Counted from the first letter of the stretch, positions 1 through 64,000 are shown. The stretch: DNA of 64,000 nt from Marispirochaeta sp. (GCA_963676835.2 CAXXFF010000002.1:1152001-1216000); one strand, 5' to 3'. Numbers and translations are program-made. Notes: generated by a model from the letters alone, not told the origin.

Positions 1-1185
1 AAGGGTGAGGTTACCAGTACCCTCTTAGGTATTATTGCCCTGGACGATATCCTTGCCCTTTTTCTCTTTACCATTCTTGCCAGTGTTCTCTCTCCGCTTC
101 TCGGCTTCGGCGGCGGCAATATTCTGCTTACCCTTTTTCATCCTGTTTATGAAACCCTCGGTGCAGTGCTCCTCGGGATGCTTGCCGGAAATGTTCTTAT
201 CTGGCTTTTGAAAAAGTATACCGAAGAAGAGCGGATATTTGTTTTCGCCATGGGAGCTATCTTTCTGGTTCTGGGATTCTCCCGCTTTCTGGAAGTGGAT
301 ATGCTCATGACCGCCATGATTATGGGGGCGGTTTTTGTAAACAAGGCACCCCGGAAGAGTAAGGTTGTTTTCGGTCTGATTGACCGCTTTTCAACTCCCA
401 TCTATGTGCTCTTTTTTGTCTTTGTCGGTGCAACCCTCAAATTCAGTGCCCTCTCGCTTTCGGTCGCACTGCTGATTGCGGTATTTATTATTGCCCGGTT
501 TATGGGAAAGCTTGTAGGAATCAAGGCCGGCAGCCGCCTTGCGGGGGCGTCGCAGAGTATCAGTAAGTATCTGCCCTTCTGTCTGATGAGCCAATCCGGT
601 GTTGCTGTAGGTCTTTCGATTATTGCCGCACAGAAGTTTCCCGGCGTTGTGGGGGAAACCATCCTCATGGTGGTTACCACTTCCACCTTTATTGTTCAGC
701 TCCTCGGGCCAGCCATGATAAAGTTCGCCATTCAGAAAGCCGGCGAAGCCGGCAGGAATGTAACCGAGGAAAACCTCAAGGAACAGTTCCACCTGTCGGA
801 TGTGTTAGGTGAGGAAAACCAGTTTGTTAAGGAAGGGACTCCCATTCAGCAGGTAATCCATCAGTTTGCTTCAGGTCGTTCCAATGAAATCGGAGTAGTT
901 AATGCCAGTGGGTTGCTTACCGGTGTTATTACCTTTGAAAACCTTAAAGGAATTCTGGCTGCACCGGAGATCAACTTCTTTCTTCTTGCGGTGGATGTAA
1001 TGAGTCCCGTCCCGCTTTCTGCTTCCCAGGAGATAAATCTCCGTGAGGCGGAAAGGCTTATGCGTCAGAGCGGTGTCGACTATGTGGCTGTTATTGGTGA
1101 AGGAGCCGAGACCCGCGGCATGGTTGAGCAGCGCATGATCGACGCCTTCGCCCGGCGCAAGTACCTGGAGCTGCAGGAAGCCTGA
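1..1185 (+). CDS. Cation:proton antiporter (CPA2-like) with C-terminal CBS pair; 5'-truncated by window edge
   Basis: Frame is open from base 1 (KGEVTSTLLGIIALDDIL); many TM segments; 'QSGVAVGL' motif; soluble C-terminal CBS-like repeats. Confidence 0.85.
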   Translation, partial: KGEVTSTLLGIIALDDILALFLFTILASVLSPLLGFGGGNILLTLFHPVYETLGAVLLGMLAGNVLIWLLKKYTEEERIFVFAMGAIFLVLGFSRFLEVDMLMTAMIMGAVFVNKAPRKSKVVFGLIDRFSTPIYVLFFVFVGATLKFSALSLSVALLIAVFIIARFMGKLVGIKAGSRLAGASQSISKYLPFCLMSQSGVAVGLSIIAAQKFPGVVGETILMVVTTSTFIVQLLGPAMIKFAIQKAGEAGRNVTEENLKEQFHLSDVLGEENQFVKEGTPIQQVIHQFASGRSNEIGVVNASGLLTGVITFENLKGILAAPEINFFLLAVDVMSPVPLSASQEINLREAERLMRQSGVDYVAVIGEGAETRGMVEQRMIDAFARRKYLELQEA

Positions 1186-1206
1186 ATTCAGCTCACCTCA
1201 AATAGA

Positions 1207-2118
1207 TCAGGAAAAAAGCGGTGCTGCTATTCCGATGATCAATGCCGCGGCATAGGCGAAGCTGAAGGTTATAAATATTTTCGAGATACTTCCCATGGAG
1301 GGGCCTTTGGTTTCGTGGGAGAAGCCTCTACTGTACATCCCGCGCAATGTCGGAATGATAATAAAAAGTGACAGCCCCAGGGGAATAACACCCGGAAGAG
1401 GTAAAATGCCCCTCTGTCCAAGTCCTGCTGCAAGCAGCAGTCCGAGGCTTATATAAAGAGTCATTACCCAGGGGGCACGCTTTGATCCCAGCAGAATAGC
1501 CAGGGTTCTTCTGCCCGCCCGTTTATCCCCTTCTATGTCGCAGGCATTATTGGCAGCAAGAATTGCGGCGATCATCATCGAGGGAGGAAGGGATACCAGG
1601 AATCCTTTCAGGCTGATATCACCGCTCAGGATATAAACGGTAATCAGAAAGAAGACACTTCCCAGAAAGCCTCCAGCGAAGAGCTCCCCCAGGGGTGTCC
1701 GGCTTATGGGGTAGGGGCCTCCGGTGTAGAAGAATCCCACCGCCATGCAGACTGCTCCTGCAGCAGCAACTTCCCAGCCTGCAAGCCACGCAATTATTCC
1801 TCCGAGAATTACCGCGGCGGCATAACAGCCTGCGGCGGCTATGAACGCCTTCTCCGGCGGTACATTCTCATGCACCAGTACCTTGGCGGTTTCCTGATTT
1901 TCCTGTTTATGGTCAACAGCATTAAGAAAATCGAAGAAGGTGTTGAAAGCAGTAGTCCCCATATCTACCGCCAGGGCAGCTGCAAAGGTAAGCAGCGCAA
2001 GGTACCAGGGAACTGTTCCGTATTCGCCCAGGGCATAGAGCAGGGCAAGAAAAAACGTGGAAATACTGACAATCTTTGTGCGAATTTCCACAATGGCAAA
2101 GAACTGGCTTATGGTCAT
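1207..2118 (-). CDS. menA: UbiA/MenA-family prenyltransferase
   Basis: Motifs NTFFDF..AVD, FYTGGPYPIS, NNACDIEGDKRAGRRTLA. Confidence 0.8.
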   Translation of the reverse strand: MTISQFFAIVEIRTKIVSISTFFLALLYALGEYGTVPWYLALLTFAAALAVDMGTTAFNTFFDFLNAVDHKQENQETAKVLVHENVPPEKAFIAAAGCYAAAVILGGIIAWLAGWEVAAAGAVCMAVGFFYTGGPYPISRTPLGELFAGGFLGSVFFLITVYILSGDISLKGFLVSLPPSMMIAAILAANNACDIEGDKRAGRRTLAILLGSKRAPWVMTLYISLGLLLAAGLGQRGILPLPGVIPLGLSLFIIIPTLRGMYSRGFSHETKGPSMGSISKIFITFSFAYAAALIIGIAAPLFS

Positions 2119-2183
2119 GGCTTAATACTACAACAGCAGGTAATTACTTGTATATGCGGCTCCTTAGGTCTAATCTGACAGAT

Positions 2184-3365
2184 ATGGATGCACTGAATTT
2201 TGACTATGCACAGATTCCTTCACCGGCCTATGTGCTGGATGAAAGCCTTCTCCGCGGCAATCTGCAGACTATTTCCGCTGTGGCGGAACAGGCCGGGGTA
2301 AGGATTATCCCGGCTCTGAAGGGCTTTTCATTCTGGCGGGTTTTTCCTCTTGTTGCTGAATACGTAAGTGCTGCGGCAGCCAGTTCTCTCAACGAGGCCC
2401 GGCTTATCAGGGAAAATATGAATCTCCATGCACACACCTACGCGCCGGTTTTCCGCGGGGAAGATTTCAGCGAAGTTCTGAACTGTTCTTCTCATATAAC
2501 CTTCAACTCCTTCTCTCAGGTTCGGCGCTTCCTGCCGCAAATAGCTGATTTTAATGGTCAGCAGGAGCGCCGGGTCTCCTGGGGTATCCGGGTTAATCCG
2601 GGGTTTTCTCCGGTGGAGACGGATCTCTATAACCCCGCCTCGTCAATAAGCCGTCTGGGGATGCAGCGGGATGAGGTTGACCGTCTGCTCAAAGACCTGG
2701 TTCCCGAAGGGCTGCATGTGCATGCACTGTGTGAATCGACAGCTGCAGATACGGCCGAACTGATAGGGCATGTCCGGGAAAAGTGGGGTGATCTGCTGTC
2801 CCGGGTTTCCTGGCTTAACCTTGGCGGGGGGCATCTTCTTACCCGTAAAGGCTACGATCATAATCTGCTTATTGCTTCTCTGAGAGAGTTGGGGGAGGCA
2901 TACCCGAACCTGCAGATTTATCTGGAGCCGGGCAGCGCCTTCGCCTGGGAGACCGGTGTGCTCCGGGCCTCCGTTGAGGATGTAGTCTGCCGGGGCGGTG
3001 TGAATACTGCTATTGTGGATGTCTCCTTTACCGCCCATATGCCGGACTGCCTGGAAATGCCTTATCAGCCCCGTATCCGGGGGGCACAGATTGCTGCGGG
3101 AGGGATCGGCCCGGCAGATTCCGGCTGGCGTTGCCGTATCGGCGGTAACAGCTGCCTTGCCGGGGATGTTATGGGAGACTGGTTATTTCCGGATCCTCTG
3201 CAGGTCGGGGACACAATTGTATTTGAAGATATGATCCACTACACCATGGTAAAAACAACCATGTTCAACGGCGTTCATCACCCGGACATCGGTATAATTG
3301 ACGAAGTTGGAAAGTATCGGGTTCTCCGCAGTTTTTCCTATTCCGATTACCGGGACCGGCTGTAG
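2184..3365 (+). CDS. nspC: Carboxynorspermidine decarboxylase
   Basis: PSPAYVLDE, ALKGFS (PLP Lys), LNLGGGH, LEPG, HMPDCLEMPY, CLAGD, HYTMVKTTMFNG; start moved to ATG 2184 from promoter geometry. Confidence 0.92.
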   Translation: MDALNFDYAQIPSPAYVLDESLLRGNLQTISAVAEQAGVRIIPALKGFSFWRVFPLVAEYVSAAAASSLNEARLIRENMNLHAHTYAPVFRGEDFSEVLNCSSHITFNSFSQVRRFLPQIADFNGQQERRVSWGIRVNPGFSPVETDLYNPASSISRLGMQRDEVDRLLKDLVPEGLHVHALCESTAADTAELIGHVREKWGDLLSRVSWLNLGGGHLLTRKGYDHNLLIASLRELGEAYPNLQIYLEPGSAFAWETGVLRASVEDVVCRGGVNTAIVDVSFTAHMPDCLEMPYQPRIRGAQIAAGGIGPADSGWRCRIGGNSCLAGDVMGDWLFPDPLQVGDTIVFEDMIHYTMVKTTMFNGVHHPDIGIIDEVGKYRVLRSFSYSDYRDRL

Positions 3366-4118
3366 GTGGCATCGGTTCAGCTCATAGGAATCGACTGCGC
3401 CGTCGCACATGAAAATACCGGTCTCTGCCTCTGCCGCTATGAGGATGGATTGATTCATGTTCTTGAAGGAGTGAGCGGGGCAGAACTCAGCCCTGCGGAA
3501 CATGTTGCCCGGTGGTGTACTGAAAATCCGCCCCTGGTCCTGGGGTTGGATGCTCCCCTGGGCTGGCCTTCAGCGCTTGGGGACTGCCTGAAGTCCCATG
3601 CCGCGGGAGGCTCTCTCCCGATTGCTGCCAACTCTCTATTCCGCAGGTATACCGATGATTTTACCGCTGCTGCAGCGGGCAAGCGTCCAATGGATGTCGC
3701 CGCTGACCGCATTGCCCGAACGGCAAAAGCAGCCCTTGATCTGCTTGACGACCTGAGGAGTCGAACCGGCAGAGCGCTTCCACTGGGATGGCACCCCGGG
3801 CGGATTCCCGGTGATGCTGTGCTTGAGACCTATCCTGCCGCGTGGCTCAAGGTAAACGGCCTGCGCTTCCAGGGCTACAAAAAGAAGGAGCAGCGGAAGG
3901 AACGGGAAGAGATTCTTGCCGCACTGGGATCAAGGATTATTCTGGAATGTCATGATAGTCCCTTTATTGACGATGCGGATATTCTCGATGCACTTCTCTG
4001 TACTCTGGTTTCCGCGGATTATCTTGAAAGCAACGTTTACCCCGTTCCGCCGGAAAAAGCAGAAACGGCCCGAAGGGAGGGCTGGATCTGGCTGCCGGAA
4101 AAGGCGGTTCTTGCCTGA
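3366..4118 (+). CDS. DUF429-family protein (RNase H-like fold)
   Basis: IGID, DAPLGWP, RxTD, ETYPAA, DALLC motifs; GTG start abuts nspC stop. Confidence 0.8.
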   Translation: MASVQLIGIDCAVAHENTGLCLCRYEDGLIHVLEGVSGAELSPAEHVARWCTENPPLVLGLDAPLGWPSALGDCLKSHAAGGSLPIAANSLFRRYTDDFTAAAAGKRPMDVAADRIARTAKAALDLLDDLRSRTGRALPLGWHPGRIPGDAVLETYPAAWLKVNGLRFQGYKKKEQRKEREEILAALGSRIILECHDSPFIDDADILDALLCTLVSADYLESNVYPVPPEKAETARREGWIWLPEKAVLA

Positions 4119-4168
4119 AACCCTGCAATCTGATAATCTCCGGTAAAATCTTAATTTTCTTTTATTAC

Positions 4169-4251
4169 GGCAAAGAAAAAACACGGCCCTGCAGGTAGTC
4201 CGGGCGGCCGCAATGCGGTCCAGTATCCATCGCAAGATGTCCGTCTTTGTC
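4169..4251 (+). ncRNA. yjdF (azaaromatic) riboswitch aptamer
   Basis: P1 GGCAAAGA/TCTTTGTC; core AAAAAACACGG..GGTAGTCCGG..CAGTA.CC..GATGTCC resembles the yjdF RNA motif; lies directly upstream of a YjdF-family gene. Confidence 0.85.
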
Positions 4252-4284
4252 TCGGGAGAGATGTGTCTCCGGAGGCAGGATAGT

Positions 4285-4665
4285 ATGCAGGTTGTTACAA
4301 CAGTTTTTTTTGACGGTCAATTCTGGATAGCCCTTATTAAAAAACAGGACTCTTCAGGAACCATTTTTACCGGTAAATACACCTTCGGGCCGGAACCGAC
4401 CAATCCCCGGCTGCTTCAGTTTTATCTCAATGACTATGTCCATGTTCCCTGTTATCCCGGGGCACCCCTCAAGGAGAGGTCTGTTCACTGTCTGAACAGG
4501 GGGGATTTAAAGGCGGGAGGTTCCGCTCTTGATCAGTGGAAGGTTCTCCATCAGGCGGAACTTGCCAGCAGAAAACAACACAAAAGGGAAAGACTGAAAC
4601 TTGATGAACGCCAACGATTTGCGCTGCGTCAGGAAAAGAAAAAGCGGAAAAGACGGGGCCGGTAA
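4285..4665 (+). CDS. yjdF: YjdF family (DUF2992) protein
   Basis: TVFFDGQFW, FGPEP, basic C-terminus RFALRQEKKKRKRRGR; SD GGAGG 4271-4275 before ATG 4285. Confidence 0.85.
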   Translation: MQVVTTVFFDGQFWIALIKKQDSSGTIFTGKYTFGPEPTNPRLLQFYLNDYVHVPCYPGAPLKERSVHCLNRGDLKAGGSALDQWKVLHQAELASRKQHKRERLKLDERQRFALRQEKKKRKRRGR

Positions 4666-4671
4666 AAATTC

Positions 4672-5997
4672 TCAGGCAAATCCCGCAATTAGATCCCGGT
4701 AGAAGTAGTAACTGTCTTTGGGAATACGCTTAAGTCCGTTTTCGTAGTCCGTGTAGATTATTCCGAAGCGTTTGCTGTAGCCGTGGGCCCACTCGAAGTT
4801 ATCCAGCAGGGACCAGGCGAAATAGCCTTTCAGGGGTACTCCCTCCCGGCACAGTCTGCTGCAGGCTTCCAGGTGCCCTTTCAGGTATGCGACCCGTTCC
4901 GGATCATGGCAGCGGCTGCCGTCCCTGTTGAGGGTATCGTCAAAGGCGGCACCGTTTTCGGTAATATACAGATCTATCGGCCCATAGGTGGTATGTACCC
5001 AATTAAGCTGCCGGTAGAGCCCTTCCGGAACAATTGACCAGCCCATGGCGGTTTTTCCCTGGAAAGAAGGTGCTACAGCAAAGCCTTCCGGTTCTCCTTC
5101 ACTGTGTGCAACCGCGTCCTCCCAGTAATAATTCAAACCCAGAAAATCAATGGGGGAGCTGATAACATCCATGTCACGTTCCTTTACCGGCATGCTGACT
5201 GCGGGATCAGTCTCAAGATGGCGCACAGGATAGCCTCTGCCGAAGAGCGGATCCAGGTAGATTCTGCTCTGGCCGTCAAAGCTTCTGTCTGCAGCGTCCA
5301 AATCTTCCTTATTGCGGGTTGCAGGTCGTGGTGTGCTCAGGTTAAGGGTTATACCGATTTTTCCGGGGTAGCCTCCCTGTCTGAACTCCTGTACTGTCAT
5401 GCCGTGGGCGAGATTCAGATGGTGTACCGCATTGTAGGCAAGCTGGCGATCACGTTTTCCGGGGGCATGTTCCCCGTAGAGGTAACCCAGATGGGAAGAG
5501 CACCAGGGCTCGTTTAAGGTAATCCAGCTGGAGACCCGGTCGCTGAAGCTTTTAAAGCAGAGGTTTCCGTAATCCGCAAAGCGGAGGGCGGTATCCCGTT
5601 CCGGCCATCCTCCGGCATCTTCAAGCTCCTGGGGAAGATCCCAGTGGTAGAGGGTTATTACCGGTTCTATGTTGTGATGTAAAAGAGTGTCGATAAGACG
5701 CTGGTAGTAACCGATTCCCGCCTGATTGGGGCTGCTGCTTCCGCCGGGAAGAATCCTGGGCCATGAAAGACTGAAGCGGTATGCCTGAATGCCCGCCTGG
5801 TGCATAAGCTGAATGTCTTCTTCAAAGCGGTGGTACTGGTCGCAGGCGGTGTCGCCGGTGTCTCCATTCTTTACCGCCCCCGGAGTACGGCAGAAGGTGT
5901 CCCATATGCTCATGGTTCTGCCGTCCGTGTTAAAGGCGCCTTCCACCTGGTAACTGGCGGTTGCGCATCCGAAGAGAAAATCCCTGCTGAATTCCAT
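4672..5997 (-). CDS. GH1 beta-glucosidase
   Basis: FLFGCATASYQVEGA, TLNEP (acid/base), ITENG (nucleophile), WSLLDNFEW. Confidence 0.95.
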   Translation of the reverse strand: MEFSRDFLFGCATASYQVEGAFNTDGRTMSIWDTFCRTPGAVKNGDTGDTACDQYHRFEEDIQLMHQAGIQAYRFSLSWPRILPGGSSSPNQAGIGYYQRLIDTLLHHNIEPVITLYHWDLPQELEDAGGWPERDTALRFADYGNLCFKSFSDRVSSWITLNEPWCSSHLGYLYGEHAPGKRDRQLAYNAVHHLNLAHGMTVQEFRQGGYPGKIGITLNLSTPRPATRNKEDLDAADRSFDGQSRIYLDPLFGRGYPVRHLETDPAVSMPVKERDMDVISSPIDFLGLNYYWEDAVAHSEGEPEGFAVAPSFQGKTAMGWSIVPEGLYRQLNWVHTTYGPIDLYITENGAAFDDTLNRDGSRCHDPERVAYLKGHLEACSRLCREGVPLKGYFAWSLLDNFEWAHGYSKRFGIIYTDYENGLKRIPKDSYYFYRDLIAGFA

Positions 5998-6035
5998 AAG
6001 GGCCTCCCTGGTTGGCGGGTATAGAGATCAGTATA

Positions 6036-6347
6036 TCATGAAGTGATTATATCGATGAGTCCGAAGGCGGGTTCTTCGTAGGGATGGGCATTGCGGAGGG
6101 CTTCAAGTACCTGCTGTTTCAGCTCTTTTTCCAGAACCATTTCCACTTTCAGTTCTTTTTCCCGTTCCAGGGTTCCCGGGGTACCCAGAAAAGGAGTGCT
6201 TCCTTGTTCCGGAAGAAACTGGCCGGTTCCTTCAGTCTGCCAGGCGCAGTGGCTGTAGTTGCCGATTTTTCCGGCACCGGCGGCAAAGCAGGCCTCCTTT
6301 ACTTTTTCCGCATGGTTTTCGGGAACGTAGAAATAGAGCTGATACAT
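6036..6347 (-). CDS. NIF3/YqfO-like small protein
   Basis: AGAGKIGNYSHC, HPYEEPAF motifs. Confidence 0.88.
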   Translation of the reverse strand: MYQLYFYVPENHAEKVKEACFAAGAGKIGNYSHCAWQTEGTGQFLPEQGSTPFLGTPGTLEREKELKVEMVLEKELKQQVLEALRNAHPYEEPAFGLIDIITS

Positions 6348-7699
6348 TATTCTGCCTTCCCGGAGGGCTGTTGTGAAAAGAGGCCGGCCAGAATCTCTTT
6401 CAGGCCTCGTCCTTTCTTGCCGGATTTCCCTGCGCCGATATGCGCACTGAAGCCGAGCTTTTCCGCTGAGCGGATACGCAGTTCCGGCTGGGGTACCGTG
6501 CGAACCTCTCCGGCAAGGCTTATTTCGCCGGCGGTAACGGTTTTCGGCGGTGCGGCAAGACCGGTACGGGCAGAGTAGAGGGCCACCGCCAGGGGAAGGT
6601 CGATGCCCACCTCATCCAGGCGGATTCCACCGGCGACATTTACGTAGAGATCCTGATCGGAGAAGCGCAGTCCCACATGCTTTTCCAGTACCGCTGCAAT
6701 ACGGGAAACCCGGGTTGCGTCTATTCGATCGGCGTAGGTCCGGGAGAGCCCGCTCTTGGCCGGGACTGTCAGGGCCTGAATTTCTACAAGCAGCACCCGG
6801 CTTCCTTCGTATACCGGGGCTATGGCTGTGCCCGGGGGAAGGTTTCCGTCTCTTTCCTTAAGAAAAAGGGATGCAGGATTGCTGACTCCCTGAAGGCCGC
6901 TTGCTTCCATGGAGAATATCCCCACTTCGTTTACCGGACCAAAGCGGTTCTTCATTGCCCTCAGCAGCCGGATTCCTCCTTCCGCCTCTTCAAAGTAGAG
7001 TACGGTGTCAACCATGTGTTCTATTACCTTGGGGCCGGCAATATTGCCTTCCTTGGTTACATGGGCCACCAGGAAAACAGGGGTATTGTGCTCCCTGCAC
7101 CAGTCGACTATCTCATAGCTGCCGAATTTTATCTGGTTCACCGTACCCGGCACCGGTCCTATCTCTGCTGAAATAAGGGTCTGGATGGAATCCACCACAA
7201 CCAGGGCGGGTTGCATTTTTTCAAGTTGTTTCAGAAGGGCTTCGACACCGGTCTCACAGAGAACCTTTATGCGGTCTCCATCGGCACCGATTCGCCGTGC
7301 TCTCATGGCAATCTGCTGTGCCGACTCTTCTCCGGATATATAAAGGACAGACCCGGAACACTTTACGCTTCGGGATGCCTGCAGCAGCAGGGTTGATTTG
7401 CCGATTCCCGGTTGTCCGCCAATAAGAATGGAACTGCCGGAAACTATGCCTCCGCCGAGAACCTGGTTGAGTTCCGGAATCCCGCTGTCTATGCGCTCTT
7501 CCGCTGTATCGGGGATGCCGCTCAAGGATTGGGGCTGGGCACTTTTTGCAGGGGAAGTTCCCTGCCGTCCCGGCTTTTCCGGTGCCTGGACTTCCTCGTT
7601 CATGGTGTTCCACTCGCCGCAGGAAGGGCAGCGTCCCAGCCATTTTGATTCAACTTTTCCGCAGTTTGAACAGACGAATTTAGGTGATTTTTTTTTCAT
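6347..7699 (-). CDS. radA: DNA repair protein RadA/Sms
   Basis: C4 zinc finger, Walker A GQPGIGKST, KNRFG motif, Lon-like C-terminus. Confidence 0.97.
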   Translation of the reverse strand: MKKKSPKFVCSNCGKVESKWLGRCPSCGEWNTMNEEVQAPEKPGRQGTSPAKSAQPQSLSGIPDTAEERIDSGIPELNQVLGGGIVSGSSILIGGQPGIGKSTLLLQASRSVKCSGSVLYISGEESAQQIAMRARRIGADGDRIKVLCETGVEALLKQLEKMQPALVVVDSIQTLISAEIGPVPGTVNQIKFGSYEIVDWCREHNTPVFLVAHVTKEGNIAGPKVIEHMVDTVLYFEEAEGGIRLLRAMKNRFGPVNEVGIFSMEASGLQGVSNPASLFLKERDGNLPPGTAIAPVYEGSRVLLVEIQALTVPAKSGLSRTYADRIDATRVSRIAAVLEKHVGLRFSDQDLYVNVAGGIRLDEVGIDLPLAVALYSARTGLAAPPKTVTAGEISLAGEVRTVPQPELRIRSAEKLGFSAHIGAGKSGKKGRGLKEILAGLFSQQPSGKAE

Positions 7700-8163
7700 C
7701 AGTTAGAGAAGTGGTAGCGGATACCAAGGCCTCCATCAAGATCGCCGGTGGTTTCGGGAAAAAGTGCAATGCCGGGAACGAGTTCGAGAAATAGTTCCAG
7801 CTCCGGCAGGGGATAGAACGTGACTCCAACCGGCAGCCGCAGGCCAAGCCCGATATCGCTGTCCTCTTTGGCGTCTTCTGTGAACAGCCTGAGTTTTGCG
7901 CCGCCGCCAACGTACCAGCCGAAGGGCTTGTCGATTTCGCTTTCGATTTCCGGGAGTCCCTGTCTGAGAAACAGGTAATCGCCATGGATATGAATATAAT
8001 TGCGGAAAGACCAGGCTGTACCGAGAATGTACCGGTTCTCATAGGAAAAGCTGAGACCTGTGGGTTCTCCCAGGACTATTCCTGCCCCTACATCTGCAGC
8101 GTAAAGGGAGGCTCCGACACTTAAGAGTATCAGGAAAATCAGTACAACTCCGGTCTTGCGCAT
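7699..8163 (-). CDS. Small outer-membrane beta-barrel-like protein (DUF3996-like)
   Basis: Signal peptide, GIVLGEPTGLS, RLPVG, C-terminal GGLGIRYHF; SD AAGGAG. Confidence 0.65.
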   Translation of the reverse strand: MRKTGVVLIFLILLSVGASLYAADVGAGIVLGEPTGLSFSYENRYILGTAWSFRNYIHIHGDYLFLRQGLPEIESEIDKPFGWYVGGGAKLRLFTEDAKEDSDIGLGLRLPVGVTFYPLPELELFLELVPGIALFPETTGDLDGGLGIRYHFSN

Positions 8164-8205
8164 ATTCAATCTCCTTGCATCTGTTGCTGTTCTATAGAGG
8201 AAAAA

Positions 8206-9291
8206 CTACTGAAGTTTCAGCAGTTCAACAACAAAAACAAGAAATGAGCTGGGAGGAATTACTCCGGGGTAGCCCTGTTCTCCGTATCCGAGATGAGGAG
8301 GAATAACCAGGCGGCGTTTTTCACCGATTTTCATGCCCCCGTCTGCCAGAATTCCGTCTCTCCAGCCGGGAATTACCTTGTCCAGACTGAACTCCGCCGG
8401 ATCACCGCCGAAGCTGCTCTGTATAACAGAATCGTTGAGGAGTTTGAGTTCATAATGAACGGTAACGGTAGATCCCGCTTCTGCCTGAGCGCTTCCGCTT
8501 CCCTCTTCGAGGACTTCAAAGAACACTCCCGCATCGGTGGTTTTCAGGTCCGGCCACTTTGAGGTTATCTGCTTGAGCAGACCCTTCTGTGCTTCTGCCA
8601 TCTTTTCCTTTGTCCGGCGTTCATTGTCAGCAATCATTGCCTGAAAGCTCTCCTGGGTAACGGTGAAGGCTTCTGCCTCTTTTCCGATTCGCAGGATGGT
8701 GATTGAGCTGATTCTGTCTCCGGCGGTAATGCTGTTTACCACATCCATTCCATCTACCACGTAGCCGAAAACGGAGTGGCGGTCATCAAGGTGAGGTGTT
8801 TCCTTGTGGGTAATGAAAAACTGACTGCCGTTGGTGTTTGCACCGCTGTTTGCCATGGAGAGCACCCCTTCGCGGTCGTGGCGGAGTTCGGGGTCAAACT
8901 CGTCGGGAAAGCTGTATCCCGGTCCGCCGGTTCCGGTACCCTGGGGGCATCCGCCCTGGATTACGAAATCATCTACCACCCGGTGGAAGTTCAGACCGTC
9001 ATAGTAGGGACCGTCGGTTTCGTCATTGTCGACGGTACCTTCCGCGAGGCCCACAAAGTTGGCTACCGTCATAGGAGCCCGTTTGTACTCCAGTTCGCAG
9101 TAGATGGTTCCTTTTTCCGTATTGATTTCGGCATAGACGCCGTCGGACAGTTCGGGCTGGGCATTAAGATTGCTCATAGCTATTACTCCTGAGATAAAAT
9201 AAAAAACAAATGCTGAAAGTCGAAAACGCCCGGGCAGCGATGGTCTGCTGTCCAGGCGTTTATGCATAAGCTGTGCGTGTGGTGTTGTCAT
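8206..9291 (-). CDS. Peptidyl-prolyl isomerase, cyclophilin + FKBP fusion
   Basis: FHRVVDDFVIQGG, SMANSGANTNGSQFFITH, C-terminal VIPGW..IPPHLGYG; start ambiguous (9291, 9267 or SD-led 9177). Confidence 0.92.
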   Translation of the reverse strand: MTTPHAQLMHKRLDSRPSLPGRFRLSAFVFYFISGVIAMSNLNAQPELSDGVYAEINTEKGTIYCELEYKRAPMTVANFVGLAEGTVDNDETDGPYYDGLNFHRVVDDFVIQGGCPQGTGTGGPGYSFPDEFDPELRHDREGVLSMANSGANTNGSQFFITHKETPHLDDRHSVFGYVVDGMDVVNSITAGDRISSITILRIGKEAEAFTVTQESFQAMIADNERRTKEKMAEAQKGLLKQITSKWPDLKTTDAGVFFEVLEEGSGSAQAEAGSTVTVHYELKLLNDSVIQSSFGGDPAEFSLDKVIPGWRDGILADGGMKIGEKRRLVIPPHLGYGEQGYPGVIPPSSFLVFVVELLKLQ

Positions 9292-9344
9292 GAGGGCTAA
9301 TGCTATCATGGAAGCATTGCCTCTACAAGGTCAAAAAGAAGTCC

Positions 9345-9367
9345 AAAAAAGGAGCCGGAAAACCGGC
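9345..9367 (-). terminator. Intrinsic terminator after serA
   Basis: GCCGG-TTTT-CCGGC hairpin followed by a T-run on the minus strand. Confidence 0.55.
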
Positions 9368-9370
9368 GAT

Positions 9371-10546
9371 TTACCTGTTATCAATAATCCTTGCCATTAC
9401 AACCCCTTCAATATTTCTGAGTTTTTCAAGCAGAGTGTCTGAGGCCGGGGTTTCTATGTCGATAATATTGTAGGCATAGTTGTCCCGGTGGCGGTTGATC
9501 ATTTCGGATATATTCATCTGCTCTTCAGCCAGCACAGTGGTTATCTGTCCCACCATGTTGGGGATATTACGGTTTGCGATAACAATCCTGGTATCCGTTG
9601 TGGGGGGGAGGGAGCAATCGGGAAAATTGACGGAGTTTTTAATGTTTCCCGTCTCCAGGAAGTTGATAATCTGGTTGGCGGCCATTATAGCGCAGTTTTC
9701 TTCCGCTTCCGGAGTTGAAGCTCCAAGATGGGGAATGGGAATTACGTTTTCGATTCCCAGAATTGAGGCATCGGGAAAGTCCGTAACATAACGGTCGACA
9801 ATTCCTTCGTTTATGGCTTCAATCAGATCGCTGTTGTTTACCAGTCCGCCTCGGGAAAAGTTCAGGATTTTTACCCCTTTCTTCATGCGGCCGAAGCGTT
9901 CTTTATTCAGCATTCCCCGGGTCTTGTCGTTCAGGGGGACGTGAACACTGAGGTAGTCGGAGTTGGCAATCAGGGCTTCCAGACTTTCCGCTTTGCGTAC
10001 CGTGGGAGAAAGCCCCCAGGCGGCTTCCACGGAAATAAAAGGGTCGAACCCGGATACCATCATACCCAGGCGTTCCGCATCATTGGCAACATCAACACCG
10101 ATGGCACCGAGACCGATAATGCCCAGGGTCTTTCCCTTTATTTCGCCGCCGGTAAAGCGCTTTTTCTCCTTTTCAACCAGGGAAGGAACCTCATCGCCCT
10201 TGTCGGCCAGGCTCTGGGCCCACTGCATTCCGCGGAAAATCTTGCGCGAAGAGAGAAAGAGCCCGGTAAGGGTCAGTTCCTTGACGGAGTTTGCATTTGC
10301 TCCGGGGGTGTTGAATACAACAACTCCCTTCTCGGTACAGTCGGCAACGGGAATGTTGTTGGTCCCCGCCCCGGCCCGGGCAATTGCCCGTACTGATTCG
10401 GGCAGCTCTAAGGCATGCATATCCTGGCTCCGGACTATGATGGCATCGGGGTTGATAAGCTCCGAGGCTATTTCGTAGTCCTCCCGGGAAAACAGTTCCA
10501 GTCCTCTGGGGGAGATTTTGTTAAGGGTCTGAATTTTGTACATCAT
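9371..10546 (-). CDS. serA: D-3-phosphoglycerate dehydrogenase with ACT domain
   Basis: RAGAGTNNI, NTPGANANSV, GLGAIG, PHLGAST, C-terminal ACT. Confidence 0.9.
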   Translation of the reverse strand: MMYKIQTLNKISPRGLELFSREDYEIASELINPDAIIVRSQDMHALELPESVRAIARAGAGTNNIPVADCTEKGVVVFNTPGANANSVKELTLTGLFLSSRKIFRGMQWAQSLADKGDEVPSLVEKEKKRFTGGEIKGKTLGIIGLGAIGVDVANDAERLGMMVSGFDPFISVEAAWGLSPTVRKAESLEALIANSDYLSVHVPLNDKTRGMLNKERFGRMKKGVKILNFSRGGLVNNSDLIEAINEGIVDRYVTDFPDASILGIENVIPIPHLGASTPEAEENCAIMAANQIINFLETGNIKNSVNFPDCSLPPTTDTRIVIANRNIPNMVGQITTVLAEEQMNISEMINRHRDNYAYNIIDIETPASDTLLEKLRNIEGVVMARIIDNR

Positions 10547-11178
10547 GGTCTCCTTTCTGATGTGTAAATAAGGCCTGCCAGCATACGCAGTTCATCCAGA
10601 ACAGATATCTGACGGACCCTGATGGTTTCCGGTACGGCAACGGGGCTGCTGAAATTGACAAGCCCCTGGATTCCTCCCTCTATAAGACGGTCGGCGGTAA
10701 TCTGGGCCTGCTTTGAGGGCACCGCAATAATACCCAGCTCGATGCAGTTCTCTTTTACATATTCCGCGATTCTATAGGACGGCAGAAGGGGTACATCTGC
10801 GGTCAGTATTTCCAGCTTGTTGGTGTCGCTGTCAAAACCGGCGCGGATGACAATTCCTTCAGAACTGAATCCGGGGTAGGCGAGCATTGCCTGTCCCAGT
10901 CTTCCCAGTCCCACGATACAGGCGGTCCGCTCTTTTTTCAGACCCAGGGTCGCGGCGATGGCTTTTTTCAGCTCCCCGGGAGCATATCCGGATGAGCTGA
11001 AACTGCCCGGGGGGAGGTAGCCGAAATCCTTACGAATAGTATGGGCCGATTCTCCCAGCCGTTCTCCAAGCTGTGCGGAAGAGATGCGGGTAATTCCTTC
11101 TGTCACCAGATCGTCAAGCAGGCCGTAGACGGCGCAAAGGCGCTCAACTGTTGGTGTAGGAATGGTTCCGCTGTTCAT
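10543..11178 (-). CDS. rex: Redox-sensing transcriptional repressor Rex
   Basis: IP.PTVERL..Y, IRKDF, GLGRLG..L, FDSD; start ATG 11178. Confidence 0.92.
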   Translation of the reverse strand: MNSGTIPTPTVERLCAVYGLLDDLVTEGITRISSAQLGERLGESAHTIRKDFGYLPPGSFSSSGYAPGELKKAIAATLGLKKERTACIVGLGRLGQAMLAYPGFSSEGIVIRAGFDSDTNKLEILTADVPLLPSYRIAEYVKENCIELGIIAVPSKQAQITADRLIEGGIQGLVNFSSPVAVPETIRVRQISVLDELRMLAGLIYTSERRP

Positions 11179-11198
11179 CTGCCGCCTTTTGAAGTTCT

Positions 11199-11216
11199 CT
11201 GTGAAAAATTTCACAG
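11199..11216. promoter_or_regulatory. Rex operator
   Basis: CTGTGAA-AAAT-TTCACAG palindrome matching TTGTGAA-N4-TTCACAA, between the rex promoter and start codon. Confidence 0.85.
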
Positions 11217-11228
11217 TAAGATAGCGAT

Positions 11229-11257
11229 ATCCTATCTTGTACGGCTTTGCTGGTCAA
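11229..11257 (-). promoter_or_regulatory. sigma70-type promoter of rex-serA
   Basis: TTGACC-N17-TAGGAT. Confidence 0.65.
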
Positions 11258-11334
11258 TAGATATGGAGATAAATCTTCAGAGTTTAGCCTTGAGCAAATT
11301 GACGGGAGCAACCGCTTAAGCTACATTGATAAAG

Positions 11335-11973
11335 ATGAAAAAACGGGCCATGAGCACTGTTGAAAAAAAGGAGAAGGAAAAGAGGATTCTCGCTACCGCA
11401 GGCGACCTTTTTCGGGATGGTGATTTTGATTCAGTCAGTATTGCCAGTATTGCCCGGGATGCGGGGATTGCCAAAGGGACAGTCTTCCTCTATTTCAGTT
11501 CCAAAGAGGAGCTTTTTCTCACCCTTACCGAACAGTACCTGCAGGAGTGGGTTGGTGATGCCGGAACCTACCTGGTATCCTCAAGCCTGCAGGGGGCTAT
11601 GGAGCTGGAGGCCGCGGCTGAAATTTTTGCCGCCAGTCTTGGTGCAAAAGAAGACCTTCTCCGTCTTTTAGGGATTCTTCACAGCAGACTTCTGCCGGTC
11701 TGCAGCCGGGAGCAGCAGGATCACTACCGATCTGTCTGGATAGAGACCATTACTTCCCTTGAGTCTGTGTTTTCTCAAGCCTCACCGGCGCCGAAGTCGA
11801 GAAGCTGGGGTGAAATTCTTCAGGATCTCTATGTTCTGATTCTCGGAGTTCAGGGGAGTCTTTATGTCCGGGAAAACGGAATCTCCCCTGAGAACGGTTT
11901 TGTTCCCCTTTTTCGCAGACTCAGCCTGGAGTATCTCAGGGGCCTCGCTTCCGGTGTGGCAGTAAAGGACTGA
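11335..11973 (+). CDS. TetR/AcrR-family regulator
   Basis: HTH SIASIARDAGIAKGTVFLYFSSKEEL; TTGACG-N17-TACATT-N7-ATG. Confidence 0.9.
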   Translation: MKKRAMSTVEKKEKEKRILATAGDLFRDGDFDSVSIASIARDAGIAKGTVFLYFSSKEELFLTLTEQYLQEWVGDAGTYLVSSSLQGAMELEAAAEIFAASLGAKEDLLRLLGILHSRLLPVCSREQQDHYRSVWIETITSLESVFSQASPAPKSRSWGEILQDLYVLILGVQGSLYVRENGISPENGFVPLFRRLSLEYLRGLASGVAVKD

Positions 11974-11983
11974 AATTAAAGGT

Positions 11984-13726
11984 ATGTTAAAGGAATTCCG
12001 CACACTGTTTCCGTACTTCAGAAAGTATGGACTGCAATATTTTTTCGGGTTTATTTTTCTGATTATCACCGATGCGGGACAGCTCTATCTTCCCCGGCTG
12101 ACGGGAAAAATTATAAATCATATTTCCACCGGCAACGTGGTTCTTTCCGTGGTTGGCGGCATGGTGCTGCAGATGATAGTCATCGCCCTTGCCATAGCGG
12201 TGGGCCGGTTTTTCTGGCGCTACTTTATCCACGGAGCATCCCGGCGTATCGAAATGCTGGTGCGCGCCCGGCTTTTTTCCCATATTGCCACCTTGTCTCC
12301 GTCATTTTTCAACCGCACTTCCACGGGAGATCTCATGGCCCGGGCAACGGGAGATATGCATCATGTACGGATGGCCTCCGGGATGGGATTTGTAGCCCTT
12401 TTTGACGGCCTTTTTATGACTCTTTCCATACTGATTATAATCTTTATCAATTTTCCCTTTGCAGGGCTTATCGTTCTTGCTCCCTTTCCGCTTATTCCCA
12501 TCATGGTCCTTGGAACCGGCAGGCTCATTGGAAGACTCTTCAAGCAGGTTCAGGAGGGGTATGCAGATCTGTCTTCCCATGTACAGGAGGCTTTGAGCGG
12601 TATTCTGGTTCTCAAAGCCTTTGTCCGGGAAGAGTACAACCTGAGTAAATTTGCACAGAAGAACGAAACCTATAAGAGACGCAACCTTGTGCTTGTCCGT
12701 CTCTGGGGTTTTCTCTATCCCCTGGTAGCCTTTATCGGGGGGGGGGTCACCATCCTTCTTCTGCGCTTCGGCGGATTCTCTGTGCTTACAGAAGAGATGA
12801 GTACCGGTGATTTTGTTGCAGCCATGGGCTATTTGAGTATGCTTATATGGCCCATGCTGGGGATGGGTTTTACCGTGAATATTCTGCAGCGGGGCGGTGC
12901 CGCCCTGGCGAGGATTAATGCCATTCTCAGGGAAGAACCGGAAATAACCAGTCCTGCTGATGGTATTGTTGAGCCCGCATCCGGGGATATTGAGGTAAAG
13001 GATGTAAGTTTTACCTATGCCGGATCCTCATCTCCGGCAGTAGAGAATGTCTCCTTTACGGTTCCCTCGGGGACCACCCTGGGAGTGCTCGGCCGCACCG
13101 GCTCGGGGAAGAGCTCTCTGATCCGGCTGCTGCCGAGACTGCTTGAGCCCGATTCAGGGACTGTTCTTATCGGCGGCAGGGATATAAAAAGCTATAACCT
13201 GGCAGCACTGCGGTCATCCTTCGGTATTGTGCCCCAGGAGACCTTTCTGTTTTCCGCCGAGGTGAGTGAAAATATCGCCTTCGGAGTGGATGATGCTCCC
13301 AGGGAAGAGATCGAAAAGGCTGCCGCCGCATCCACCATCGACAGGGATATAAGGCTCTTTCCCAAAGGCTATGAGACTGAAGTCGGCGAGCGGGGGATTA
13401 CCCTTTCGGGAGGGCAGAAGCAGCGGATTGCCATCTCCCGGGCCCTTCTGACCCGGCCGGAGATTCTTATTTTTGATGATGCCCTGGCGGCGGTGGATAC
13501 CGAGACGGAGGAGCAGATTCTGAAAGGCTTTATCGATCTTCGGAAGGGGAAAACCAATATCCTGATTTCCCACCGGGTATCAACTCTCAAGTTCGCCGAT
13601 ACCATTATAGTCCTTGACGAAGGAAAAATCACCCAGAAGGGCAGTCATGATGAACTGATCCGGCAGGATGGTTTCTATGCGGAGATAGCCGCTCTCCAGA
13701 GACTGGAGCAGGGGGACCGGGTATGA
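11984..13726 (+). CDS. ABC exporter, fused TMD-NBD (MdlA/YheI-like)
   Basis: 6 TM segments, GRTGSGKS, LSGGQKQR, degenerate Walker B IFDD. Confidence 0.93.
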   Translation: MLKEFRTLFPYFRKYGLQYFFGFIFLIITDAGQLYLPRLTGKIINHISTGNVVLSVVGGMVLQMIVIALAIAVGRFFWRYFIHGASRRIEMLVRARLFSHIATLSPSFFNRTSTGDLMARATGDMHHVRMASGMGFVALFDGLFMTLSILIIIFINFPFAGLIVLAPFPLIPIMVLGTGRLIGRLFKQVQEGYADLSSHVQEALSGILVLKAFVREEYNLSKFAQKNETYKRRNLVLVRLWGFLYPLVAFIGGGVTILLLRFGGFSVLTEEMSTGDFVAAMGYLSMLIWPMLGMGFTVNILQRGGAALARINAILREEPEITSPADGIVEPASGDIEVKDVSFTYAGSSSPAVENVSFTVPSGTTLGVLGRTGSGKSSLIRLLPRLLEPDSGTVLIGGRDIKSYNLAALRSSFGIVPQETFLFSAEVSENIAFGVDDAPREEIEKAAAASTIDRDIRLFPKGYETEVGERGITLSGGQKQRIAISRALLTRPEILIFDDALAAVDTETEEQILKGFIDLRKGKTNILISHRVSTLKFADTIIVLDEGKITQKGSHDELIRQDGFYAEIAALQRLEQGDRV

Positions 13727-15855
13727 GGGGTATGGGAATAGGCCACGGCCCCGGCGGCAGTGAGTTTATGAAAAGCTTTGACTGGAAGATCATCAAACGG
13801 CTTTTCTCCTATCTGAGATCCTATCGTCTGCTGGTACTGGTTGCCATGCTTGCTCTAACTGTTTCAACGGTGGTGGAGCTGGCCGCCCCTGTGGTACTGC
13901 AGCGGACCATCGACCGCCATATTACCGGGCGCTATCTCAGACTGGATACCTCACTGACTGTTGAAGATGCCGGTGTCCGGGATCTCTACGGTGCCGAAAA
14001 GGGAATAGTCCCCGGAAGGGGCAGTTCTCTCTATCTTTCCGAGGATATTGTTTCTGCAATTCCCGCAAACAAGAAGGAGAGCCTGATTGCATCCGGTGCT
14101 CTTTCTGAGACCGGATGGCTGCTGCTGTTTCCCGAAAGTTTTCCCGACATTGAGAGGGAGCGGGGGATAACTCTTTTGAGGCAGAAGGCTCCTGATGTCC
14201 GGGCAGAAGGCGATTTTTATGCCATAACCGAGAACGACTATTCACTCTTCTCTGCAGATGAGAAGCTCCTGCTCCGCAGCCGTGACCGGCTGGGAATTGT
14301 GCACAATGCCTGGTTGTATCTTGTCCTGCTTGCAGCATCGCTGATTTTCTCTTTTCTGCAGAATTACTTTATGACTGCCATGGGGCAGAATGTAATGAGA
14401 GACCTGCGTCTGCAGCTTTTAAGGCATCTTATGAAGCAGTCCCTCTCCTATCTGCAGAAAACCCCTGTGGGAAGTCTGGTTTCACGGCTTACCAGCGATG
14501 TTGATACCATTAATGAACTCTTTTCAACGGTGGCCATTTCGCTCATAAAGGATATCAGCATGATGGCCGGGGTTATTGTTACCCTGTATTTCCTGAATGG
14601 ACGTCTTGCTCTTATAACCCTGTGTACCCTTCCTCCGGTTATTGTTTTTACCCTCTATTTCCGGGTTAAAGCCAGGGAGGCCTATCGGCTGGTACGGGCC
14701 AATGTCTCCAGTGTTAATGCCTTCCTTTCGGAGCATATCTCCGGTATGGAAGTTGTGCAGATGTTCGGCCGGGAGCAGGCCTCCCGTGAAGAGTTTGACC
14801 GCAGAAATGAGGAACTGTACCGCGCATCCCTTAAGGAACTCTACGTAATAGCACCTTTCCGGGCCTCAATCGATTTTCTCACCACCGTCTCCACCGGGGT
14901 TATTCTCTATTTCGGTGCGGGAATGTTTATGGAGCTTTCCGTTTCTCTGGGGGTTCTGATTGCCTTTATCAGTCTGATCCGCATGTTTTATCACCCGGTT
15001 ATGGACATCTCCGAGAAGTTTACCATTATCCAGTCCGCCATGGCCGGCGGTGAGAGAATTTTCTCAATACTGGATACTAAAAACGAAATTCCCGACGAAG
15101 GAGACGAAAATCCTGCTAGCGTTGCAGGAGCCCTGGAGTTTCGCAATGTGGATTTTTCCTATGTCCCCGAAGAGAAGGTTCTCAAAGGCCTCTCTTTCTC
15201 TGTTCAACCCGGTGAGACCATTGCAGTTGTAGGCTATACCGGTGCGGGCAAGACAACCATTGCCAACCTGCTAACTCGCTTCTGGGATATTCAGGGCGGA
15301 GAAATCCTTGTTGATGGCAAGGATATACGCACTCTGCCTCTGGCGGATCTCCGGAGTATTATTCAGCCGGTACAGCAGGATGTTTTTCTGTTTTCCGGAA
15401 CCATCGAGGAGAACATTACCCTGGGAGCACCGGTGCCAAGGGAAAAGGTTGTGGAAGCAGCCCGTATGGTAAACGCCCATCAGTTTATTAAAAAGCTTCC
15501 CGACGGCTATGATTCCATGCTTCAGGAGCGGGGCAGCAATCTCTCCACCGGGCAGAAGCAGCTGATCTCTTTTGCAAGAGTTATAGCCCAGGATCCGCGC
15601 ATCCTTATTCTCGATGAAGCCACAGCCAATGTGGATACCGAAACAGAGCAGCTGATTCAGAAGGCCCTGAAGGTGCTGCTGGAGGGGCGGACCAGTCTTG
15701 TTATAGCTCACAGACTCTCCACTATCCGTAACTCAGACCGTATTCTGGTACTCAGTCAGGGCAGACTGGTTGAGTTCGGCTCCCATGATGAGCTTATCGA
15801 ACAGAAAGGACTCTATTATAACCTGTACCGCTTGCAGTACAGCGGTACAGTATAG
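13723..15855 (+). CDS. ABC exporter, fused TMD-NBD (MdlB/YheH-like), heterodimer partner
   Basis: GYTGAGKT, LSTGQKQ, ILDEAT, AHRLST; ATGA overlap with previous gene. Confidence 0.93.
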   Translation: MRGMGIGHGPGGSEFMKSFDWKIIKRLFSYLRSYRLLVLVAMLALTVSTVVELAAPVVLQRTIDRHITGRYLRLDTSLTVEDAGVRDLYGAEKGIVPGRGSSLYLSEDIVSAIPANKKESLIASGALSETGWLLLFPESFPDIERERGITLLRQKAPDVRAEGDFYAITENDYSLFSADEKLLLRSRDRLGIVHNAWLYLVLLAASLIFSFLQNYFMTAMGQNVMRDLRLQLLRHLMKQSLSYLQKTPVGSLVSRLTSDVDTINELFSTVAISLIKDISMMAGVIVTLYFLNGRLALITLCTLPPVIVFTLYFRVKAREAYRLVRANVSSVNAFLSEHISGMEVVQMFGREQASREEFDRRNEELYRASLKELYVIAPFRASIDFLTTVSTGVILYFGAGMFMELSVSLGVLIAFISLIRMFYHPVMDISEKFTIIQSAMAGGERIFSILDTKNEIPDEGDENPASVAGALEFRNVDFSYVPEEKVLKGLSFSVQPGETIAVVGYTGAGKTTIANLLTRFWDIQGGEILVDGKDIRTLPLADLRSIIQPVQQDVFLFSGTIEENITLGAPVPREKVVEAARMVNAHQFIKKLPDGYDSMLQERGSNLSTGQKQLISFARVIAQDPRILILDEATANVDTETEQLIQKALKVLLEGRTSLVIAHRLSTIRNSDRILVLSQGRLVEFGSHDELIEQKGLYYNLYRLQYSGTV

Positions 15856-15866
15856 CCGGCATTGAT

Positions 15867-16721
15867 ATGAAGATTTTCCGTCTTTCATCGGATGATCCTT
15901 TTGCCAATCTTGCGGCGGAGCGGTATATCCTGGAGAGCTGCAATCCAAACGAGGAGCTGCTGCTTCTGTATGTAAACCGGCCCTGTGTGGTTGTCGGCCG
16001 TTCCCAGAACCCTTTTCAGGAATCCAGCCTCAGCGTGCTGGCTCATAAGGGTCTGGACCTTGTGCGGCGCTATACCGGCGGGGGTACTGTCTATCATGAT
16101 CGGGGAAACCTGAATTTCGCTCTTATCCGGCCCCGCCATTCCTTTGACAAGTATGAGAACTCCCGGCAGATTCTTGCAGCACTTAAATCTCTTTCCATAG
16201 CGGGAGAAGTTACTGAACGTAACGATCTTGTAGCCCGGGGAAGGAAATTTTCCGGATCCGCCTACCGGCTGATGAAAGACCGGGCTCTTCATCACGGAAC
16301 CCTGCTGGTTTCTGCAGATCTTGCTCTTCTGAGGCAGGCTCTGAAGCCGACTCTTCCCGGAATAAGCGGAAAAGGCGTTCCTTCTGTTTCCTCTCCTGTG
16401 GTCAGTCTGTCGGAGCTTTCACCGGGGCTTGCACCTGCAGAGGTGGCAGCTGCCCTGATTGATTTTTTCGGCGGAGATTCTTGCAACGTCGGTCCCGACC
16501 ACGAGTTCTACGCCGAAAGCGGCAGCTTTGCTGCTGAACTGCACTCCTGGCAATGGCGGCTGGGGCGTACGCCTGCCTTCACCGTACCCCTCTCGGTGGA
16601 CGGATCTGTTTTCACTACCCGGGTACAGGGCGGTCTCATTGATCCGGGGGCTGATCTCCCCTACGGGGCCGGAGGCAGCCGTCTGGACAGCCTTGTCTGC
16701 GGTGATTACTTCTCAGATTAG
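15867..16721 (+). CDS. lplA: Lipoate-protein ligase A family
   Basis: NLAAE, GRSQN, RRYTGGGTVYHD, KFSGSA, HHGTLL. Confidence 0.88.
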   Translation: MKIFRLSSDDPFANLAAERYILESCNPNEELLLLYVNRPCVVVGRSQNPFQESSLSVLAHKGLDLVRRYTGGGTVYHDRGNLNFALIRPRHSFDKYENSRQILAALKSLSIAGEVTERNDLVARGRKFSGSAYRLMKDRALHHGTLLVSADLALLRQALKPTLPGISGKGVPSVSSPVVSLSELSPGLAPAEVAAALIDFFGGDSCNVGPDHEFYAESGSFAAELHSWQWRLGRTPAFTVPLSVDGSVFTTRVQGGLIDPGADLPYGAGGSRLDSLVCGDYFSD

Positions 16722-16759
16722 ACCGGACTGAATTTTTTGCTGAAAAGTATAAAAAATCG

Positions 16760-16788
16760 GGAACTTTATTAAGCTCCGGAACGACTAA
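16760..16788 (+). promoter_or_regulatory. ECF sigma-factor promoter
   Basis: GGAAC-N17-CGACTAA upstream of the operon encoding the ECF sigma. Confidence 0.65.
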
Positions 16789-16817
16789 CAGACAAATACC
16801 TTCGGAGGTAATAGATT

Positions 16818-17333
16818 ATGAAGAAGATTATTTTTCTGGTACTCCTCGCTGCAGGATTTATGTCGGTATCACAGCTTTCTGCTCAGTCTCTGGTTGAGGA
16901 GGCAGTTCTTCTGCGCCTTGATTTGCCTGTGGCTGTTAAACAGCAGATAAAAGAGCTGGTCATGGAGCAGGCACAGTTGGAGCGGGAGCTCGGAGCAGAT
17001 CAGAAAATCCTGCAGGCACGGCTTGAACGGATGCTGATTAATGAAGACCCTGATATGAATCAGGTTGAAAATATTTTACGGGAATCTCTCTCGCTGAAGC
17101 TGAAAGAAGAGATGGGCCGGATAACCAGGACTCAGGAGATGCGCAAGCTCATGGGTGAAGAGAAATGGACCCTGTTTCTACGCACCCGGGCGGAAATCCG
17201 CAGCAGAATTGAAAACCGTATTAACGATAGCAGGAGTGCGGCAGACCGCAGCAGCAGGACAGAAAGCAGTTCGCCAGGTTCCGCCTCTTCTGGAGGCAGC
17301 GCAGGTTCAACAGGAACAGCCGGAAGACGGTAG
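16818..17333 (+). CDS. Periplasmic Spy/CpxP/ZraP-like helical protein
   Basis: Signal peptide, coiled-coil, LTxxQ-like positions, Ser/Gly-rich tail. Confidence 0.6.
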   Translation: MKKIIFLVLLAAGFMSVSQLSAQSLVEEAVLLRLDLPVAVKQQIKELVMEQAQLERELGADQKILQARLERMLINEDPDMNQVENILRESLSLKLKEEMGRITRTQEMRKLMGEEKWTLFLRTRAEIRSRIENRINDSRSAADRSSRTESSSPGSASSGGSAGSTGTAGRR

Positions 17334-17339
17334 TATTCT

Positions 17340-17939
17340 GTGTCCGATCGGGTCTGTATAGAAAAGTATATATCCCAAAACGACGAAACAGCATTTTCAA
17401 CGTTGATAGAACGCCACCGGCCGTTTATCCGCAAAGTTATCTTTGCGGTATTCGGCGGCTGGCCGGAAGAGGCGGAGGAAGCGGAGCAGGAAGTTTTTAT
17501 TGACCTGTCGGAAAACCTGCACCGCTTCAGAGGCGATTCTTCCTTTTCCACTTACCTTTACCGGCTGGCGAAAAACCGGGCCATTGACGGCCTGCGGAAG
17601 ATACGCAGAGGACGAAGCAGATTTGTGACTCTTCCGGAGATTTCAGGAGGGGAAGATCCTCTGGATATCAGTATCCGTAACGAGGACCGCCGTTTTCTAT
17701 ATGCTGTTCTTGGGCAGCTGAAGGATGAAGAGCGAATGCTTATTCTCCTGAAGGATATTGAAGGATTCTCTCTTGAGCAGATTACAGAGATGACCGGGTT
17801 CCCTCCGGGAACGGTGAAGTCCCGCCTGCACAGAGGCCGTAACAGGATGATAAAAGCAGGGGAAGAACTGATGAAAAAGCGGAACAGGCCCACCGGCTCA
17901 GACGGCTTCAACATCTTCAGAAAAAGGAGCAAGCCATGA
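17340..17939 (+). CDS. ECF RNA polymerase sigma factor
   Basis: FRGDSSFSTYLYRLAKN; region 4 GTVKSRLHRGR. Confidence 0.92.
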   Translation: MSDRVCIEKYISQNDETAFSTLIERHRPFIRKVIFAVFGGWPEEAEEAEQEVFIDLSENLHRFRGDSSFSTYLYRLAKNRAIDGLRKIRRGRSRFVTLPEISGGEDPLDISIRNEDRRFLYAVLGQLKDEERMLILLKDIEGFSLEQITEMTGFPPGTVKSRLHRGRNRMIKAGEELMKKRNRPTGSDGFNIFRKRSKP

Positions 17940-18334
17940 AATGTGCTTACTGGAAGAAAATTCAGAATGCCATGGATCATGATGATGAGCTCTCTTCTTT
18001 CGCACTCCATCTTGAAGAGTGTTCATTCTGCCGCCGTCGTGTTGAGCTCTACTGGAAGTTTACAGGGCTGTATGCGGCTGAACTCTCAAATCCATCAGGT
18101 GCTCTTTTTCAAGGGGTACGCAGAAATCCTTCCCGGCATCCTTTCAGGTGGCTGGCCGCGGCAGCGGTTTTTTCGCTGTCCTTGTTCTTCTCCGGCTTGT
18201 ATCTCCCGGGATACCTTGAGGTTCGCAGTCTGCAGAAAGAGTTTGCCATGGAGTTGGCCGCTCATGCCTTCGAGGGGGGGCTCATGGAAGGTTCTGACAC
18301 GGTTGAAACCGGCTATTCTCTCCGGTGGTTTTAG
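17936..18334 (+). CDS. Zinc-binding membrane anti-sigma factor
   Basis: C...HLEECSFC (HxxxCxxC) plus one TM helix; ATGA-coupled to the sigma gene. Confidence 0.8.
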   Translation: MKCAYWKKIQNAMDHDDELSSFALHLEECSFCRRRVELYWKFTGLYAAELSNPSGALFQGVRRNPSRHPFRWLAAAAVFSLSLFFSGLYLPGYLEVRSLQKEFAMELAAHAFEGGLMEGSDTVETGYSLRWF

Positions 18335-18386
18335 AAACAGCATTTTTCTGTGAAATAGTAAAAAGTGAGGGCTATAGAAAAAGTAT

Positions 18387-18417
18387 AAAAAAAGGGGCTG
18401 CCGGCTGAGGCAGCCCC
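18387..18417 (-). terminator. Intrinsic terminator
   Basis: GGGGCTGCC-N6-GGCAGCCCC followed by T7 on the minus strand. Confidence 0.85.
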
Positions 18418-18500
18418 CGAATGCGGGAGAAATGGAGAGTATGGCTTTTGACTAAAGCCCGGAAACCTTAGGGTCAATGGATGATACCCTTGACTTCCTT
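18387..18500 (-). ncRNA. Candidate small RNA (~114 nt)
   Basis: Bounded by TTGCCT-N17-TATAAT (18535-18507) and a 9-bp GC hairpin + U7; no ORF inside. Confidence 0.6.
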
Positions 18501-18598
18501 GATATAATTATAACTAAAAAAGTCATAAAAGGCAAAGTTTTTTTATAAAAAGTATTGGAAACTTATGGAACTTCAGTAAATACTGTTGTTACGAAAGT

Positions 18599-19765
18599 AT
18601 GCGTATATCTCCTCTCTGGTCTGCAGGTGTTCTTACTCTTTGTTTTCTCATTGTCACCGGTACAGGTATATACCTGAGGTTGGATGATTTTAACAGAACT
18701 CCGCTGCCGGTCCCCCCGGGAGCTCCGGAAATCTATACCCTTAGCTTTGCCGGGGATATCATGGCCCATGATGTCAATTTCCATCTGAAACCCCATGACC
18801 GGATATATCGGGATGTGGAACATCTTCTCCGGAATGATCTGCTTACCTTCGGTAACCTTGAGTTTCCCGTTGATCCATCCAAACCCTATCAGAATTATCC
18901 TCTTTTCAATAATCATCCCGAGTATGTGGAGGCTGCCATCGATGCAGGATTTGATGCCTTCTCGGCAGCCAACAATCACACCGCCGATCAGGGGCCTGAA
19001 TCTATACTTGCAACCCGATCGGTACTGAACGGGTTTCAGGGCGATCGTGGTATATCCTGGTCCGGTATCCGGGGCAATGTGAATGATCCCATGGTTCCTG
19101 TTTCCATCTATAAAGAAGGTATGCACATTGGCTTTCTGGCGGTTACCCTCTTTCTTAACCGTCAGAACGGGGGAGAGCTTGTGTACCTGGTCAACTACAG
19201 AAGCCGCGAACGGCAGGATACTTTTTTTAACTATATTGAATCCGTACGGCCTGCCTACGATCTCCTTGTACTCTCCGTTCATGGTGGCGTTGAGTATCGG
19301 GAGTCCCCATTGCCCTACAAATCAGAATTCTTCCATCGTCTCAGTGATGCCGGGGTGGATATTGTCTGGGGGCACCATCCTCATGTGCTTCAGCCATATG
19401 AGCTTTATTCCAGAAAGAACGGCAGCACCGGGGTAATTATTTACTCGGCGGGAAATTTCATTTCCGGCCAGACCTGGCGGATGCCTCCGGTGGAATACCA
19501 GCCGGAAGATCCGCCCCGGGGAGAAACCGCTCTTTTTCAGGTTCGCCTGGTTAAACGGAATGGAAGAGGGCCGGAGATTTGCGGAGTTTCAGCGCTGCCT
19601 CTGGTAAATTACCGGGATCCGGGATTCGGCATGGTCGTAAAGGGCTACGAGGATATTCTCATGGATGATGAAATTCCGTCAGATTGGAAAAGTTTTTATC
19701 ATTCCCGCCGTGGATCAATTGAAAGTGTGCTTTTCAGGATTGAGCAGCATAATCAGGTTCCGTAG
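18599..19765 (+). CDS. CapA/PgsA-family metallophosphoesterase
   Basis: FAGDIM, GNLEFP, ANNH, HGGVEY, GHHPHVLQ, YSAGNF; N-terminal anchor. Confidence 0.9.
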   Translation: MRISPLWSAGVLTLCFLIVTGTGIYLRLDDFNRTPLPVPPGAPEIYTLSFAGDIMAHDVNFHLKPHDRIYRDVEHLLRNDLLTFGNLEFPVDPSKPYQNYPLFNNHPEYVEAAIDAGFDAFSAANNHTADQGPESILATRSVLNGFQGDRGISWSGIRGNVNDPMVPVSIYKEGMHIGFLAVTLFLNRQNGGELVYLVNYRSRERQDTFFNYIESVRPAYDLLVLSVHGGVEYRESPLPYKSEFFHRLSDAGVDIVWGHHPHVLQPYELYSRKNGSTGVIIYSAGNFISGQTWRMPPVEYQPEDPPRGETALFQVRLVKRNGRGPEICGVSALPLVNYRDPGFGMVVKGYEDILMDDEIPSDWKSFYHSRRGSIESVLFRIEQHNQVP

Positions 19766-20169
19766 CGGCTGAGGTAAAAGGGCAGATAGTCTCCTGCGGT
19801 AATTTCCTCGCAATTCTCAATGGTCCAGTTGTACAGATAAGTCCAGCAGGACATTGGTTCACCTGCTTCGGTAAGCACTGGTATCTGACGTCTGATATAT
19901 TCATTGGGCTCACTGAAGCCGGTTCCGTATTCTTCGTATTTATCCAGCAGCGGCAGTGTTTCTTCCGGTTTCTTCAGCAGGTAGATCTCCCCCTTTATTC
20001 TGTATCCCTCGTCTGTTATAAGGGCTCCGGGAAAGCGGTCTATTTCATAAAGTCGGCCGGTAATCCATCCGGAGCCGAAATAGGCCGAATTTTCGGTAAT
20101 GTTCCTGCTGAATGGATTATTGAAACCCTTTCTCAGGGTGCCGTAGGTGAAAATGTAGTTCTGCTGCAT
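19753..20169 (-). CDS. Gamma-glutamylcyclotransferase (AIG2-like) family
   Basis: FTYGTLR, FPGA, GEIY, LDKYE, WTYLYN. Confidence 0.9.
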   Translation of the reverse strand: MQQNYIFTYGTLRKGFNNPFSRNITENSAYFGSGWITGRLYEIDRFPGALITDEGYRIKGEIYLLKKPEETLPLLDKYEEYGTGFSEPNEYIRRQIPVLTEAGEPMSCWTYLYNWTIENCEEITAGDYLPFYLSRYGT

Positions 20170-20454
20170 ATGCGCGACGAGTGTAGATGGAATTTACATT
20201 AATGTAAACAAGATTTACATAGGATACGAAAATGTCGGAAAATAAAAAACAGACTACGCAATAGATGTTTTAATGCTTGAATTGTAGGATTTCCTCCCGG
20301 TTTAAAATATAAACATTTGTTTTTTGGTAAATCTTTGAATATAAAAGAATTACTGTGCGGTTGAGTCCTGGTGCAGGAGAAACGGTGTAAATGCGGGGAT
20401 CCTTGGCATGGTTGGTGCATATAAAGTTCTATCTGATTCAGGGAAAGAGGAACA

Positions 20455-21237
20455 ATGGACGCCAGTGCATATATACCGGAACAGCCTTTCTGGGAGTTGT
20501 CAGCAGAGAATTTTGTCTCATGCTCGACTATGAACTCCGGTATACTGCTGCAGTACTACAGTTTCGATATGCCTGAAGATCAGGGAGCTTCACTTCTGGC
20601 TGTACCCGACGGTGTGGTTGACATTATCTTCCGCTGCTGCGGTTCCAATCCATGTGCACTGGTCTATGGTTCGGTTCTGAAAGGGAAAAAGATCACTTTT
20701 ATGAAAGGTGCAAAGTACTTCGGTGTCAGGTTTCTGCCCAGTGCAGCTGAACCGGTTCTCGGCAGCCCCCTGGACCAGTTTACCGACCAGAATGTACTTC
20801 TGAATGATATTCAGGATGGTGCAGATAAGCTTTTGGATCAGATCTATAATGCTGAAACCTTTCAGGACAGAGTGGGACACTTTGAGATGTACCACTACGA
20901 GAGGACCAGGAAGAGTAAGCCTGTTCCCGGCCTGGTTCATGAAGTTCTGCGTAAAATCAACTCTTCCCATGGCGATATCCGAATTCAGGCTCTGGCAGAT
21001 GAAACCGGATATTCCGCGCGGCACCTCAACAATATGTTTAAAAAACATGTGGGTGTTTCTCCCAAGTTTTACGAAAGGGTGGTTCGCTTTCAGCGCTGTC
21101 TGGATCAGCTGCGCAATCACCGCACCGGAGATCTTACCGAGCTTGCCTATGATGCGGGATACTATGATCAGGCCCACTTTATCAACGAGTTTAAAGAGTT
21201 TTCCATGAAAACTCCCACGCAGGTTCTCTGCGGCTGA
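20455..21237 (+). CDS. AraC-family regulator (DUF6597-type N-terminus)
   Basis: VPDGVVDIIF, GVRFLP, GVSPK..RVVRF, GYYDQAHFINEFK. Confidence 0.92.
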   Translation: MDASAYIPEQPFWELSAENFVSCSTMNSGILLQYYSFDMPEDQGASLLAVPDGVVDIIFRCCGSNPCALVYGSVLKGKKITFMKGAKYFGVRFLPSAAEPVLGSPLDQFTDQNVLLNDIQDGADKLLDQIYNAETFQDRVGHFEMYHYERTRKSKPVPGLVHEVLRKINSSHGDIRIQALADETGYSARHLNNMFKKHVGVSPKFYERVVRFQRCLDQLRNHRTGDLTELAYDAGYYDQAHFINEFKEFSMKTPTQVLCG

Positions 21238-21483
21238 ATTGATTCCCGACATTCCTTAACTTCTCATCTCTCATTGTAAAAATATACAATAAAATTCAAA
21301 ATATGCATTAAATATGTAAAAATAATATGCGAAAAATAAATAAATATGCAATTAGTTCCGTTTTTTCCAATTGGATTTAAAGTGAGTATGGTATTTACAT
21401 AGTAAGAAAGCCTTCTGCCTGAGTGCCACCAGGCCGTGGATAAATGCTTTCAATTTATTAATAGCGCTCGGAGGAGAAGCACT

Positions 21484-22872
21484 ATGAACGAACTGAAGAA
21501 AACCCTTGGGTTCTGGTCCTGCTTTGCAGTTGGAGTTGGACTGGTTGTAGCGTCAAGTACGCTCGTAACCCTTGGGCAGGGTATGGGAATGGCTGGTGCC
21601 GGATTTATTTTTGCCATGCTGGCGGCCTGGTTTCTACAGCTGTTTTCAGCCCAGAGTTTTGCAGAGCTTTCCTGTTCGATTCCAAAATCGGGCAGTTTGA
21701 GCTCCTACGCACGGATCGCAATCGGTCCTCTTGTTGGTATGGTCAGTCTGCTGACCGGTTATATTCTTATGAGTATGGCCACTGTTCCCGCGGAGCTGGC
21801 AGTAGCCGGCGCGGTGTTTAACGGAGTATTCGCCCCGTTCTTTTCACCATCACTCTTTGCACTCATTCTGCTGGTTGTGCTTACTATTCCCAACATCATC
21901 GGTGTTGATATGTTTGCCAAACTGCAGCTGGTCCTGACTTCCATCATGATCGTGTCCATGAGTGTTCTGGGACTTATCGGTCTGCTCGGCCTGGGTAATC
22001 CTGTTCCCGAGATTCCAAGTGCATCTTTCAACCCCATGGGATGGGGAGTCCTCGGACTGACTGCCCTTGCAATCTGGCTCTACATCGGTATCGAGTTTGT
22101 AACTCCCTTTGTTGAGGAGATCAAAGATCCTGCCAAGAATATCCCCAGTGCCATGGTTATGGGACTTGTGGTTATTATCGGTGTAAACCTTCTCTACGGA
22201 TTTGCCTCTATCCGGTATCTTCCCCTTGATGCTCTTGCAGAGTCTGATTCACCCCATGTTCTCGTGGCTGAAGCAATTCTCGGAAAAGCTGGTATGATCT
22301 GGATTGGTATCGTCTCTATTGCGGCGACTGCAAGTTCTGTAAATACCTTTATCGGTGTAATTCCCCGTATGCTCTACGGAATGGCCCAGGCTGGTGAAAT
22401 GCCTTCCTTCTTCGCCAAAATACATCCGAAGTTCAGAACACCTTATGTAGGTATCATTTTTACCGCAGCTGTATATGCTGCACTGCTGCTTGTTGGTATC
22501 GCCGGTATTGAACAGATCCTTATTCTGATCATGTCTGCCTGTGCCTGCTGGCTCCTTGCATACGTTCTTGCCCATGTTGTAGTAATCATCATGCGGAAGA
22601 AATACCCCGAGCTCAAACGCCCCTACAAGACTCCCCTGTATCCGCTGCCCCAGATTATCGGATCCCTGGGAATGCTGTACGCCATCTGGCAGATCTATCC
22701 TGAGCCCATCACCAAGATGACCATCTACTCTTATGCACTGGTGATGATCCTCATCGCGGTAGCTTTCTCTGCGGTATGGCTCAAGTTTGTAAAGAAGGTT
22801 CCCCTCTTTAAGCCGGTAAGTCTTGCTGAAGAGATGGGCGAAGAGTTCGCTAACGAACTTCTCGGGAAATAG
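21484..22872 (+). CDS. APC-family amino acid/amine permease
   Basis: 12 TM segments, FAEL, GIEF, EEIKDP, RMLYGMA, HPKFRTP, RPYKTP; SD GGAGGAG before ATG 21484. Confidence 0.93.
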   Translation: MNELKKTLGFWSCFAVGVGLVVASSTLVTLGQGMGMAGAGFIFAMLAAWFLQLFSAQSFAELSCSIPKSGSLSSYARIAIGPLVGMVSLLTGYILMSMATVPAELAVAGAVFNGVFAPFFSPSLFALILLVVLTIPNIIGVDMFAKLQLVLTSIMIVSMSVLGLIGLLGLGNPVPEIPSASFNPMGWGVLGLTALAIWLYIGIEFVTPFVEEIKDPAKNIPSAMVMGLVVIIGVNLLYGFASIRYLPLDALAESDSPHVLVAEAILGKAGMIWIGIVSIAATASSVNTFIGVIPRMLYGMAQAGEMPSFFAKIHPKFRTPYVGIIFTAAVYAALLLVGIAGIEQILILIMSACACWLLAYVLAHVVVIIMRKKYPELKRPYKTPLYPLPQIIGSLGMLYAIWQIYPEPITKMTIYSYALVMILIAVAFSAVWLKFVKKVPLFKPVSLAEEMGEEFANELLGK

Positions 22873-22874
22873 CT

Positions 22875-23459
22875 ATGAAATTGAGACAAAAGATCGATAA
22901 AGCAGCATCTGATCAGCTGGAAAGAATCCTGACCACCTTCCCCAAAAGCTGGGGAACAGCGGACAGGGGTGATGATCTGATGGAATACAGGTTTGATTCT
23001 TTTTCTGACGGAGCAGAGATGGCTGTGGCGTATGACGCAAAAAAGCAGCTTCTTGGCGGTGTCTTCTCCCTTGTTTTTACCTTGGGGTGTGCAAACACCT
23101 CAGGTGTAGAAAGTGGAAAAGCGAAGCTTCAGTATAAAGGCAGTTTCATTAAAGGTGATGCCTTTTTCTCCGCCGGAAAGAAATCAGACTCACTGCTCGC
23201 TGAGGCATTAAACAGCTACCCTGATTTAATGAAGATACTGAGCGAACTTGATCTTTTGTCCATGAATGTGTCCGCTGATAACGGCACACTGAAGGTTGAG
23301 CTCTCCCCGCTGGGGGGAGCTTACACCTACACGATCTTTCCTCCCATGAAATATGGGGGACTTCTGCCGGATACTGATCTTGAACGGATCCGGCAGGTAT
23401 TGAATATTTTCGCGGCTGGTTTTTCTGATAATGCCAGACGGGTTGCAGGAGCAGAATAA
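22875..23459 (+). CDS. DUF3156-like protein
   Basis: Size, position right after an APC permease, C-terminal L.PLGGA....FPP pattern; family assignment from recall. Confidence 0.5.
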   Translation: MKLRQKIDKAASDQLERILTTFPKSWGTADRGDDLMEYRFDSFSDGAEMAVAYDAKKQLLGGVFSLVFTLGCANTSGVESGKAKLQYKGSFIKGDAFFSAGKKSDSLLAEALNSYPDLMKILSELDLLSMNVSADNGTLKVELSPLGGAYTYTIFPPMKYGGLLPDTDLERIRQVLNIFAAGFSDNARRVAGAE

Positions 23460-24400
23460 TGAAGAAAGCAGGTTTGTTGCTACTTTTATTTACACTAAGT
23501 ATAACCCTTGTCTTTGCAGACAACAGCATACTGGTAGGCAGCGATCTCGGGGAGGTGATTCTCTGCTCGCCAAACCCCGGACGGGTCGCGGACTATCCGG
23601 AGATGCATGGAGACGCAATCTATGCATTGGGTGCCTCTCCGGATGGCAAAATTGCAGTTTCCGGCGATAAAGACGGAAACATGGTTATCTGGAATACCCA
23701 GACAAAAACAGGAACAGAAATCGCCCGCGCCCACCGCAGTACTATCCGGTCCATCGCTTTTTCCGCAGACGGATCATTCTTTGTAACCGGCGGAAAGGAC
23801 AGAATGGTATTTAAATGGGATTCCAGAACCGGTGCAAAGCTGGAAGAGTTTAAAGGGCATAAAAGCTATGTCTATGGGGTTGCGGTAAGTCCCGACGGCA
23901 GCCGGATAGCTTCAGTTGGTTCAGACAACCTGCTGATGCTCTGGGATGCCGATACAGGGCGGAAGCTCGAGAAGAAGCGGAATGCCCATTACAAGGCAAT
24001 CTATGCTGTTCAGTTTTCTACCGACGGACGACGTATTTTTACCGCCAGCGCGGATAATTTTATCCGCGTGTGGGATGCTGCCTCACTTGATAACATTACT
24101 ACCCTGGAAGGTCATGGAAATGAAGTGACAGCCATTGCTGTCAGTCCCGACGGAAAAATGCTGATCAGCGGAAGCAGGGATGAAAAGATTATTGTCTGGG
24201 ATACTGCTTCCCTGCAGCAGAAAAAGTCCATCAGTTTTCCGGGAAATATCTACACCGTGGGAATTGATTTTTCCAAAGACGGCAGTTATGCCTCTGTAGG
24301 CGACAGCTCGGGAACAGTGCTGGATCTTGATATGGGTACGCTTTCGGTTTCTCAGACAGCTGAAATTACCCCCATGAAATCCCTGATACGGCTCTGGTAG
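23459..24400 (+). CDS. Secreted WD40-repeat beta-propeller protein
   Basis: Signal peptide and about 6 GH...WD repeats (e.g. GHGNEVTAIAVSPDGKMLISGSRDEKIIVWD). Confidence 0.92.
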   Translation: MKKAGLLLLLFTLSITLVFADNSILVGSDLGEVILCSPNPGRVADYPEMHGDAIYALGASPDGKIAVSGDKDGNMVIWNTQTKTGTEIARAHRSTIRSIAFSADGSFFVTGGKDRMVFKWDSRTGAKLEEFKGHKSYVYGVAVSPDGSRIASVGSDNLLMLWDADTGRKLEKKRNAHYKAIYAVQFSTDGRRIFTASADNFIRVWDAASLDNITTLEGHGNEVTAIAVSPDGKMLISGSRDEKIIVWDTASLQQKKSISFPGNIYTVGIDFSKDGSYASVGDSSGTVLDLDMGTLSVSQTAEITPMKSLIRLW

Positions 24401-24421
24401 AAGAAGATAGGAGATAAGTAT

Positions 24422-25063
24422 ATGAATTGGAATGAGCTTGCACCTAAAGTAAAGTTTTCTACCCTGGGCAGCGGGGCGGATCTTAAAAGCGAGTATCCAG
24501 ATTTTTCCGTATGGGAGTGGGGGACCGGTCGTTATGGAGAAATCCTGGGCGGAATGGAAACCGACATTAACGGTGGAAAAATAGTCGTTGCCGACTATGA
24601 GTACGAGTATTCCAAACAGATGCATGCCCCTAAAGATGTTGGTGGTATGCGCAGAGGGCTCACTTTCTGTATTCTCACTCATGAAGGTCTTTCTCTTCCC
24701 GAGATCTATCTTCGGAATGAAGCGCCGGTACAGAAGGTTTTCAAACGGGCCATGGGAAAACACGATATCTACTTTTCGGAAGATCCGGAATTCTCCGACC
24801 GTTTTGAGATTCAGGGACCGGAGCTGGAGGTTCATCAGCTTTTCCGTCCCGAGATCCGCAGCTATTTTCTCCGTTATTTTGAATACTCACCCTTGAGAAT
24901 GGAAGTAAAGAATAACGGGATTCTTCTTCACTTCGGCATGATGATACGCCCTGAGGACAGCAGAATGCTGATTTACAGTGCCGTCAATATTGCCAACTTC
25001 TGGATGGATCAGATTGTAAAATATGAGATTCCGCCGGAGGTCTTTTTTAAAGGCCAGATGTAG
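24422..25063 (+). CDS. Hypothetical protein
   Basis: SD AGGAG; EDPEFSDRFEI motif recalls DUF3137-like proteins (unverified). Confidence 0.65.
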   Translation: MNWNELAPKVKFSTLGSGADLKSEYPDFSVWEWGTGRYGEILGGMETDINGGKIVVADYEYEYSKQMHAPKDVGGMRRGLTFCILTHEGLSLPEIYLRNEAPVQKVFKRAMGKHDIYFSEDPEFSDRFEIQGPELEVHQLFRPEIRSYFLRYFEYSPLRMEVKNNGILLHFGMMIRPEDSRMLIYSAVNIANFWMDQIVKYEIPPEVFFKGQM

Positions 25064-25388
25064 ACAGTAAAATTTTTTCAGGGATGACAGCTCTGCACGC
25101 GGTATGCACGTGCTTGTTTTGCCGGCACCTGTCATCCTTTCTGATTATTAATTAAACAGCTTTGTACCCCTGATAAGAGAATAACGTTTTACCAACCTTG
25201 TTGAATAAAAATACGTATTAAGCCGGACAATCTCAGCTAATTGGAATAATTATAAAAATATTTCAAATAAAGTTGCATATTTTTTAGTTCAGTTCCGAAA
25301 TTTCCAATTTTGAATACTGTCCCCTGTGGTATCTATACACCAGTAAGGGAGAACTTTTATTTCCAGCTAATGGAGAAGGAGAGATACT

Positions 25389-26756
25389 ATGATAGCGGTT
25401 AAGGATCTTGAAGCCAAAAACGCACCCAGCCTTGAAACAATTAAAGAAGCACTTATTTCCAAAGGAATAGAGACAGTTCGTCTTGAGTATATCGATATGC
25501 AGGGAGTAAACCGCGGTAAGGTTCTTCCGATTGAAATGCTCGACGAGATTTTTGAAGACGGAATTGCATTTGCTGCGGCAATAATGCAGATCGGCTTTGA
25601 CAACAATGTTGCCGAAGTACAGGGTCTTTCCGGCAACTATGACGATATGAAGATTTTTGCCGACCCATCCAGGGTTTTTACACTTCCCTATCAGGAAAAA
25701 ACAGCCCTGATTCTGGGGGACAGTTACTACCATGGAAAGGCCATGAAACAGTCCCCCCGCTGGTTTCTGAAAAATGTAATAGCCGAATACAACAAGCTCG
25801 GGTATGAGCCCATTACAGCATCGGAAATGGAGTTCTTCCTCTTTAACAGAAATGAGGACGGATCTGTTTCTCCCTACACCAACGAAACCGGCAACTGCTA
25901 CACCAGCAATGTACGGATCGATCCCAAGGGTTTTTTCACCGAGCTGACCTCCACGCTGAAGCACATGGATTTCAATATTCTTTATATGAACCATGAGTTT
26001 TATGCAGGCCAGTATGAGTATAACTGGAGGCATTCCGATGCCCTGCGCTCAGCCGATGAGACCGCCATGTTCAAAGGTGTCTGTAAGGATATCGCAGAGC
26101 AGAAAAACATGATCGCCACCTTTATGGGCCGCCCGAAGAATGACAACGGCGGAAGCGGCTGCCATTTCCATCTGTCCCTGAATGATATCAGCACCGGCAA
26201 GAATATTTTTGACGATCCCGCCGGAGCAGAGGGCATGAGCGATGTAATGCGCCATTTTGTTGCAGGAGTACTGAAGCATGCACCTGCAATGGTTTCATTC
26301 CTTGCACCTACCATCAACTGCTACAAGCGCTTTCAGCCCAACTCATTTGCGCCGTTCTATATCGGCTGGGGCTATGACAACCGGACTACTTTTGTCCGTA
26401 TACCCGAAGAGCGGGGCAAAGCTACCCGTGTTGAAGTGCGTGCAGGCAGCGCTGCGGCCAACCCCTATCTTGCTCTCGCGTCAATTCTGGCAGCTGGTCT
26501 GGATGGTATAAAGAACAAGCTTGAGCCTCCAGCCATAGTAACCACCGACCTCTACAACGATGAGAGCCTTGAACGTACCACTGTTCCCAGAAGTCTCTTC
26601 CGTGCTCTCCGTGAGCTTGAGAGTGATGAATGGCTGAAGGAAATTGCCGGTGAGGCGCTTATCAACAACTTTGTAGCAGTCAAGGACATGGAAGTTGAGA
26701 CTTTCATCAATACTGTGCATCCCTGGGAATGGGATTTCTACTCGTACCATATTTAA
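25389..26756 (+). CDS. Glutamine synthetase-like gamma-glutamylamide synthetase (GmaS/GlnT/PuuA-like)
   Basis: GS fold (EMEFFL, HEFYAGQYE, GSGCHFHLS, NCYKR, DNRT, RVEVR, NPYL); lacks DGSS and has PNSFAP instead of PGYEAP. Confidence 0.85.
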   Translation: MIAVKDLEAKNAPSLETIKEALISKGIETVRLEYIDMQGVNRGKVLPIEMLDEIFEDGIAFAAAIMQIGFDNNVAEVQGLSGNYDDMKIFADPSRVFTLPYQEKTALILGDSYYHGKAMKQSPRWFLKNVIAEYNKLGYEPITASEMEFFLFNRNEDGSVSPYTNETGNCYTSNVRIDPKGFFTELTSTLKHMDFNILYMNHEFYAGQYEYNWRHSDALRSADETAMFKGVCKDIAEQKNMIATFMGRPKNDNGGSGCHFHLSLNDISTGKNIFDDPAGAEGMSDVMRHFVAGVLKHAPAMVSFLAPTINCYKRFQPNSFAPFYIGWGYDNRTTFVRIPEERGKATRVEVRAGSAAANPYLALASILAAGLDGIKNKLEPPAIVTTDLYNDESLERTTVPRSLFRALRELESDEWLKEIAGEALINNFVAVKDMEVETFINTVHPWEWDFYSYHI

Positions 26757-26786
26757 CGGCACACCAGAAGAAGGAGACTTGAAACT

Positions 26787-27686
26787 ATGTGCGGAATAGC
26801 CGGAATCATGACCCGGGAGGGTATGGTTGTTTCTGAAAAGCTGCTGGACATGCTGGACCTGATTCAGCACCGCGGCCCCGATGCAGCGGGCATTGCATAT
26901 TTCTCAAAAGGTGCGGCAACGGATGTTCGTATTTCCTATACCGGCGAAGGCAAAAAACAGGAACTTCTTGAAGTCCTGGGAATGCTCTGCGCCTACACGG
27001 TGAAAAACGAGTTTACCAGCGGCCCGAAATACGGCTTTATTGAAGCTGATATTATCCCCAACGCCGGGAATTCCCTGAAAGATATTCACCGGGAAATCAA
27101 TCTGCGTGAAGGACTGTATGTTCACTCCATCGGTTCCGATCTGAGTGTTTACAAGGATGGCGGTACGGTAAAGCGTCTCCGTGATGTTCACGCGATTCAT
27201 GCCGGAACTGCAACCCATGGTATCGGTCATGTCCGTATGGCAACTGAGAGTGCGGAAGATATTAATGCCGCACACCCCTTTGTTTCTCCGTTTTTTCCGG
27301 AACTGGCAATGGTGCATAACGGTCAGTTTACCAACTACTTCAACCTGAGGCGCTCTCTTGAAACAAAGGGTGCAATCTTCAAAACCCAGAATGACTCTGA
27401 GGTTGCAAGTCACCTGATTGCATGGGCAATGCAGGAAAATGGAGGCGATCTCGAAGCGGCTCTGAACTATGCCCTTGAAGAGCTTGACGGTGTCTTCTGT
27501 ATTATGGCCGCCACTGAAAATCAGATGGGGATTGTTAAGGACAAGCTGGGTATCAAGCCTCTTCTTTTGTTTGAAAAAGACGGTGCCACCCTGCTTGGTT
27601 CCGAGCAGATTGAGTTTACCACCCTGTTCCCGGATGTATATGCCGAGGAGCTGGAGCCCGGTGAGGTGAGAGTATGGAATTTATAA
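26787..27686 (+). CDS. glxB: Class II glutamine amidotransferase, GlxB/MgsA-like
   Basis: MCGIAG, HRGPDAAG, GHVRMATES, AHPF, HNG, NDSEV. Confidence 0.8.
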   Translation: MCGIAGIMTREGMVVSEKLLDMLDLIQHRGPDAAGIAYFSKGAATDVRISYTGEGKKQELLEVLGMLCAYTVKNEFTSGPKYGFIEADIIPNAGNSLKDIHREINLREGLYVHSIGSDLSVYKDGGTVKRLRDVHAIHAGTATHGIGHVRMATESAEDINAAHPFVSPFFPELAMVHNGQFTNYFNLRRSLETKGAIFKTQNDSEVASHLIAWAMQENGGDLEAALNYALEELDGVFCIMAATENQMGIVKDKLGIKPLLLFEKDGATLLGSEQIEFTTLFPDVYAEELEPGEVRVWNL

Positions 27687-28402
27687 ACGCCGAAGGCATG
27701 GACGGGAAGGACCTTAATACAGAGCTTAAAAAGCTCCTGTCTTCCACCAAAGAGATAACCGTCAATCACTCTCATTCCATGCACAACATCGGTACCGGAA
27801 TGACCGAAGAAGGTACAGTGATTGTGGACGGCAGTACCGGATTTTATGTTGGCGGTTTTCTCGAAGGAACCCGCATTGATGTTTTAGGTAATGCCGGATG
27901 GTATGCCGGAGACAACATGATGGGCGGCGAGCTTATTATCCGTAAAAATTCCGGCTGTAATGCCGGAGCCTATATGGGCGGCGGAACCCTGGTTATCTAC
28001 GGCGGAGCAGGCAGCCGACCCGGATACGGTATGAAAGGCGGCACCCTGCTGATCTGCGGAGATGCAGGACGCTGGGCAGGGCAGATGACTCTGGGAGGAC
28101 AGCTGATCATCCTTGGAAAGGTTGCTCCCGGTATCGGTGAGTCCATGTACAAGGGCGTTATCTATGTCGGTGATCCCGATGTGGAGAATAAGCTTGGAAG
28201 CAACTGCTTTGTAGATGAACTGACTGCGGATGAAAAGATCAGTCTTGCGGAACTGTTTGCCAAGTATGAGGTTGAAGCAGATCCTGCGTCACTCAAGGCT
28301 ATTCGCCCGTTGACTTCCGGACGTCATAACTATGTTCTTTTCAGTCCGGAACTTGAGCCGGAAAAGGCAATGAAACATCTCGCAGGGAGTGGAGCAAAAT
28401 GA
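27674..28402 (+). CDS. glxC: GXGXG-repeat glutamate synthase domain protein, GlxC/MgsB-like
   Basis: Repeated G..G...G..M.GG beta-helix. Confidence 0.8.
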   Translation: MEFINAEGMDGKDLNTELKKLLSSTKEITVNHSHSMHNIGTGMTEEGTVIVDGSTGFYVGGFLEGTRIDVLGNAGWYAGDNMMGGELIIRKNSGCNAGAYMGGGTLVIYGGAGSRPGYGMKGGTLLICGDAGRWAGQMTLGGQLIILGKVAPGIGESMYKGVIYVGDPDVENKLGSNCFVDELTADEKISLAELFAKYEVEADPASLKAIRPLTSGRHNYVLFSPELEPEKAMKHLAGSGAK

Positions 28403-29709
28403 GTACTGCTGCGGAAAAACCAACAGAAACAAAGAAAAAGGCTATGGGTAAGGACGTCCAGCGGGGCGTCTGGAATGCGGAAACCATGGCGGAGATCAGG
28501 TACAAGGCCGAAAACGGCAATCACCGGATAAGAGGCTGCGGTGCGACCCGTGCCCTGCCGACTTTCGATGATCTAACAATTCTTCCCGGTCAGATGACCA
28601 GGATGACCATTGATACCTACCGGGAGAAATGCGACACCCGGACGGTTCTTGGAAAGAGAGCCAAACGGCCGCTGGTGATAGAGACTCCCATAATGATTGC
28701 GGGAATCTCCTACGGTGCCCTGAGCAAGGAAGCCAAGATTGCCATGGCCAAGGCCACAATGAAGACCGGTACGGTTATCAGTAACGGTGAAGGCGGCCTG
28801 CTGCCTGAAGAGCTTGCCAACTCCTACCGGCAGTCCATCCAGGTTCTGCCCAGCCGTTTCGGATTCAGCAAACGTAATATTGAAGTTGCGGATATGCTTG
28901 AGTATCTGGTCGGCATCGGTGCGAAGCCGGGACTTTCCGGTCACCTTATGGGAGCAAAGATCTCCCAGGAAGTAGGCGATTTCCGCCAGCTTCCCCCGGG
29001 TATCGATCTGCACAGCCATCCCCGTCACGGAGACGCCTTCGGAGCGGATGACATGATGGTAAAGATGGATCAGCTCCGGGAGTTGACCAACGGCGAAGTA
29101 CCCATTTTTCTGAAACTTGCTGCTGCCAGGGTCAAGGACGATATAAAGATTGCTGTAAAGGTCGGCGTGGACGGAATTATCCTGGACGGTATGCAGGGCG
29201 GAACCGGTGCTGCACCGGTAATGGCCTCCGAGCATCTTGGTATTCCCACCATGCCTGCTCTGGTTCAGGCGGTACAGACCCTGGAAGAGATGGGAGTCAA
29301 GGACGAAGTCAGCCTTATCGTATCCGGAGGAATCCGCAACGGTGCGGATTTGGCGAAATCTCTGGCTATCGGTGCGGATGCTGTTGCCATCGGTACAGGT
29401 GCCATGGTTGCCATGGGCTGTAACGTCTGTCTCCGCTGTCAGGCCGGTCAGTGTGCCTTCGGAATCGGTACCCAGGATCCGGAACTTCGTAAACGGCTGG
29501 ATATAGAAGAGGCCAGTGAACGGGTTGCCAACTATATCAAGGGAATGACTGCAGAAGCCATAGTGCTTGCCAAGGCGGCAGGAAAAACCAAGCTGAAAAA
29601 CCTGGAAAGGGAAGACCTCCGCGCACTGACTCTTGAGTCGTGTGCAATGACCGGGATCCCCCTTGCAGGATCAAACTACACCTTCGGAACACCCTTCGGA
29701 TTCTGTTAG
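28399..29709 (+). CDS. glxD: FMN-binding glutamate synthase family subunit, GlxD/MgsC-like
   Basis: IRG.GA.R.LP.FDDL, YREKC, YGALS, GAKPG, DGMQGGTGA, C-x5-C-x4-C [3Fe-4S], TQDPELR. Confidence 0.85.
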   Translation: MSTAAEKPTETKKKAMGKDVQRGVWNAETMAEIRYKAENGNHRIRGCGATRALPTFDDLTILPGQMTRMTIDTYREKCDTRTVLGKRAKRPLVIETPIMIAGISYGALSKEAKIAMAKATMKTGTVISNGEGGLLPEELANSYRQSIQVLPSRFGFSKRNIEVADMLEYLVGIGAKPGLSGHLMGAKISQEVGDFRQLPPGIDLHSHPRHGDAFGADDMMVKMDQLRELTNGEVPIFLKLAAARVKDDIKIAVKVGVDGIILDGMQGGTGAAPVMASEHLGIPTMPALVQAVQTLEEMGVKDEVSLIVSGGIRNGADLAKSLAIGADAVAIGTGAMVAMGCNVCLRCQAGQCAFGIGTQDPELRKRLDIEEASERVANYIKGMTAEAIVLAKAAGKTKLKNLEREDLRALTLESCAMTGIPLAGSNYTFGTPFGFC

Positions 29710-29718
29710 GAGTTTGCC

Positions 29719-30060
29719 ATGAGAATCGAGAACCACCCAATTCTCGGGGACTTTGAAAAAGGCCCCGAGGTGGAATTCATCTATAACGGAAAGCCCATGA
29801 AAGGTTTTGCCGGGGAACCAATCGCCGCCGCGCTGCGTGCGGCGGGTGTCATGAAACACCGGGTTACCTCCCGCAAACATAAACCCAGGGGTATTTTCTG
29901 TGCCATCGGGCGCTGTACTGACTGTGTGATGGTGGTTAACGGAAAAGCCAATATCAGAACCTGCGTTACTCCCCTTGAAGCGGGGATGGTCGTGGAAACC
30001 CAGTACGGAACTCTGCCTGCATCGGAAGCTGCAGTGGAAACAGCGGGGGCTGCAAAATGA
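29719..30060 (+). CDS. [2Fe-2S] subunit (HcnA/PdhF/SoxA N-terminal-like)
   Basis: GEPIAAAL, RGIFCAIGRCTDC, RTCVT. Confidence 0.9.
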   Translation: MRIENHPILGDFEKGPEVEFIYNGKPMKGFAGEPIAAALRAAGVMKHRVTSRKHKPRGIFCAIGRCTDCVMVVNGKANIRTCVTPLEAGMVVETQYGTLPASEAAVETAGAAK

Positions 30061-31670
30061 GACGCATAGGTTTAGCCGTGGTCGGAGCCGGTCCCGCCGG
30101 TCTCTCTGCGGCTATAGAGGCGGCCCGTCATGGAGTTGATGTTGTCGTATTCGACGAAAACATGAAGCCCGGCGGACAGCTTTTTAAACAGATTCATAAA
30201 TTTTTCGGCTCCAAGGAGCATCGTGCCAAGGAGCGCGGATTCCGCATAGGTGAAGACCTTTTAAAAGAAGCCGAATCCCTGAATGTCAAGGTTGAACTTA
30301 ACTCTATTGTAACCGGCATCTATGAGGGCCTTGAGCTTGTGGTTACCAAAGGCGAAACGGTGGAGCATATCCGTGCCAACGGTATCGTGATCGCCACCGG
30401 CGCCAGTGAGAATATGATTCCCTTTCCCGGATGGACCCTTCCCGGAGTTATCGGGGCCGGGGCTGCACAGACCATGGCAAACCTTCATGGTGTAAAACCC
30501 GGAAACAATGTCCTCATGGTAGGTTCCGGTAACGTAGGCGTTGTTGTCGGCCTGCAGCTGCTTCAGGCGGGATGCTCTCTGGAAGCCCTGATTGATGCTT
30601 CTCCCCGGGTTGGCGGATACGGCGTTCATGCTGCAAAGATTGCCCGGACCGGCGTTCCCTTCTATCTGCGCCACACCATCAAAGAGGTATACGGCGAGGA
30701 GTCCGTGGAAGGTGCTGTGATCGTTGAAGTTGATGAGAAATGGCAGCCCATTCCAGGCAGCGAGAAAGACCTTAAGGTCGATACGGTCTGTATGGCTGTA
30801 GGGCTTTCTCCCATGTATCAGCTGAGCAAGATTGCCGGCTGTGAAATAGTCGAAGACCCGAAAAAAGGCGGTTTTGTACCCAAGTGCGATCTGTACGGTG
30901 CAACCACTGTGCCCGGCATATGGGTTGCAGGTGATGTTGCCGGGATAGAAGAGGCAAGTTCCGCCATGATCGGCGGTAAGATTGCCGGTGCGGCTGCTGC
31001 GGAAAAGCAGGGATACCTGGAAGAGGCCGAGTTTCTCTCCCGGGTGGAATCCTTTAATGCCAGTCTGGGGCAGCTCAGGGAAGGACAGTTCGGCCATAAG
31101 ATGAAGGGCAAGCCTGTTACCCATACAGAAGAGGGTATCGAGCTTTCCGGATCACTCTTGAGCCGCGGCTATGTGGCGGACGAAGAAATTACCCGTTTCC
31201 CCGGTGTGCCTGATGAAAAGAAAAGAGCCCGGGGGCTTACTCCGGTTATTGAATGTACCCAGAATATTCCCTGCGACCCCTGCCGGGATGCCTGTTCCAA
31301 GGGCTGTATCCGTATCAGCAGCAACATTGTTGATCTTCCCAGCCTTCAGGAGGAAGTGGTCTGTACCGGCTGCGGCATGTGTGTTGCCGCCTGTCCCGGG
31401 CAGGCAATCTTTCTGGTGGATGAGACCTACAACGAAGAGGAAGCCCTGGTGGGAATCCCCTATGAGTTTCTCCCCCTTCCCGAAGCAGGTGACACAGGAG
31501 CAGTGTTCGACCGTTCCGGAACACCGGTAGGTACCGGAAAGGTGGTGCGGGTGCAGAAAGCAAAGGTTATGGACGGAACCTCGGTTCTCTGGATTGCGGT
31601 ACCGAAATCCCAGTCCATGACCGCCAGATTCTACAAGCCCCTCACATCGTTAGTTAAGGCAGAGGTTTAA
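30057..31670 (+). CDS. FAD/NAD(P)-dependent oxidoreductase alpha subunit fused to a [4Fe-4S] ferredoxin domain
   Basis: GAGPAG, GGQL.KQ.HKFFG, ATGA, GWTLPGV, AGD; CTQNIPCDPCRDAC and CTGCGMCVAACP. Confidence 0.88.
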   Translation: MRRIGLAVVGAGPAGLSAAIEAARHGVDVVVFDENMKPGGQLFKQIHKFFGSKEHRAKERGFRIGEDLLKEAESLNVKVELNSIVTGIYEGLELVVTKGETVEHIRANGIVIATGASENMIPFPGWTLPGVIGAGAAQTMANLHGVKPGNNVLMVGSGNVGVVVGLQLLQAGCSLEALIDASPRVGGYGVHAAKIARTGVPFYLRHTIKEVYGEESVEGAVIVEVDEKWQPIPGSEKDLKVDTVCMAVGLSPMYQLSKIAGCEIVEDPKKGGFVPKCDLYGATTVPGIWVAGDVAGIEEASSAMIGGKIAGAAAAEKQGYLEEAEFLSRVESFNASLGQLREGQFGHKMKGKPVTHTEEGIELSGSLLSRGYVADEEITRFPGVPDEKKRARGLTPVIECTQNIPCDPCRDACSKGCIRISSNIVDLPSLQEEVVCTGCGMCVAACPGQAIFLVDETYNEEEALVGIPYEFLPLPEAGDTGAVFDRSGTPVGTGKVVRVQKAKVMDGTSVLWIAVPKSQSMTARFYKPLTSLVKAEV

Positions 31671-31671
31671 T

Positions 31672-32004
31672 ATGGCAAAAAAAAACAGACGTGTACGTGC
31701 CTCCGGAGAATATATTCCCCGGGATGATGATGAACTGATTCTCTGCCGCTGCGAAGAGATAACCCGGGGGGATATCCGCCGGGCAATCCATGCGGGGCTG
31801 CGGACCATGAACGAAATAAAGCGGGAAACCCGGTCGGGAATGGGACTCTGCCAGGGCCAGACCTGCACCAAGATTATCCGCGGCTTTATAGCATCAGAAC
31901 TGAAATGTTCCCCTTCGGAGATTGGTCTCCCCACTCCCCGGACTCCGGCCCGTCCGATTCCCATGACAGTACTGGCCGCGGACGGAATGGGCAAGGAGAG
32001 ATAG
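31672..32004 (+). CDS. BFD-like [2Fe-2S] small subunit
   Basis: CRCEEIT, TRSGMGLCQGQTC, R.PARP. Confidence 0.9.
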   Translation: MAKKNRRVRASGEYIPRDDDELILCRCEEITRGDIRRAIHAGLRTMNEIKRETRSGMGLCQGQTCTKIIRGFIASELKCSPSEIGLPTPRTPARPIPMTVLAADGMGKER

Positions 32005-32006
32005 AC

Positions 32007-33131
32007 GTGAGTAATTCAGCAGAGGTTATTGTACTCGGCGGCGGTGTAATCGGCTGCGCCATTGCATACAACCTGATTAAAAGAGGGGTTAAGCCCCTGG
32101 TTATAGAGAAAGACGAGATTGGTACGGCAGCATCCAGCAGGAACGGAGGCGGTGTCCGCCAGTCTGCCCGGGACCCCCGGGAACTTCCCCTTGCCATGTA
32201 TGCGGTTCAGAATATCTGGCCGGGACTTTCCGATGAGCTTGGCAGTGATGTTGAATACTGTCAGGGAGGAAACCTCCGTCTTGGAAAGACTGAAGCGCAT
32301 GTGAAATTCCTTGAGAACATGGTGGAAACACAGACAAAAGAGGGACTCGAGCTTGAAATGCTGGATAATGACCAGGTTCGGGAGATTCTTCCCTACGCCT
32401 CGGAGTCCATTATCGGCGCAAGCTGGTGTCCCACCGATGGTCACGGCAACCCCATGCTCACCACTCTGGCTTATTATAAAAAGGCTCTGGAGCTTGGTGC
32501 GGAGTTTATTGTCGGGGAAACAGCCCTGGAAGTAACCATGAAGAAAGGCCGGGTAACCGGAGTCCGTACTGATCAGGATATCTATGAAGCCCCGGTTGTG
32601 GTTAATGCCGCAGGAGTGGGTGCTAGGGACATAGCCCGCAGCGTGGGACTTGATATTCCCATGCAGCCCCGTCTTGTTGAATGTCTGGTAACCGACCAGC
32701 AGCCCCATATCTTTGACCAGATGCTCGGGACCGCCGGAGCGGACTTTTACGGGCATCAGAGCAAGCATGGTTCCTTCGTCTTCGGCGGAATGACCGGCTG
32801 GGAGCCCTATGAACTGAAAGACCTTAACAGTATCACCACCAGCAACACCGCCCCGTGCTGCTCCCGGGCGATTCTGGACTACTTTCCCTGGATGGAAAGA
32901 TCCAATGTTGTACGGGCCTGGTCGGGTTTTCTGGCGGTGGTTGCAGATATGGTGCCGGTAATGGGCAAGGTTCCTGAAGTACCGGGATTTGTATTCGCCT
33001 CCTGTTTCTGCGGCCACGGCTACGGGATTTCCCCTGCAGTGGGCCAGCTGATAGCGGAGCTGATTGTGGACGATGAGCCGGAACTTCCTCTGGATGAGTT
33101 CCGCTTTGACCGGTTCCTGCCGAGAAACTGA
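32007..33131 (+). CDS. FAD-dependent oxidoreductase beta subunit (SoxB/DadA/PdhB-like)
   Basis: GGGVIG, ASSRNGGGVR, GHGYGISPAVG; GTG start after SD AAGGAG. Confidence 0.9.
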   Translation: MSNSAEVIVLGGGVIGCAIAYNLIKRGVKPLVIEKDEIGTAASSRNGGGVRQSARDPRELPLAMYAVQNIWPGLSDELGSDVEYCQGGNLRLGKTEAHVKFLENMVETQTKEGLELEMLDNDQVREILPYASESIIGASWCPTDGHGNPMLTTLAYYKKALELGAEFIVGETALEVTMKKGRVTGVRTDQDIYEAPVVVNAAGVGARDIARSVGLDIPMQPRLVECLVTDQQPHIFDQMLGTAGADFYGHQSKHGSFVFGGMTGWEPYELKDLNSITTSNTAPCCSRAILDYFPWMERSNVVRAWSGFLAVVADMVPVMGKVPEVPGFVFASCFCGHGYGISPAVGQLIAELIVDDEPELPLDEFRFDRFLPRN

Positions 33132-33202
33132 TACACCGGATTCATTTCCCCGGAAGGATTCCTTCCGGGGAATTAATACTTTAAAGCGAATGGGAGAATT
33201 AA

Positions 33203-33604
33203 ATGGATTATAAGCGGGAAAATTTTTCATCAGGATCACCTCTGGAAGAGAAGCTCGGCTACAGCCGTGTGGTAAAAGCCGGACCTTTTATATTTGTGGG
33301 CGGAACAACTTCCGTTCAGGCCGACGGAACTGTTTACGGTGAAGGAAGCATGTACGAGCAGTGCAAGTTTATCTTCGAGAAGATGATCAAATGTCTTGAA
33401 GATGCCGGTGGAAAAAAGGAAGAGGTTGTTCGGGTAAAGATGTACCTTACCGATATGTCTCTGGCAAAGGAAGCGATTCAGGCTTACTCGGAATTCTTTA
33501 AAGAGATTAAGCCCCTGAATACTGCTGTAGGAATCGACACCCTGTTTCGTCCTGCCCAGCTTGCCGAGATTGAGATGGACGCCATTCAGGGCGCTGTCTG
33601 CTGA
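33203..33604 (+). CDS. RidA/YjgF-family protein
   Basis: GYSRVV, GTT, EIEMDA. Confidence 0.88.
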   Translation: MDYKRENFSSGSPLEEKLGYSRVVKAGPFIFVGGTTSVQADGTVYGEGSMYEQCKFIFEKMIKCLEDAGGKKEEVVRVKMYLTDMSLAKEAIQAYSEFFKEIKPLNTAVGIDTLFRPAQLAEIEMDAIQGAVC

Positions 33605-33649
33605 AAAATTATAATCCCTTAAGGGGTTGTGTTTAACGGGTAAAAGTTT

Positions 33650-33682
33650 TGGATACGGAACCTTGGTTCCGTATCCATTTTT
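33650..33682 (+). terminator. Intrinsic terminator between convergent genes
   Basis: TGGATACGGAACC-TT-GGTTCCGTATCCA + T5. Confidence 0.85.
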
Positions 33683-33685
33683 ATA

Positions 33686-34012
33686 TTAATCAGTAACTAC
33701 GTTATACTTTGTTACCTCTATGACTGCCATTCGCCCGGGTCCTGAAGTTGTCTCTGTAAGTATCCCGATAACCTCTATTATCCCTTTGCCTTGCTGTTTA
33801 CGTAACTCCGACGATAGCTCTCCCTGCAGTTTATAAACAGTACCGTTATTGAGAGTAAGAGCGGGAAAGGTAAATGGCTCTGATCCTTTAACACTGAGGG
33901 TGCCTGCAACTGTAATTACATCCCCCGCTGTTGGCTCCAGCTGTTCATGTTGTCCGAATGCAAAAAGCGAAACCGAGAAAAGGAGCAGGCTGAACTGTAA
34001 TAGACCCCGCAT
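33686..34012 (-). CDS. Hypothetical exported protein
   Basis: Signal peptide LFAFGQHE; coupled to upstream gene. Confidence 0.7.
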   Translation of the reverse strand: MRGLLQFSLLLFSVSLFAFGQHEQLEPTAGDVITVAGTLSVKGSEPFTFPALTLNNGTVYKLQGELSSELRKQQGKGIIEVIGILTETTSGPGRMAVIEVTKYNVVTD

Positions 34013-35775
34013 TATTTAATAACCATCGTCATGCGTGTTCCTTGAGGAACGTTTACGTTCCATGAATAAGTACCGGTTGATGGTGCGGATCCTGCATAAC
34101 AGTAGATATTGGACTGGGCAAGAGAGTTGTAATATCCAACGTATCCGGAGTCATCGTAGAAATATGGTCCGTCATAGTTGTCACTGGAATAATGATAGTT
34201 ATTGAAATCGATGGAACCCAACTGGTAGGTAATGCTGTTCAAGGCGGATTCTTCCCAGCTTGACCCAATGTTGTAGTGAAGATCTGTTCCGCTTAAGGAG
34301 CTATCATCATCGGAAAGCACTACTGCTACTCCCCACTTTATCAGCAGACTTTCCATGGTTTCTGCTGGACTGCCTGTGTCGGTTATTGCAGAGAGCAATG
34401 CCTGTGAGTCTATACTGGAATTCTGTACCATTGACCGAAACAAATCCGCCCCGCCGAAATTCCTGGCAAGATAAGCTCCGAACGAGTATGCATGGGAATA
34501 GCTGATTAAATCATCAAGAAGCCCCCACTGAGTAAGGGATGCTTCGTTCCAGTAGTTATACAGCGGGAGCCGTCCTGATATGACGCCGGTAGTTCCACCA
34601 TCGGATGGATCATCATAGGCGATGCCCCTCGGGCCGTCAGCGCTTATTTTATTGGCTACAAAATCTTCGGTAACCAGGGAGCACATTTCATTTAGCCAGG
34701 TATCTGTAGGTTCGACATTATTAAGTTCCTGTTTCTGGTAGAAATGAATCATATGCTGGAATTCGTGGGCCAGGGTAGAGATACACTCCTGGGGCCAGTA
34801 GTCGGTAATCTCCCATGTGCTGTCGTCTTTTTCGGCTAATAAAGATGAATCCAGGCTGAAGCGGATACACTCGTCTGAATCTGCGTAGGTTTCGGCAGTG
34901 TAATTATGCAGAGCATAGAAATAGCCTACGATGCGGGATTCGTTTTGGCCGGGTACCCCGTCACCCTCAATGTCGTGGAGAAAAATAACGATGGTATCTG
35001 TTTCACCTATCATAACCGGATTTCCTGTGTTTCCCCACTCTTCTCCGTATATACCGGTTACCCAGTCATAGATATCGTTGTCTAAACCTGCTGTCAGGAA
35101 GGCATTGCAGAGGGCATCCACCATTTCCTGGGTAATGCCCGAGGAGCCCCATTCCTCGTCTTCAACCCACACCTCCAGGGTCTTTGCTCCGAATGTTGTA
35201 TCACTGCTGCCCAACTCTACAAGTCCCCTGAGGGTGGCGGGGACGGCAGTTTCTATCACATCGTCCTGAAGAGTATTTGTATCTCCAATTGCGCTTGCAG
35301 AGATAGTTACCGGATTGGTGTAGATGCTGCTGCTGAAGTTACTAACAGATTTTTTAACTGAGCTCATGAAATCTTTATACTTTTCATCCAGTTTGCTGGA
35401 TCCGCGGAGAGCAATAATTCCATCATTTTCAGTGCTCTTTTTATTCGAGGCAGAGTCTATACTCTGAATACTGCTGTTCAGTGGTGATCCTGAACTTTGA
35501 GATATATATGGCCGTGAACTCAGGTTGTAATCCGAGTAATTGGTAAAGATAAAGTAAATATCGTCTCCGGCTTGGATCGATGAGTTTGTATAGGTATAAG
35601 ATCCGGTATCAGTTAAAGTTTCTACTGTATAGTTGGTTCCAGCAGAAATTGATATGGATGAGTCTGGATCCGGAATATTCAGAGACTCTCCACCGCCTCC
35701 CCCACCGCTTGGACAAGCGCTCAGCAGCAGTAGTACAGTAATAACAGAGAAAAACTGTAAATAAATTTTTTTCAC
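34012..35775 (-). CDS. Peptidase M30-like zinc metalloprotease lipoprotein
   Basis: Lipobox LLSAC; STLAHEFQHMIHF and WLNEMCS motifs; acidic. Confidence 0.8.
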   Translation of the reverse strand: MKKIYLQFFSVITVLLLLSACPSGGGGGGESLNIPDPDSSISISAGTNYTVETLTDTGSYTYTNSSIQAGDDIYFIFTNYSDYNLSSRPYISQSSGSPLNSSIQSIDSASNKKSTENDGIIALRGSSKLDEKYKDFMSSVKKSVSNFSSSIYTNPVTISASAIGDTNTLQDDVIETAVPATLRGLVELGSSDTTFGAKTLEVWVEDEEWGSSGITQEMVDALCNAFLTAGLDNDIYDWVTGIYGEEWGNTGNPVMIGETDTIVIFLHDIEGDGVPGQNESRIVGYFYALHNYTAETYADSDECIRFSLDSSLLAEKDDSTWEITDYWPQECISTLAHEFQHMIHFYQKQELNNVEPTDTWLNEMCSLVTEDFVANKISADGPRGIAYDDPSDGGTTGVISGRLPLYNYWNEASLTQWGLLDDLISYSHAYSFGAYLARNFGGADLFRSMVQNSSIDSQALLSAITDTGSPAETMESLLIKWGVAVVLSDDDSSLSGTDLHYNIGSSWEESALNSITYQLGSIDFNNYHYSSDNYDGPYFYDDSGYVGYYNSLAQSNIYCYAGSAPSTGTYSWNVNVPQGTRMTMVIK

Positions 35776-35911
35776 ATTTTAATCCTTATCAGTTGCTGAT
35801 AACAAATATACCACCCAAATCTCAACCCGTCACCCTCGACATAAACCGGTTCGCTTCTCCTGGAAAAATATGCTACCATACCAGAAACCCCTTCAAAAAA
35901 AAGGATTCACC

Positions 35912-36592
35912 ATGCTGCTTGGAACATTAACAAACGTTGCCGCTGTTGTCGCCGGAAGTCTTCTGGGGCTGCTTATTAACGCCCGCCTGCCGGAGCGTCT
36001 CAGCCGTATTGTCTTTCAGGCTATCGGACTGTTTACTCTTGTTCTGGGCTTCAGCATGGCGCTTAAATCGGACCGCTACCTTATTATTATTTTCAGCCTG
36101 GCTGCAGGGGCAATCAGCGGTGAACTGCTGGACATCGATGCCCGGCTTAACGACTTAAGTGAGCTTTTAAAAAGAAAGTTGAAGATTTCCCACGCTCGTT
36201 TCACCGAAGGGCTGATTACTTCATTTTTTCTCTTCTGCATGGGGTCCATGACCATTCTCGGTGCCTTTGAGGAGGGGCTTGGCGGGGAGCCGACCCTGCT
36301 TATGACCAAGTCTGTTCTCGACGGATTCGGCTCAATCGCTCTGGCGGCATCTCTGGGAATAGGGGTTCTCTTTTCGGTGGTGCCCCTGTTTCTCTTTCAG
36401 GGTGGGCTGACCCTCTTTGCCGCCTGGCTTCACGATTTCTTTACCCCGGAAATGATCAATGCAATGAGCGGTCTTGGAGGCATTCTGCTTGTGGGGCTCG
36501 GGCTCTCAATTCTGGATCTAAAAAAGATAAAGGTGGCCAACATGCTGCCGGCCCTGCTTTTTATTGTAATACTTGCTTATATCTTTCCCTGA
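35912..36592 (+). CDS. DUF554-family membrane protein
   Basis: GTLTN, EG....FLFCMGSMTILG, KSVLDG, NMLPAL. Confidence 0.9.
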   Translation: MLLGTLTNVAAVVAGSLLGLLINARLPERLSRIVFQAIGLFTLVLGFSMALKSDRYLIIIFSLAAGAISGELLDIDARLNDLSELLKRKLKISHARFTEGLITSFFLFCMGSMTILGAFEEGLGGEPTLLMTKSVLDGFGSIALAASLGIGVLFSVVPLFLFQGGLTLFAAWLHDFFTPEMINAMSGLGGILLVGLGLSILDLKKIKVANMLPALLFIVILAYIFP

Positions 36593-36960
36593 TTGACAAT
36601 CTCAATCATCAGGTAGTTTAGAAGATCCTCATCAAGATCCAGGGCGTACTCATTGGCAGTGTCCCGGATACTTTCCCAGGCTTTTTCCGGCAGCTCTCCC
36701 TCGGTGGCACCGTACTCCATATTGAAGAGCTCAATTACCTTGGTGAGCAGAATCACGGCTTCCTGAAAATCCTCACGGTTCTCCATATCAGTTAGATTGA
36801 AAATATCCGCAAGATCCCAGAAAAGATCCTCATCCATATTCTCCGGCAGAGCGGGGAGGGCGGCCAAGAAATCCTGAAAAATCTTCTCGTTTCGTGTTTC
36901 CGGATTTTTTTCATCCTTGAACAGTTTCAGCATGTGCCGGTAAAAACGGTCTGCTTCCAT
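36577..36960 (-). CDS. Hypothetical acidic protein
   Basis: SD GGAGG before ATG; 127 aa. Confidence 0.7.
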   Translation of the reverse strand: MEADRFYRHMLKLFKDEKNPETRNEKIFQDFLAALPALPENMDEDLFWDLADIFNLTDMENREDFQEAVILLTKVIELFNMEYGATEGELPEKAWESIRDTANEYALDLDEDLLNYLMIEIVNQGKI

Positions 36961-36984
36961 GGTATCCTCCGGGTATTAAAGGTA

Positions 36985-37956
36985 TCAGACAAAAAAAGGC
37001 ATCTGCCGCAGCAGAATAATCCATACAAACATGGTTCCCGCGCCGATTATATGAGTCAGGGCTACCGACTGGGCCATCAGCTCCGGTGCTGTGTTATAGC
37101 GGTTGGCAAGGCTCACGGAAAATACCCCGACGGGAACTATATTCACCAGCATAAATATGGTCAGAGTTTCAGGCTTGAAACGTCCTGTCTGCCAGAGCAG
37201 CAGGGACAATCCAAGAAGTACACCAGGGACAAGTATCAGCCTTATCAGTGCTATCAGCAGGTTCCATACATCCAGGCGGAGCGCCTTTATTCCTTCTCCT
37301 GCTATCCGGGAGCCGGCTACGATCATGGCTATTGCCACAGTCGATGAACCGGTAAGCTCAATCGAGTTCACAACAAAGCCGGGAAGCGACCTGTTCAGGC
37401 CGGTCAGGACCAGGAATATAGCAATAAGGGTAACGATGATAGTGGGATTTCCAGCGAGGGTTTTAAGGGACTGTCCCAATGACTGTTTATGGTCCCCCCT
37501 GAGTACGGGAACGCAAAAGGTCCAGAGCAGCAGGATTATCCCCAGGTTGTGAACGAACAGCAGCCCCGCTCCCCGTTTGGGCAGGAAAAGAAGGGCAAAG
37601 GGCAGTACCATGAAAACGAAGTTATTCATCATACTCTGAAAAAGAAAGCTTCGTCTCCGTGCGTCACGGTAGCCTGTTAGGCCTGCAGCGGCATAACCGA
37701 TTGCAGCGCCGGTCAGGATGGTGACCATCGCCAGGATCGGCAGCATGAGATTTTCCAGAATATCGGATCGGGTGAGGGTTCCGGTAATTGAAGTGAAAAT
37801 GAGGGCGGGCCAGAAGATATCCACCAGAAGGACACTGAGATATTTCTCTCCGTTATTGTCGATGATGCCCATTTTGCGCACGGCGCCGCCGAGGAACATA
37901 AGCAGAAATAGGGTAAGCAGTTTGTTGATGATAATTGGTGCTATTGAGCCGGTCAT
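36985..37956 (-). CDS. AEC-family transporter
   Basis: 10 TM segments, PALIF, NN.FM.LP, NP, RLILVP. Confidence 0.88.
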   Translation of the reverse strand: MTGSIAPIIINKLLTLFLLMFLGGAVRKMGIIDNNGEKYLSVLLVDIFWPALIFTSITGTLTRSDILENLMLPILAMVTILTGAAIGYAAAGLTGYRDARRRSFLFQSMMNNFVFMVLPFALLFLPKRGAGLLFVHNLGIILLLWTFCVPVLRGDHKQSLGQSLKTLAGNPTIIVTLIAIFLVLTGLNRSLPGFVVNSIELTGSSTVAIAMIVAGSRIAGEGIKALRLDVWNLLIALIRLILVPGVLLGLSLLLWQTGRFKPETLTIFMLVNIVPVGVFSVSLANRYNTAPELMAQSVALTHIIGAGTMFVWIILLRQMPFFV

Positions 37957-38004
37957 AAGGGCACAATAGCAGAGCAGTCATTTGCTGGCAATATGACTGC
38001 TCTG

Positions 38005-40137
38005 CTATTTTTCCGGGAAACTGCGGGAAAGTTTCATCACCAGTCCGGGGTTATTTTTCAGGAAAAACCGAATATTCTCCTGCTTTATTCCGTAGAGTGA
38101 AACTTTCGCTCTGTTTACATAGCTGCATGCTTCCGGCTCCTCCCGATGGATAGCAGCCATATCGCCGATAAAGTCACCTTTTGTTAAGGTTCCCAGAACA
38201 GCTCCATCTTTCGTAACCTCAACTTCACCTTCGCGGATAATATAGTTGAAGGTTGCCTGTTCACCTTCCTTCAGAATAGTTCCTGGTTTATTGATCTCCC
38301 TTGGGATAAGAAATGATTCCAGCAGCGTCTTCTGACTGCTGGTGAGGACTCTGAAAAAAGCTGAACTTGAGAGGATATTCCAGGTTTCAGCATCCCTCAC
38401 CTTTGCCAGACGCTTCAGGGTTTTTTCCAGCTCCGTACCCTGAATAAAACTGAGAAAACGTTCGCCCTCTATGGTGTAGAGTTCCACATCGGTTTCAGCA
38501 AAGACATCTGCCGACCGGGGCTGCTTGTTCAGCAGGGCTACTTCGCCGAAATAATCGAAAGCACCGTATATCTTCCGCTGTTCAAGATTCTTGCCGGGGA
38601 CAGAAATGTTTCCTGACTTTATTATGTAGAAGGAGTCTCCCGGGGTTCCTTTCTCTATAATCCGGTCCCCTTTTGCATAGCTTGCTTCCTTGACCATGCT
38701 GATAAATTCCTGGGCTTTGCTTATAGGCATATTCTGGAAAAAATCGAGGTGATGAAGCAGTCCGAGAATGTGATAATACTTCTCCACCTCCGGAGCTTTT
38801 ACCTCCAGGGTCCGGGTATGCTCTATCCCGAATTGACAGAGAGTCAGCGGGGTTTTTTCCGGAAAGTCTTTGCCTGCAATGTGGTAGACCATGGTCCTTT
38901 TTCGCACATCATCCGGAAGAGAATCCAGAAAGCTGATGGGGGTGTGCAGGGGTGCTATTCCCGATTCATGATAAATTAAATCAGCCTCCCAGGGAAAGCT
39001 GGAGAACTCCTGAAACCTCTTTTTGCTTATTCTCTTTTCTGCGTACAGCTGTTTATGTATTTCCGGGTCGGCATTGTGATCGGAAGAGTAGACCAGGGAT
39101 TTTCCCATAAAATCAACTTTGAATCCAACTGTGGGGATGGAGTGCAGGGAGTAACGAAAGGTAAACCGTCCGCTGTGAATATATTCAGGCTCGTCGATAC
39201 GTATAGGCTGGAAATCAAAGAGCTGCCTCAGGAAATCGCCGGTAACCCCCGTAAGAGCGGAATACTTGCGCAGGAAACTCTGGATAATGGTTTCTGTTGT
39301 ATAGACAGTTATTTTTCCCTCTTCAAGAATTTTCTGCAGGGTCCCCGCATCGTGATCCGCATGACAGTGGGTAAGAATTATGCTGTCGATAAGTTTGGGG
39401 TGAACATTGGAATCGATAAGCCATTCGGTGGTGTTTACCGGCGGGTCTATCATAATTCCTTTTCGGTTGAGCCAGAGGATAAAACCGGAGGTGTTTTCCT
39501 TCGGATCAAATCCGTGGCTTGGTCCCAGGCAGGTCATGCCGAAAAGAGGCGGTTTATAGGGTTCCGGCAGTCTCGAGCCGATGTCGTAGGTTGGGTTGTA
39601 ATCTATACAGCAGGGAATTTCGCCGTATTCTGCAGTGCTATCATAAACCCGGAAGGTACTGTGGTCTGTTATCTCTATTTCAATTTCCCGCAGTTTCAGT
39701 CTTCCCTTTTCAAAGAAAATAAAACCCACCAGCTGTCCCAGCTGCATTTTCCCCCTGAAGAAATCCATCTCTTTTTTCAGTTGAAAGATCTCTTCTTCCG
39801 GAACCCAGGGGGCGAAGTCTGCGGAGATGTCCAGATTTTCCGGGCCGAATATTGCTTCTTTAAGGATTGTTGCGAAAGAACTCAGCTGTTCTCTCTGGCA
39901 GAGAATATATGTTTTACGTTTTTTAAGAAAAAAGTTGTAATAAATGGGAAACTCTACTTCAGCAACGCTGATTCCTTTTACCCAGTTGAAGAATTTATCG
40001 GGAAGGACAAAATACTGGGGAACTCCTTCCGGCAGGGACATGGTATCCTTGATGGTTTCCGGAGGAGATCCAAACTGGATATACCCGGCAGGAGTCTCAA
40101 CAACATACCCTCCTCTGGGTAATTCCAAAACACTCAT
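38005..40137 (-). CDS. Metallo-beta-lactamase-fold hydrolase with two cyclic-nucleotide-binding domains (putative cNMP phosphodiesterase)
   Basis: THCHADHDAG, HSIP, YSSDH; FGEVALL..PRSADV; second FIGD domain. Confidence 0.8.
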   Translation of the reverse strand: MSVLELPRGGYVVETPAGYIQFGSPPETIKDTMSLPEGVPQYFVLPDKFFNWVKGISVAEVEFPIYYNFFLKKRKTYILCQREQLSSFATILKEAIFGPENLDISADFAPWVPEEEIFQLKKEMDFFRGKMQLGQLVGFIFFEKGRLKLREIEIEITDHSTFRVYDSTAEYGEIPCCIDYNPTYDIGSRLPEPYKPPLFGMTCLGPSHGFDPKENTSGFILWLNRKGIMIDPPVNTTEWLIDSNVHPKLIDSIILTHCHADHDAGTLQKILEEGKITVYTTETIIQSFLRKYSALTGVTGDFLRQLFDFQPIRIDEPEYIHSGRFTFRYSLHSIPTVGFKVDFMGKSLVYSSDHNADPEIHKQLYAEKRISKKRFQEFSSFPWEADLIYHESGIAPLHTPISFLDSLPDDVRKRTMVYHIAGKDFPEKTPLTLCQFGIEHTRTLEVKAPEVEKYYHILGLLHHLDFFQNMPISKAQEFISMVKEASYAKGDRIIEKGTPGDSFYIIKSGNISVPGKNLEQRKIYGAFDYFGEVALLNKQPRSADVFAETDVELYTIEGERFLSFIQGTELEKTLKRLAKVRDAETWNILSSSAFFRVLTSSQKTLLESFLIPREINKPGTILKEGEQATFNYIIREGEVEVTKDGAVLGTLTKGDFIGDMAAIHREEPEACSYVNRAKVSLYGIKQENIRFFLKNNPGLVMKLSRSFPEK

Positions 40138-40237
40138 GGCATCTCCTTTTCTCTTACAGGCAGTTCTAAAAACTTCTTTTTTCCCATATTTTCCCGGACT
40201 ATTGGAAAAATACCATGTTTTTAGAGGTGCTTTTATA

Positions 40238-41140
40238 CTATCGGCTATGCGGGCCGTTCAGATAAGCCGCCAGCAGTTCTGTTTCCGGGTCAAACAGATG
40301 CTGCAGGAAAAGCATCGCTGCACCTTCAGTCAGGTCAGGACTTCCTTCCTTAATTGATACAACTACTGTTTTCCCTTTTGTCCGGCGGCGTATTTCCTCC
40401 GCTGTGATTCTGGCGGTCTCTTCCGGCAGGCCGTAAAGCATAGCCTTATTAATGCTGCCTGCATCAAGTATAAACCCTGCGGCTGAATAAAACTCATTCA
40501 GGGAAACTTCAGGGAAGCTGCCTTCTTTTTCGCTGAGCTTCCAGGGACCATCGCCGTTTATGGAAAGGGATACCTCTATTCTGCCCGGGATGGGTTGTTT
40601 CAGATTAAAAAATGCCAGCCTTTCCTGTGGAGTTTCCTGTGGAGATAGTGCGAAAAGGCAGGCTTCTGGGCCTGCCTTTATGGTGGGAAATTTTTCAAGT
40701 TCTCCGGATTCATTGCTGCATATCCCGCAGCCCGCAAGCAGCTGCTCATTCTTCAGGGCCGAGAGCAGGAGTGCGCTGGTTTCCGGGGAACGGGAATCAG
40801 GGAAGGTTGAACCTTTGCCTTCAATGATGTTTCCTTTCAGACCGTAGAAGCGCAGGCAGGCTGTATTAGTTGTCAGGTCTATGCCTGCAACAGCTGTAAT
40901 CTCTCGATTCAAATAAAGAAAGATCTGTCTACGCCCGCCTCTACTGCTTATATCCCCTTCACCTTGTATTACTACGATCTCTTTTTCTATCAGGAGAGAG
41001 GTGATTTTAGATATAATGCTCTTGTCTAATCCGAGGGTGGTACATATTTGTGTCCGGCTGAGGGGGCCATGCCTGAGCAAAGCCTGCAATATGCGGGAGG
41101 TTGTATGCAGTGTGGCGCCGCTGAAGACATTATTATTCAT
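40238..41140 (-). CDS. ROK/NagC-like regulator with degenerate C-terminus
   Basis: wHTH GPLSRTQI..LGLDKS, RGGRR, AGIDL. Confidence 0.7.
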   Translation of the reverse strand: MNNNVFSGATLHTTSRILQALLRHGPLSRTQICTTLGLDKSIISKITSLLIEKEIVVIQGEGDISSRGGRRQIFLYLNREITAVAGIDLTTNTACLRFYGLKGNIIEGKGSTFPDSRSPETSALLLSALKNEQLLAGCGICSNESGELEKFPTIKAGPEACLFALSPQETPQERLAFFNLKQPIPGRIEVSLSINGDGPWKLSEKEGSFPEVSLNEFYSAAGFILDAGSINKAMLYGLPEETARITAEEIRRRTKGKTVVVSIKEGSPDLTEGAAMLFLQHLFDPETELLAAYLNGPHSR

Positions 41141-41248
41141 AGTCTGTTTATTTTATAACATATTTTTCTAATTATTAGCTTTTCACTTTCTTTTTGGTTT
41201 TCATCCTACTATCATAATGAAGGAACTGAAAGTTTCAGGAGTAAAAAT

Positions 41249-43198
41249 ATGAAATTGCGAACCAAGTTCCTTCTGCCTGTTGGAAGTGTTGTGCTTGTTG
41301 GAATTCTTCTTATTTCATTGATTACCGTTACCCTCTCCCGTAATGCCCTTCAGGAAATGGCTGATAATACCGTCAATCAGGTAGCTTCTACACTTGATCG
41401 GACCTTGACCACCTATGCGCAGAGGGTTCTGCATGAGATTGATCTCCTTTCCATGGAAGCGGGGCAGGTTGGCGCCGATGAAATGGAACTCTTTCTTTCC
41501 CGCAGTATAGATAAGCTCGGCTATGGTGAGACTCTATCTCTTGCCGGTATGGATGGGATTATCCGGGCCAGCTCGGATTCTGACGGACGGGGTATGTCAA
41601 TTGCGGATCGCGGTTATTTCCGTCAGTCGTCCAGGGGCGATACCCTTTTGTCAGAGGTTATCGTAAGCCGTTTTTCCGGGGTTCCCGTATTTGTTGCATC
41701 CGCACCGGTTCTAAATGGCGGAACTGTTTCCGGTGTTCTGCTTTTCACCCTGCCGGTAGCATCATTCAGTGATGAACATATTTCTCCTGTTGTTGTCGGT
41801 ACAGAGGGCTATGCCTACATGACCGATTCGAAAGGGCTGGCAATTGCACATCCAGGTAAAGAACAGTTAATGAAGCTCAATGTAGCTCAGTATGACTGGG
41901 GGCAGGAAATACTTGCCAGGAAGTCCGGCCAGATAGGGTATACCTTTCAGGGGATAAAAAAGCAGGTAGCCTTCAGGACCAACGGGGAAACCGGCTGGGT
42001 ACTGGCAGTTACTGCCAATGATGATGATATCTATGCTGCAGTTAAGCGTATTGAGGGGCTGAGTATTATTCTTACTGTTTCAGTTATTGCAGTGGTCCTG
42101 ATTATTCTGCTCCTTGTTGTCCGCTCGGTACTCAAGGGTGTGCAGGAAACAGTGGCTGTTTCTCTGGATGTTGTGGACGGACGACTTGATACAGCCATTT
42201 CCCACAGGCTGCTTCAGGAAGAAGACGAAATCGGTGAGATGAGCCGGGCCCTTCAGGGAATGCTTGATGCCTTCCGGGAAAAGGCCGGGGTAATCGCCGC
42301 CATAGCCGACGGTAATCTTGATCAGAATCCGGGTCTTCTCAGCGAGGATGATACCCTGGGTCATTCACTTATAACCATGGTGAATTCTCTTAATGAGCTG
42401 TTGGGGCAGGTGACTGCATCGGTTCATCAGGTAAAAGCCGGAGCTGCCCAGGTTTCCGCTGCCAGTGTCTCCCTTTCTCAGGGGGTTACGGAACAGGCGG
42501 GAACCATGGAGGAGGTCTCCTCCGCTCTGACAGAAATAAGCAGCCAATTTGAAATGAGTGCTTCGAATGTCGGCGAGGCGCGGAGGCTTGCCTCTGAAAG
42601 CGAAAGAATTGTCTCCGATGGTGCCAGCCTGATGAGTCAGCTGATGGAGAGCATGCAGGGCATAGAAGAGGCCAGTGAGAATACCAGAAAGATTGTAAAG
42701 GTTATTGATGATATGTCCTTTCAGATAAACCTGCTCAGCCTCAATGCAAATGTGGAGGCTGCCAGGGCCGGAAAGTACGGACGGGGATTCAGTGTGGTGG
42801 CAGACGAAGTCCGTAACCTCGCCCTGAAGAGTTCTGATGCGGTGAGCGAGATCACCGGTATGGTAGAGGATGTCCTAAGCAGGATAAAGCAGGGAGTCTC
42901 TCTGACAGAGCGGAGCAGCAGGGAGTTTGATGAAATCAACGCCGGTACAGGCAGGATCGCCTCAGTCCTGGAGGAGCTCAATTCAACCATACAGGAGCAG
43001 GTTGATGCCCTGAAACAGGTGGATGTCTCCATGGAACAGATAGAAGAGGTAACCCAGTCGTCATCTGCTACCGCCGAAGAGAGTGCCGCCGCTGCTGAAG
43101 AGCTGGAGGGCCAGGCAAACATGCTGAATGAGCAGGTCAGCCGCTTTCGATTGAGAAACGGACATGCCCGGCTTGCTCTTCCCTACAGTAGAAATTGA
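41249..43198 (+). CDS. Methyl-accepting chemotaxis protein (dCache + HAMP)
   Basis: IADRGYF, DEIG, QINLLSLNANVEAARAGKYGRGFSVVADEVRNLA. Confidence 0.95.
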   Translation: MKLRTKFLLPVGSVVLVGILLISLITVTLSRNALQEMADNTVNQVASTLDRTLTTYAQRVLHEIDLLSMEAGQVGADEMELFLSRSIDKLGYGETLSLAGMDGIIRASSDSDGRGMSIADRGYFRQSSRGDTLLSEVIVSRFSGVPVFVASAPVLNGGTVSGVLLFTLPVASFSDEHISPVVVGTEGYAYMTDSKGLAIAHPGKEQLMKLNVAQYDWGQEILARKSGQIGYTFQGIKKQVAFRTNGETGWVLAVTANDDDIYAAVKRIEGLSIILTVSVIAVVLIILLLVVRSVLKGVQETVAVSLDVVDGRLDTAISHRLLQEEDEIGEMSRALQGMLDAFREKAGVIAAIADGNLDQNPGLLSEDDTLGHSLITMVNSLNELLGQVTASVHQVKAGAAQVSAASVSLSQGVTEQAGTMEEVSSALTEISSQFEMSASNVGEARRLASESERIVSDGASLMSQLMESMQGIEEASENTRKIVKVIDDMSFQINLLSLNANVEAARAGKYGRGFSVVADEVRNLALKSSDAVSEITGMVEDVLSRIKQGVSLTERSSREFDEINAGTGRIASVLEELNSTIQEQVDALKQVDVSMEQIEEVTQSSSATAEESAAAAEELEGQANMLNEQVSRFRLRNGHARLALPYSRN

Positions 43199-43425
43199 TG
43201 GGAAAGTATCTCACCGTTCTGCTTATCGTTCTTGCCGGACTTGCAGTTATCGGACTCGGCGGGTGGTTTTATTATTATATTTTCAGCAGTGCCGGGTTCC
43301 CTGTAATCTTCAGGATACTGCTGGTTCTCGGGATTTCCGGTCTTATGGCAGCCCTTATTTATGCAGGGCTGGAACGGTTCAGAGAGATAGATGAGGAGGA
43401 CGATGATGATCTTGGTAAATACTGA
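43198..43425 (+). CDS. Small two-TM hypothetical protein
   Basis: Two hydrophobic segments, ER..EI..E.DDDL.KY tail; precedes ybjQ-like gene. Confidence 0.7.
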   Translation: MGKYLTVLLIVLAGLAVIGLGGWFYYYIFSSAGFPVIFRILLVLGISGLMAALIYAGLERFREIDEEDDDDLGKY

Positions 43426-43717
43426 TTATGTCAGCGGTAAGGAGCTCGAAACCCTGGGAATGGTGAAAGGATGCATTATTCAGTCCCGCCATGTGGGAAA
43501 GGATATTCTCAGCGGATTAAAAACCATCGTGGGCGGTGAACTTACGGCCTATACAGATATGATGAACGAGGCCCGGGCAAAGGCGACTAAACGAATGGCC
43601 GAAGAGGCCGAGAAGCTTGGTGCCGATGCCGTGGTGAATATACGCTACTCCTCGGCGGCTGTTATGCAGGGGGCGGCTGAAGTTTTTGCCTGGGGAACAG
43701 CGGTAAAATTCAAATAG
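43403..43717 (+). CDS. YbjQ/UPF0145-family protein
   Basis: LKTIVGGEL..YT, GADAVVNIRY, GTAVK; SD GAGGAGG. Confidence 0.9.
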   Translation: MMILVNTDYVSGKELETLGMVKGCIIQSRHVGKDILSGLKTIVGGELTAYTDMMNEARAKATKRMAEEAEKLGADAVVNIRYSSAAVMQGAAEVFAWGTAVKFK

Positions 43718-43737
43718 ATCTGGTATAATTTTATACC

Positions 43738-45435
43738 ATGGTAAGGATAAAACAGGTTCTGTTGTTCCTGGCGGGGGCTATGTTTTTTGCCGCCTGCGCA
43801 GGTATGCCGTCGGGGGGGGGCCGGGAAGATGTATCTCTGCTCGTGGTTCTGTCGGAGATCGGCAGCCCTACAGATGCTGTTACGTTAACCGTTCCCGGAG
43901 GAACGGTCAAAGTGAAACCGGGAGAAGATGGTGTCGGGTTTGTAAAACTTGATGCCGGACCTGTTTCATCTGAACATGGCGTGCCCTTTATCATCTCCGG
44001 TAGATCTGTAATCCTCTATCCTGAAGTCTTTGATAAAAATGGTAATACCCGGCCTGTCCAGCCCTCGGATCAGCAGCGGGCAATGAACTCACTTACAGAA
44101 TATGTCGGTTTTGAACGATGGTTCGGCGGGGAGTATGTCAACTTTGGTCCCTACAGGCCGAAGCAGTATTTATCGGGAGAGTATTTTCCCCTGAAGATTG
44201 AATCCTCACCTGCAGGAGCAGCAGTCTCTATCGATGATGTTGTCTGGGGAGAAACTCCCCTCGAACTGGAGCTTACAGCCGGACGGTATCTGATCGAAAT
44301 AAGCGCACAGGATTATCTTCCTTTCCGAAAGATCGTTGCCGTAAATAAGCCTGAGTCATTATCGCCTCAACTGGAGCTTCAGAAGAGTGCCGGGAGTCTA
44401 AAGAAAGACAGCTTTCGTATTATGGTAGCCCCTGTTCGCTTTTTGAGTGGAACCGAAGACCCATATGGAGATGTCATCCAATCTGCCATGGAGCAGAATT
44501 TCAGTGATGACTCCCGCCTGGAGATTCTACGCGATACATCCGGATTCAGCGGGGATGGGGCACGTGACTTTACCCCTGCAGAAGCTGTGGGTGCTGACCT
44601 GCTTGTGTTCAGCAGCTATGCCAGCGACGGAGAGACTTTATATCTTGAAGCGGTTCTCTATGAAACAGCTTCCCGCAGGGTTCATTATGCAGAAACCTAT
44701 ATTTCAGAAGCAGGTTTTGCTGTTTTCGATTCCATCGATGAAATATCCCGCCGTTTTTCAGATGCAGTGGGTAAAACTCTCCCGGAGGCAGGAGAGCCCA
44801 TTGTAAACAGGGAGGAAGAAGTCACTGCAGAGATGCTGGCATATGAACAAGGCCTTTATCAGCAACGAATGGTCGAAAGCAGGATGTCCCGCCGGAATCT
44901 TGTCAGTATAAAAGCAGGAATGGGCGGATTTACCGATGATCTTGATGACGGACTGGGTGGTTCAGTGGGCTACCGTTCAAACAGCCTTTTCAATAACTAC
45001 CGTCTGGACTATCAACGGATTCTTTCTCCCCACATTTCCCTGTCGGTAATGATGCAGTTGTATCTACAGACAATTGAAAGTGACGGGAACGGCGGAAATA
45101 TCAATCCCAATGTTTCCGTTATTGCGGGGCCGGAGTTTACCTTCCGCAGTGAAACTTCGGATGTTTACTTTACACCCGGCCTGCTCCTCGGTTTTGCCCC
45201 GGGATTTACAGCCTACACCACGGTAGATGTGGATTACGCTCCCCAGTTCTATACGGGCTTCGAACTTGATGTGGGGTACAGGCAGTATCTTTTCAATCGG
45301 CGCAGTGACAGGCCGCTCTTCTTCAATACGGGAATGATGTTTGATATTGTGGAATTTGCCTATGGTTCCGGACAGGATTTTCGGATTGTACCGATTCGGG
45401 GAAGTGTTTATCTGGGGGCGGGGGTCTCGTTATGA
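43738..45435 (+). CDS. PEGA-domain lipoprotein with putative C-terminal beta-barrel
   Basis: Lipobox FAAC, IESSPAGAAVSID..GETPL (PEGA), aromatic beta-rich C-terminus. Confidence 0.75.
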   Translation: MVRIKQVLLFLAGAMFFAACAGMPSGGGREDVSLLVVLSEIGSPTDAVTLTVPGGTVKVKPGEDGVGFVKLDAGPVSSEHGVPFIISGRSVILYPEVFDKNGNTRPVQPSDQQRAMNSLTEYVGFERWFGGEYVNFGPYRPKQYLSGEYFPLKIESSPAGAAVSIDDVVWGETPLELELTAGRYLIEISAQDYLPFRKIVAVNKPESLSPQLELQKSAGSLKKDSFRIMVAPVRFLSGTEDPYGDVIQSAMEQNFSDDSRLEILRDTSGFSGDGARDFTPAEAVGADLLVFSSYASDGETLYLEAVLYETASRRVHYAETYISEAGFAVFDSIDEISRRFSDAVGKTLPEAGEPIVNREEEVTAEMLAYEQGLYQQRMVESRMSRRNLVSIKAGMGGFTDDLDDGLGGSVGYRSNSLFNNYRLDYQRILSPHISLSVMMQLYLQTIESDGNGGNINPNVSVIAGPEFTFRSETSDVYFTPGLLLGFAPGFTAYTTVDVDYAPQFYTGFELDVGYRQYLFNRRSDRPLFFNTGMMFDIVEFAYGSGQDFRIVPIRGSVYLGAGVSL

Positions 45436-46517
45436 GAATCCGTACTGTGATAACGGCAATTTTTCTTGTCATCTTCTCTTCATTGCTCCATAGTCAGGAA
45501 AACCTCATTCTGCACAGGGTCTATATAGCTCCGGTGACAGTTTCGCCCGGGTTCTCTCCGGACGGGCTGTTTCTTAGCGCACCGGAAACACTATTTAATC
45601 TTATTAACACCCGGCAGCCGCTTATCCGGTCTTCCGAGGAAGAGGCCAATAGTATTATTCGCACGGAGATTCTGCCGGCAGAAAATGTGGAGTCGGCGGT
45701 TGAACTCCGGTTTACGCTGCTGCGTAATGATGAGGCCCTGCATGTTTCTGTCGGAGTATTTCAGGATGGTTTTAATTTTGAAGATTACCGGAACTTTCTT
45801 GAAGAGTGCGTAGGCGATTTTGCTCCTGAACTTGGACGGGTTGAACCGAGGATTGAGCTTATCCGTCTGGAGACTGATGCGGATACCCGCAGACTTCTTG
45901 ACCAGCTTATCTATGCAGATGCACTACAGACACCCTTTGAAGCAACGCTCTGGACAGGTATTTTGTCCAAGAACCCCGACGGGGAAGATGGGAAACCCCT
46001 CTATCTGCATTTTCCACTGCACTATTACGGTGAATTCACCTGGTTTCCAAATCAGGGCCATCATGGACTGACGGCGTCGCTGTTTTTCGAATACTCCGAT
46101 TATACCTACCATGCTGATTCTGTAATAAACACCGACGAACCCGGCCGTTCAGATAACCTCTATCTTCTCCCGGGTATAGGCTATACCTATCGGACCAGCG
46201 GGGAGTTTTCTGCCGGTTTTTACTCCGGCCTGAATGTCGGCGGGCTGCGGATACATGCCAGGGAAGACCTCACCTGGGATGGCGGGCTTTCTCTTCAGGA
46301 AAATGAGAGTGAGTGGGTTCTTATGCATTATCTTGTTATGCGACCCTATGTTGCCTGGGCTCTCAATGAATCCTGGACGCTGAAGACCAGTTTTGCCCTC
46401 TACATATCTTTATTGCAGCTTTTTCCCAACCCGCTGCAGACTGATTATTATCGTGCAGGGGATCCCGGGGCAGAGATTCAGTTTGTGAATCTCGGTGTAA
46501 GTTACCGTTGGAGATAG
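45432..46517 (+). CDS. Hypothetical exported/outer-membrane protein
   Basis: Signal peptide; C-terminal NLGVSYRW. Confidence 0.7.
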   Translation: MRIRTVITAIFLVIFSSLLHSQENLILHRVYIAPVTVSPGFSPDGLFLSAPETLFNLINTRQPLIRSSEEEANSIIRTEILPAENVESAVELRFTLLRNDEALHVSVGVFQDGFNFEDYRNFLEECVGDFAPELGRVEPRIELIRLETDADTRRLLDQLIYADALQTPFEATLWTGILSKNPDGEDGKPLYLHFPLHYYGEFTWFPNQGHHGLTASLFFEYSDYTYHADSVINTDEPGRSDNLYLLPGIGYTYRTSGEFSAGFYSGLNVGGLRIHAREDLTWDGGLSLQENESEWVLMHYLVMRPYVAWALNESWTLKTSFALYISLLQLFPNPLQTDYYRAGDPGAEIQFVNLGVSYRWR

Positions 46518-46530
46518 GCGAGCATCCGTT

Positions 46531-47715
46531 TCATTCGAAGGGGCTGTAGAAAACTGCGTACACCGGAATCCCGCCGTTGTTGAGCCGAAGTTTCAGTGTA
46601 TCTGCGGGGAGGGATAGCCCGGGATAGAGCTTTCCTGGAATAATAAATGTCCCCGATGTGCCTGTCTCTTTCATTTTACTGATGAGCTTTCTGTACAGAG
46701 AGTTTCCTCCCCTTAACCGTTCGCCGTAGGGCGGGTTGGTCACTATGAGAACTTCTTTCCCGGATTCTGGAAAGCCATGAGGAGAGAAAGCATCTTCGCA
46801 GGTAATTTCAGGGTTTGTATTTGCCCTGCGGCAGTTTTTAACGGAAATTTCCACGGCATCACGGTTTATATCCGAGCCGGAAACGGTAAATAACGGGGCC
46901 GTTTCCTTAAGTTCAACCTGTCGGAGGAGGTACTGAAAAGAGGCTTCCCGGTAGTGCGGCTGGTGCATAAACTGAAACTCACGCCTGCCTCCCGGGGCCC
47001 TTCCCGTGCTGATAAGCCCGGCTTCTGCCGGAATTGTTCCCGATCCGCAGAAAGGATCGTGGATTCTCTGCGGATAATCATCATTTGCTGATCTCTTTTG
47101 CCACTGTTCAATGCTCCAGAGGATAATACCGGCGGCAAGGTTTTCCCGGATGGGGGCTTCTCCTGTCAGAATCCGGTACCCTCTGCGGTGAAGATGCTCT
47201 CCGCTGAGATCAATCTGTATCTCAACCCGGTTATTGCAAATCTCAAGCTTAATGCGCTGTACGAAATCCGTCTCTGCCGGGCTTGCCTCCGGTGCTTCCA
47301 TACTCAAGTCTGTAAACCTCCGGGCTATAGCTTCTGTCAGGGTTTCCACGGCGTTGCCTTCGTGCTGAATCCTGCTTTTTCTAACCGTAGGCTGTACCCG
47401 TAGTGGTGCACCTGGAGACAGGTAGAGCTCCCAGGGCAGGGTGGAAGCTTTGCGGAAAAGTTCTTCCCTGGCTCCGGCGGAAAACTCCGGCAGTGTCAGC
47501 CAGATTCTTGCTACTGTGCGGAGATAGAGATGGGCAGAATAGGCTTCCTCAAGTTTCCCCAAGAATCTTATGCTGCCGGATGAATCGATGACCGATTCTA
47601 TGTTCAAATCAGAAAGTTCCCCTCTGCAGACAGGAACCAGATCTTTCGGTACATCGATGCTGTAGCTATGTTTCTGAGACCAGATATGCCGTTTTATGCG
47701 CTTTTCCAGATTCAC
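46531..47715 (-). CDS. THUMP-domain class I SAM RNA methyltransferase (RlmL-like)
   Basis: LHRRGYR, APIRENLAAG, DPFCGSGTI, NPPYGER; GTG start 47715 overlaps upstream stop. Confidence 0.88.
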   Translation of the reverse strand: MNLEKRIKRHIWSQKHSYSIDVPKDLVPVCRGELSDLNIESVIDSSGSIRFLGKLEEAYSAHLYLRTVARIWLTLPEFSAGAREELFRKASTLPWELYLSPGAPLRVQPTVRKSRIQHEGNAVETLTEAIARRFTDLSMEAPEASPAETDFVQRIKLEICNNRVEIQIDLSGEHLHRRGYRILTGEAPIRENLAAGIILWSIEQWQKRSANDDYPQRIHDPFCGSGTIPAEAGLISTGRAPGGRREFQFMHQPHYREASFQYLLRQVELKETAPLFTVSGSDINRDAVEISVKNCRRANTNPEITCEDAFSPHGFPESGKEVLIVTNPPYGERLRGGNSLYRKLISKMKETGTSGTFIIPGKLYPGLSLPADTLKLRLNNGGIPVYAVFYSPFE

Positions 47716-49085
47716 TCTTTCTCCTGAAACAGCGGCTGGTAGGCACGGGTAAGATTTCCTCTGATCTTCTTCCATATGTTTTTCCTCATGGGGAGTATTC
47801 TGCTTATCAGCTGGGCCAGGCGTACTGCTGCCAGTAGCAGAGGGTTCCGCTGAGGAAAATCGTAGAAGCCGTTCTGTTTATAGTATTTGTGGTCTGCCTG
47901 AAAAACAAAGCCCAGGGGACCATATATTTCATCCCGGAAGAGTCTTTGCCCGGCGACTCCGAGAAAGTCGTGTTCCCTGAAGTATCCCGCCTCCGCCTGT
48001 TCTATACTGAGGGCTGTCGCAGCTGAAATACTGTTAAGAGTATTTTCCGGATCTTCATCGCTGATCATGCCAATGAGGTTTGTGTAGTGGATCTGCAGCC
48101 AGGCCTCCAGTACCCTGCGGCCGGTATGCATCCCGCTTAAGGGTCCTTCTGTAAGAATAAGAATCTGCTTTCCCCGCAGACTGGGCTGATGGGTTTTGAA
48201 GAAACTGCGGTCCATGACGGTCTTGAAGCCCGAAGAGAGGAAGCGGTCCTTTACCGGGAATGCAAAGATGATAATATCTGATGTGAGCATCCTCCTGTAC
48301 AGCGGGATAAAGTCATCCTTCCCGTCATAGCTGCAGATATTGTCGAAGCCGCAGCGTAGGCAGCCCATGCAGCTACCGTTGATCCTATGTTCCGCCAGGT
48401 CAATGGTTTCAAGGGGGCCGCCGTAGATTTCACGGAAGTGTTCCATCATCACAGGAAGACTGTCTCCCGTCTCTCTGCTATTGGTCAATATAACGGCTCT
48501 TTTCTGTGTTGCCAGCGGTTTCGCGGGGTCCGCCGGGGCAGGTCTTCGGGAATGAGAATCCGTGATTGGAGGGGTATGTCCGGGAAGCGCTCGCTGTTGT
48601 GAAATGGAAGAAAGAAAATGGGAACAGAAGAGGGTGAACTGCTCTCTTTTTTTTGAATCCAGCAGATCCCGCATGGCGGCTGCATGGGAGTAGGTGAAAC
48701 GCATCCCCAGATCGTCGATAATTTCCCGCATATAGCTGTGGGCTGTATCGTCATAGAAGTGTATTGAAGTCGAAATTGTGGCGGCATATTTGCCGCGGAA
48801 AAGTTCTTTCCTGCTGTTTTCAAAAATCAGTTCAATAAACCGTTTATACCCCGCATGTACCAGGAGAATATAGAGCGGGAACGCCCAGAGTACACCGTCA
48901 CATTTCTGTATGCTGTCAAATACCCGGTTTATCTCCTCCGGGTTTTTCTCGAGGGCCTTTATTCTCTGAGCAACGTTGAAGGTCTGGTACTCATGTTCCG
49001 GATGCAGCTGCTTCAGGTAGCGGACATACTGCATGGTTACGCTGTCGTCCCCCTTGGGGCTTCCGTTGAAAATACAGATTTTCAT
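47712..49085 (-). CDS. NAD(P)H-dependent oxidoreductase, tandem flavodoxin/iron-sulfur flavoprotein domains
   Basis: NGSPKG..SVT, FPLY; second domain CMGCLRC....C...DD. Confidence 0.8.
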   Translation of the reverse strand: MKICIFNGSPKGDDSVTMQYVRYLKQLHPEHEYQTFNVAQRIKALEKNPEEINRVFDSIQKCDGVLWAFPLYILLVHAGYKRFIELIFENSRKELFRGKYAATISTSIHFYDDTAHSYMREIIDDLGMRFTYSHAAAMRDLLDSKKREQFTLFCSHFLSSISQQRALPGHTPPITDSHSRRPAPADPAKPLATQKRAVILTNSRETGDSLPVMMEHFREIYGGPLETIDLAEHRINGSCMGCLRCGFDNICSYDGKDDFIPLYRRMLTSDIIIFAFPVKDRFLSSGFKTVMDRSFFKTHQPSLRGKQILILTEGPLSGMHTGRRVLEAWLQIHYTNLIGMISDEDPENTLNSISAATALSIEQAEAGYFREHDFLGVAGQRLFRDEIYGPLGFVFQADHKYYKQNGFYDFPQRNPLLLAAVRLAQLISRILPMRKNIWKKIRGNLTRAYQPLFQEKE

Positions 49086-49699
49086 TGTTCTGTCTCCTCT
49101 TTGATATTTATGTGTTCCAGAATATGGGGATTATTTTTCCGCATATGTTCAAATGCTATTAATGCTCCTCCGGTTTCGTGGAGCTGCTGTCTCAGAAAAA
49201 TAGTACGCTTTTCTTCCGGCAGGCTTTTCGCCAGACTGTTGAGCCCGTGGGTGAATATCCACATCCGCGAAAGGAGAGTGCGGATCTGATCTTCTGCCAG
49301 GCCCTGAAGATGGGGATCTTTGCGGATATGGTTCAGCATGCGGAGTTTATCGGGTACCAGATTGTCCGGAGCAAGGCTTGTGCATCCTTCCAGGTAGAGA
49401 GCCCGGAACAAACCAGGGAACTCATCTGCAAAGCGCAGGTATCCCAGACCTATTCCCAGGAAGGGTTCCTCTTCACCGGCAAAACGGATAATAGCATCCA
49501 CAGCAAAATCTTCAGCCTGTGAGATGAGTTCACTCATTAATTGTTCCCGGGAGCTGAACACTCTGTAGACCGGTTGGGTCGATGCACCGAGGCCGGCGGC
49601 TATCTTCCTTATTGTTACACCTTCCCTTCCCTCCTGCCTGAGAATGCAAAAGGCTGCTTCCAGAATTTTCTTACGGGTAAAACTTACTTTCGGGGGCAC
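49082..49699 (-). CDS. TetR/AcrR-family regulator
   Basis: (M)PPKVSFTRKKIL, STQPVY..F, WIFTHG. Confidence 0.9.
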   Translation of the reverse strand: MPPKVSFTRKKILEAAFCILRQEGREGVTIRKIAAGLGASTQPVYRVFSSREQLMSELISQAEDFAVDAIIRFAGEEEPFLGIGLGYLRFADEFPGLFRALYLEGCTSLAPDNLVPDKLRMLNHIRKDPHLQGLAEDQIRTLLSRMWIFTHGLNSLAKSLPEEKRTIFLRQQLHETGGALIAFEHMRKNNPHILEHINIKEETEQ

Positions 49700-49710
49700 A
49701 ACCAACTCCG

Positions 49711-49732
49711 ATAAATAACAAGTGTTATTTAT
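49711..49732. promoter_or_regulatory. Probable TetR operator
   Basis: Perfect palindrome ATAAATAACA-AG-TGTTATTTAT just upstream of the tetR start. Confidence 0.7.
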
Positions 49733-49868
49733 TAATTACACCCTTTCTTCCGGGAATGCAAGGCTTTTTTCAGGATTAACGGAATTCCAACAATTTCCAG
49801 GGTTTTACCCTTACTATAGAATTTGATATACTACTGATATACCAACTTTCTTTAACTGGAGAACTAAC

Positions 49869-51236
49869 ATGCAGAAAGCAGTTGTACCTTTCGGCAGCAA
49901 GCATATTGAGGTAAATCTTCCCGACGATGTTGATATACTCGGCATGGGAACCCCGGTGGCCCTTGATGCCCCGGCAGAGAAAATTCAGGCAGCTCTGGAT
50001 TCACCTATCAACAGCCCCGGCTTTGATGAAATAGTAAAGACTAAAAAGGCCGCCAAGGCTGATGCAACGGCTGTAATCGTCATTTCCGACAACACCCGCC
50101 CTGTTCCCTATACCGGAGAGCAGGGAATCCTCTGGCCTCTGGTGGACCGGCTGATGAAAAACGGAGTTGCCCCGGGCAATATAACGGTACTTGTGGCTAC
50201 CGGAACTCATCGCGGTCTTACCCGTGAAGAGGTTGAGCGGATGATCGACGGCAGGGTTTTTGAAGCCGGCTGTCAGCTGATAAACCATGACTGTAAAGAC
50301 GACGAAAACCTTACCTACCTGGGAACAACCGCCCGGGGAAGTGAAATCTACATTGATAAACTCTATGTGGAGAGCGATATTAAGATCCTCACCGGCCTTG
50401 TTGAGAGCCATTTTATGGCGGGGGCCTCGGGCGGTCGGAAATCCATCTGTCCCGGTCTTATCGGAGAAGAGAGTACCTTTGTTTTTCATGGAGCACCCAT
50501 GATGGCAGACCCCAACAGTACCGACCTGAAACTGGAAGGAAATCCCTGCCACGAAGAGTCCTTTGAGGTGGCGTCCAGTGCCGGAGCAGACTTTATTATC
50601 AATGTAACCCTGGATCACAGCTTCAATGTTACCGGTGTTTTTGCCGGTGCCCTAAAAGAGGCCCATGAAGCAGCCGTAGAGCATTTAAAGAGTTATACTG
50701 CTGTGCCTTATGAAGGCGAGTATGATGTGGTATTTACCCATGCCGGATTTGTAGGTATCAACCACTACCAGGTTGCCAAGGCAGGCTGTGTGGCCGCCCG
50801 GGTCATCAAGGACGGCGGACATGTCCTTATGGTTGCCGACAATGCGGATACTGACCCTGTGGGAAGCCTTGCATACAAGACTGTTCTTCAGCTGCTTACC
50901 CTGAACGGACCCGACGCGGTAGACAAGATTCTGCTTTCTCCGGACTGGAAGTTTATCCCCGAGCAGTGGCAGGTGCAGATGTGGAACCGTCTGTTCAGAA
51001 AAATCCCTCTGGATAACTTCCATTATTACAGTCCCCAGTTTGGCGATGCACAGTATGCGCTCAGCCCCGGTGGAAAACTTGCAGACCTCGCCGGTGTATC
51101 CGGGGAAGGTTCACCGGAAAGTATCCTTCCCGATATGATCGGCAAAAGCATTGAAGCCTTAAAAAAAGCTCATAAAGGCCCCGATCCCTTAAGAATTGCG
51201 TATCTTAAAGACGGACCTTACGGTATTCCTCTGTAG
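49869..51236 (+). CDS. larA: Nickel-pincer lactate racemase LarA family
   Basis: SDNTRPVP, ATGTHR, NHD, HFMAGASGGRKSICPG. Confidence 0.85.
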   Translation: MQKAVVPFGSKHIEVNLPDDVDILGMGTPVALDAPAEKIQAALDSPINSPGFDEIVKTKKAAKADATAVIVISDNTRPVPYTGEQGILWPLVDRLMKNGVAPGNITVLVATGTHRGLTREEVERMIDGRVFEAGCQLINHDCKDDENLTYLGTTARGSEIYIDKLYVESDIKILTGLVESHFMAGASGGRKSICPGLIGEESTFVFHGAPMMADPNSTDLKLEGNPCHEESFEVASSAGADFIINVTLDHSFNVTGVFAGALKEAHEAAVEHLKSYTAVPYEGEYDVVFTHAGFVGINHYQVAKAGCVAARVIKDGGHVLMVADNADTDPVGSLAYKTVLQLLTLNGPDAVDKILLSPDWKFIPEQWQVQMWNRLFRKIPLDNFHYYSPQFGDAQYALSPGGKLADLAGVSGEGSPESILPDMIGKSIEALKKAHKGPDPLRIAYLKDGPYGIPL

Positions 51237-51263
51237 GGCTATTTCCTTTTTGAAGGAGGCGCT

Positions 51264-51626
51264 ATGAAGATCGAGATTTCTGTCGGCGGTTATGAGTTGG
51301 AAGGTGAGCTTTTTGATACAGAGCTCGGGCGCGAGATTGCAGAGATGCTTCCCCTTGAGGGGTATGCATCGGCATGGGGCGATGAACTCTATTTTTCCAT
51401 GGATATTTCCTACGATCCACTGGAAGGTACCGCAGATATGGAAATAGGCGATCTTGCATACTGGCCTCCGGGAAATGCTTTCTGTATTTTCTACGGACCC
51501 ACCCCCGCAAGTACCGGTTCCAAGCCCCGGATGGCCTCTGAAGGCGAGGTTTTCGGGCGGATTACCGATGATGCCACCATTCTGGAAGGCAGCGGGGGAG
51601 GGAAGGTCGAGGTCCGGGCTATATAG
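51264..51626 (+). CDS. Cyclophilin-like fold protein (TM1367-like)
   Basis: WGDELYF, GDLAYWPPGNAFCIFYGPTP. Confidence 0.85.
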   Translation: MKIEISVGGYELEGELFDTELGREIAEMLPLEGYASAWGDELYFSMDISYDPLEGTADMEIGDLAYWPPGNAFCIFYGPTPASTGSKPRMASEGEVFGRITDDATILEGSGGGKVEVRAI

Positions 51627-52296
51627 CCGGGACCTCTTCCACCAGACTGGTGGTTACTTCCGGCGCTCCGGGGCCGCCCATGGGTCCTTCATAGCGGAGA
51701 AAGCGGCCGTCACTGATTCGGTACCAGAGTTCCGCCTTCCACATGAAAGCAGGTACATTCTTTACGGTCAGCCGTACCCGGACTGTCTCTTCAGATCTCC
51801 CGTTTATAAGTAAGGTTTCCTCTTCCTGCCGGGTCAGTACCCAGTTTGAAAGCTCCATGGTGTCAGGGCGGAGCATAACAAAAGCTTCTTTTTTCGCCCC
51901 CGAGAGGACAAAGCAGCTGTATTGATGGTTCATGGTCTGATACCATTTCTGTCCCGGTTCCAGCTCAACCCTCGTGTCGATCCGGTTTTCTCCGATGTTT
52001 CCTTCAACATGGATCACCTGCCCGCTTCGTCTGGCAGTCAGGCTGCTGTTTTCCTTCAAGTCCTGCAGCTGCCATTCCCTGGTATTCATCCGACTGTCGC
52101 AGACAAGGCGGGTAACTCTGCTTTCAGTTTCAAGGGAAAGAACAGTTTGAGATTGCCCCTGTTCAATGGACCAGATTATATTCTCCGTTTCTTCCGCTCC
52201 TTTCACGGAATACTCCAGGCGGGTCTCGGCAGAAACAGTGCCGAGCAAGACGCATAAGATGCTTGCTGTAATCAACATTATAACGACTCTTTTCAT
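51619..52296 (-). CDS. Hypothetical exported protein
   Basis: Signal peptide; C-terminal LWY...G.FLRYEG..GGPG. Confidence 0.7.
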   Translation of the reverse strand: MKRVVIMLITASILCVLLGTVSAETRLEYSVKGAEETENIIWSIEQGQSQTVLSLETESRVTRLVCDSRMNTREWQLQDLKENSSLTARRSGQVIHVEGNIGENRIDTRVELEPGQKWYQTMNHQYSCFVLSGAKKEAFVMLRPDTMELSNWVLTRQEEETLLINGRSEETVRVRLTVKNVPAFMWKAELWYRISDGRFLRYEGPMGGPGAPEVTTSLVEEVPAI

Positions 52297-52384
52297 ATCC
52301 AACTCCTGTCTCTTTAACTGATGATATGCATGGAACTGTTACCGGATAATTAATAAAAATGATTTTTACAGTATACTTATCCGT

Positions 52385-52954
52385 ATGCAGGCAAAAACAG
52401 CCCTTCGGCGGAAAATGAAGCAGGTGCTTAAGGATCTTTCCGAAAACGAAAGACATATACAGGAGTCTGAGGTTCTGGAAATGGTCGCAGCCGGTACAGA
52501 ATGGGCTTTTTCTGAATGGATCTTCGGCTACCTGTCTATGAATGGTGAGTTTAATCTGGACGCTCTCTTGGACAGGGCTGTCAACGAAGGGAAAAAGATC
52601 GCCCTTCCCCGGGTAGATGGCAGTGAATTGAGATTTATTCAGGTACAGGATATGCATACCGCCTGGGAGATTCACCCCTACGGTATGAGAGAGCCCCGGG
52701 ATGAGGGTTTATATGTCGATCCGGCACTTTGTGCGGAAGATGGTCTTCTAATGCTTGTTCCCGGCCTCTGCTTTGACCTCGAGGGCTATCGCCTTGGGTA
52801 TGGTGGCGGTTTTTATGATCGCCTGTTGTCCGGGCTCCGCCCCTATAGTCGGGTAAAGAGCGCTGCCTGTTTTTTCCGGCAGCAACTGGTGGATGCAGTT
52901 CCACGGGAAGCTCACGACCGCCGGCTGGACAGGCTGTTCTTTACGGCAAAATAA
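52385..52954 (+). CDS. 5-formyltetrahydrofolate cyclo-ligase
   Basis: K..LR, LPRV, VPGL.FD..GYRLGYGGGFYDR, HD. Confidence 0.93.
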   Translation: MQAKTALRRKMKQVLKDLSENERHIQESEVLEMVAAGTEWAFSEWIFGYLSMNGEFNLDALLDRAVNEGKKIALPRVDGSELRFIQVQDMHTAWEIHPYGMREPRDEGLYVDPALCAEDGLLMLVPGLCFDLEGYRLGYGGGFYDRLLSGLRPYSRVKSAACFFRQQLVDAVPREAHDRRLDRLFFTAK

Positions 52955-53023
52955 AAGCCGCTCAACCCGTTATCCAGGGAGCGGCCTTGTTTCTTTTGCT
53001 GTTTCTTGACGAAAGTCAATATA
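52950..53023 (-). ncRNA. Candidate small RNA (~72 nt) downstream of glgX
   Basis: TTGACA-N17-TACATT (53058-53030), 5' hairpin, CA-rich linker, terminator. Confidence 0.5.
52953..52997. terminator. Bidirectional intrinsic terminator
   Basis: GCCGCTC...GAGCGGC stem with an A-run before and T-rich run after. Confidence 0.65.
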
Positions 53024-53100
53024 CTGTTAAATGTATATGAGAAATTTAATATTGTCAACTATAATACGAGAAAATAGAGATTTTATCGTAAATGGAATAA

Positions 53101-55206
53101 TCAGCTTGTTTCCCTGACTGATTCTGTAGATTCTGAAAGAAGCAGCACCATGGAATGAGCCCTCACGGGGTATGTATTCTGATTATCAAGTTCCGCTGCA
53201 CTTCCCATCTCGATAATATCCGGAACAGCAGCGGTATCAATCTTTCTCTGCCATATTTTACCCGATGGAGGTTCGGGAATGGTAAAAACCGTATCCTCTG
53301 CTTCGGCATTAAACATCAGAAAGAAATCGTTATCGTCCCTGTCTGCCTTAATTTCCGCCTTGCTTCCGTCAATTAATACAGATAGAAGATTGTCCCTGCA
53401 TGACCAGTCGAAGGGACGGCACTTTTCATTCAGCCAGGTAATGTCCGGAAGACCGTTAAGGCTGATATCCTGCCCGGAGAAGAACTCTGAACGCTTAAAG
53501 GCCGGATGTCTGCGGCGGAACTTAATCAGCTCCGTACAAAAGCGGTAGATATCACCGTGTGTTTTCGTCAGATTCCAGTCGAACCAGGATATCTCGTTAT
53601 CCTGACAATAGGCGTTGTTATTTCCCCGCTGGCTGCGACGGAATTCATCACCCCCCAGAAGCATCGGTGTTCCAGTGGATAAGAGCAGTGATGCCAGCAG
53701 GTTTTTAACCTGACGGTTTCGCACTTTTTCCACTTCAGGGTTATCGCTTAATCCCTCGGCTCCGCAGTTGAAAGAGAGGTTGGAGTCATTCCCGTCCCGG
53801 TTCTCTTCCCCATTCATGAGATTGTTCTTGCGTGTGTAGCTGACCATGTCATTAAGGGTAAAGCCGTCATGGGAGGTGATAAAGTTGATACTGTGGAAGG
53901 GTTTACGCCCGTCGGAGAGGTACAGGTCGGAACTGCCGGAAAAACGCATGGCAAGAGAGGCTGTTTTTCCCGGCACGTTCCCCCAGAACTCACGGAGATC
54001 ATCTCTGTAGCGGTCATTCCATTCTGCCCAGCGGCCGCCGGGAAAACTTCCCACCTGATAGGCTCCGGCAGCATCCCAGGCTTCTGCTATTACCTTGGTG
54101 TCTCTGAGTATGGGATCTTCCGCAATCCGTTCTATGATCGGGGGATTTTCCAGCAGTCGTCCGGTCTGGTCCCGTCCGAGGATTGAACCGAGGTCGAAGC
54201 GGAAACCGTCAACGTGCATCTCCATTACCCAATAGTGAAGACAGTCAAGAATAAGGGTTCGGAGAATAGGGTGGTTGCAGTTCATGGTATTGCCGCATCC
54301 GGAGAAGTTCTTGTATCCCCTGCGGGATTCGTCCAGAATGTAGTAAATACTGTTGTCCAGTCCCCGGAAGCTGAAGGTCGGACCTTCTTCGTTTCCTTCC
54401 GCAGTGTGATTAAAAACTATATCCAGGATAACTTCGATTCCTGCAGCATGAAGTTCCCTGACCATCTCTTTGAACTCATTAACCTGGGCGCCCCGGCTGC
54501 TGTCGTGGGCGAAGACTGCTGCGGGGGAGAAGAAATTTACCGTGCTGTATCCCCAGTAGTTCCGCAGTTCTTCCCCGGTTTCCGGATTGGTTCTGGAAAA
54601 CTCATAGGGGTTAAACTCCTGCACCGGAAGAAACTCAAGGCTGGTTATGCCCAGCTCCTTGAAGTAGGGAATCTTTTCTATTACCCCCCGGTAGGTGCCC
54701 GGAGCTTCAACCGATGCGGAACTATCTTTTGTCAGGCCAGCCAGATGAGTTTCATAAATTATACAGTCCCGCAGGGGGTAGTTAAGAGGTGTGTCACCCT
54801 TCCAGTCAAAGTCATCGTTAACAACCACGCATTTCGGCATTTTGTCGGGATCCCAGCCAGTCCATGGGCCCTGGGAGCTGAGAGCTTTTGCGTAGGGATC
54901 GATGATGCGGGTATCCGAAGAAAAACGGTGTCCTTTCTCAGGATCAAAAGGGCCGTCAACCTGGTAGAGATAAAGCTGTCCTTCTGCTATGCCGGGTATA
55001 TGGATATGCCATATATCACCGGTGCGGTTCTGGCTTCTGTCCAGGGTGTATCGTGCTGAAGGAGCCTTGTCTTCAGGCTGATCAAATAGCAGCAGTGTTA
55101 CGGCATCGGCATGGCGGGAGAACAGATTAAACTGGGTCCCGCAGTTTGTAATATTTGCTCCCAGGGGAAGCGGATGTCCTGCCTCGGAACAGAGTGGGTG
55201 CTGCAT
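53101..55206 (-). CDS. glgX: Glycogen debranching enzyme
   Basis: PLGA, NYWGYST, DIVFNHTAEG, DGFRFDL, AEAWD, SINFITSHDGFTL, GNNNAYCQDNE. Confidence 0.96.
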   Translation of the reverse strand: MQHPLCSEAGHPLPLGANITNCGTQFNLFSRHADAVTLLLFDQPEDKAPSARYTLDRSQNRTGDIWHIHIPGIAEGQLYLYQVDGPFDPEKGHRFSSDTRIIDPYAKALSSQGPWTGWDPDKMPKCVVVNDDFDWKGDTPLNYPLRDCIIYETHLAGLTKDSSASVEAPGTYRGVIEKIPYFKELGITSLEFLPVQEFNPYEFSRTNPETGEELRNYWGYSTVNFFSPAAVFAHDSSRGAQVNEFKEMVRELHAAGIEVILDIVFNHTAEGNEEGPTFSFRGLDNSIYYILDESRRGYKNFSGCGNTMNCNHPILRTLILDCLHYWVMEMHVDGFRFDLGSILGRDQTGRLLENPPIIERIAEDPILRDTKVIAEAWDAAGAYQVGSFPGGRWAEWNDRYRDDLREFWGNVPGKTASLAMRFSGSSDLYLSDGRKPFHSINFITSHDGFTLNDMVSYTRKNNLMNGEENRDGNDSNLSFNCGAEGLSDNPEVEKVRNRQVKNLLASLLLSTGTPMLLGGDEFRRSQRGNNNAYCQDNEISWFDWNLTKTHGDIYRFCTELIKFRRRHPAFKRSEFFSGQDISLNGLPDITWLNEKCRPFDWSCRDNLLSVLIDGSKAEIKADRDDNDFFLMFNAEAEDTVFTIPEPPSGKIWQRKIDTAAVPDIIEMGSAAELDNQNTYPVRAHSMVLLLSESTESVRETS

Positions 55207-55393
55207 AAATGTTCATTACCTCGATACACAGTATACACCTTTATATAAGGAAAAATGGAGAAAATTGTTTCTGTGTTATTGCCTACACCATAGCTTAAGT
55301 ATACATTTCCGACAAGAAGTCTCAGGTTAAAAATATGTCAGTGTTTATCAACAACGGTTTGACAATACCGCTTCTCCGGTTTTACCATTGCAT

Positions 55394-56098
55394 ATGGCAA
55401 CCGCACATCTGCTTGATCTGGATCGAAAACGACTGATCAAGCATCACCAGATTTACATCCTCGGCAGTATAACCATTCAAAATCAATTAATGCGGGATCT
55501 GTTTCAGTATGAAATGCAGCTGTATCCGGGACTCAGTCCGGATATCAAGGCTTTTCCAGTCTCCTCCAATCTTAATGGAGGGCGCAGAATCCTCATGATT
55601 GACTGCCTTGAGCGTGATACCGATGCCTTTCTGTCCAGCCGGGAACTTTCTGACTGGATCCTTCCCAGGTTTCAGCTCGTCGCCTTCTATAATCTGAATC
55701 CGCGTTGGGGCCGTGAAAGGGAGAGTATCAACCTGGGGGTAAAAGGGTTTTTTTACCGTACCGATACTGTAGAGGTTCTGGCTGAAGGCATTTTTACCCT
55801 GTACACCGAAGGACTCTGGATTCCCCGGGGAGGTCTTTTTGAACCTCTGGAGGATGAAGAGGATGAGGATTCACTCCCGGTTGATGGTGGTATGGATATA
55901 TCTGATTTCTTTCTCACCAGGCGGGAGATTCAAATTCTCAAGAATCTTGGCGCCGGCCTGCGAAACCGGAATATTGCAGAAAACCTGGGAATCGAAGAAG
56001 CCACGGTAAAAACTCATATCTACAACGTCTACCGGAAAATCGGAGTCAAAAGGCGGGCAGAGGCTGTTTTATGGGCTGTGAAACATCTGCATATATAA
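55394..56098 (+). CDS. LuxR-family regulator with degenerate receiver-like N-terminus (CsgD-like)
   Basis: LTRREIQIL..G..N..IA..L.I.EATVKTHIYNVYRKIGV; GVKGFFY..D. Confidence 0.85.
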   Translation: MATAHLLDLDRKRLIKHHQIYILGSITIQNQLMRDLFQYEMQLYPGLSPDIKAFPVSSNLNGGRRILMIDCLERDTDAFLSSRELSDWILPRFQLVAFYNLNPRWGRERESINLGVKGFFYRTDTVEVLAEGIFTLYTEGLWIPRGGLFEPLEDEEDEDSLPVDGGMDISDFFLTRREIQILKNLGAGLRNRNIAENLGIEEATVKTHIYNVYRKIGVKRRAEAVLWAVKHLHI

Positions 56099-56690
56099 AA
56101 GGCCGTAAAATTTATGGAAAATTTAATAGCTCCAATAACGCTAAAAGATATTTATAGTGGCTTTAATGTATGAAAAAATATACATAATTACGCATAAAGT
56201 TGTAGAAAAAAAAGTAATAATTCAGCAAAAAGTCGTATATGTGTATCAATAGAAACATGGTATTTTTTGACCGTACAGAAATAGTACATCTGTTCATTGA
56301 CAAGTTAATCCAGCGGACAGGCTTTTACAGGCAGGTTTACAGCTGGTTTGTGTGAATTTTAGTAACACAGTGCTATTATTTAAAATAGCAGACAAATTAA
56401 GGTGAAATTATAAAATTAATATAAATAAGAGCATGTAATATTAAAAGTGTCATAAAAGTGTGGAATTGAATAAGTACTGTGAATTATCAAGTGTTTAGAA
56501 ATGATAAGTATTTTTGAGTAATAAAAGAGTAAATAAAAAAGAATAAAGAATTAAAGAATAAAGAAATAAGTTAAATAAAGAAGAAAAAGTTTTTAGATAA
56601 CAAAAAGATCTAAGAAAAAAAATGAAGAAAAAAAGGTGTATTGAGAAAATTTCTGTAAAGTAAAAAGGTAAAAAATGCTGTTTCTTGTTG

Positions 56691-56724
56691 AAAGGCTCCC
56701 CTGTTGCAGGGGGGTCTTTTTTTT
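56691..56724 (+). terminator. Intrinsic terminator
   Basis: AAAGGCTCCCCTG-TTG-CAGGGGGGTCTTT running into T8. Confidence 0.85.
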
Positions 56725-56753
56725 ATCCTTTTGGATAATGTTATTGGTGTTGG

Positions 56754-57566
56754 TTAGCTTGAAGCAGTTTTACGGAAGTTGCTGGGGCTCATTCCAACAG
56801 TTTTGCGGAACTGTTTGTTGAAATACTGAGGATCGCCCATACCTATTTCATCCCCGATGCTGCTCACCGGGAGGTTTGTTCTTGAGAGAAGTTCTTTTGC
56901 CTGTTCTATACGCCGCTGGTGCATATACTGGTTGATGGTGACACCGAAGCGCTGACGGAACAAGGTAGATAAATAGGTTTGGCTTACGCCCGCCTCTTCG
57001 GCTATCTGGGGAATTGATACCTTGTCTCCCAGTGAGGATTCCAGTCTTTCCAGCATCCCGTGGAGGACAATATCAGATTTATGCATTTCCCCCCTGGTCA
57101 TCCGTGCCATACGCATAAGAAATGAGTAGAACCGGGCGGAGGCGATCTGCTTATTCAACATTTTTTCTTCGGGATCCGAGGCTGGAGCATTGAAGCCGGC
57201 GGCTATCCGTCCGCATTCTTGGAGAATGGGATGATGCAGCCCTTTCATGGATGCAAGGAAAGGCAGTTCAAAACTGCCTGCGCCATTCACCTCGGGCAAA
57301 AGAAATCTGAAAGCCCACTGATGCCCCTTGGAACTTCCTCTGAAGCGTATATCCGGTTGTGCCGGCAGACAGGTAATATCCCCCGGGGAAACTTCATATT
57401 CACAGGAATTCAATAACAGTTCTCCAGAGTCGATATGGACATATAGACAGTATAGATTTTCAGGGCCACGGGGCAAGGAGGTTTCCATGGTATCCACCGG
57501 CTGAAACCCGGCATATACAATTTCCGGAAGACCTTTATAGGGAACTCTTATGTTTTTAATACACAT
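56754..57566 (-). CDS. AraC-family regulator
   Basis: Cupin-like N-terminus; VSQTYLSTLF, RIEQAKELL, DPQYFNKQFRK..GMSP. Confidence 0.92.
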   Translation of the reverse strand: MCIKNIRVPYKGLPEIVYAGFQPVDTMETSLPRGPENLYCLYVHIDSGELLLNSCEYEVSPGDITCLPAQPDIRFRGSSKGHQWAFRFLLPEVNGAGSFELPFLASMKGLHHPILQECGRIAAGFNAPASDPEEKMLNKQIASARFYSFLMRMARMTRGEMHKSDIVLHGMLERLESSLGDKVSIPQIAEEAGVSQTYLSTLFRQRFGVTINQYMHQRRIEQAKELLSRTNLPVSSIGDEIGMGDPQYFNKQFRKTVGMSPSNFRKTASS

Positions 57567-57618
57567 ACATTTTCTTACCTTGTTTATATATTCAATGTAT
57601 CAAATCCGGGTAAAATTG

Positions 57619-58839
57619 TCAGCAAAATTTTGGAAAGAACCCTTTTTTCTGCAGGTTCCTGCGGAAAATCTCCAGGTTTTCCCGACGAACCAGGATTTTC
57701 ATCCCTTCTACCTTTAGAAAAAGATTCTCAAATTCCGGGCTTCCTGTGAGTATCCCAGTCAGAGTCTGGTCTTCCGGCAGGTCAATCAAAGCCCATTCCG
57801 AATCAACCGGCAGCTGCAGTACCCTGTATCTCAGCCGGGTAAAGAATTCTTCCCAGGAAGGCGGTAGTCCATCAATGGCGGCTGCCTTGAGATCGTCGAT
57901 AAGCTGCTCAAGTTCCTCATGGGACCCGCACAGGGTGGCAATTTTACCAGCGGAGATATGAAACTGGCCCGGTGCTATCTCATCGCCGCATTTTTCCAGA
58001 AGACTCCTGCACCGGGGCGAATCACGCTTCAGCAGGGCAAACAATCCCTCATCGGAGAATCCTGCACAGCCTGTTGACTTCCATTGCGGTGCGTTCCGGC
58101 TTATACCAAATACATATTTTCCCCAGGGAGTCAGCCGGATATGGCTGATCCCCTCCCATGGACTGAAATTTTCAAGCCAGGGGTGGTATCTGACTTCCGC
58201 CAGCCCGAGTACGATTACTGCTGCAAGATAATTTACAATCAGGGGCTCTATACAGGCCTGCCTCTGCAGTAGAGGGCTTTCCAGGTAGCGCTGTTCATCC
58301 CGGGTCCCGCTGTCGCCTAAAAAGTTACGGTATTCACCACGGGTTTCATAGTAGATGTAATCTGCGCTGTAGTCCGGATCCAGGCAGCCTGCCACCTCTG
58401 GAAGCCGGGAGCCTTCCATTATGAGCTCCTCTGTACTGAGCCACTTCTCTCCCTGCTGCTGTTGAAGGAAAAGATAGAGGTCGGCCATGGCTGCGGTAAA
58501 ATCGGGTATTTTTACCTTGCTGTGTTGTCCATGCTGTCTGAAATAAAGGTGAGGAAGCAGCAGTTCCCTGTTTTTTCCGCTGTTTCCGGCAAGAAACTCA
58601 TGAATTTCTTCTGCTGCATCTTCAGCACTGATTCTTGTTTCGGATGCCTTTTTGTGTTCTGAAAACAGATGTAGATAGATCTGCCCGGGCCAGTTCTGCC
58701 AGACAGGGTCGTCGGGGAAATCTTCCGGGAGCTGTACCTCCGGGAGACTGCCGTGGGCTGCGGTTTCTGCATATTCGATGAAGAGGTTTTCGTTGTTGAG
58801 GATTCCGCTTTTCCCTTCGGAGGCCTGTTTTTTCAGCAT
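57619..58839 (-). CDS. Hypothetical protein following the SNF2 helicase (C-terminus resembles helicase-associated domains)
   Basis: FSPWEGISHIRLTPWGKYVFG motif; 10 nt after SNF2 stop; start uncertain. Confidence 0.65.
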   Translation of the reverse strand: MLKKQASEGKSGILNNENLFIEYAETAAHGSLPEVQLPEDFPDDPVWQNWPGQIYLHLFSEHKKASETRISAEDAAEEIHEFLAGNSGKNRELLLPHLYFRQHGQHSKVKIPDFTAAMADLYLFLQQQQGEKWLSTEELIMEGSRLPEVAGCLDPDYSADYIYYETRGEYRNFLGDSGTRDEQRYLESPLLQRQACIEPLIVNYLAAVIVLGLAEVRYHPWLENFSPWEGISHIRLTPWGKYVFGISRNAPQWKSTGCAGFSDEGLFALLKRDSPRCRSLLEKCGDEIAPGQFHISAGKIATLCGSHEELEQLIDDLKAAAIDGLPPSWEEFFTRLRYRVLQLPVDSEWALIDLPEDQTLTGILTGSPEFENLFLKVEGMKILVRRENLEIFRRNLQKKGFFPKFC

Positions 58840-58849
58840 TTGAACAAGT

Positions 58850-61636
58850 TTATCCTAGAATAAAATCGAGGTCATCCCGGGTCAGGCTTTTGAGGGGGCC
58901 CGAGTCGGCATGAATTACCGACTGGAACAGTTCCCGTTTTTTCTGCTGCAGCTCCAGTATCCGCTCCTCAATGCTGTCTCTGGCGATCAGCCTGTAGGCG
59001 AATACCGTGTTTTTCTGGCCTATCCTGTGACAGCGGTCGATGGCCTGATTTTCCGCTGCCACATTCCACCACGGATCAAGGAGGTACACATAATGGGCAA
59101 CGGTGAGGTTGAGTCCTACACCACCGGCCTTGAGGGTCATGAGCAGGACCTTTTTACTACGGTCCTGCTGAAACTGCTGTACTACCGCCTTGCGGTCGGC
59201 GGTGGACCCGGTGAGAAACAGGTATTCCACCTGCATTTCATCAAGATCAGAGGCCAGTGAGTCCAGGGTCTGGAGGTAGTTGGAAAATACAACAGCCTTG
59301 TGATGGTTTGCGAAAACATCACTGAGGCTTTCTGTCATAAGGCTGCGTTTGGGGCTGCGGATAATTCCCGAACTGCGGCTCTCCGGAGCGCTGGCAATCT
59401 GACGCAGTTCGGAAATTGCCTGGAGAATGTAAATCTGGGATTCCGCAAGACCGTCCCGCTCCACCTTTTCCTGTACGCTGCGGAAATAATATTCCCGCCG
59501 TGATTCATACAGGCTGCGCTGGTCATCGTCCATCTCCACCATTAAAACCTGTTCAACCTTTTCCGGCAGATCTTTAGCCACCTCGTTTTTCAGCCTTCTC
59601 AGAAGAAAGGGACGGATTTTTCTGCGCAGATCTTCTGCTGTAATCTGGCAGGAGTCTCTCTGTATTGGATTGGCGTAGTTTTTCTGGAATTCTTTTATTG
59701 TTCCGAACATCCCCGGGTTGAGAAAACGGAAAAGGGAGTAGAGTTCCATCAGGTTGTTTTCCAGTGGGGTCCCGCTGATGGCGAGCTTATACTCACCGTT
59801 CAAAAGCAGAACTGCCCGGCTGATCCGGGAGGTAAGATTCTTGATATTCTGGGCTTCATCGAGAATGAGATAGCGGAATGAACGCTTTCTCAATTGCTGA
59901 ATTTCATTGCGCACTATGGTGTAGGTGGTGAGGATAATGTCAGCTTCCCCGGCTTTCGACCAGTCCCTGCCGGCGCCGTAGTAGGCATAGACCGACAGGC
60001 CGGGGCAGAATTTCTCCAGTTCCGCCTCCCAGTTGAATATCAGTGATTTGGGAAGGACTATCAGAGAGGGCATTCCCGGGTTTGAATGAACAGCAGAGAG
60101 CAGTGATATGGTCTGAACTGTTTTCCCCAGGCCCATATCATCCGCAAGACAGCCGCCCAGTCCGGTTTTGTAAAGATAGTAGAGCCAGCGGTATCCCTGG
60201 TCCTGATAGTCTCTGAGAGTGCCGGTGATAAGCGGCACCGGTGCCGGCCGTTTTTCCAGTGATTCAAATCCGCGAAAGACTCTTTCAGGTTCTACTGCGC
60301 CCGGGCCGTTCAGGGGTTCATCTATCAGGTCCTGAATCAGGGGCAGGTCAAAGAACGAGAGGGTTACTTCATCACCATTAATGGTTTTGAGTATCCGTTT
60401 CAGCCGGTTGAGAAACTTCCCGTCCAGTATAGCCTTGCTGCCGTCATTCAGCTGAATAAAGCCCCGGTCGTCGTGTATCTCTATAAGTTCATCCGGAGAA
60501 AAGCTCTCATCTCCGAGGTTTACCCGGCACTCCCCTCTCAAGAGGTCGGTACCGCCGCTTATACGCATTGATACCCTGGGTTGGGGAGTTAGGATCTTGA
60601 AGCGGGCGAGATTCCCGGTTCCATAGAGCAGCACCTGTTTTCCCAGAGCCGGGAGATCCATCTCGATAAATGCTTCTGCAAGTCTGGGCCCCATGCTGAT
60701 CCTGGACCCGTCCACAAAGAAGCCGTCGGAGCCGTTCAGAGACTTCTGTCTGCGTTGAATCCGTCGACGCAGCCGTGAAATATAGGGACCAGGGTCCGGA
60801 AGGGTAACCGTTTTGAGACGAATAGTTTCTGCGGTGTGGTCTATTTCGGCAGCTATTCCCGCATCGTAGCTGGTAAAAAAATCGGGAGGGTATCCGGGGT
60901 AGGTGAGTACTGCCTGAATATGCAGAAAGCCTTCCCTGTCCATTTCGTGGAAAATGATTCCCTCCTGGAGTTCTGCCTCTGCATCGTCTACTACTTCGTA
61001 GCTGCAGAAATCGAGGGGCATCCCCGGGAAGTGGGTATGGGCCAGGGATATGTACCGGGGGAGTTCATCTGCAGTGAGAATGGTGCATAAATGGCGGAGA
61101 CTGCGATAGCCCGGACCAGGGGATGCTCCGCGGTAAAGGAACTTTCCGTCAAGAATGAAATTTTCTGCAATGCCCCTGGGGTTGCGTAGAACTGTTCCGC
61201 CGCCGGAAACAAGCTGCCCTCTGTAGGGATTTTCTCCGCTGATGGAGATCCCCACGGTTTCGTCGATTACTTCGACAGGAGACCCGTCGGGCAGTTCCAG
61301 GCATTCTGTGGCAGCTGCGAGGCTGAGGATATACGGGTAACGGCTCAGAGGTATGCCTCCGGCTTTTTCCTTCTCTTCCCAGCCCAGCTGCATCTGCCGT
61401 GCGTCACCGATTTCCGTCAGAGCTGCAAGCAGGTCTCTCCATGGTCCCGAGTAGCTGCGGGGAGAAGGGAGCGGATCCGGCCTGGTGCCGTCATCACTTT
61501 CTACGTACAGAATTGCATCGCCGCCAAGGGCATCCAGCACGCAGCGCAGGCTTCCTTTAAGCGCAGATGAGGAAGAGGCGGTAGAGCCGGCGGAGGCAGT
61601 TGTTTTCAGGCGGAATGCTTCAAATAGGTCGCTCAT
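58850..61636 (-). CDS. SNF2-family helicase-like ATPase
   Basis: LRDYQ, LADDMGLGKT, DEAQ, SGTPLEN, LKAGGVGLNL, DPWWN, QAIDRCHRIGQ. Confidence 0.95.
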   Translation of the reverse strand: MSDLFEAFRLKTTASAGSTASSSSALKGSLRCVLDALGGDAILYVESDDGTRPDPLPSPRSYSGPWRDLLAALTEIGDARQMQLGWEEKEKAGGIPLSRYPYILSLAAATECLELPDGSPVEVIDETVGISISGENPYRGQLVSGGGTVLRNPRGIAENFILDGKFLYRGASPGPGYRSLRHLCTILTADELPRYISLAHTHFPGMPLDFCSYEVVDDAEAELQEGIIFHEMDREGFLHIQAVLTYPGYPPDFFTSYDAGIAAEIDHTAETIRLKTVTLPDPGPYISRLRRRIQRRQKSLNGSDGFFVDGSRISMGPRLAEAFIEMDLPALGKQVLLYGTGNLARFKILTPQPRVSMRISGGTDLLRGECRVNLGDESFSPDELIEIHDDRGFIQLNDGSKAILDGKFLNRLKRILKTINGDEVTLSFFDLPLIQDLIDEPLNGPGAVEPERVFRGFESLEKRPAPVPLITGTLRDYQDQGYRWLYYLYKTGLGGCLADDMGLGKTVQTISLLSAVHSNPGMPSLIVLPKSLIFNWEAELEKFCPGLSVYAYYGAGRDWSKAGEADIILTTYTIVRNEIQQLRKRSFRYLILDEAQNIKNLTSRISRAVLLLNGEYKLAISGTPLENNLMELYSLFRFLNPGMFGTIKEFQKNYANPIQRDSCQITAEDLRRKIRPFLLRRLKNEVAKDLPEKVEQVLMVEMDDDQRSLYESRREYYFRSVQEKVERDGLAESQIYILQAISELRQIASAPESRSSGIIRSPKRSLMTESLSDVFANHHKAVVFSNYLQTLDSLASDLDEMQVEYLFLTGSTADRKAVVQQFQQDRSKKVLLMTLKAGGVGLNLTVAHYVYLLDPWWNVAAENQAIDRCHRIGQKNTVFAYRLIARDSIEERILELQQKKRELFQSVIHADSGPLKSLTRDDLDFILG

Positions 61637-61764
61637 TTCAGGACTGGTATCCTATCATGCCCCGGGGCGGCTGGAAAAGCACGATGCTGCAGAACTTTTC
61701 CCGGTACCTTCATCGTGTTGCCGTAACCGCTTGACAGAGAATAGGGGCAGTATATACTCACCTC

Positions 61765-63645
61765 ATGGATTCGTGGTACTTCGAAGAGCTTACATCAACA
61801 AGTGTTTCATCCCTGTTTATTCGTCTTATGCGTGACTATAAACGCTGTCTCAATAATGAAATGACCGGCTGCAAAGGTTATACAGACAGTTCTCTGCCGG
61901 TAATGCTTTCCCTCTGGGGCCTGGGGGGATATCTCTCCCAGCCCGGGAGAAGTGACGTTATTGAAGACGACGGCGAGATGTTGCCCTTGTCCCGCTGGTT
62001 TGTGAGTGCCCTGGAAAACGGGGTGAATCCCACCTATCCGGGCCGCTGGAGCGGAACGGACAGTAAAAGTGCCAGGCATGATCCGCTTGTTACCGCAGGA
62101 GTGGCCTTTTCCGCCTGTATCTGCAGAGCCCTGCTGTTCCGCAGGCTTTCCTCTACCTCGATTCAGGATTTTCAGCAGTGGCTGGAAAATGAGTCCCGGG
62201 GTTCGGCTCGTAAAAAAAGCTACCAGAGTCTTGGAATCGCCCTGAGTCACGCATCTAGAAAGTCCATGGGTTTTGATTATGATGAAAGCATAATCAATAC
62301 AGCCTTCGAAACCATGGAGCGCTGTTTTACCGATAACGGTGGCTTCCGGGATCCCGGTAAGGATTCCCGCCGCTTTGATGACTCAATGAGCTACGGCTAT
62401 ATTACTTTTCTCTCCCTTCTTTTGTATCTCCAGGGTGGGAAAAGCAGCCAGTACTATGAGCTCTGGGCCCCCCGGCTGAGAAAGATTCTGCGGGATTATG
62501 TATATCTTTACAGTCCCGACGGCTCTACCCCCATGTACGGTGATGTTTCCGCAGGCAGCCTTGCCCGGCTTGCAGGACCGGTGGCAGGGTATCTTGCGGG
62601 AGTCTGGCCGGTGAAACCGGGAATCCTCCGGCGTATGATACGGCTTCACCTCAATTACCTTATGTCCCGGGGAATCCTCGATACAAAAAACGGCAGAATA
62701 GTTCCCGGAACAGGAGATCCTGCCTCGGGGCGTCACCTGCAGTCCATGCAGACTCTGGGGCTGCTTATGCTGATTCCCCAGGATGATCCATTCTGGAATG
62801 CCCGGGAAGAATCTCTTCCCATCGAGCGGGGAGACTTTGTTCATTACATTCCCTATGCGGGCTGGCTTATCCACGGAGCAAAACAGGACGGGAATATTCA
62901 ACTCATAAACGGCGGGTCGGCAATTCACAGCAGAGAGGTTGCGGATGTAACCGCCTACGGCAAGTTTGCCTACTCCGGACGCATCGGCTACGTGGCAGAT
63001 GCAGATCTCTCGCCTCTGGTTTACTGCTGTGATAACACCCTGTCCGCCAGCAGTGATAAAAAGGCCTGGAGTCATCGCAGCGCTCTCTCTGCTTCAAAGC
63101 TGATTGGAGACAGGGTTCTGCTTTCAACCTATACCTTGCCGGTGGAACATGCAAAAGGGCATTCCGGACCTCTCAAGGTTGATACGGTAATTATTCCTCT
63201 GAGAACCGGGGCGCAGATTCGGATTCACCGGGTTAAAAACAGAAGTCTGGGAAGCAAGGCAGTTCATCTGCGAGAAGGAGGCTATGCTCTGGGGGTAATG
63301 CCCGGAAGCGATGCCAGAACATCCGCAACAGGACAGATTGCCCGGGCGGAGAATGAAAACGGCTTTTCCCTGGTACGCATTCTTGCGGGTTACAGTTTTG
63401 CCGCTATATCTCAGGGATACGAAGGCCGCCGTAAAGGGCATACCGATGCTCCGGCCTTTCTGCTTCCCAGGGTGGAGACTCTGCTCAAATCCGGGGATGT
63501 GGCCTATCTGGCCGTCTACCTCCATGCCGGAGTCAATATAAATATTCTTGAATCCGGTGATTCCATCGAGTTCAGTCGCAAAGGGGATCAGATCTCCCTG
63601 AACGCAAAGGGAAAGTCATTTTTCGAATATGATTTTCAGTCCTGA
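61765..63645 (+). CDS. DUF2264-like protein
   Basis: G.NP..P..W, L.L..P.DDPFW.A.E..LP, YGKFAYS..G, DN.L, REGGYAL. Confidence 0.65.
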   Translation: MDSWYFEELTSTSVSSLFIRLMRDYKRCLNNEMTGCKGYTDSSLPVMLSLWGLGGYLSQPGRSDVIEDDGEMLPLSRWFVSALENGVNPTYPGRWSGTDSKSARHDPLVTAGVAFSACICRALLFRRLSSTSIQDFQQWLENESRGSARKKSYQSLGIALSHASRKSMGFDYDESIINTAFETMERCFTDNGGFRDPGKDSRRFDDSMSYGYITFLSLLLYLQGGKSSQYYELWAPRLRKILRDYVYLYSPDGSTPMYGDVSAGSLARLAGPVAGYLAGVWPVKPGILRRMIRLHLNYLMSRGILDTKNGRIVPGTGDPASGRHLQSMQTLGLLMLIPQDDPFWNAREESLPIERGDFVHYIPYAGWLIHGAKQDGNIQLINGGSAIHSREVADVTAYGKFAYSGRIGYVADADLSPLVYCCDNTLSASSDKKAWSHRSALSASKLIGDRVLLSTYTLPVEHAKGHSGPLKVDTVIIPLRTGAQIRIHRVKNRSLGSKAVHLREGGYALGVMPGSDARTSATGQIARAENENGFSLVRILAGYSFAAISQGYEGRRKGHTDAPAFLLPRVETLLKSGDVAYLAVYLHAGVNINILESGDSIEFSRKGDQISLNAKGKSFFEYDFQS

Positions 63646-63709
63646 TAGCCCTGAGGGATTAATATTAGTACCTTTGTCATATTAAATCGTGCCCACCGGG
63701 AGATCATTT

Positions 63710-64000
63710 ATGGCAAATGTTGAGCATGCGGTTGTTGGAGGGGGCTGCTTCTGGTGCCTGGAAGCGGTATTCAAGCGGACAGAGGGTATTCAACTGGTTG
63801 TCTCCGGTTATGCCGGAGGGAAAACAGTCAATCCCACCTATGAAGAGGTGTGCAGAGGCACCAGTGAACATGCCGAGGTGATTGAACTCACCTTTGATCC
63901 AGACATTATCAGCTACCGGAAAATCCTGAGAATATTTTTCAAATCCCACGATCCAACCACCCTAAACCGCCAGGGCGCGGATGTTGGAACCCAGTACCGT
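63710..64000 (+). CDS. msrA: Peptide-methionine (S)-S-oxide reductase, 3'-truncated by window edge
   Basis: My translation: [57 protein letters not shown]; not in the ORF track. Confidence 0.95.

Follow-up and report, generated by a model that had tools for sequence, protein, structure and literature searches.

The window, a 64,000-nucleotide stretch of Marispirochaeta sp. DNA, carries an operon that we read as a route converting a primary amine (methylamine apart), 2-oxoglutarate and ATP into glutamate and an aldehyde. The route would be independent of O2 and of folate, and we put its probability at about 0.7. The reading is built on gene content, synteny, phylogeny, active-site changes and module swaps among related loci. 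No description of the operon was found in the literature searched.

Nine co-oriented ORFs on the + strand fill positions 25389-33604 with intergenic gaps of -13 to +71 bases, and their Pfam domains follow in the order Gln-synt_C; GATase_6; GXGXG; Glu_synthase; Fer2_4; Pyr_redox_2 + Fer4; Fer2_BFD/SO_alpha_A3; DAO; Ribonuc_L-PSP. This confirms the tightly packed nine-gene run of the initial annotation. The conserved unit probably starts at 20455 rather than 25389 and thereby takes in an AraC regulator, an APC permease and DUF3156. The features are:

20455..21237, +, AraC-family protein with DUF6597 (Pfam), likely regulator of the unit
21436..22872, +, APC amine/amino-acid permease (Pfam)
22875..23459, +, DUF3156 protein (Pfam), usual partner of the APC permease family
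23459..24400, +, WD40 beta-propeller with hydrophobic N-terminus (Pfam), putative accessory
24422..25063, +, hypothetical protein of 213 aa, no Pfam match
25389..26756, +, GS-like predicted gamma-glutamyl-amine ligase of a separate clade, neither GlnA nor GmaS (motifs, AU tests)
26787..27686, +, GlxB/MgsA-like class II amidotransferase (Pfam, motifs)
27674..28402, +, GlxC/MgsB-like GXGXG subunit (Pfam; 29-33% to MgsB)
28399..29709, +, GlxD/MgsC-like FMN/[3Fe-4S] subunit without N-terminal ferredoxin (tree, AU tests)
29719..30060, +, [2Fe-2S] subunit, OdhC/HcnA-like (Fer2_4)
30057..31670, +, FAD alpha subunit fused to a ferredoxin-like domain (Pfam; no GcvT domain)
31672..32004, +, BFD-like [2Fe-2S] / SO_alpha_A3 subunit (Pfam)
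32007..33131, +, FAD catalytic beta subunit, DAO family (Pfam; PDB match)
33203..33604, +, Rid-family protein without the RidA arginine, Rid4-7 type (motif; below the TIGR00004 cut-off)
33650..33677, +, terminator-like hairpin at the operon end (12 pairs plus T-run)

For the beta subunit, GTG 32007, 2 bases past the BFD stop, is the most likely start codon. As the 18 terminator-like sites of the region do not exceed the mean of shuffled sequence (15.3), it is position that argues for the hairpin; a promoter scan of the region gave no signal beyond chance level. A GGACT gene at 19753-20169 was excluded from the unit because its 78% identity in the nearest relative resembles the flanks and not the unit. 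The comparisons below draw on 35 related loci from Bacillota, Desulfobacterota and Archaeoglobi, many of which are close kin, and on trees that were quick or sparsely referenced.

The ligase scores below all NCBIfam cut-offs. Its best model is GmaS (TIGR03105), with 355 bits against a cut-off of 470 and 686 for a Rhizobium GmaS control; the GlnA model TIGR00653 gives 314 against 429. The metal and ATP motifs are retained, the flap PGYEAP has become PNSFAP, and DGSS has become AAAI. In GlnA, the Glu of the GYEAP flap and the Asp of DGSS have established roles. A flap Phe is seen in 30/30 ligases, and the ammonium-site residues are lost in all of them. Against the GmaS structure 7cql the ligase reaches 189 bits compared with 633, with HEDAN/TWAP changed to HEFYA/SFAP. 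In the tree, which omits the partial L017, the ligase forms its own clade, and grouping with GmaS (AU p 0.002) and with GlnA (AU p 0.0003) was rejected. GlnA3/GlnA4/Csal-type ligases were not included, as the PuuA PDB search gave only true GS at threshold. Orthology to GmaS is thus not supported, and the ligase lacks the features of a type I GlnA.

The GlxB-like protein retains the Cys2, HVRMATES, HNG and DSE motifs and is 30-32% identical to MgsA. GlxD is 46-49% identical to MgsC; the two have the LPS(R) motif in common and both have lost the Lys before GAKPG. In the phylogeny against MgsC and GltB2 that the initial annotation proposed for the 28399 protein (16 of the 35 loci, three MgsC references, a quick tree with no biochemically proven archaeal GltB2), GlxD falls with MgsC (support 98), a grouping that the AU test does not reject (p 0.17). 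Grouping with the ferredoxin-type GltB2 and with the canonical GltB was rejected (p 0.0004 and 0.00003). The GOGAT motifs KxxQGAKPG and HHDIYSIEDL read LVGIGAKPG and RHGDAFGADDM in GlxD, which therefore has neither the clade nor the motifs of a glutamate synthase.

For the dehydrogenase, the initial annotation had predicted an enzyme free of a THF domain with the architecture of HcnABC and archaeal dye-linked proline dehydrogenase, and both parts hold. By Pfam, the alpha subunit (537 aa) is free of a GCV_T domain, and the SoxA C-terminus, SoxG, SoxD, PurU and FolD gave no match in 35/35 related loci. The genome's only GCV_T match is a 384-aa frame elsewhere; purU and folD are also present elsewhere in this genome. 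An adjacent [2Fe-2S] protein, an FAD alpha subunit with a BFD-type Cys motif and a DAO-family beta subunit reproduce the OdhABC/HcnABC/dye-linked ProDH arrangement, and the best PDB match of beta is the archaeal proline dehydrogenase 1y56_B (169 bits, SoxB 96). The ferredoxin-like domain of alpha has 8 invariant Cys and is a separate gene of ~167 aa in Desulfobacterota. Beta is 24-25% identical to SoxB, 23% to PuuB and 25-26% to the single TynAB FAD oxidoreductase of aerobes, and in a tree of 11/35 loci it forms one clade with the betas of TynB loci and of MIC6. The best plasmid matches of the dehydrogenase are unnamed proteins of 32-38% identity.

These data also bear on a true N-methylglutamate pathway, in which methylamine would be used and free formaldehyde released. 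The MgsC grouping of GlxD, GmaS as the best-scoring model of the ligase, and the label 'methylamine-glutamate N-methyltransferase subunit C' that some source databases give to relatives are in its favour. We regard it as quite unlikely, since the ligase departs from GmaS in score, motifs and tree, folate genes adjoin none of the 35 loci, one genome (G003) holds the operon plus a separate GmaS-scoring ligase adjoining MttB, and the transport and regulator genes are common to TynB loci.

The initial annotation had named conserved linkage of the synthase and dehydrogenase genes in other genomes as a check, and among anaerobes this linkage is borne out: the [2Fe-2S] gene follows GlxD in 32/35 loci (1 cut, 2 replaced), and the ligase lies upstream in 30/35, the five misses having <1.7 kb of upstream sequence. 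Among evenly drawn genomes, ligase, GlxBCD and dehydrogenase stay together in 3/3 close Bacillota and 3/3 Desulfobacterota matches, one of the latter duplicating a locus found earlier. About 1% of the Bacillota and Desulfobacterota genomes sampled carry the operon, some of them from gut-type genera, and its distribution within the genus is patchy (2/6 genomes).

A conventional split GS/GOGAT that assimilates ammonia, in which the Fe-S/flavin genes would serve as its reductase and as an unrelated imino-acid (proline) dehydrogenase, would suit a ligase whose best PDB matches are type I GS and an alpha subunit of Pyr_redox type that matches GltD weakly. It would also suit two observations that count against our own reading, namely that the closest solved beta is an archaeal proline dehydrogenase and that the window's genome has lost glnA-glnE. 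We consider it very unlikely, given the lost ammonium-site residues, the rejection of GlxD as sister of GOGAT-type subunits, the patchy distribution, and the microcompartment (BMC) and aldehyde dehydrogenase partners. Moreover, the nearest relative retains glnA beside the operon, and in the window's genome ammonia assimilation is covered by a separate GSIII and GltB+GltD.

Related loci exchange parts of the operon at either end. In five loci an NAD-opine dehydrogenase (PF02317) and an acylating aldehyde dehydrogenase replace the Fe-S dehydrogenase (L027, L136/L155, L137 and L138, which also have a BMC shell), and in L028 AOR and GlcD/F-like genes take its place. At the front end, L149, L150 and L151 have TynB and lack the ligase and GlxBCD; they keep the same AraC, Rid, permease and DUF3156 and an orthologous beta subunit, with a PII gene within the unit in L149 and L151. 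TynB ('tyramine oxidase subunit B', NF004848 above cut-off) has the OCD/mu-crystallin fold; it is found in 0/35 related loci, and no OCD-family gene above cut-off occurs in the window's genome. A 4.7-kb contig (L111) carries TynB, Rid, AraC and permease. Since both an NAD-opine dehydrogenase and TynB can stand in for parts of the operon, the swaps support an N-substituted amino acid as intermediate.

The same swaps argue against a Puu/Pau/GlnA4-type scheme, in which the ligase would cap a polyamine or ethanolamine, the dehydrogenase oxidise it and an amidase remove the glutamate, with GlxBCD recycling nitrogen in a GOGAT-like manner. GS-like enzymes that glutamylate polyamines and ethanolamine are described in part of PMC9397018. 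A class I amidotransferase in 5/35 loci and also inside L133 and L134, together with GGACT in 4/35, also fits this scheme and counts against our route, and the second-best NCBIfam match of the permease, far below cut-off, is ethanolamine permease. We nevertheless hold the scheme to be unlikely: the amidase is missing from most loci including the window's, GlxBCD is always there, beta is only 23% identical to PuuB, and the opine dehydrogenase loci and the ligase-free TynB loci with the same beta clade imply an N-substituted amino acid and not a gamma-amide.

Sister loci contain aldehyde-consuming enzymes. Neighbours in relatives include aldehyde dehydrogenase, AOR, BMC, PII, ammonium transporter and glutamate dehydrogenase genes, and in the 52% clade the presence of PTAC and acetate kinase suggests short aldehydes. 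An aldehyde dehydrogenase is missing from the window's operon, and AOR and BMC gave no match in its genome (97% complete). The missing aldehyde dehydrogenase, along with the OdhABC precedent, would suit a role in storage or detoxification, in which N-alkyl-glutamate would be made as an osmolyte or amine sink and later turned back by the dehydrogenase into amine and 2-oxoglutarate, as opine dehydrogenases do. The neighbours listed point to catabolism and nitrogen capture, and we find such a role extremely improbable.

The upstream genes link the operon to tyramine-type loci. In L111 and L149-L152 the same permease and Rid have an AraC relative of 47-54% identity next to them, and the window's permease is sister to TynB-linked permeases. 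Its matches at E<1e-70 number three among 401 Bacillota genomes, all three carrying the operon. DUF3156 adjoins the permease in L028, L112, L133, L134, L149-L152, L114, L115 and L160, and the WD40 gene has an equivalent position in L112, L133, L134 and L152. Among the 35 related loci, only L003 has the 213-aa hypothetical gene, and an atlas search gave only unnamed, DUF3137/DUF3156-like clusters (scores 0.88-0.89, a weak lead). Relatives of permease and DUF3156 adjoin phenylacetaldehyde dehydrogenase or hpa genes, and in enterobacteria they lie in tyramine/phenylacetaldehyde clusters, where the permeases are only ~30% identical to the window's. The Rid protein, which we take to be a Rid6 from its motif, has PLN for PAR and lacks the arginine in 21/21 aligned relatives, while the genome's separate RidA keeps it. 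As the imine deaminase activity of RidA is tied to a conserved Arg105 (PMC4433059), the suggestion that this protein clears imines as a RidA fails.

On our reading, the APC/DUF3156 system would import the amine and the ligase would use ATP to form a gamma-glutamyl-amine. GlxB would then free the amine, and GlxD (FMN/[3Fe-4S]) would reductively couple it to 2-oxoglutarate, giving an opine-like N-alkyl-glutamate whose alkyl C-N bond the FAD/Fe-S dehydrogenase would oxidise to glutamate and free aldehyde. The net reaction would be an ATP-driven transamination, redox-neutral provided that the ferredoxin domain of the dehydrogenase passes electrons back to GlxD. All of this chemistry, including cleavage side, electron recycling and substrate, is predicted from sequence. 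The spirochaete probably scavenges nitrogen and reduces or excretes the aldehyde; in sulfate-reducer relatives the same genes go together with a microcompartment and its acylating aldehyde dehydrogenase.

One N-substituted glutamate, nopaline, is a substrate of the flavin OdhABC family (PMC4575208). Its precursors are 2-oxoglutarate and arginine. Given how nopaline is made, OdhABC presumably cuts on the oxo-acid side, which in the window's pathway would be a futile cycle; alkyl-side cleavage is suggested here solely by the aldehyde-consuming neighbours. Electron recycling would agree with GlxD having an N-terminal ferredoxin only in the 2/35 loci without the Fe-S dehydrogenase. The idea is weakened by L138, which has neither the dehydrogenase nor a GlxD ferredoxin, and by L151, which has a ferredoxin-type alpha without GlxD. 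A predicted complex of GlxD with the alpha ferredoxin domain scored 0.00 against a mark of 0.32, a value that, as the controls were not folded, speaks neither for nor against the idea.

Should the route hold, there is about an even chance that the substrate is an arylalkylamine (tyramine, phenylethylamine or dopamine). Ethylamine, ethanolamine or another short amine is possible to a lesser degree, and both methylamine and any other amine are doubtful. The expectation of a substrate other than methylamine is favoured by a ligase that is not GmaS and by companion genes that point to tyramine-like amines. Ethanolamine oxidation to glycolate (AOR and GlcD/F in L028, gcvP near L092) was considered and kept as a minor option only, as each lead comes from one locus and GlcD scores well under its cut-off. 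Tentatively, strict anaerobes may degrade arylalkylamines by an O2-free, condense-then-oxidise route, in which an N-substituted amino acid would come from either ligase/GlxBCD or the imine reductase TynB, and a ferredoxin-bearing dehydrogenase would oxidise it and return the electrons, as a self-contained ATP-powered transaminase.

Most known ways of breaking down monoamines depend on O2 (amine oxidases), on quinone cofactors or on PLP transaminases. If true, the route would be an ATP-pulled, oxygen-free alternative for monoamine breakdown. It would give the MIC6 microcompartment the signature pathway that it lacks, along with a direct test of what this organelle does. It would further explain how TynB works, place the arginine-less Rid and DUF3156 proteins in a pathway, and possibly offer a new biocatalyst for N-alkyl-glutamates beyond N-methylglutamate. 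An experimental test is within reach as cultured carriers exist: Fusibacter paucivorans DSM 12116 has the operon, and the proteins occur in Desulfoscipio gibsoniae and Clostridium beijerinckii.

The N-methylglutamate pathway (GmaS, MgsABC, MgdABCD) likewise combines a GS-like ligase, a split GlxBCD trio and a flavin dehydrogenase for an N-substituted glutamate, the last being a prediction here. The window has an MgsABC-type split trio of the MgsC clade, whereas its ligase is of another clade than GmaS, and MgdABCD with GcvT, gamma and delta is found neither there nor in the 35 loci. Linked purU/folD accompany 3/3 reference loci (Rhizobium etli L038, Sphingobium L039, Acidithiobacillus L047) and none of the 35; only the window's type has strict anaerobe hosts and an amine permease with DUF3156 and an Arg-less Rid.

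The dehydrogenase presumably resembles the four-subunit Thermococcus PDH2. With OdhABC, HcnABC and the proline dehydrogenase 1y56 it shares [2Fe-2S], FAD alpha and FAD beta proteins and the Cys motifs given in PMC4575208; these enzymes oxidise secondary amines, nopaline included. It differs in an extra ferredoxin domain, a BFD part that is split off, coupling to a substrate-making enzyme set and the predicted alkyl-side cut.

MIC6 has no signature enzyme in its catalogue, and its Pfam table no row for PF01645, PF01493, PF13522 or PF13510 (Sutter et al., 2021; PMC8217296, supplementary file 4). The Desulfobacterota relatives match it in PF04324 and PF01266 with a ~30-aa 4-Cys C-terminal extension, an aldehyde dehydrogenase with N-terminal extension, two BMC-Tdp and PduT; shell genes plus aldehyde dehydrogenase are absent from the window's operon and present in L016/L091, L023/L092 and L128.

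TynAB reportedly acts on tyramine and dopamine in P. putida U. In Desulfovibrionales, TynB loci have AraC, Rid, permease, DUF3156 and a dehydrogenase of this clade in common with the operon, and the Salmonella tyramine locus and other enterobacterial loci share permease and DUF3156. The GS-like ligase and GlxBCD are missing from all these loci, and aerobes have a single FAD oxidoreductase and other permeases and Rids (22-25%). Finally, PuuA, PauA and GlnA3/GlnA4 resemble the window's ligase in ATP-dependent capping of amines by a GS-like enzyme without the Glu flap; their cap is hydrolysed off after oxidation, whereas the window's type always has the GOGAT-like trio.

The nine genes at 25389-33604 (GS-like ligase, GlxB, GlxC, GlxD, [2Fe-2S] protein, FAD alpha subunit, BFD-like protein, FAD beta subunit and Rid) all lie on the plus strand, -13 to +71 bases apart, and constitute a real, conserved, uncharacterised variant. 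The coordinates of the run in the initial annotation were right and every domain call was upheld by Pfam, which also detects no GCV_T in the alpha subunit, as had been claimed. The spirochaete genome (G000, 97% complete) encodes GSIII, canonical GltB and GltD, and a single stand-alone GcvT, and a search of it for microcompartment (BMC), AOR, MttB and OCD-family genes gave none above cut-off. Features in the window outside the nine genes include:

2076-3365 (+), putative carboxynorspermidine decarboxylase-like gene (polyamine synthesis), by eye
19753-20169 (-), GGACT (gamma-glutamyl cyclotransferase) gene, divergent from the AraC gene
33650-33677, hairpin and T-run behind the operon
33686-35775 (-), Peptidase M30 lipoprotein-like gene and small exported protein, convergent on the operon terminator
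38005-40137 (-), putative metallo-beta-lactamase-fold protein with two cyclic-nucleotide-binding domains, by eye
49869-51236 (+), putative LarA/lactate racemase-family protein, by eye
57619-61636 (-), putative SNF2-family helicase, then a gene whose C-terminal part resembles XPB, by eye

The GGACT could have a role in gamma-glutamyl-amine recycling; GGACT genes unrelated to it are found behind Rid in three related loci (L008, L035, L036). The gene pair at 33686-35775 has no match in the adjoining DNA of the nearest relative.

The closest related locus is also from a Marispirochaeta sp. (GlxD identity 98%). In 1-kb bins, identity to this relative is 84-94% between 21 and 34 kb and 69-84% in most of the flanking bins, thus the conserved unit probably has the AraC gene (20455) as its first member and the Rid gene as its last. 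Two independently drawn Bacillota loci (L133, L134) have the permease, DUF3156, WD40 and class I amidotransferase genes immediately before the same nine genes, and a permease search of 401 Bacillota genomes gave three hits at E<1e-70, every one in a genome that bears the operon.

Synteny was assessed in 35 loci with GlxD identities of 66-98%, many of them close kin. The proposed linkage of synthase and dehydrogenase genes holds: the [2Fe-2S] gene follows GlxD in 32/35 loci, the others being one locus cut 2 bases past GlxD and two with another module. The ligase is upstream in 30 (the five misses each have <1.7 kb of upstream sequence). Beta is found in 26 loci; of the others, 7 are cut short and 2 have it replaced. 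Rid was seen in 18. SoxA C-terminus, SoxG, SoxD, PurU and FolD gave 0 matches across the 35 loci. Even draws detected the clade in 3/350 further Desulfobacterota (one duplicating a locus of the set), in 3/400 further Bacillota at 78-79%, and in 1/95 further genomes of the Archaeoglobi class. Ligase, GlxBCD and dehydrogenase are kept together in all six bacterial loci from these draws, while the archaeal contig stops within GlxC. The operon is accessory, being carried by 2/6 genomes of the genus, and no GlxD above 39% was seen in 400 other Spirochaetota genomes drawn. In its tree the ligase is placed among Bacillota sequences and a single one from Desulfobacter. Horizontal gain is the simple reading.

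The ligase scores under the cut-offs for GlnA, GmaS and PuuA. Its metal and ATP motifs are intact, but NSFAP stands at the flap in place of GYEAP, and AAAI in place of DGSS, at positions whose residues handle ammonium in GS. The flap residue is Phe in 30/30 operon ligases, Trp in 3/3 GmaS and Glu in 5/5 GlnA reference rows (as GYEAP/GFEAP in 4/5). In a 25-row tree forced grouping with GmaS (p 0.002) and with GlnA (p 0.0003) was rejected. The ligase belongs to a clade apart from GmaS and GlnA. The nearest reference, on a long branch with support 91-94, is a Streptomyces canus GS-like gene adjoining genes for P450 and 3,4-dihydroxyphenylacetate dioxygenase. The one point in favour of the ligase being the housekeeping GS is that glnA and glnE are lost from this genome, at G000:C1:925650-925806 (outside the window) in the contig interior, where GSIII lies on one side and a 574-aa membrane gene on the other. 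However, the nearest relative retains glnA alongside the operon, and glnA is also present in four other genomes of the genus.

GlxB has Cys2 and the amide-binding motifs intact. Identity between GlxD and the MgsC proteins from three reference loci with gmaS, soxBDAG and purU is 46-49%; both have an LPS motif and have lost the Lys before GAKPG, and GlxD departs from GltB at HHDIYSIEDL. When groupings were tested on a quick tree of 37 rows, the one with MgsC was not rejected. Three others were: with ferredoxin-type GltB2 trios, with these together with canonical GltB, and with a second archaeal trio. A second GlxBCD-like trio, basal to the MgsC group, is found without a GS-like gene in an Archaeoglobi genome (L090:5469-8507). 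MgsABC has been proposed to transfer the amine of gamma-glutamylmethylamide onto 2-oxoglutarate, leaving the reductant unspecified (PMC6237917).

The best PDB match of beta is 1y56_B, a chain of an archaeal proline dehydrogenase (169 bits; SoxB 96). The OdhABC family has the same layout as the operon dehydrogenase, and one member oxidises nopaline, an N-substituted glutamate (PMC4575208). The idea of RidA clearing imines has to be given up: the required arginine is absent from Rid in 21/21 aligned sequences and present in the genome's own RidA, and arginine-less Rid proteins had no imine hydrolase activity where assayed (PMC4433059).

We infer the following steps. The ligase would convert amine, Glu and ATP to gamma-Glu-amine; GlxBCD would convert this with 2-oxoglutarate and 2e to Glu and N-alkyl-Glu; and the dehydrogenase would split the latter into Glu, aldehyde and 2e, with the electrons perhaps returning to GlxD. 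The operon has no GltD gene. GlxD carries its own ferredoxin in only 2/35 loci, both lacking the Fe-S dehydrogenase, which suggests that the alpha ferredoxin domain supplies electrons to GlxD; L138 and L151 are exceptions to this pattern.

In four clusters (L027, L136/L155, L137 and L138) the Fe-S dehydrogenase is replaced: GlxBCD is accompanied by shell genes, by an acylating aldehyde dehydrogenase and by an NAD-opine dehydrogenase (PF02317). A GS-like ligase was seen in three of them. The loci are:

L027:6874-17403, opine-dehydrogenase microcompartment locus
L136:8867-19973, the same, with PTAC and acetate kinase
L137:64-13912, the same, with PTAC and acetate kinase
L138:521-11642, opine-dehydrogenase microcompartment locus

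Two of these four also have an extra ferredoxin-bearing GltB2 gene besides PTAC and acetate kinase. The table of the 2021 BMC catalogue does not list PF02317, so the loci may represent an uncatalogued microcompartment type. In L028 the dehydrogenase slot is occupied by AOR and a GlcD/F-like gene pair. That two unrelated secondary-amine dehydrogenases can take the same position, with an aldehyde-consuming enzyme after each, gives the strongest backing to the proposed opine-like intermediate and its cleavage to an aldehyde. BMC-H is present in 10/35 loci. In Desulfobacterota, genes for the window-type dehydrogenase are interspersed with shell genes and followed by an aldehyde dehydrogenase gene, and beta has a 4-Cys tail as described for MIC6, a BMC type without signature enzyme in the part of the catalogue available (PMC8217296).

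The front end is swapped as well. A permease search of 251 Desulfovibrionales genomes found three loci, for each of which 20 kb was analysed:

L149:3382-13675, TynB, Rid, PII, permease, DUF3156 and HcnABC-type dehydrogenase
L150, the same genes
L151:1192-11662, the same genes

Compared with the window, AraC is 47-49%, Rid 48-53% and the permease 52-55% identical, and DUF3156 and the [2Fe-2S]/alpha/BFD/beta genes are shared. Within the 20 kb, TynB stands where ligase and GlxBCD would be. It has the OCD/mu-crystallin fold and exceeds the NCBIfam cut-off for 'tyramine oxidase subunit B'. The betas fall within the operon beta clade, and the permeases form the group sister to the window permease (support 99). 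PII sits between permease and DUF3156, and L149 also has an aspartase-family lyase. TynB would reduce the imine of amine and oxo-acid in a single step, a job that ligase and GlxBCD would do at ATP cost; by gene content these loci are a candidate anaerobic monoamine route in their own right. Because module swaps go both ways, the proposed mechanism is well grounded and testable substrates can be named.

A genome that carries the operon also encodes, apart from it, a GmaS-scoring ligase together with MttB and a GltD-like subunit, which argues, as suspected, that the operon serves an amine other than methylamine. A Desulfobacterales genome has, at L094:5327-14213 and L109:1341-3563, GlxB, fused GlxC-D, GltD-like, MttB, corrinoid protein, methyltransferase and GmaS-scoring ligase genes, a putative anaerobic methylamine-type cluster. 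Aromatic amines are a lead: distant permease and DUF3156 pairs (~30%) adjoin a phenylacetaldehyde dehydrogenase gene in Salmonella and, in Pantoea, hpa genes, and the oxidoreductase of one such locus (L160) is presumably SEN2971/STM3128. This Salmonella protein is a tyramine oxidoreductase (PMC8070173). However, the 52% clade carries PTAC/acetate kinase, L007/L014 and aerobic TynB loci have different permeases, and BMC loci use ABC or TRAP transporters.

No description of the operon was found in the accessible literature on the pathway in anaerobes, the dehydrogenase family and TynAB. The TynAB work was reportedly done in P. putida U. The architecture of the operon recombines known parts: it would work like the N-methylglutamate pathway in its mechanism, yet it is not a member of it.
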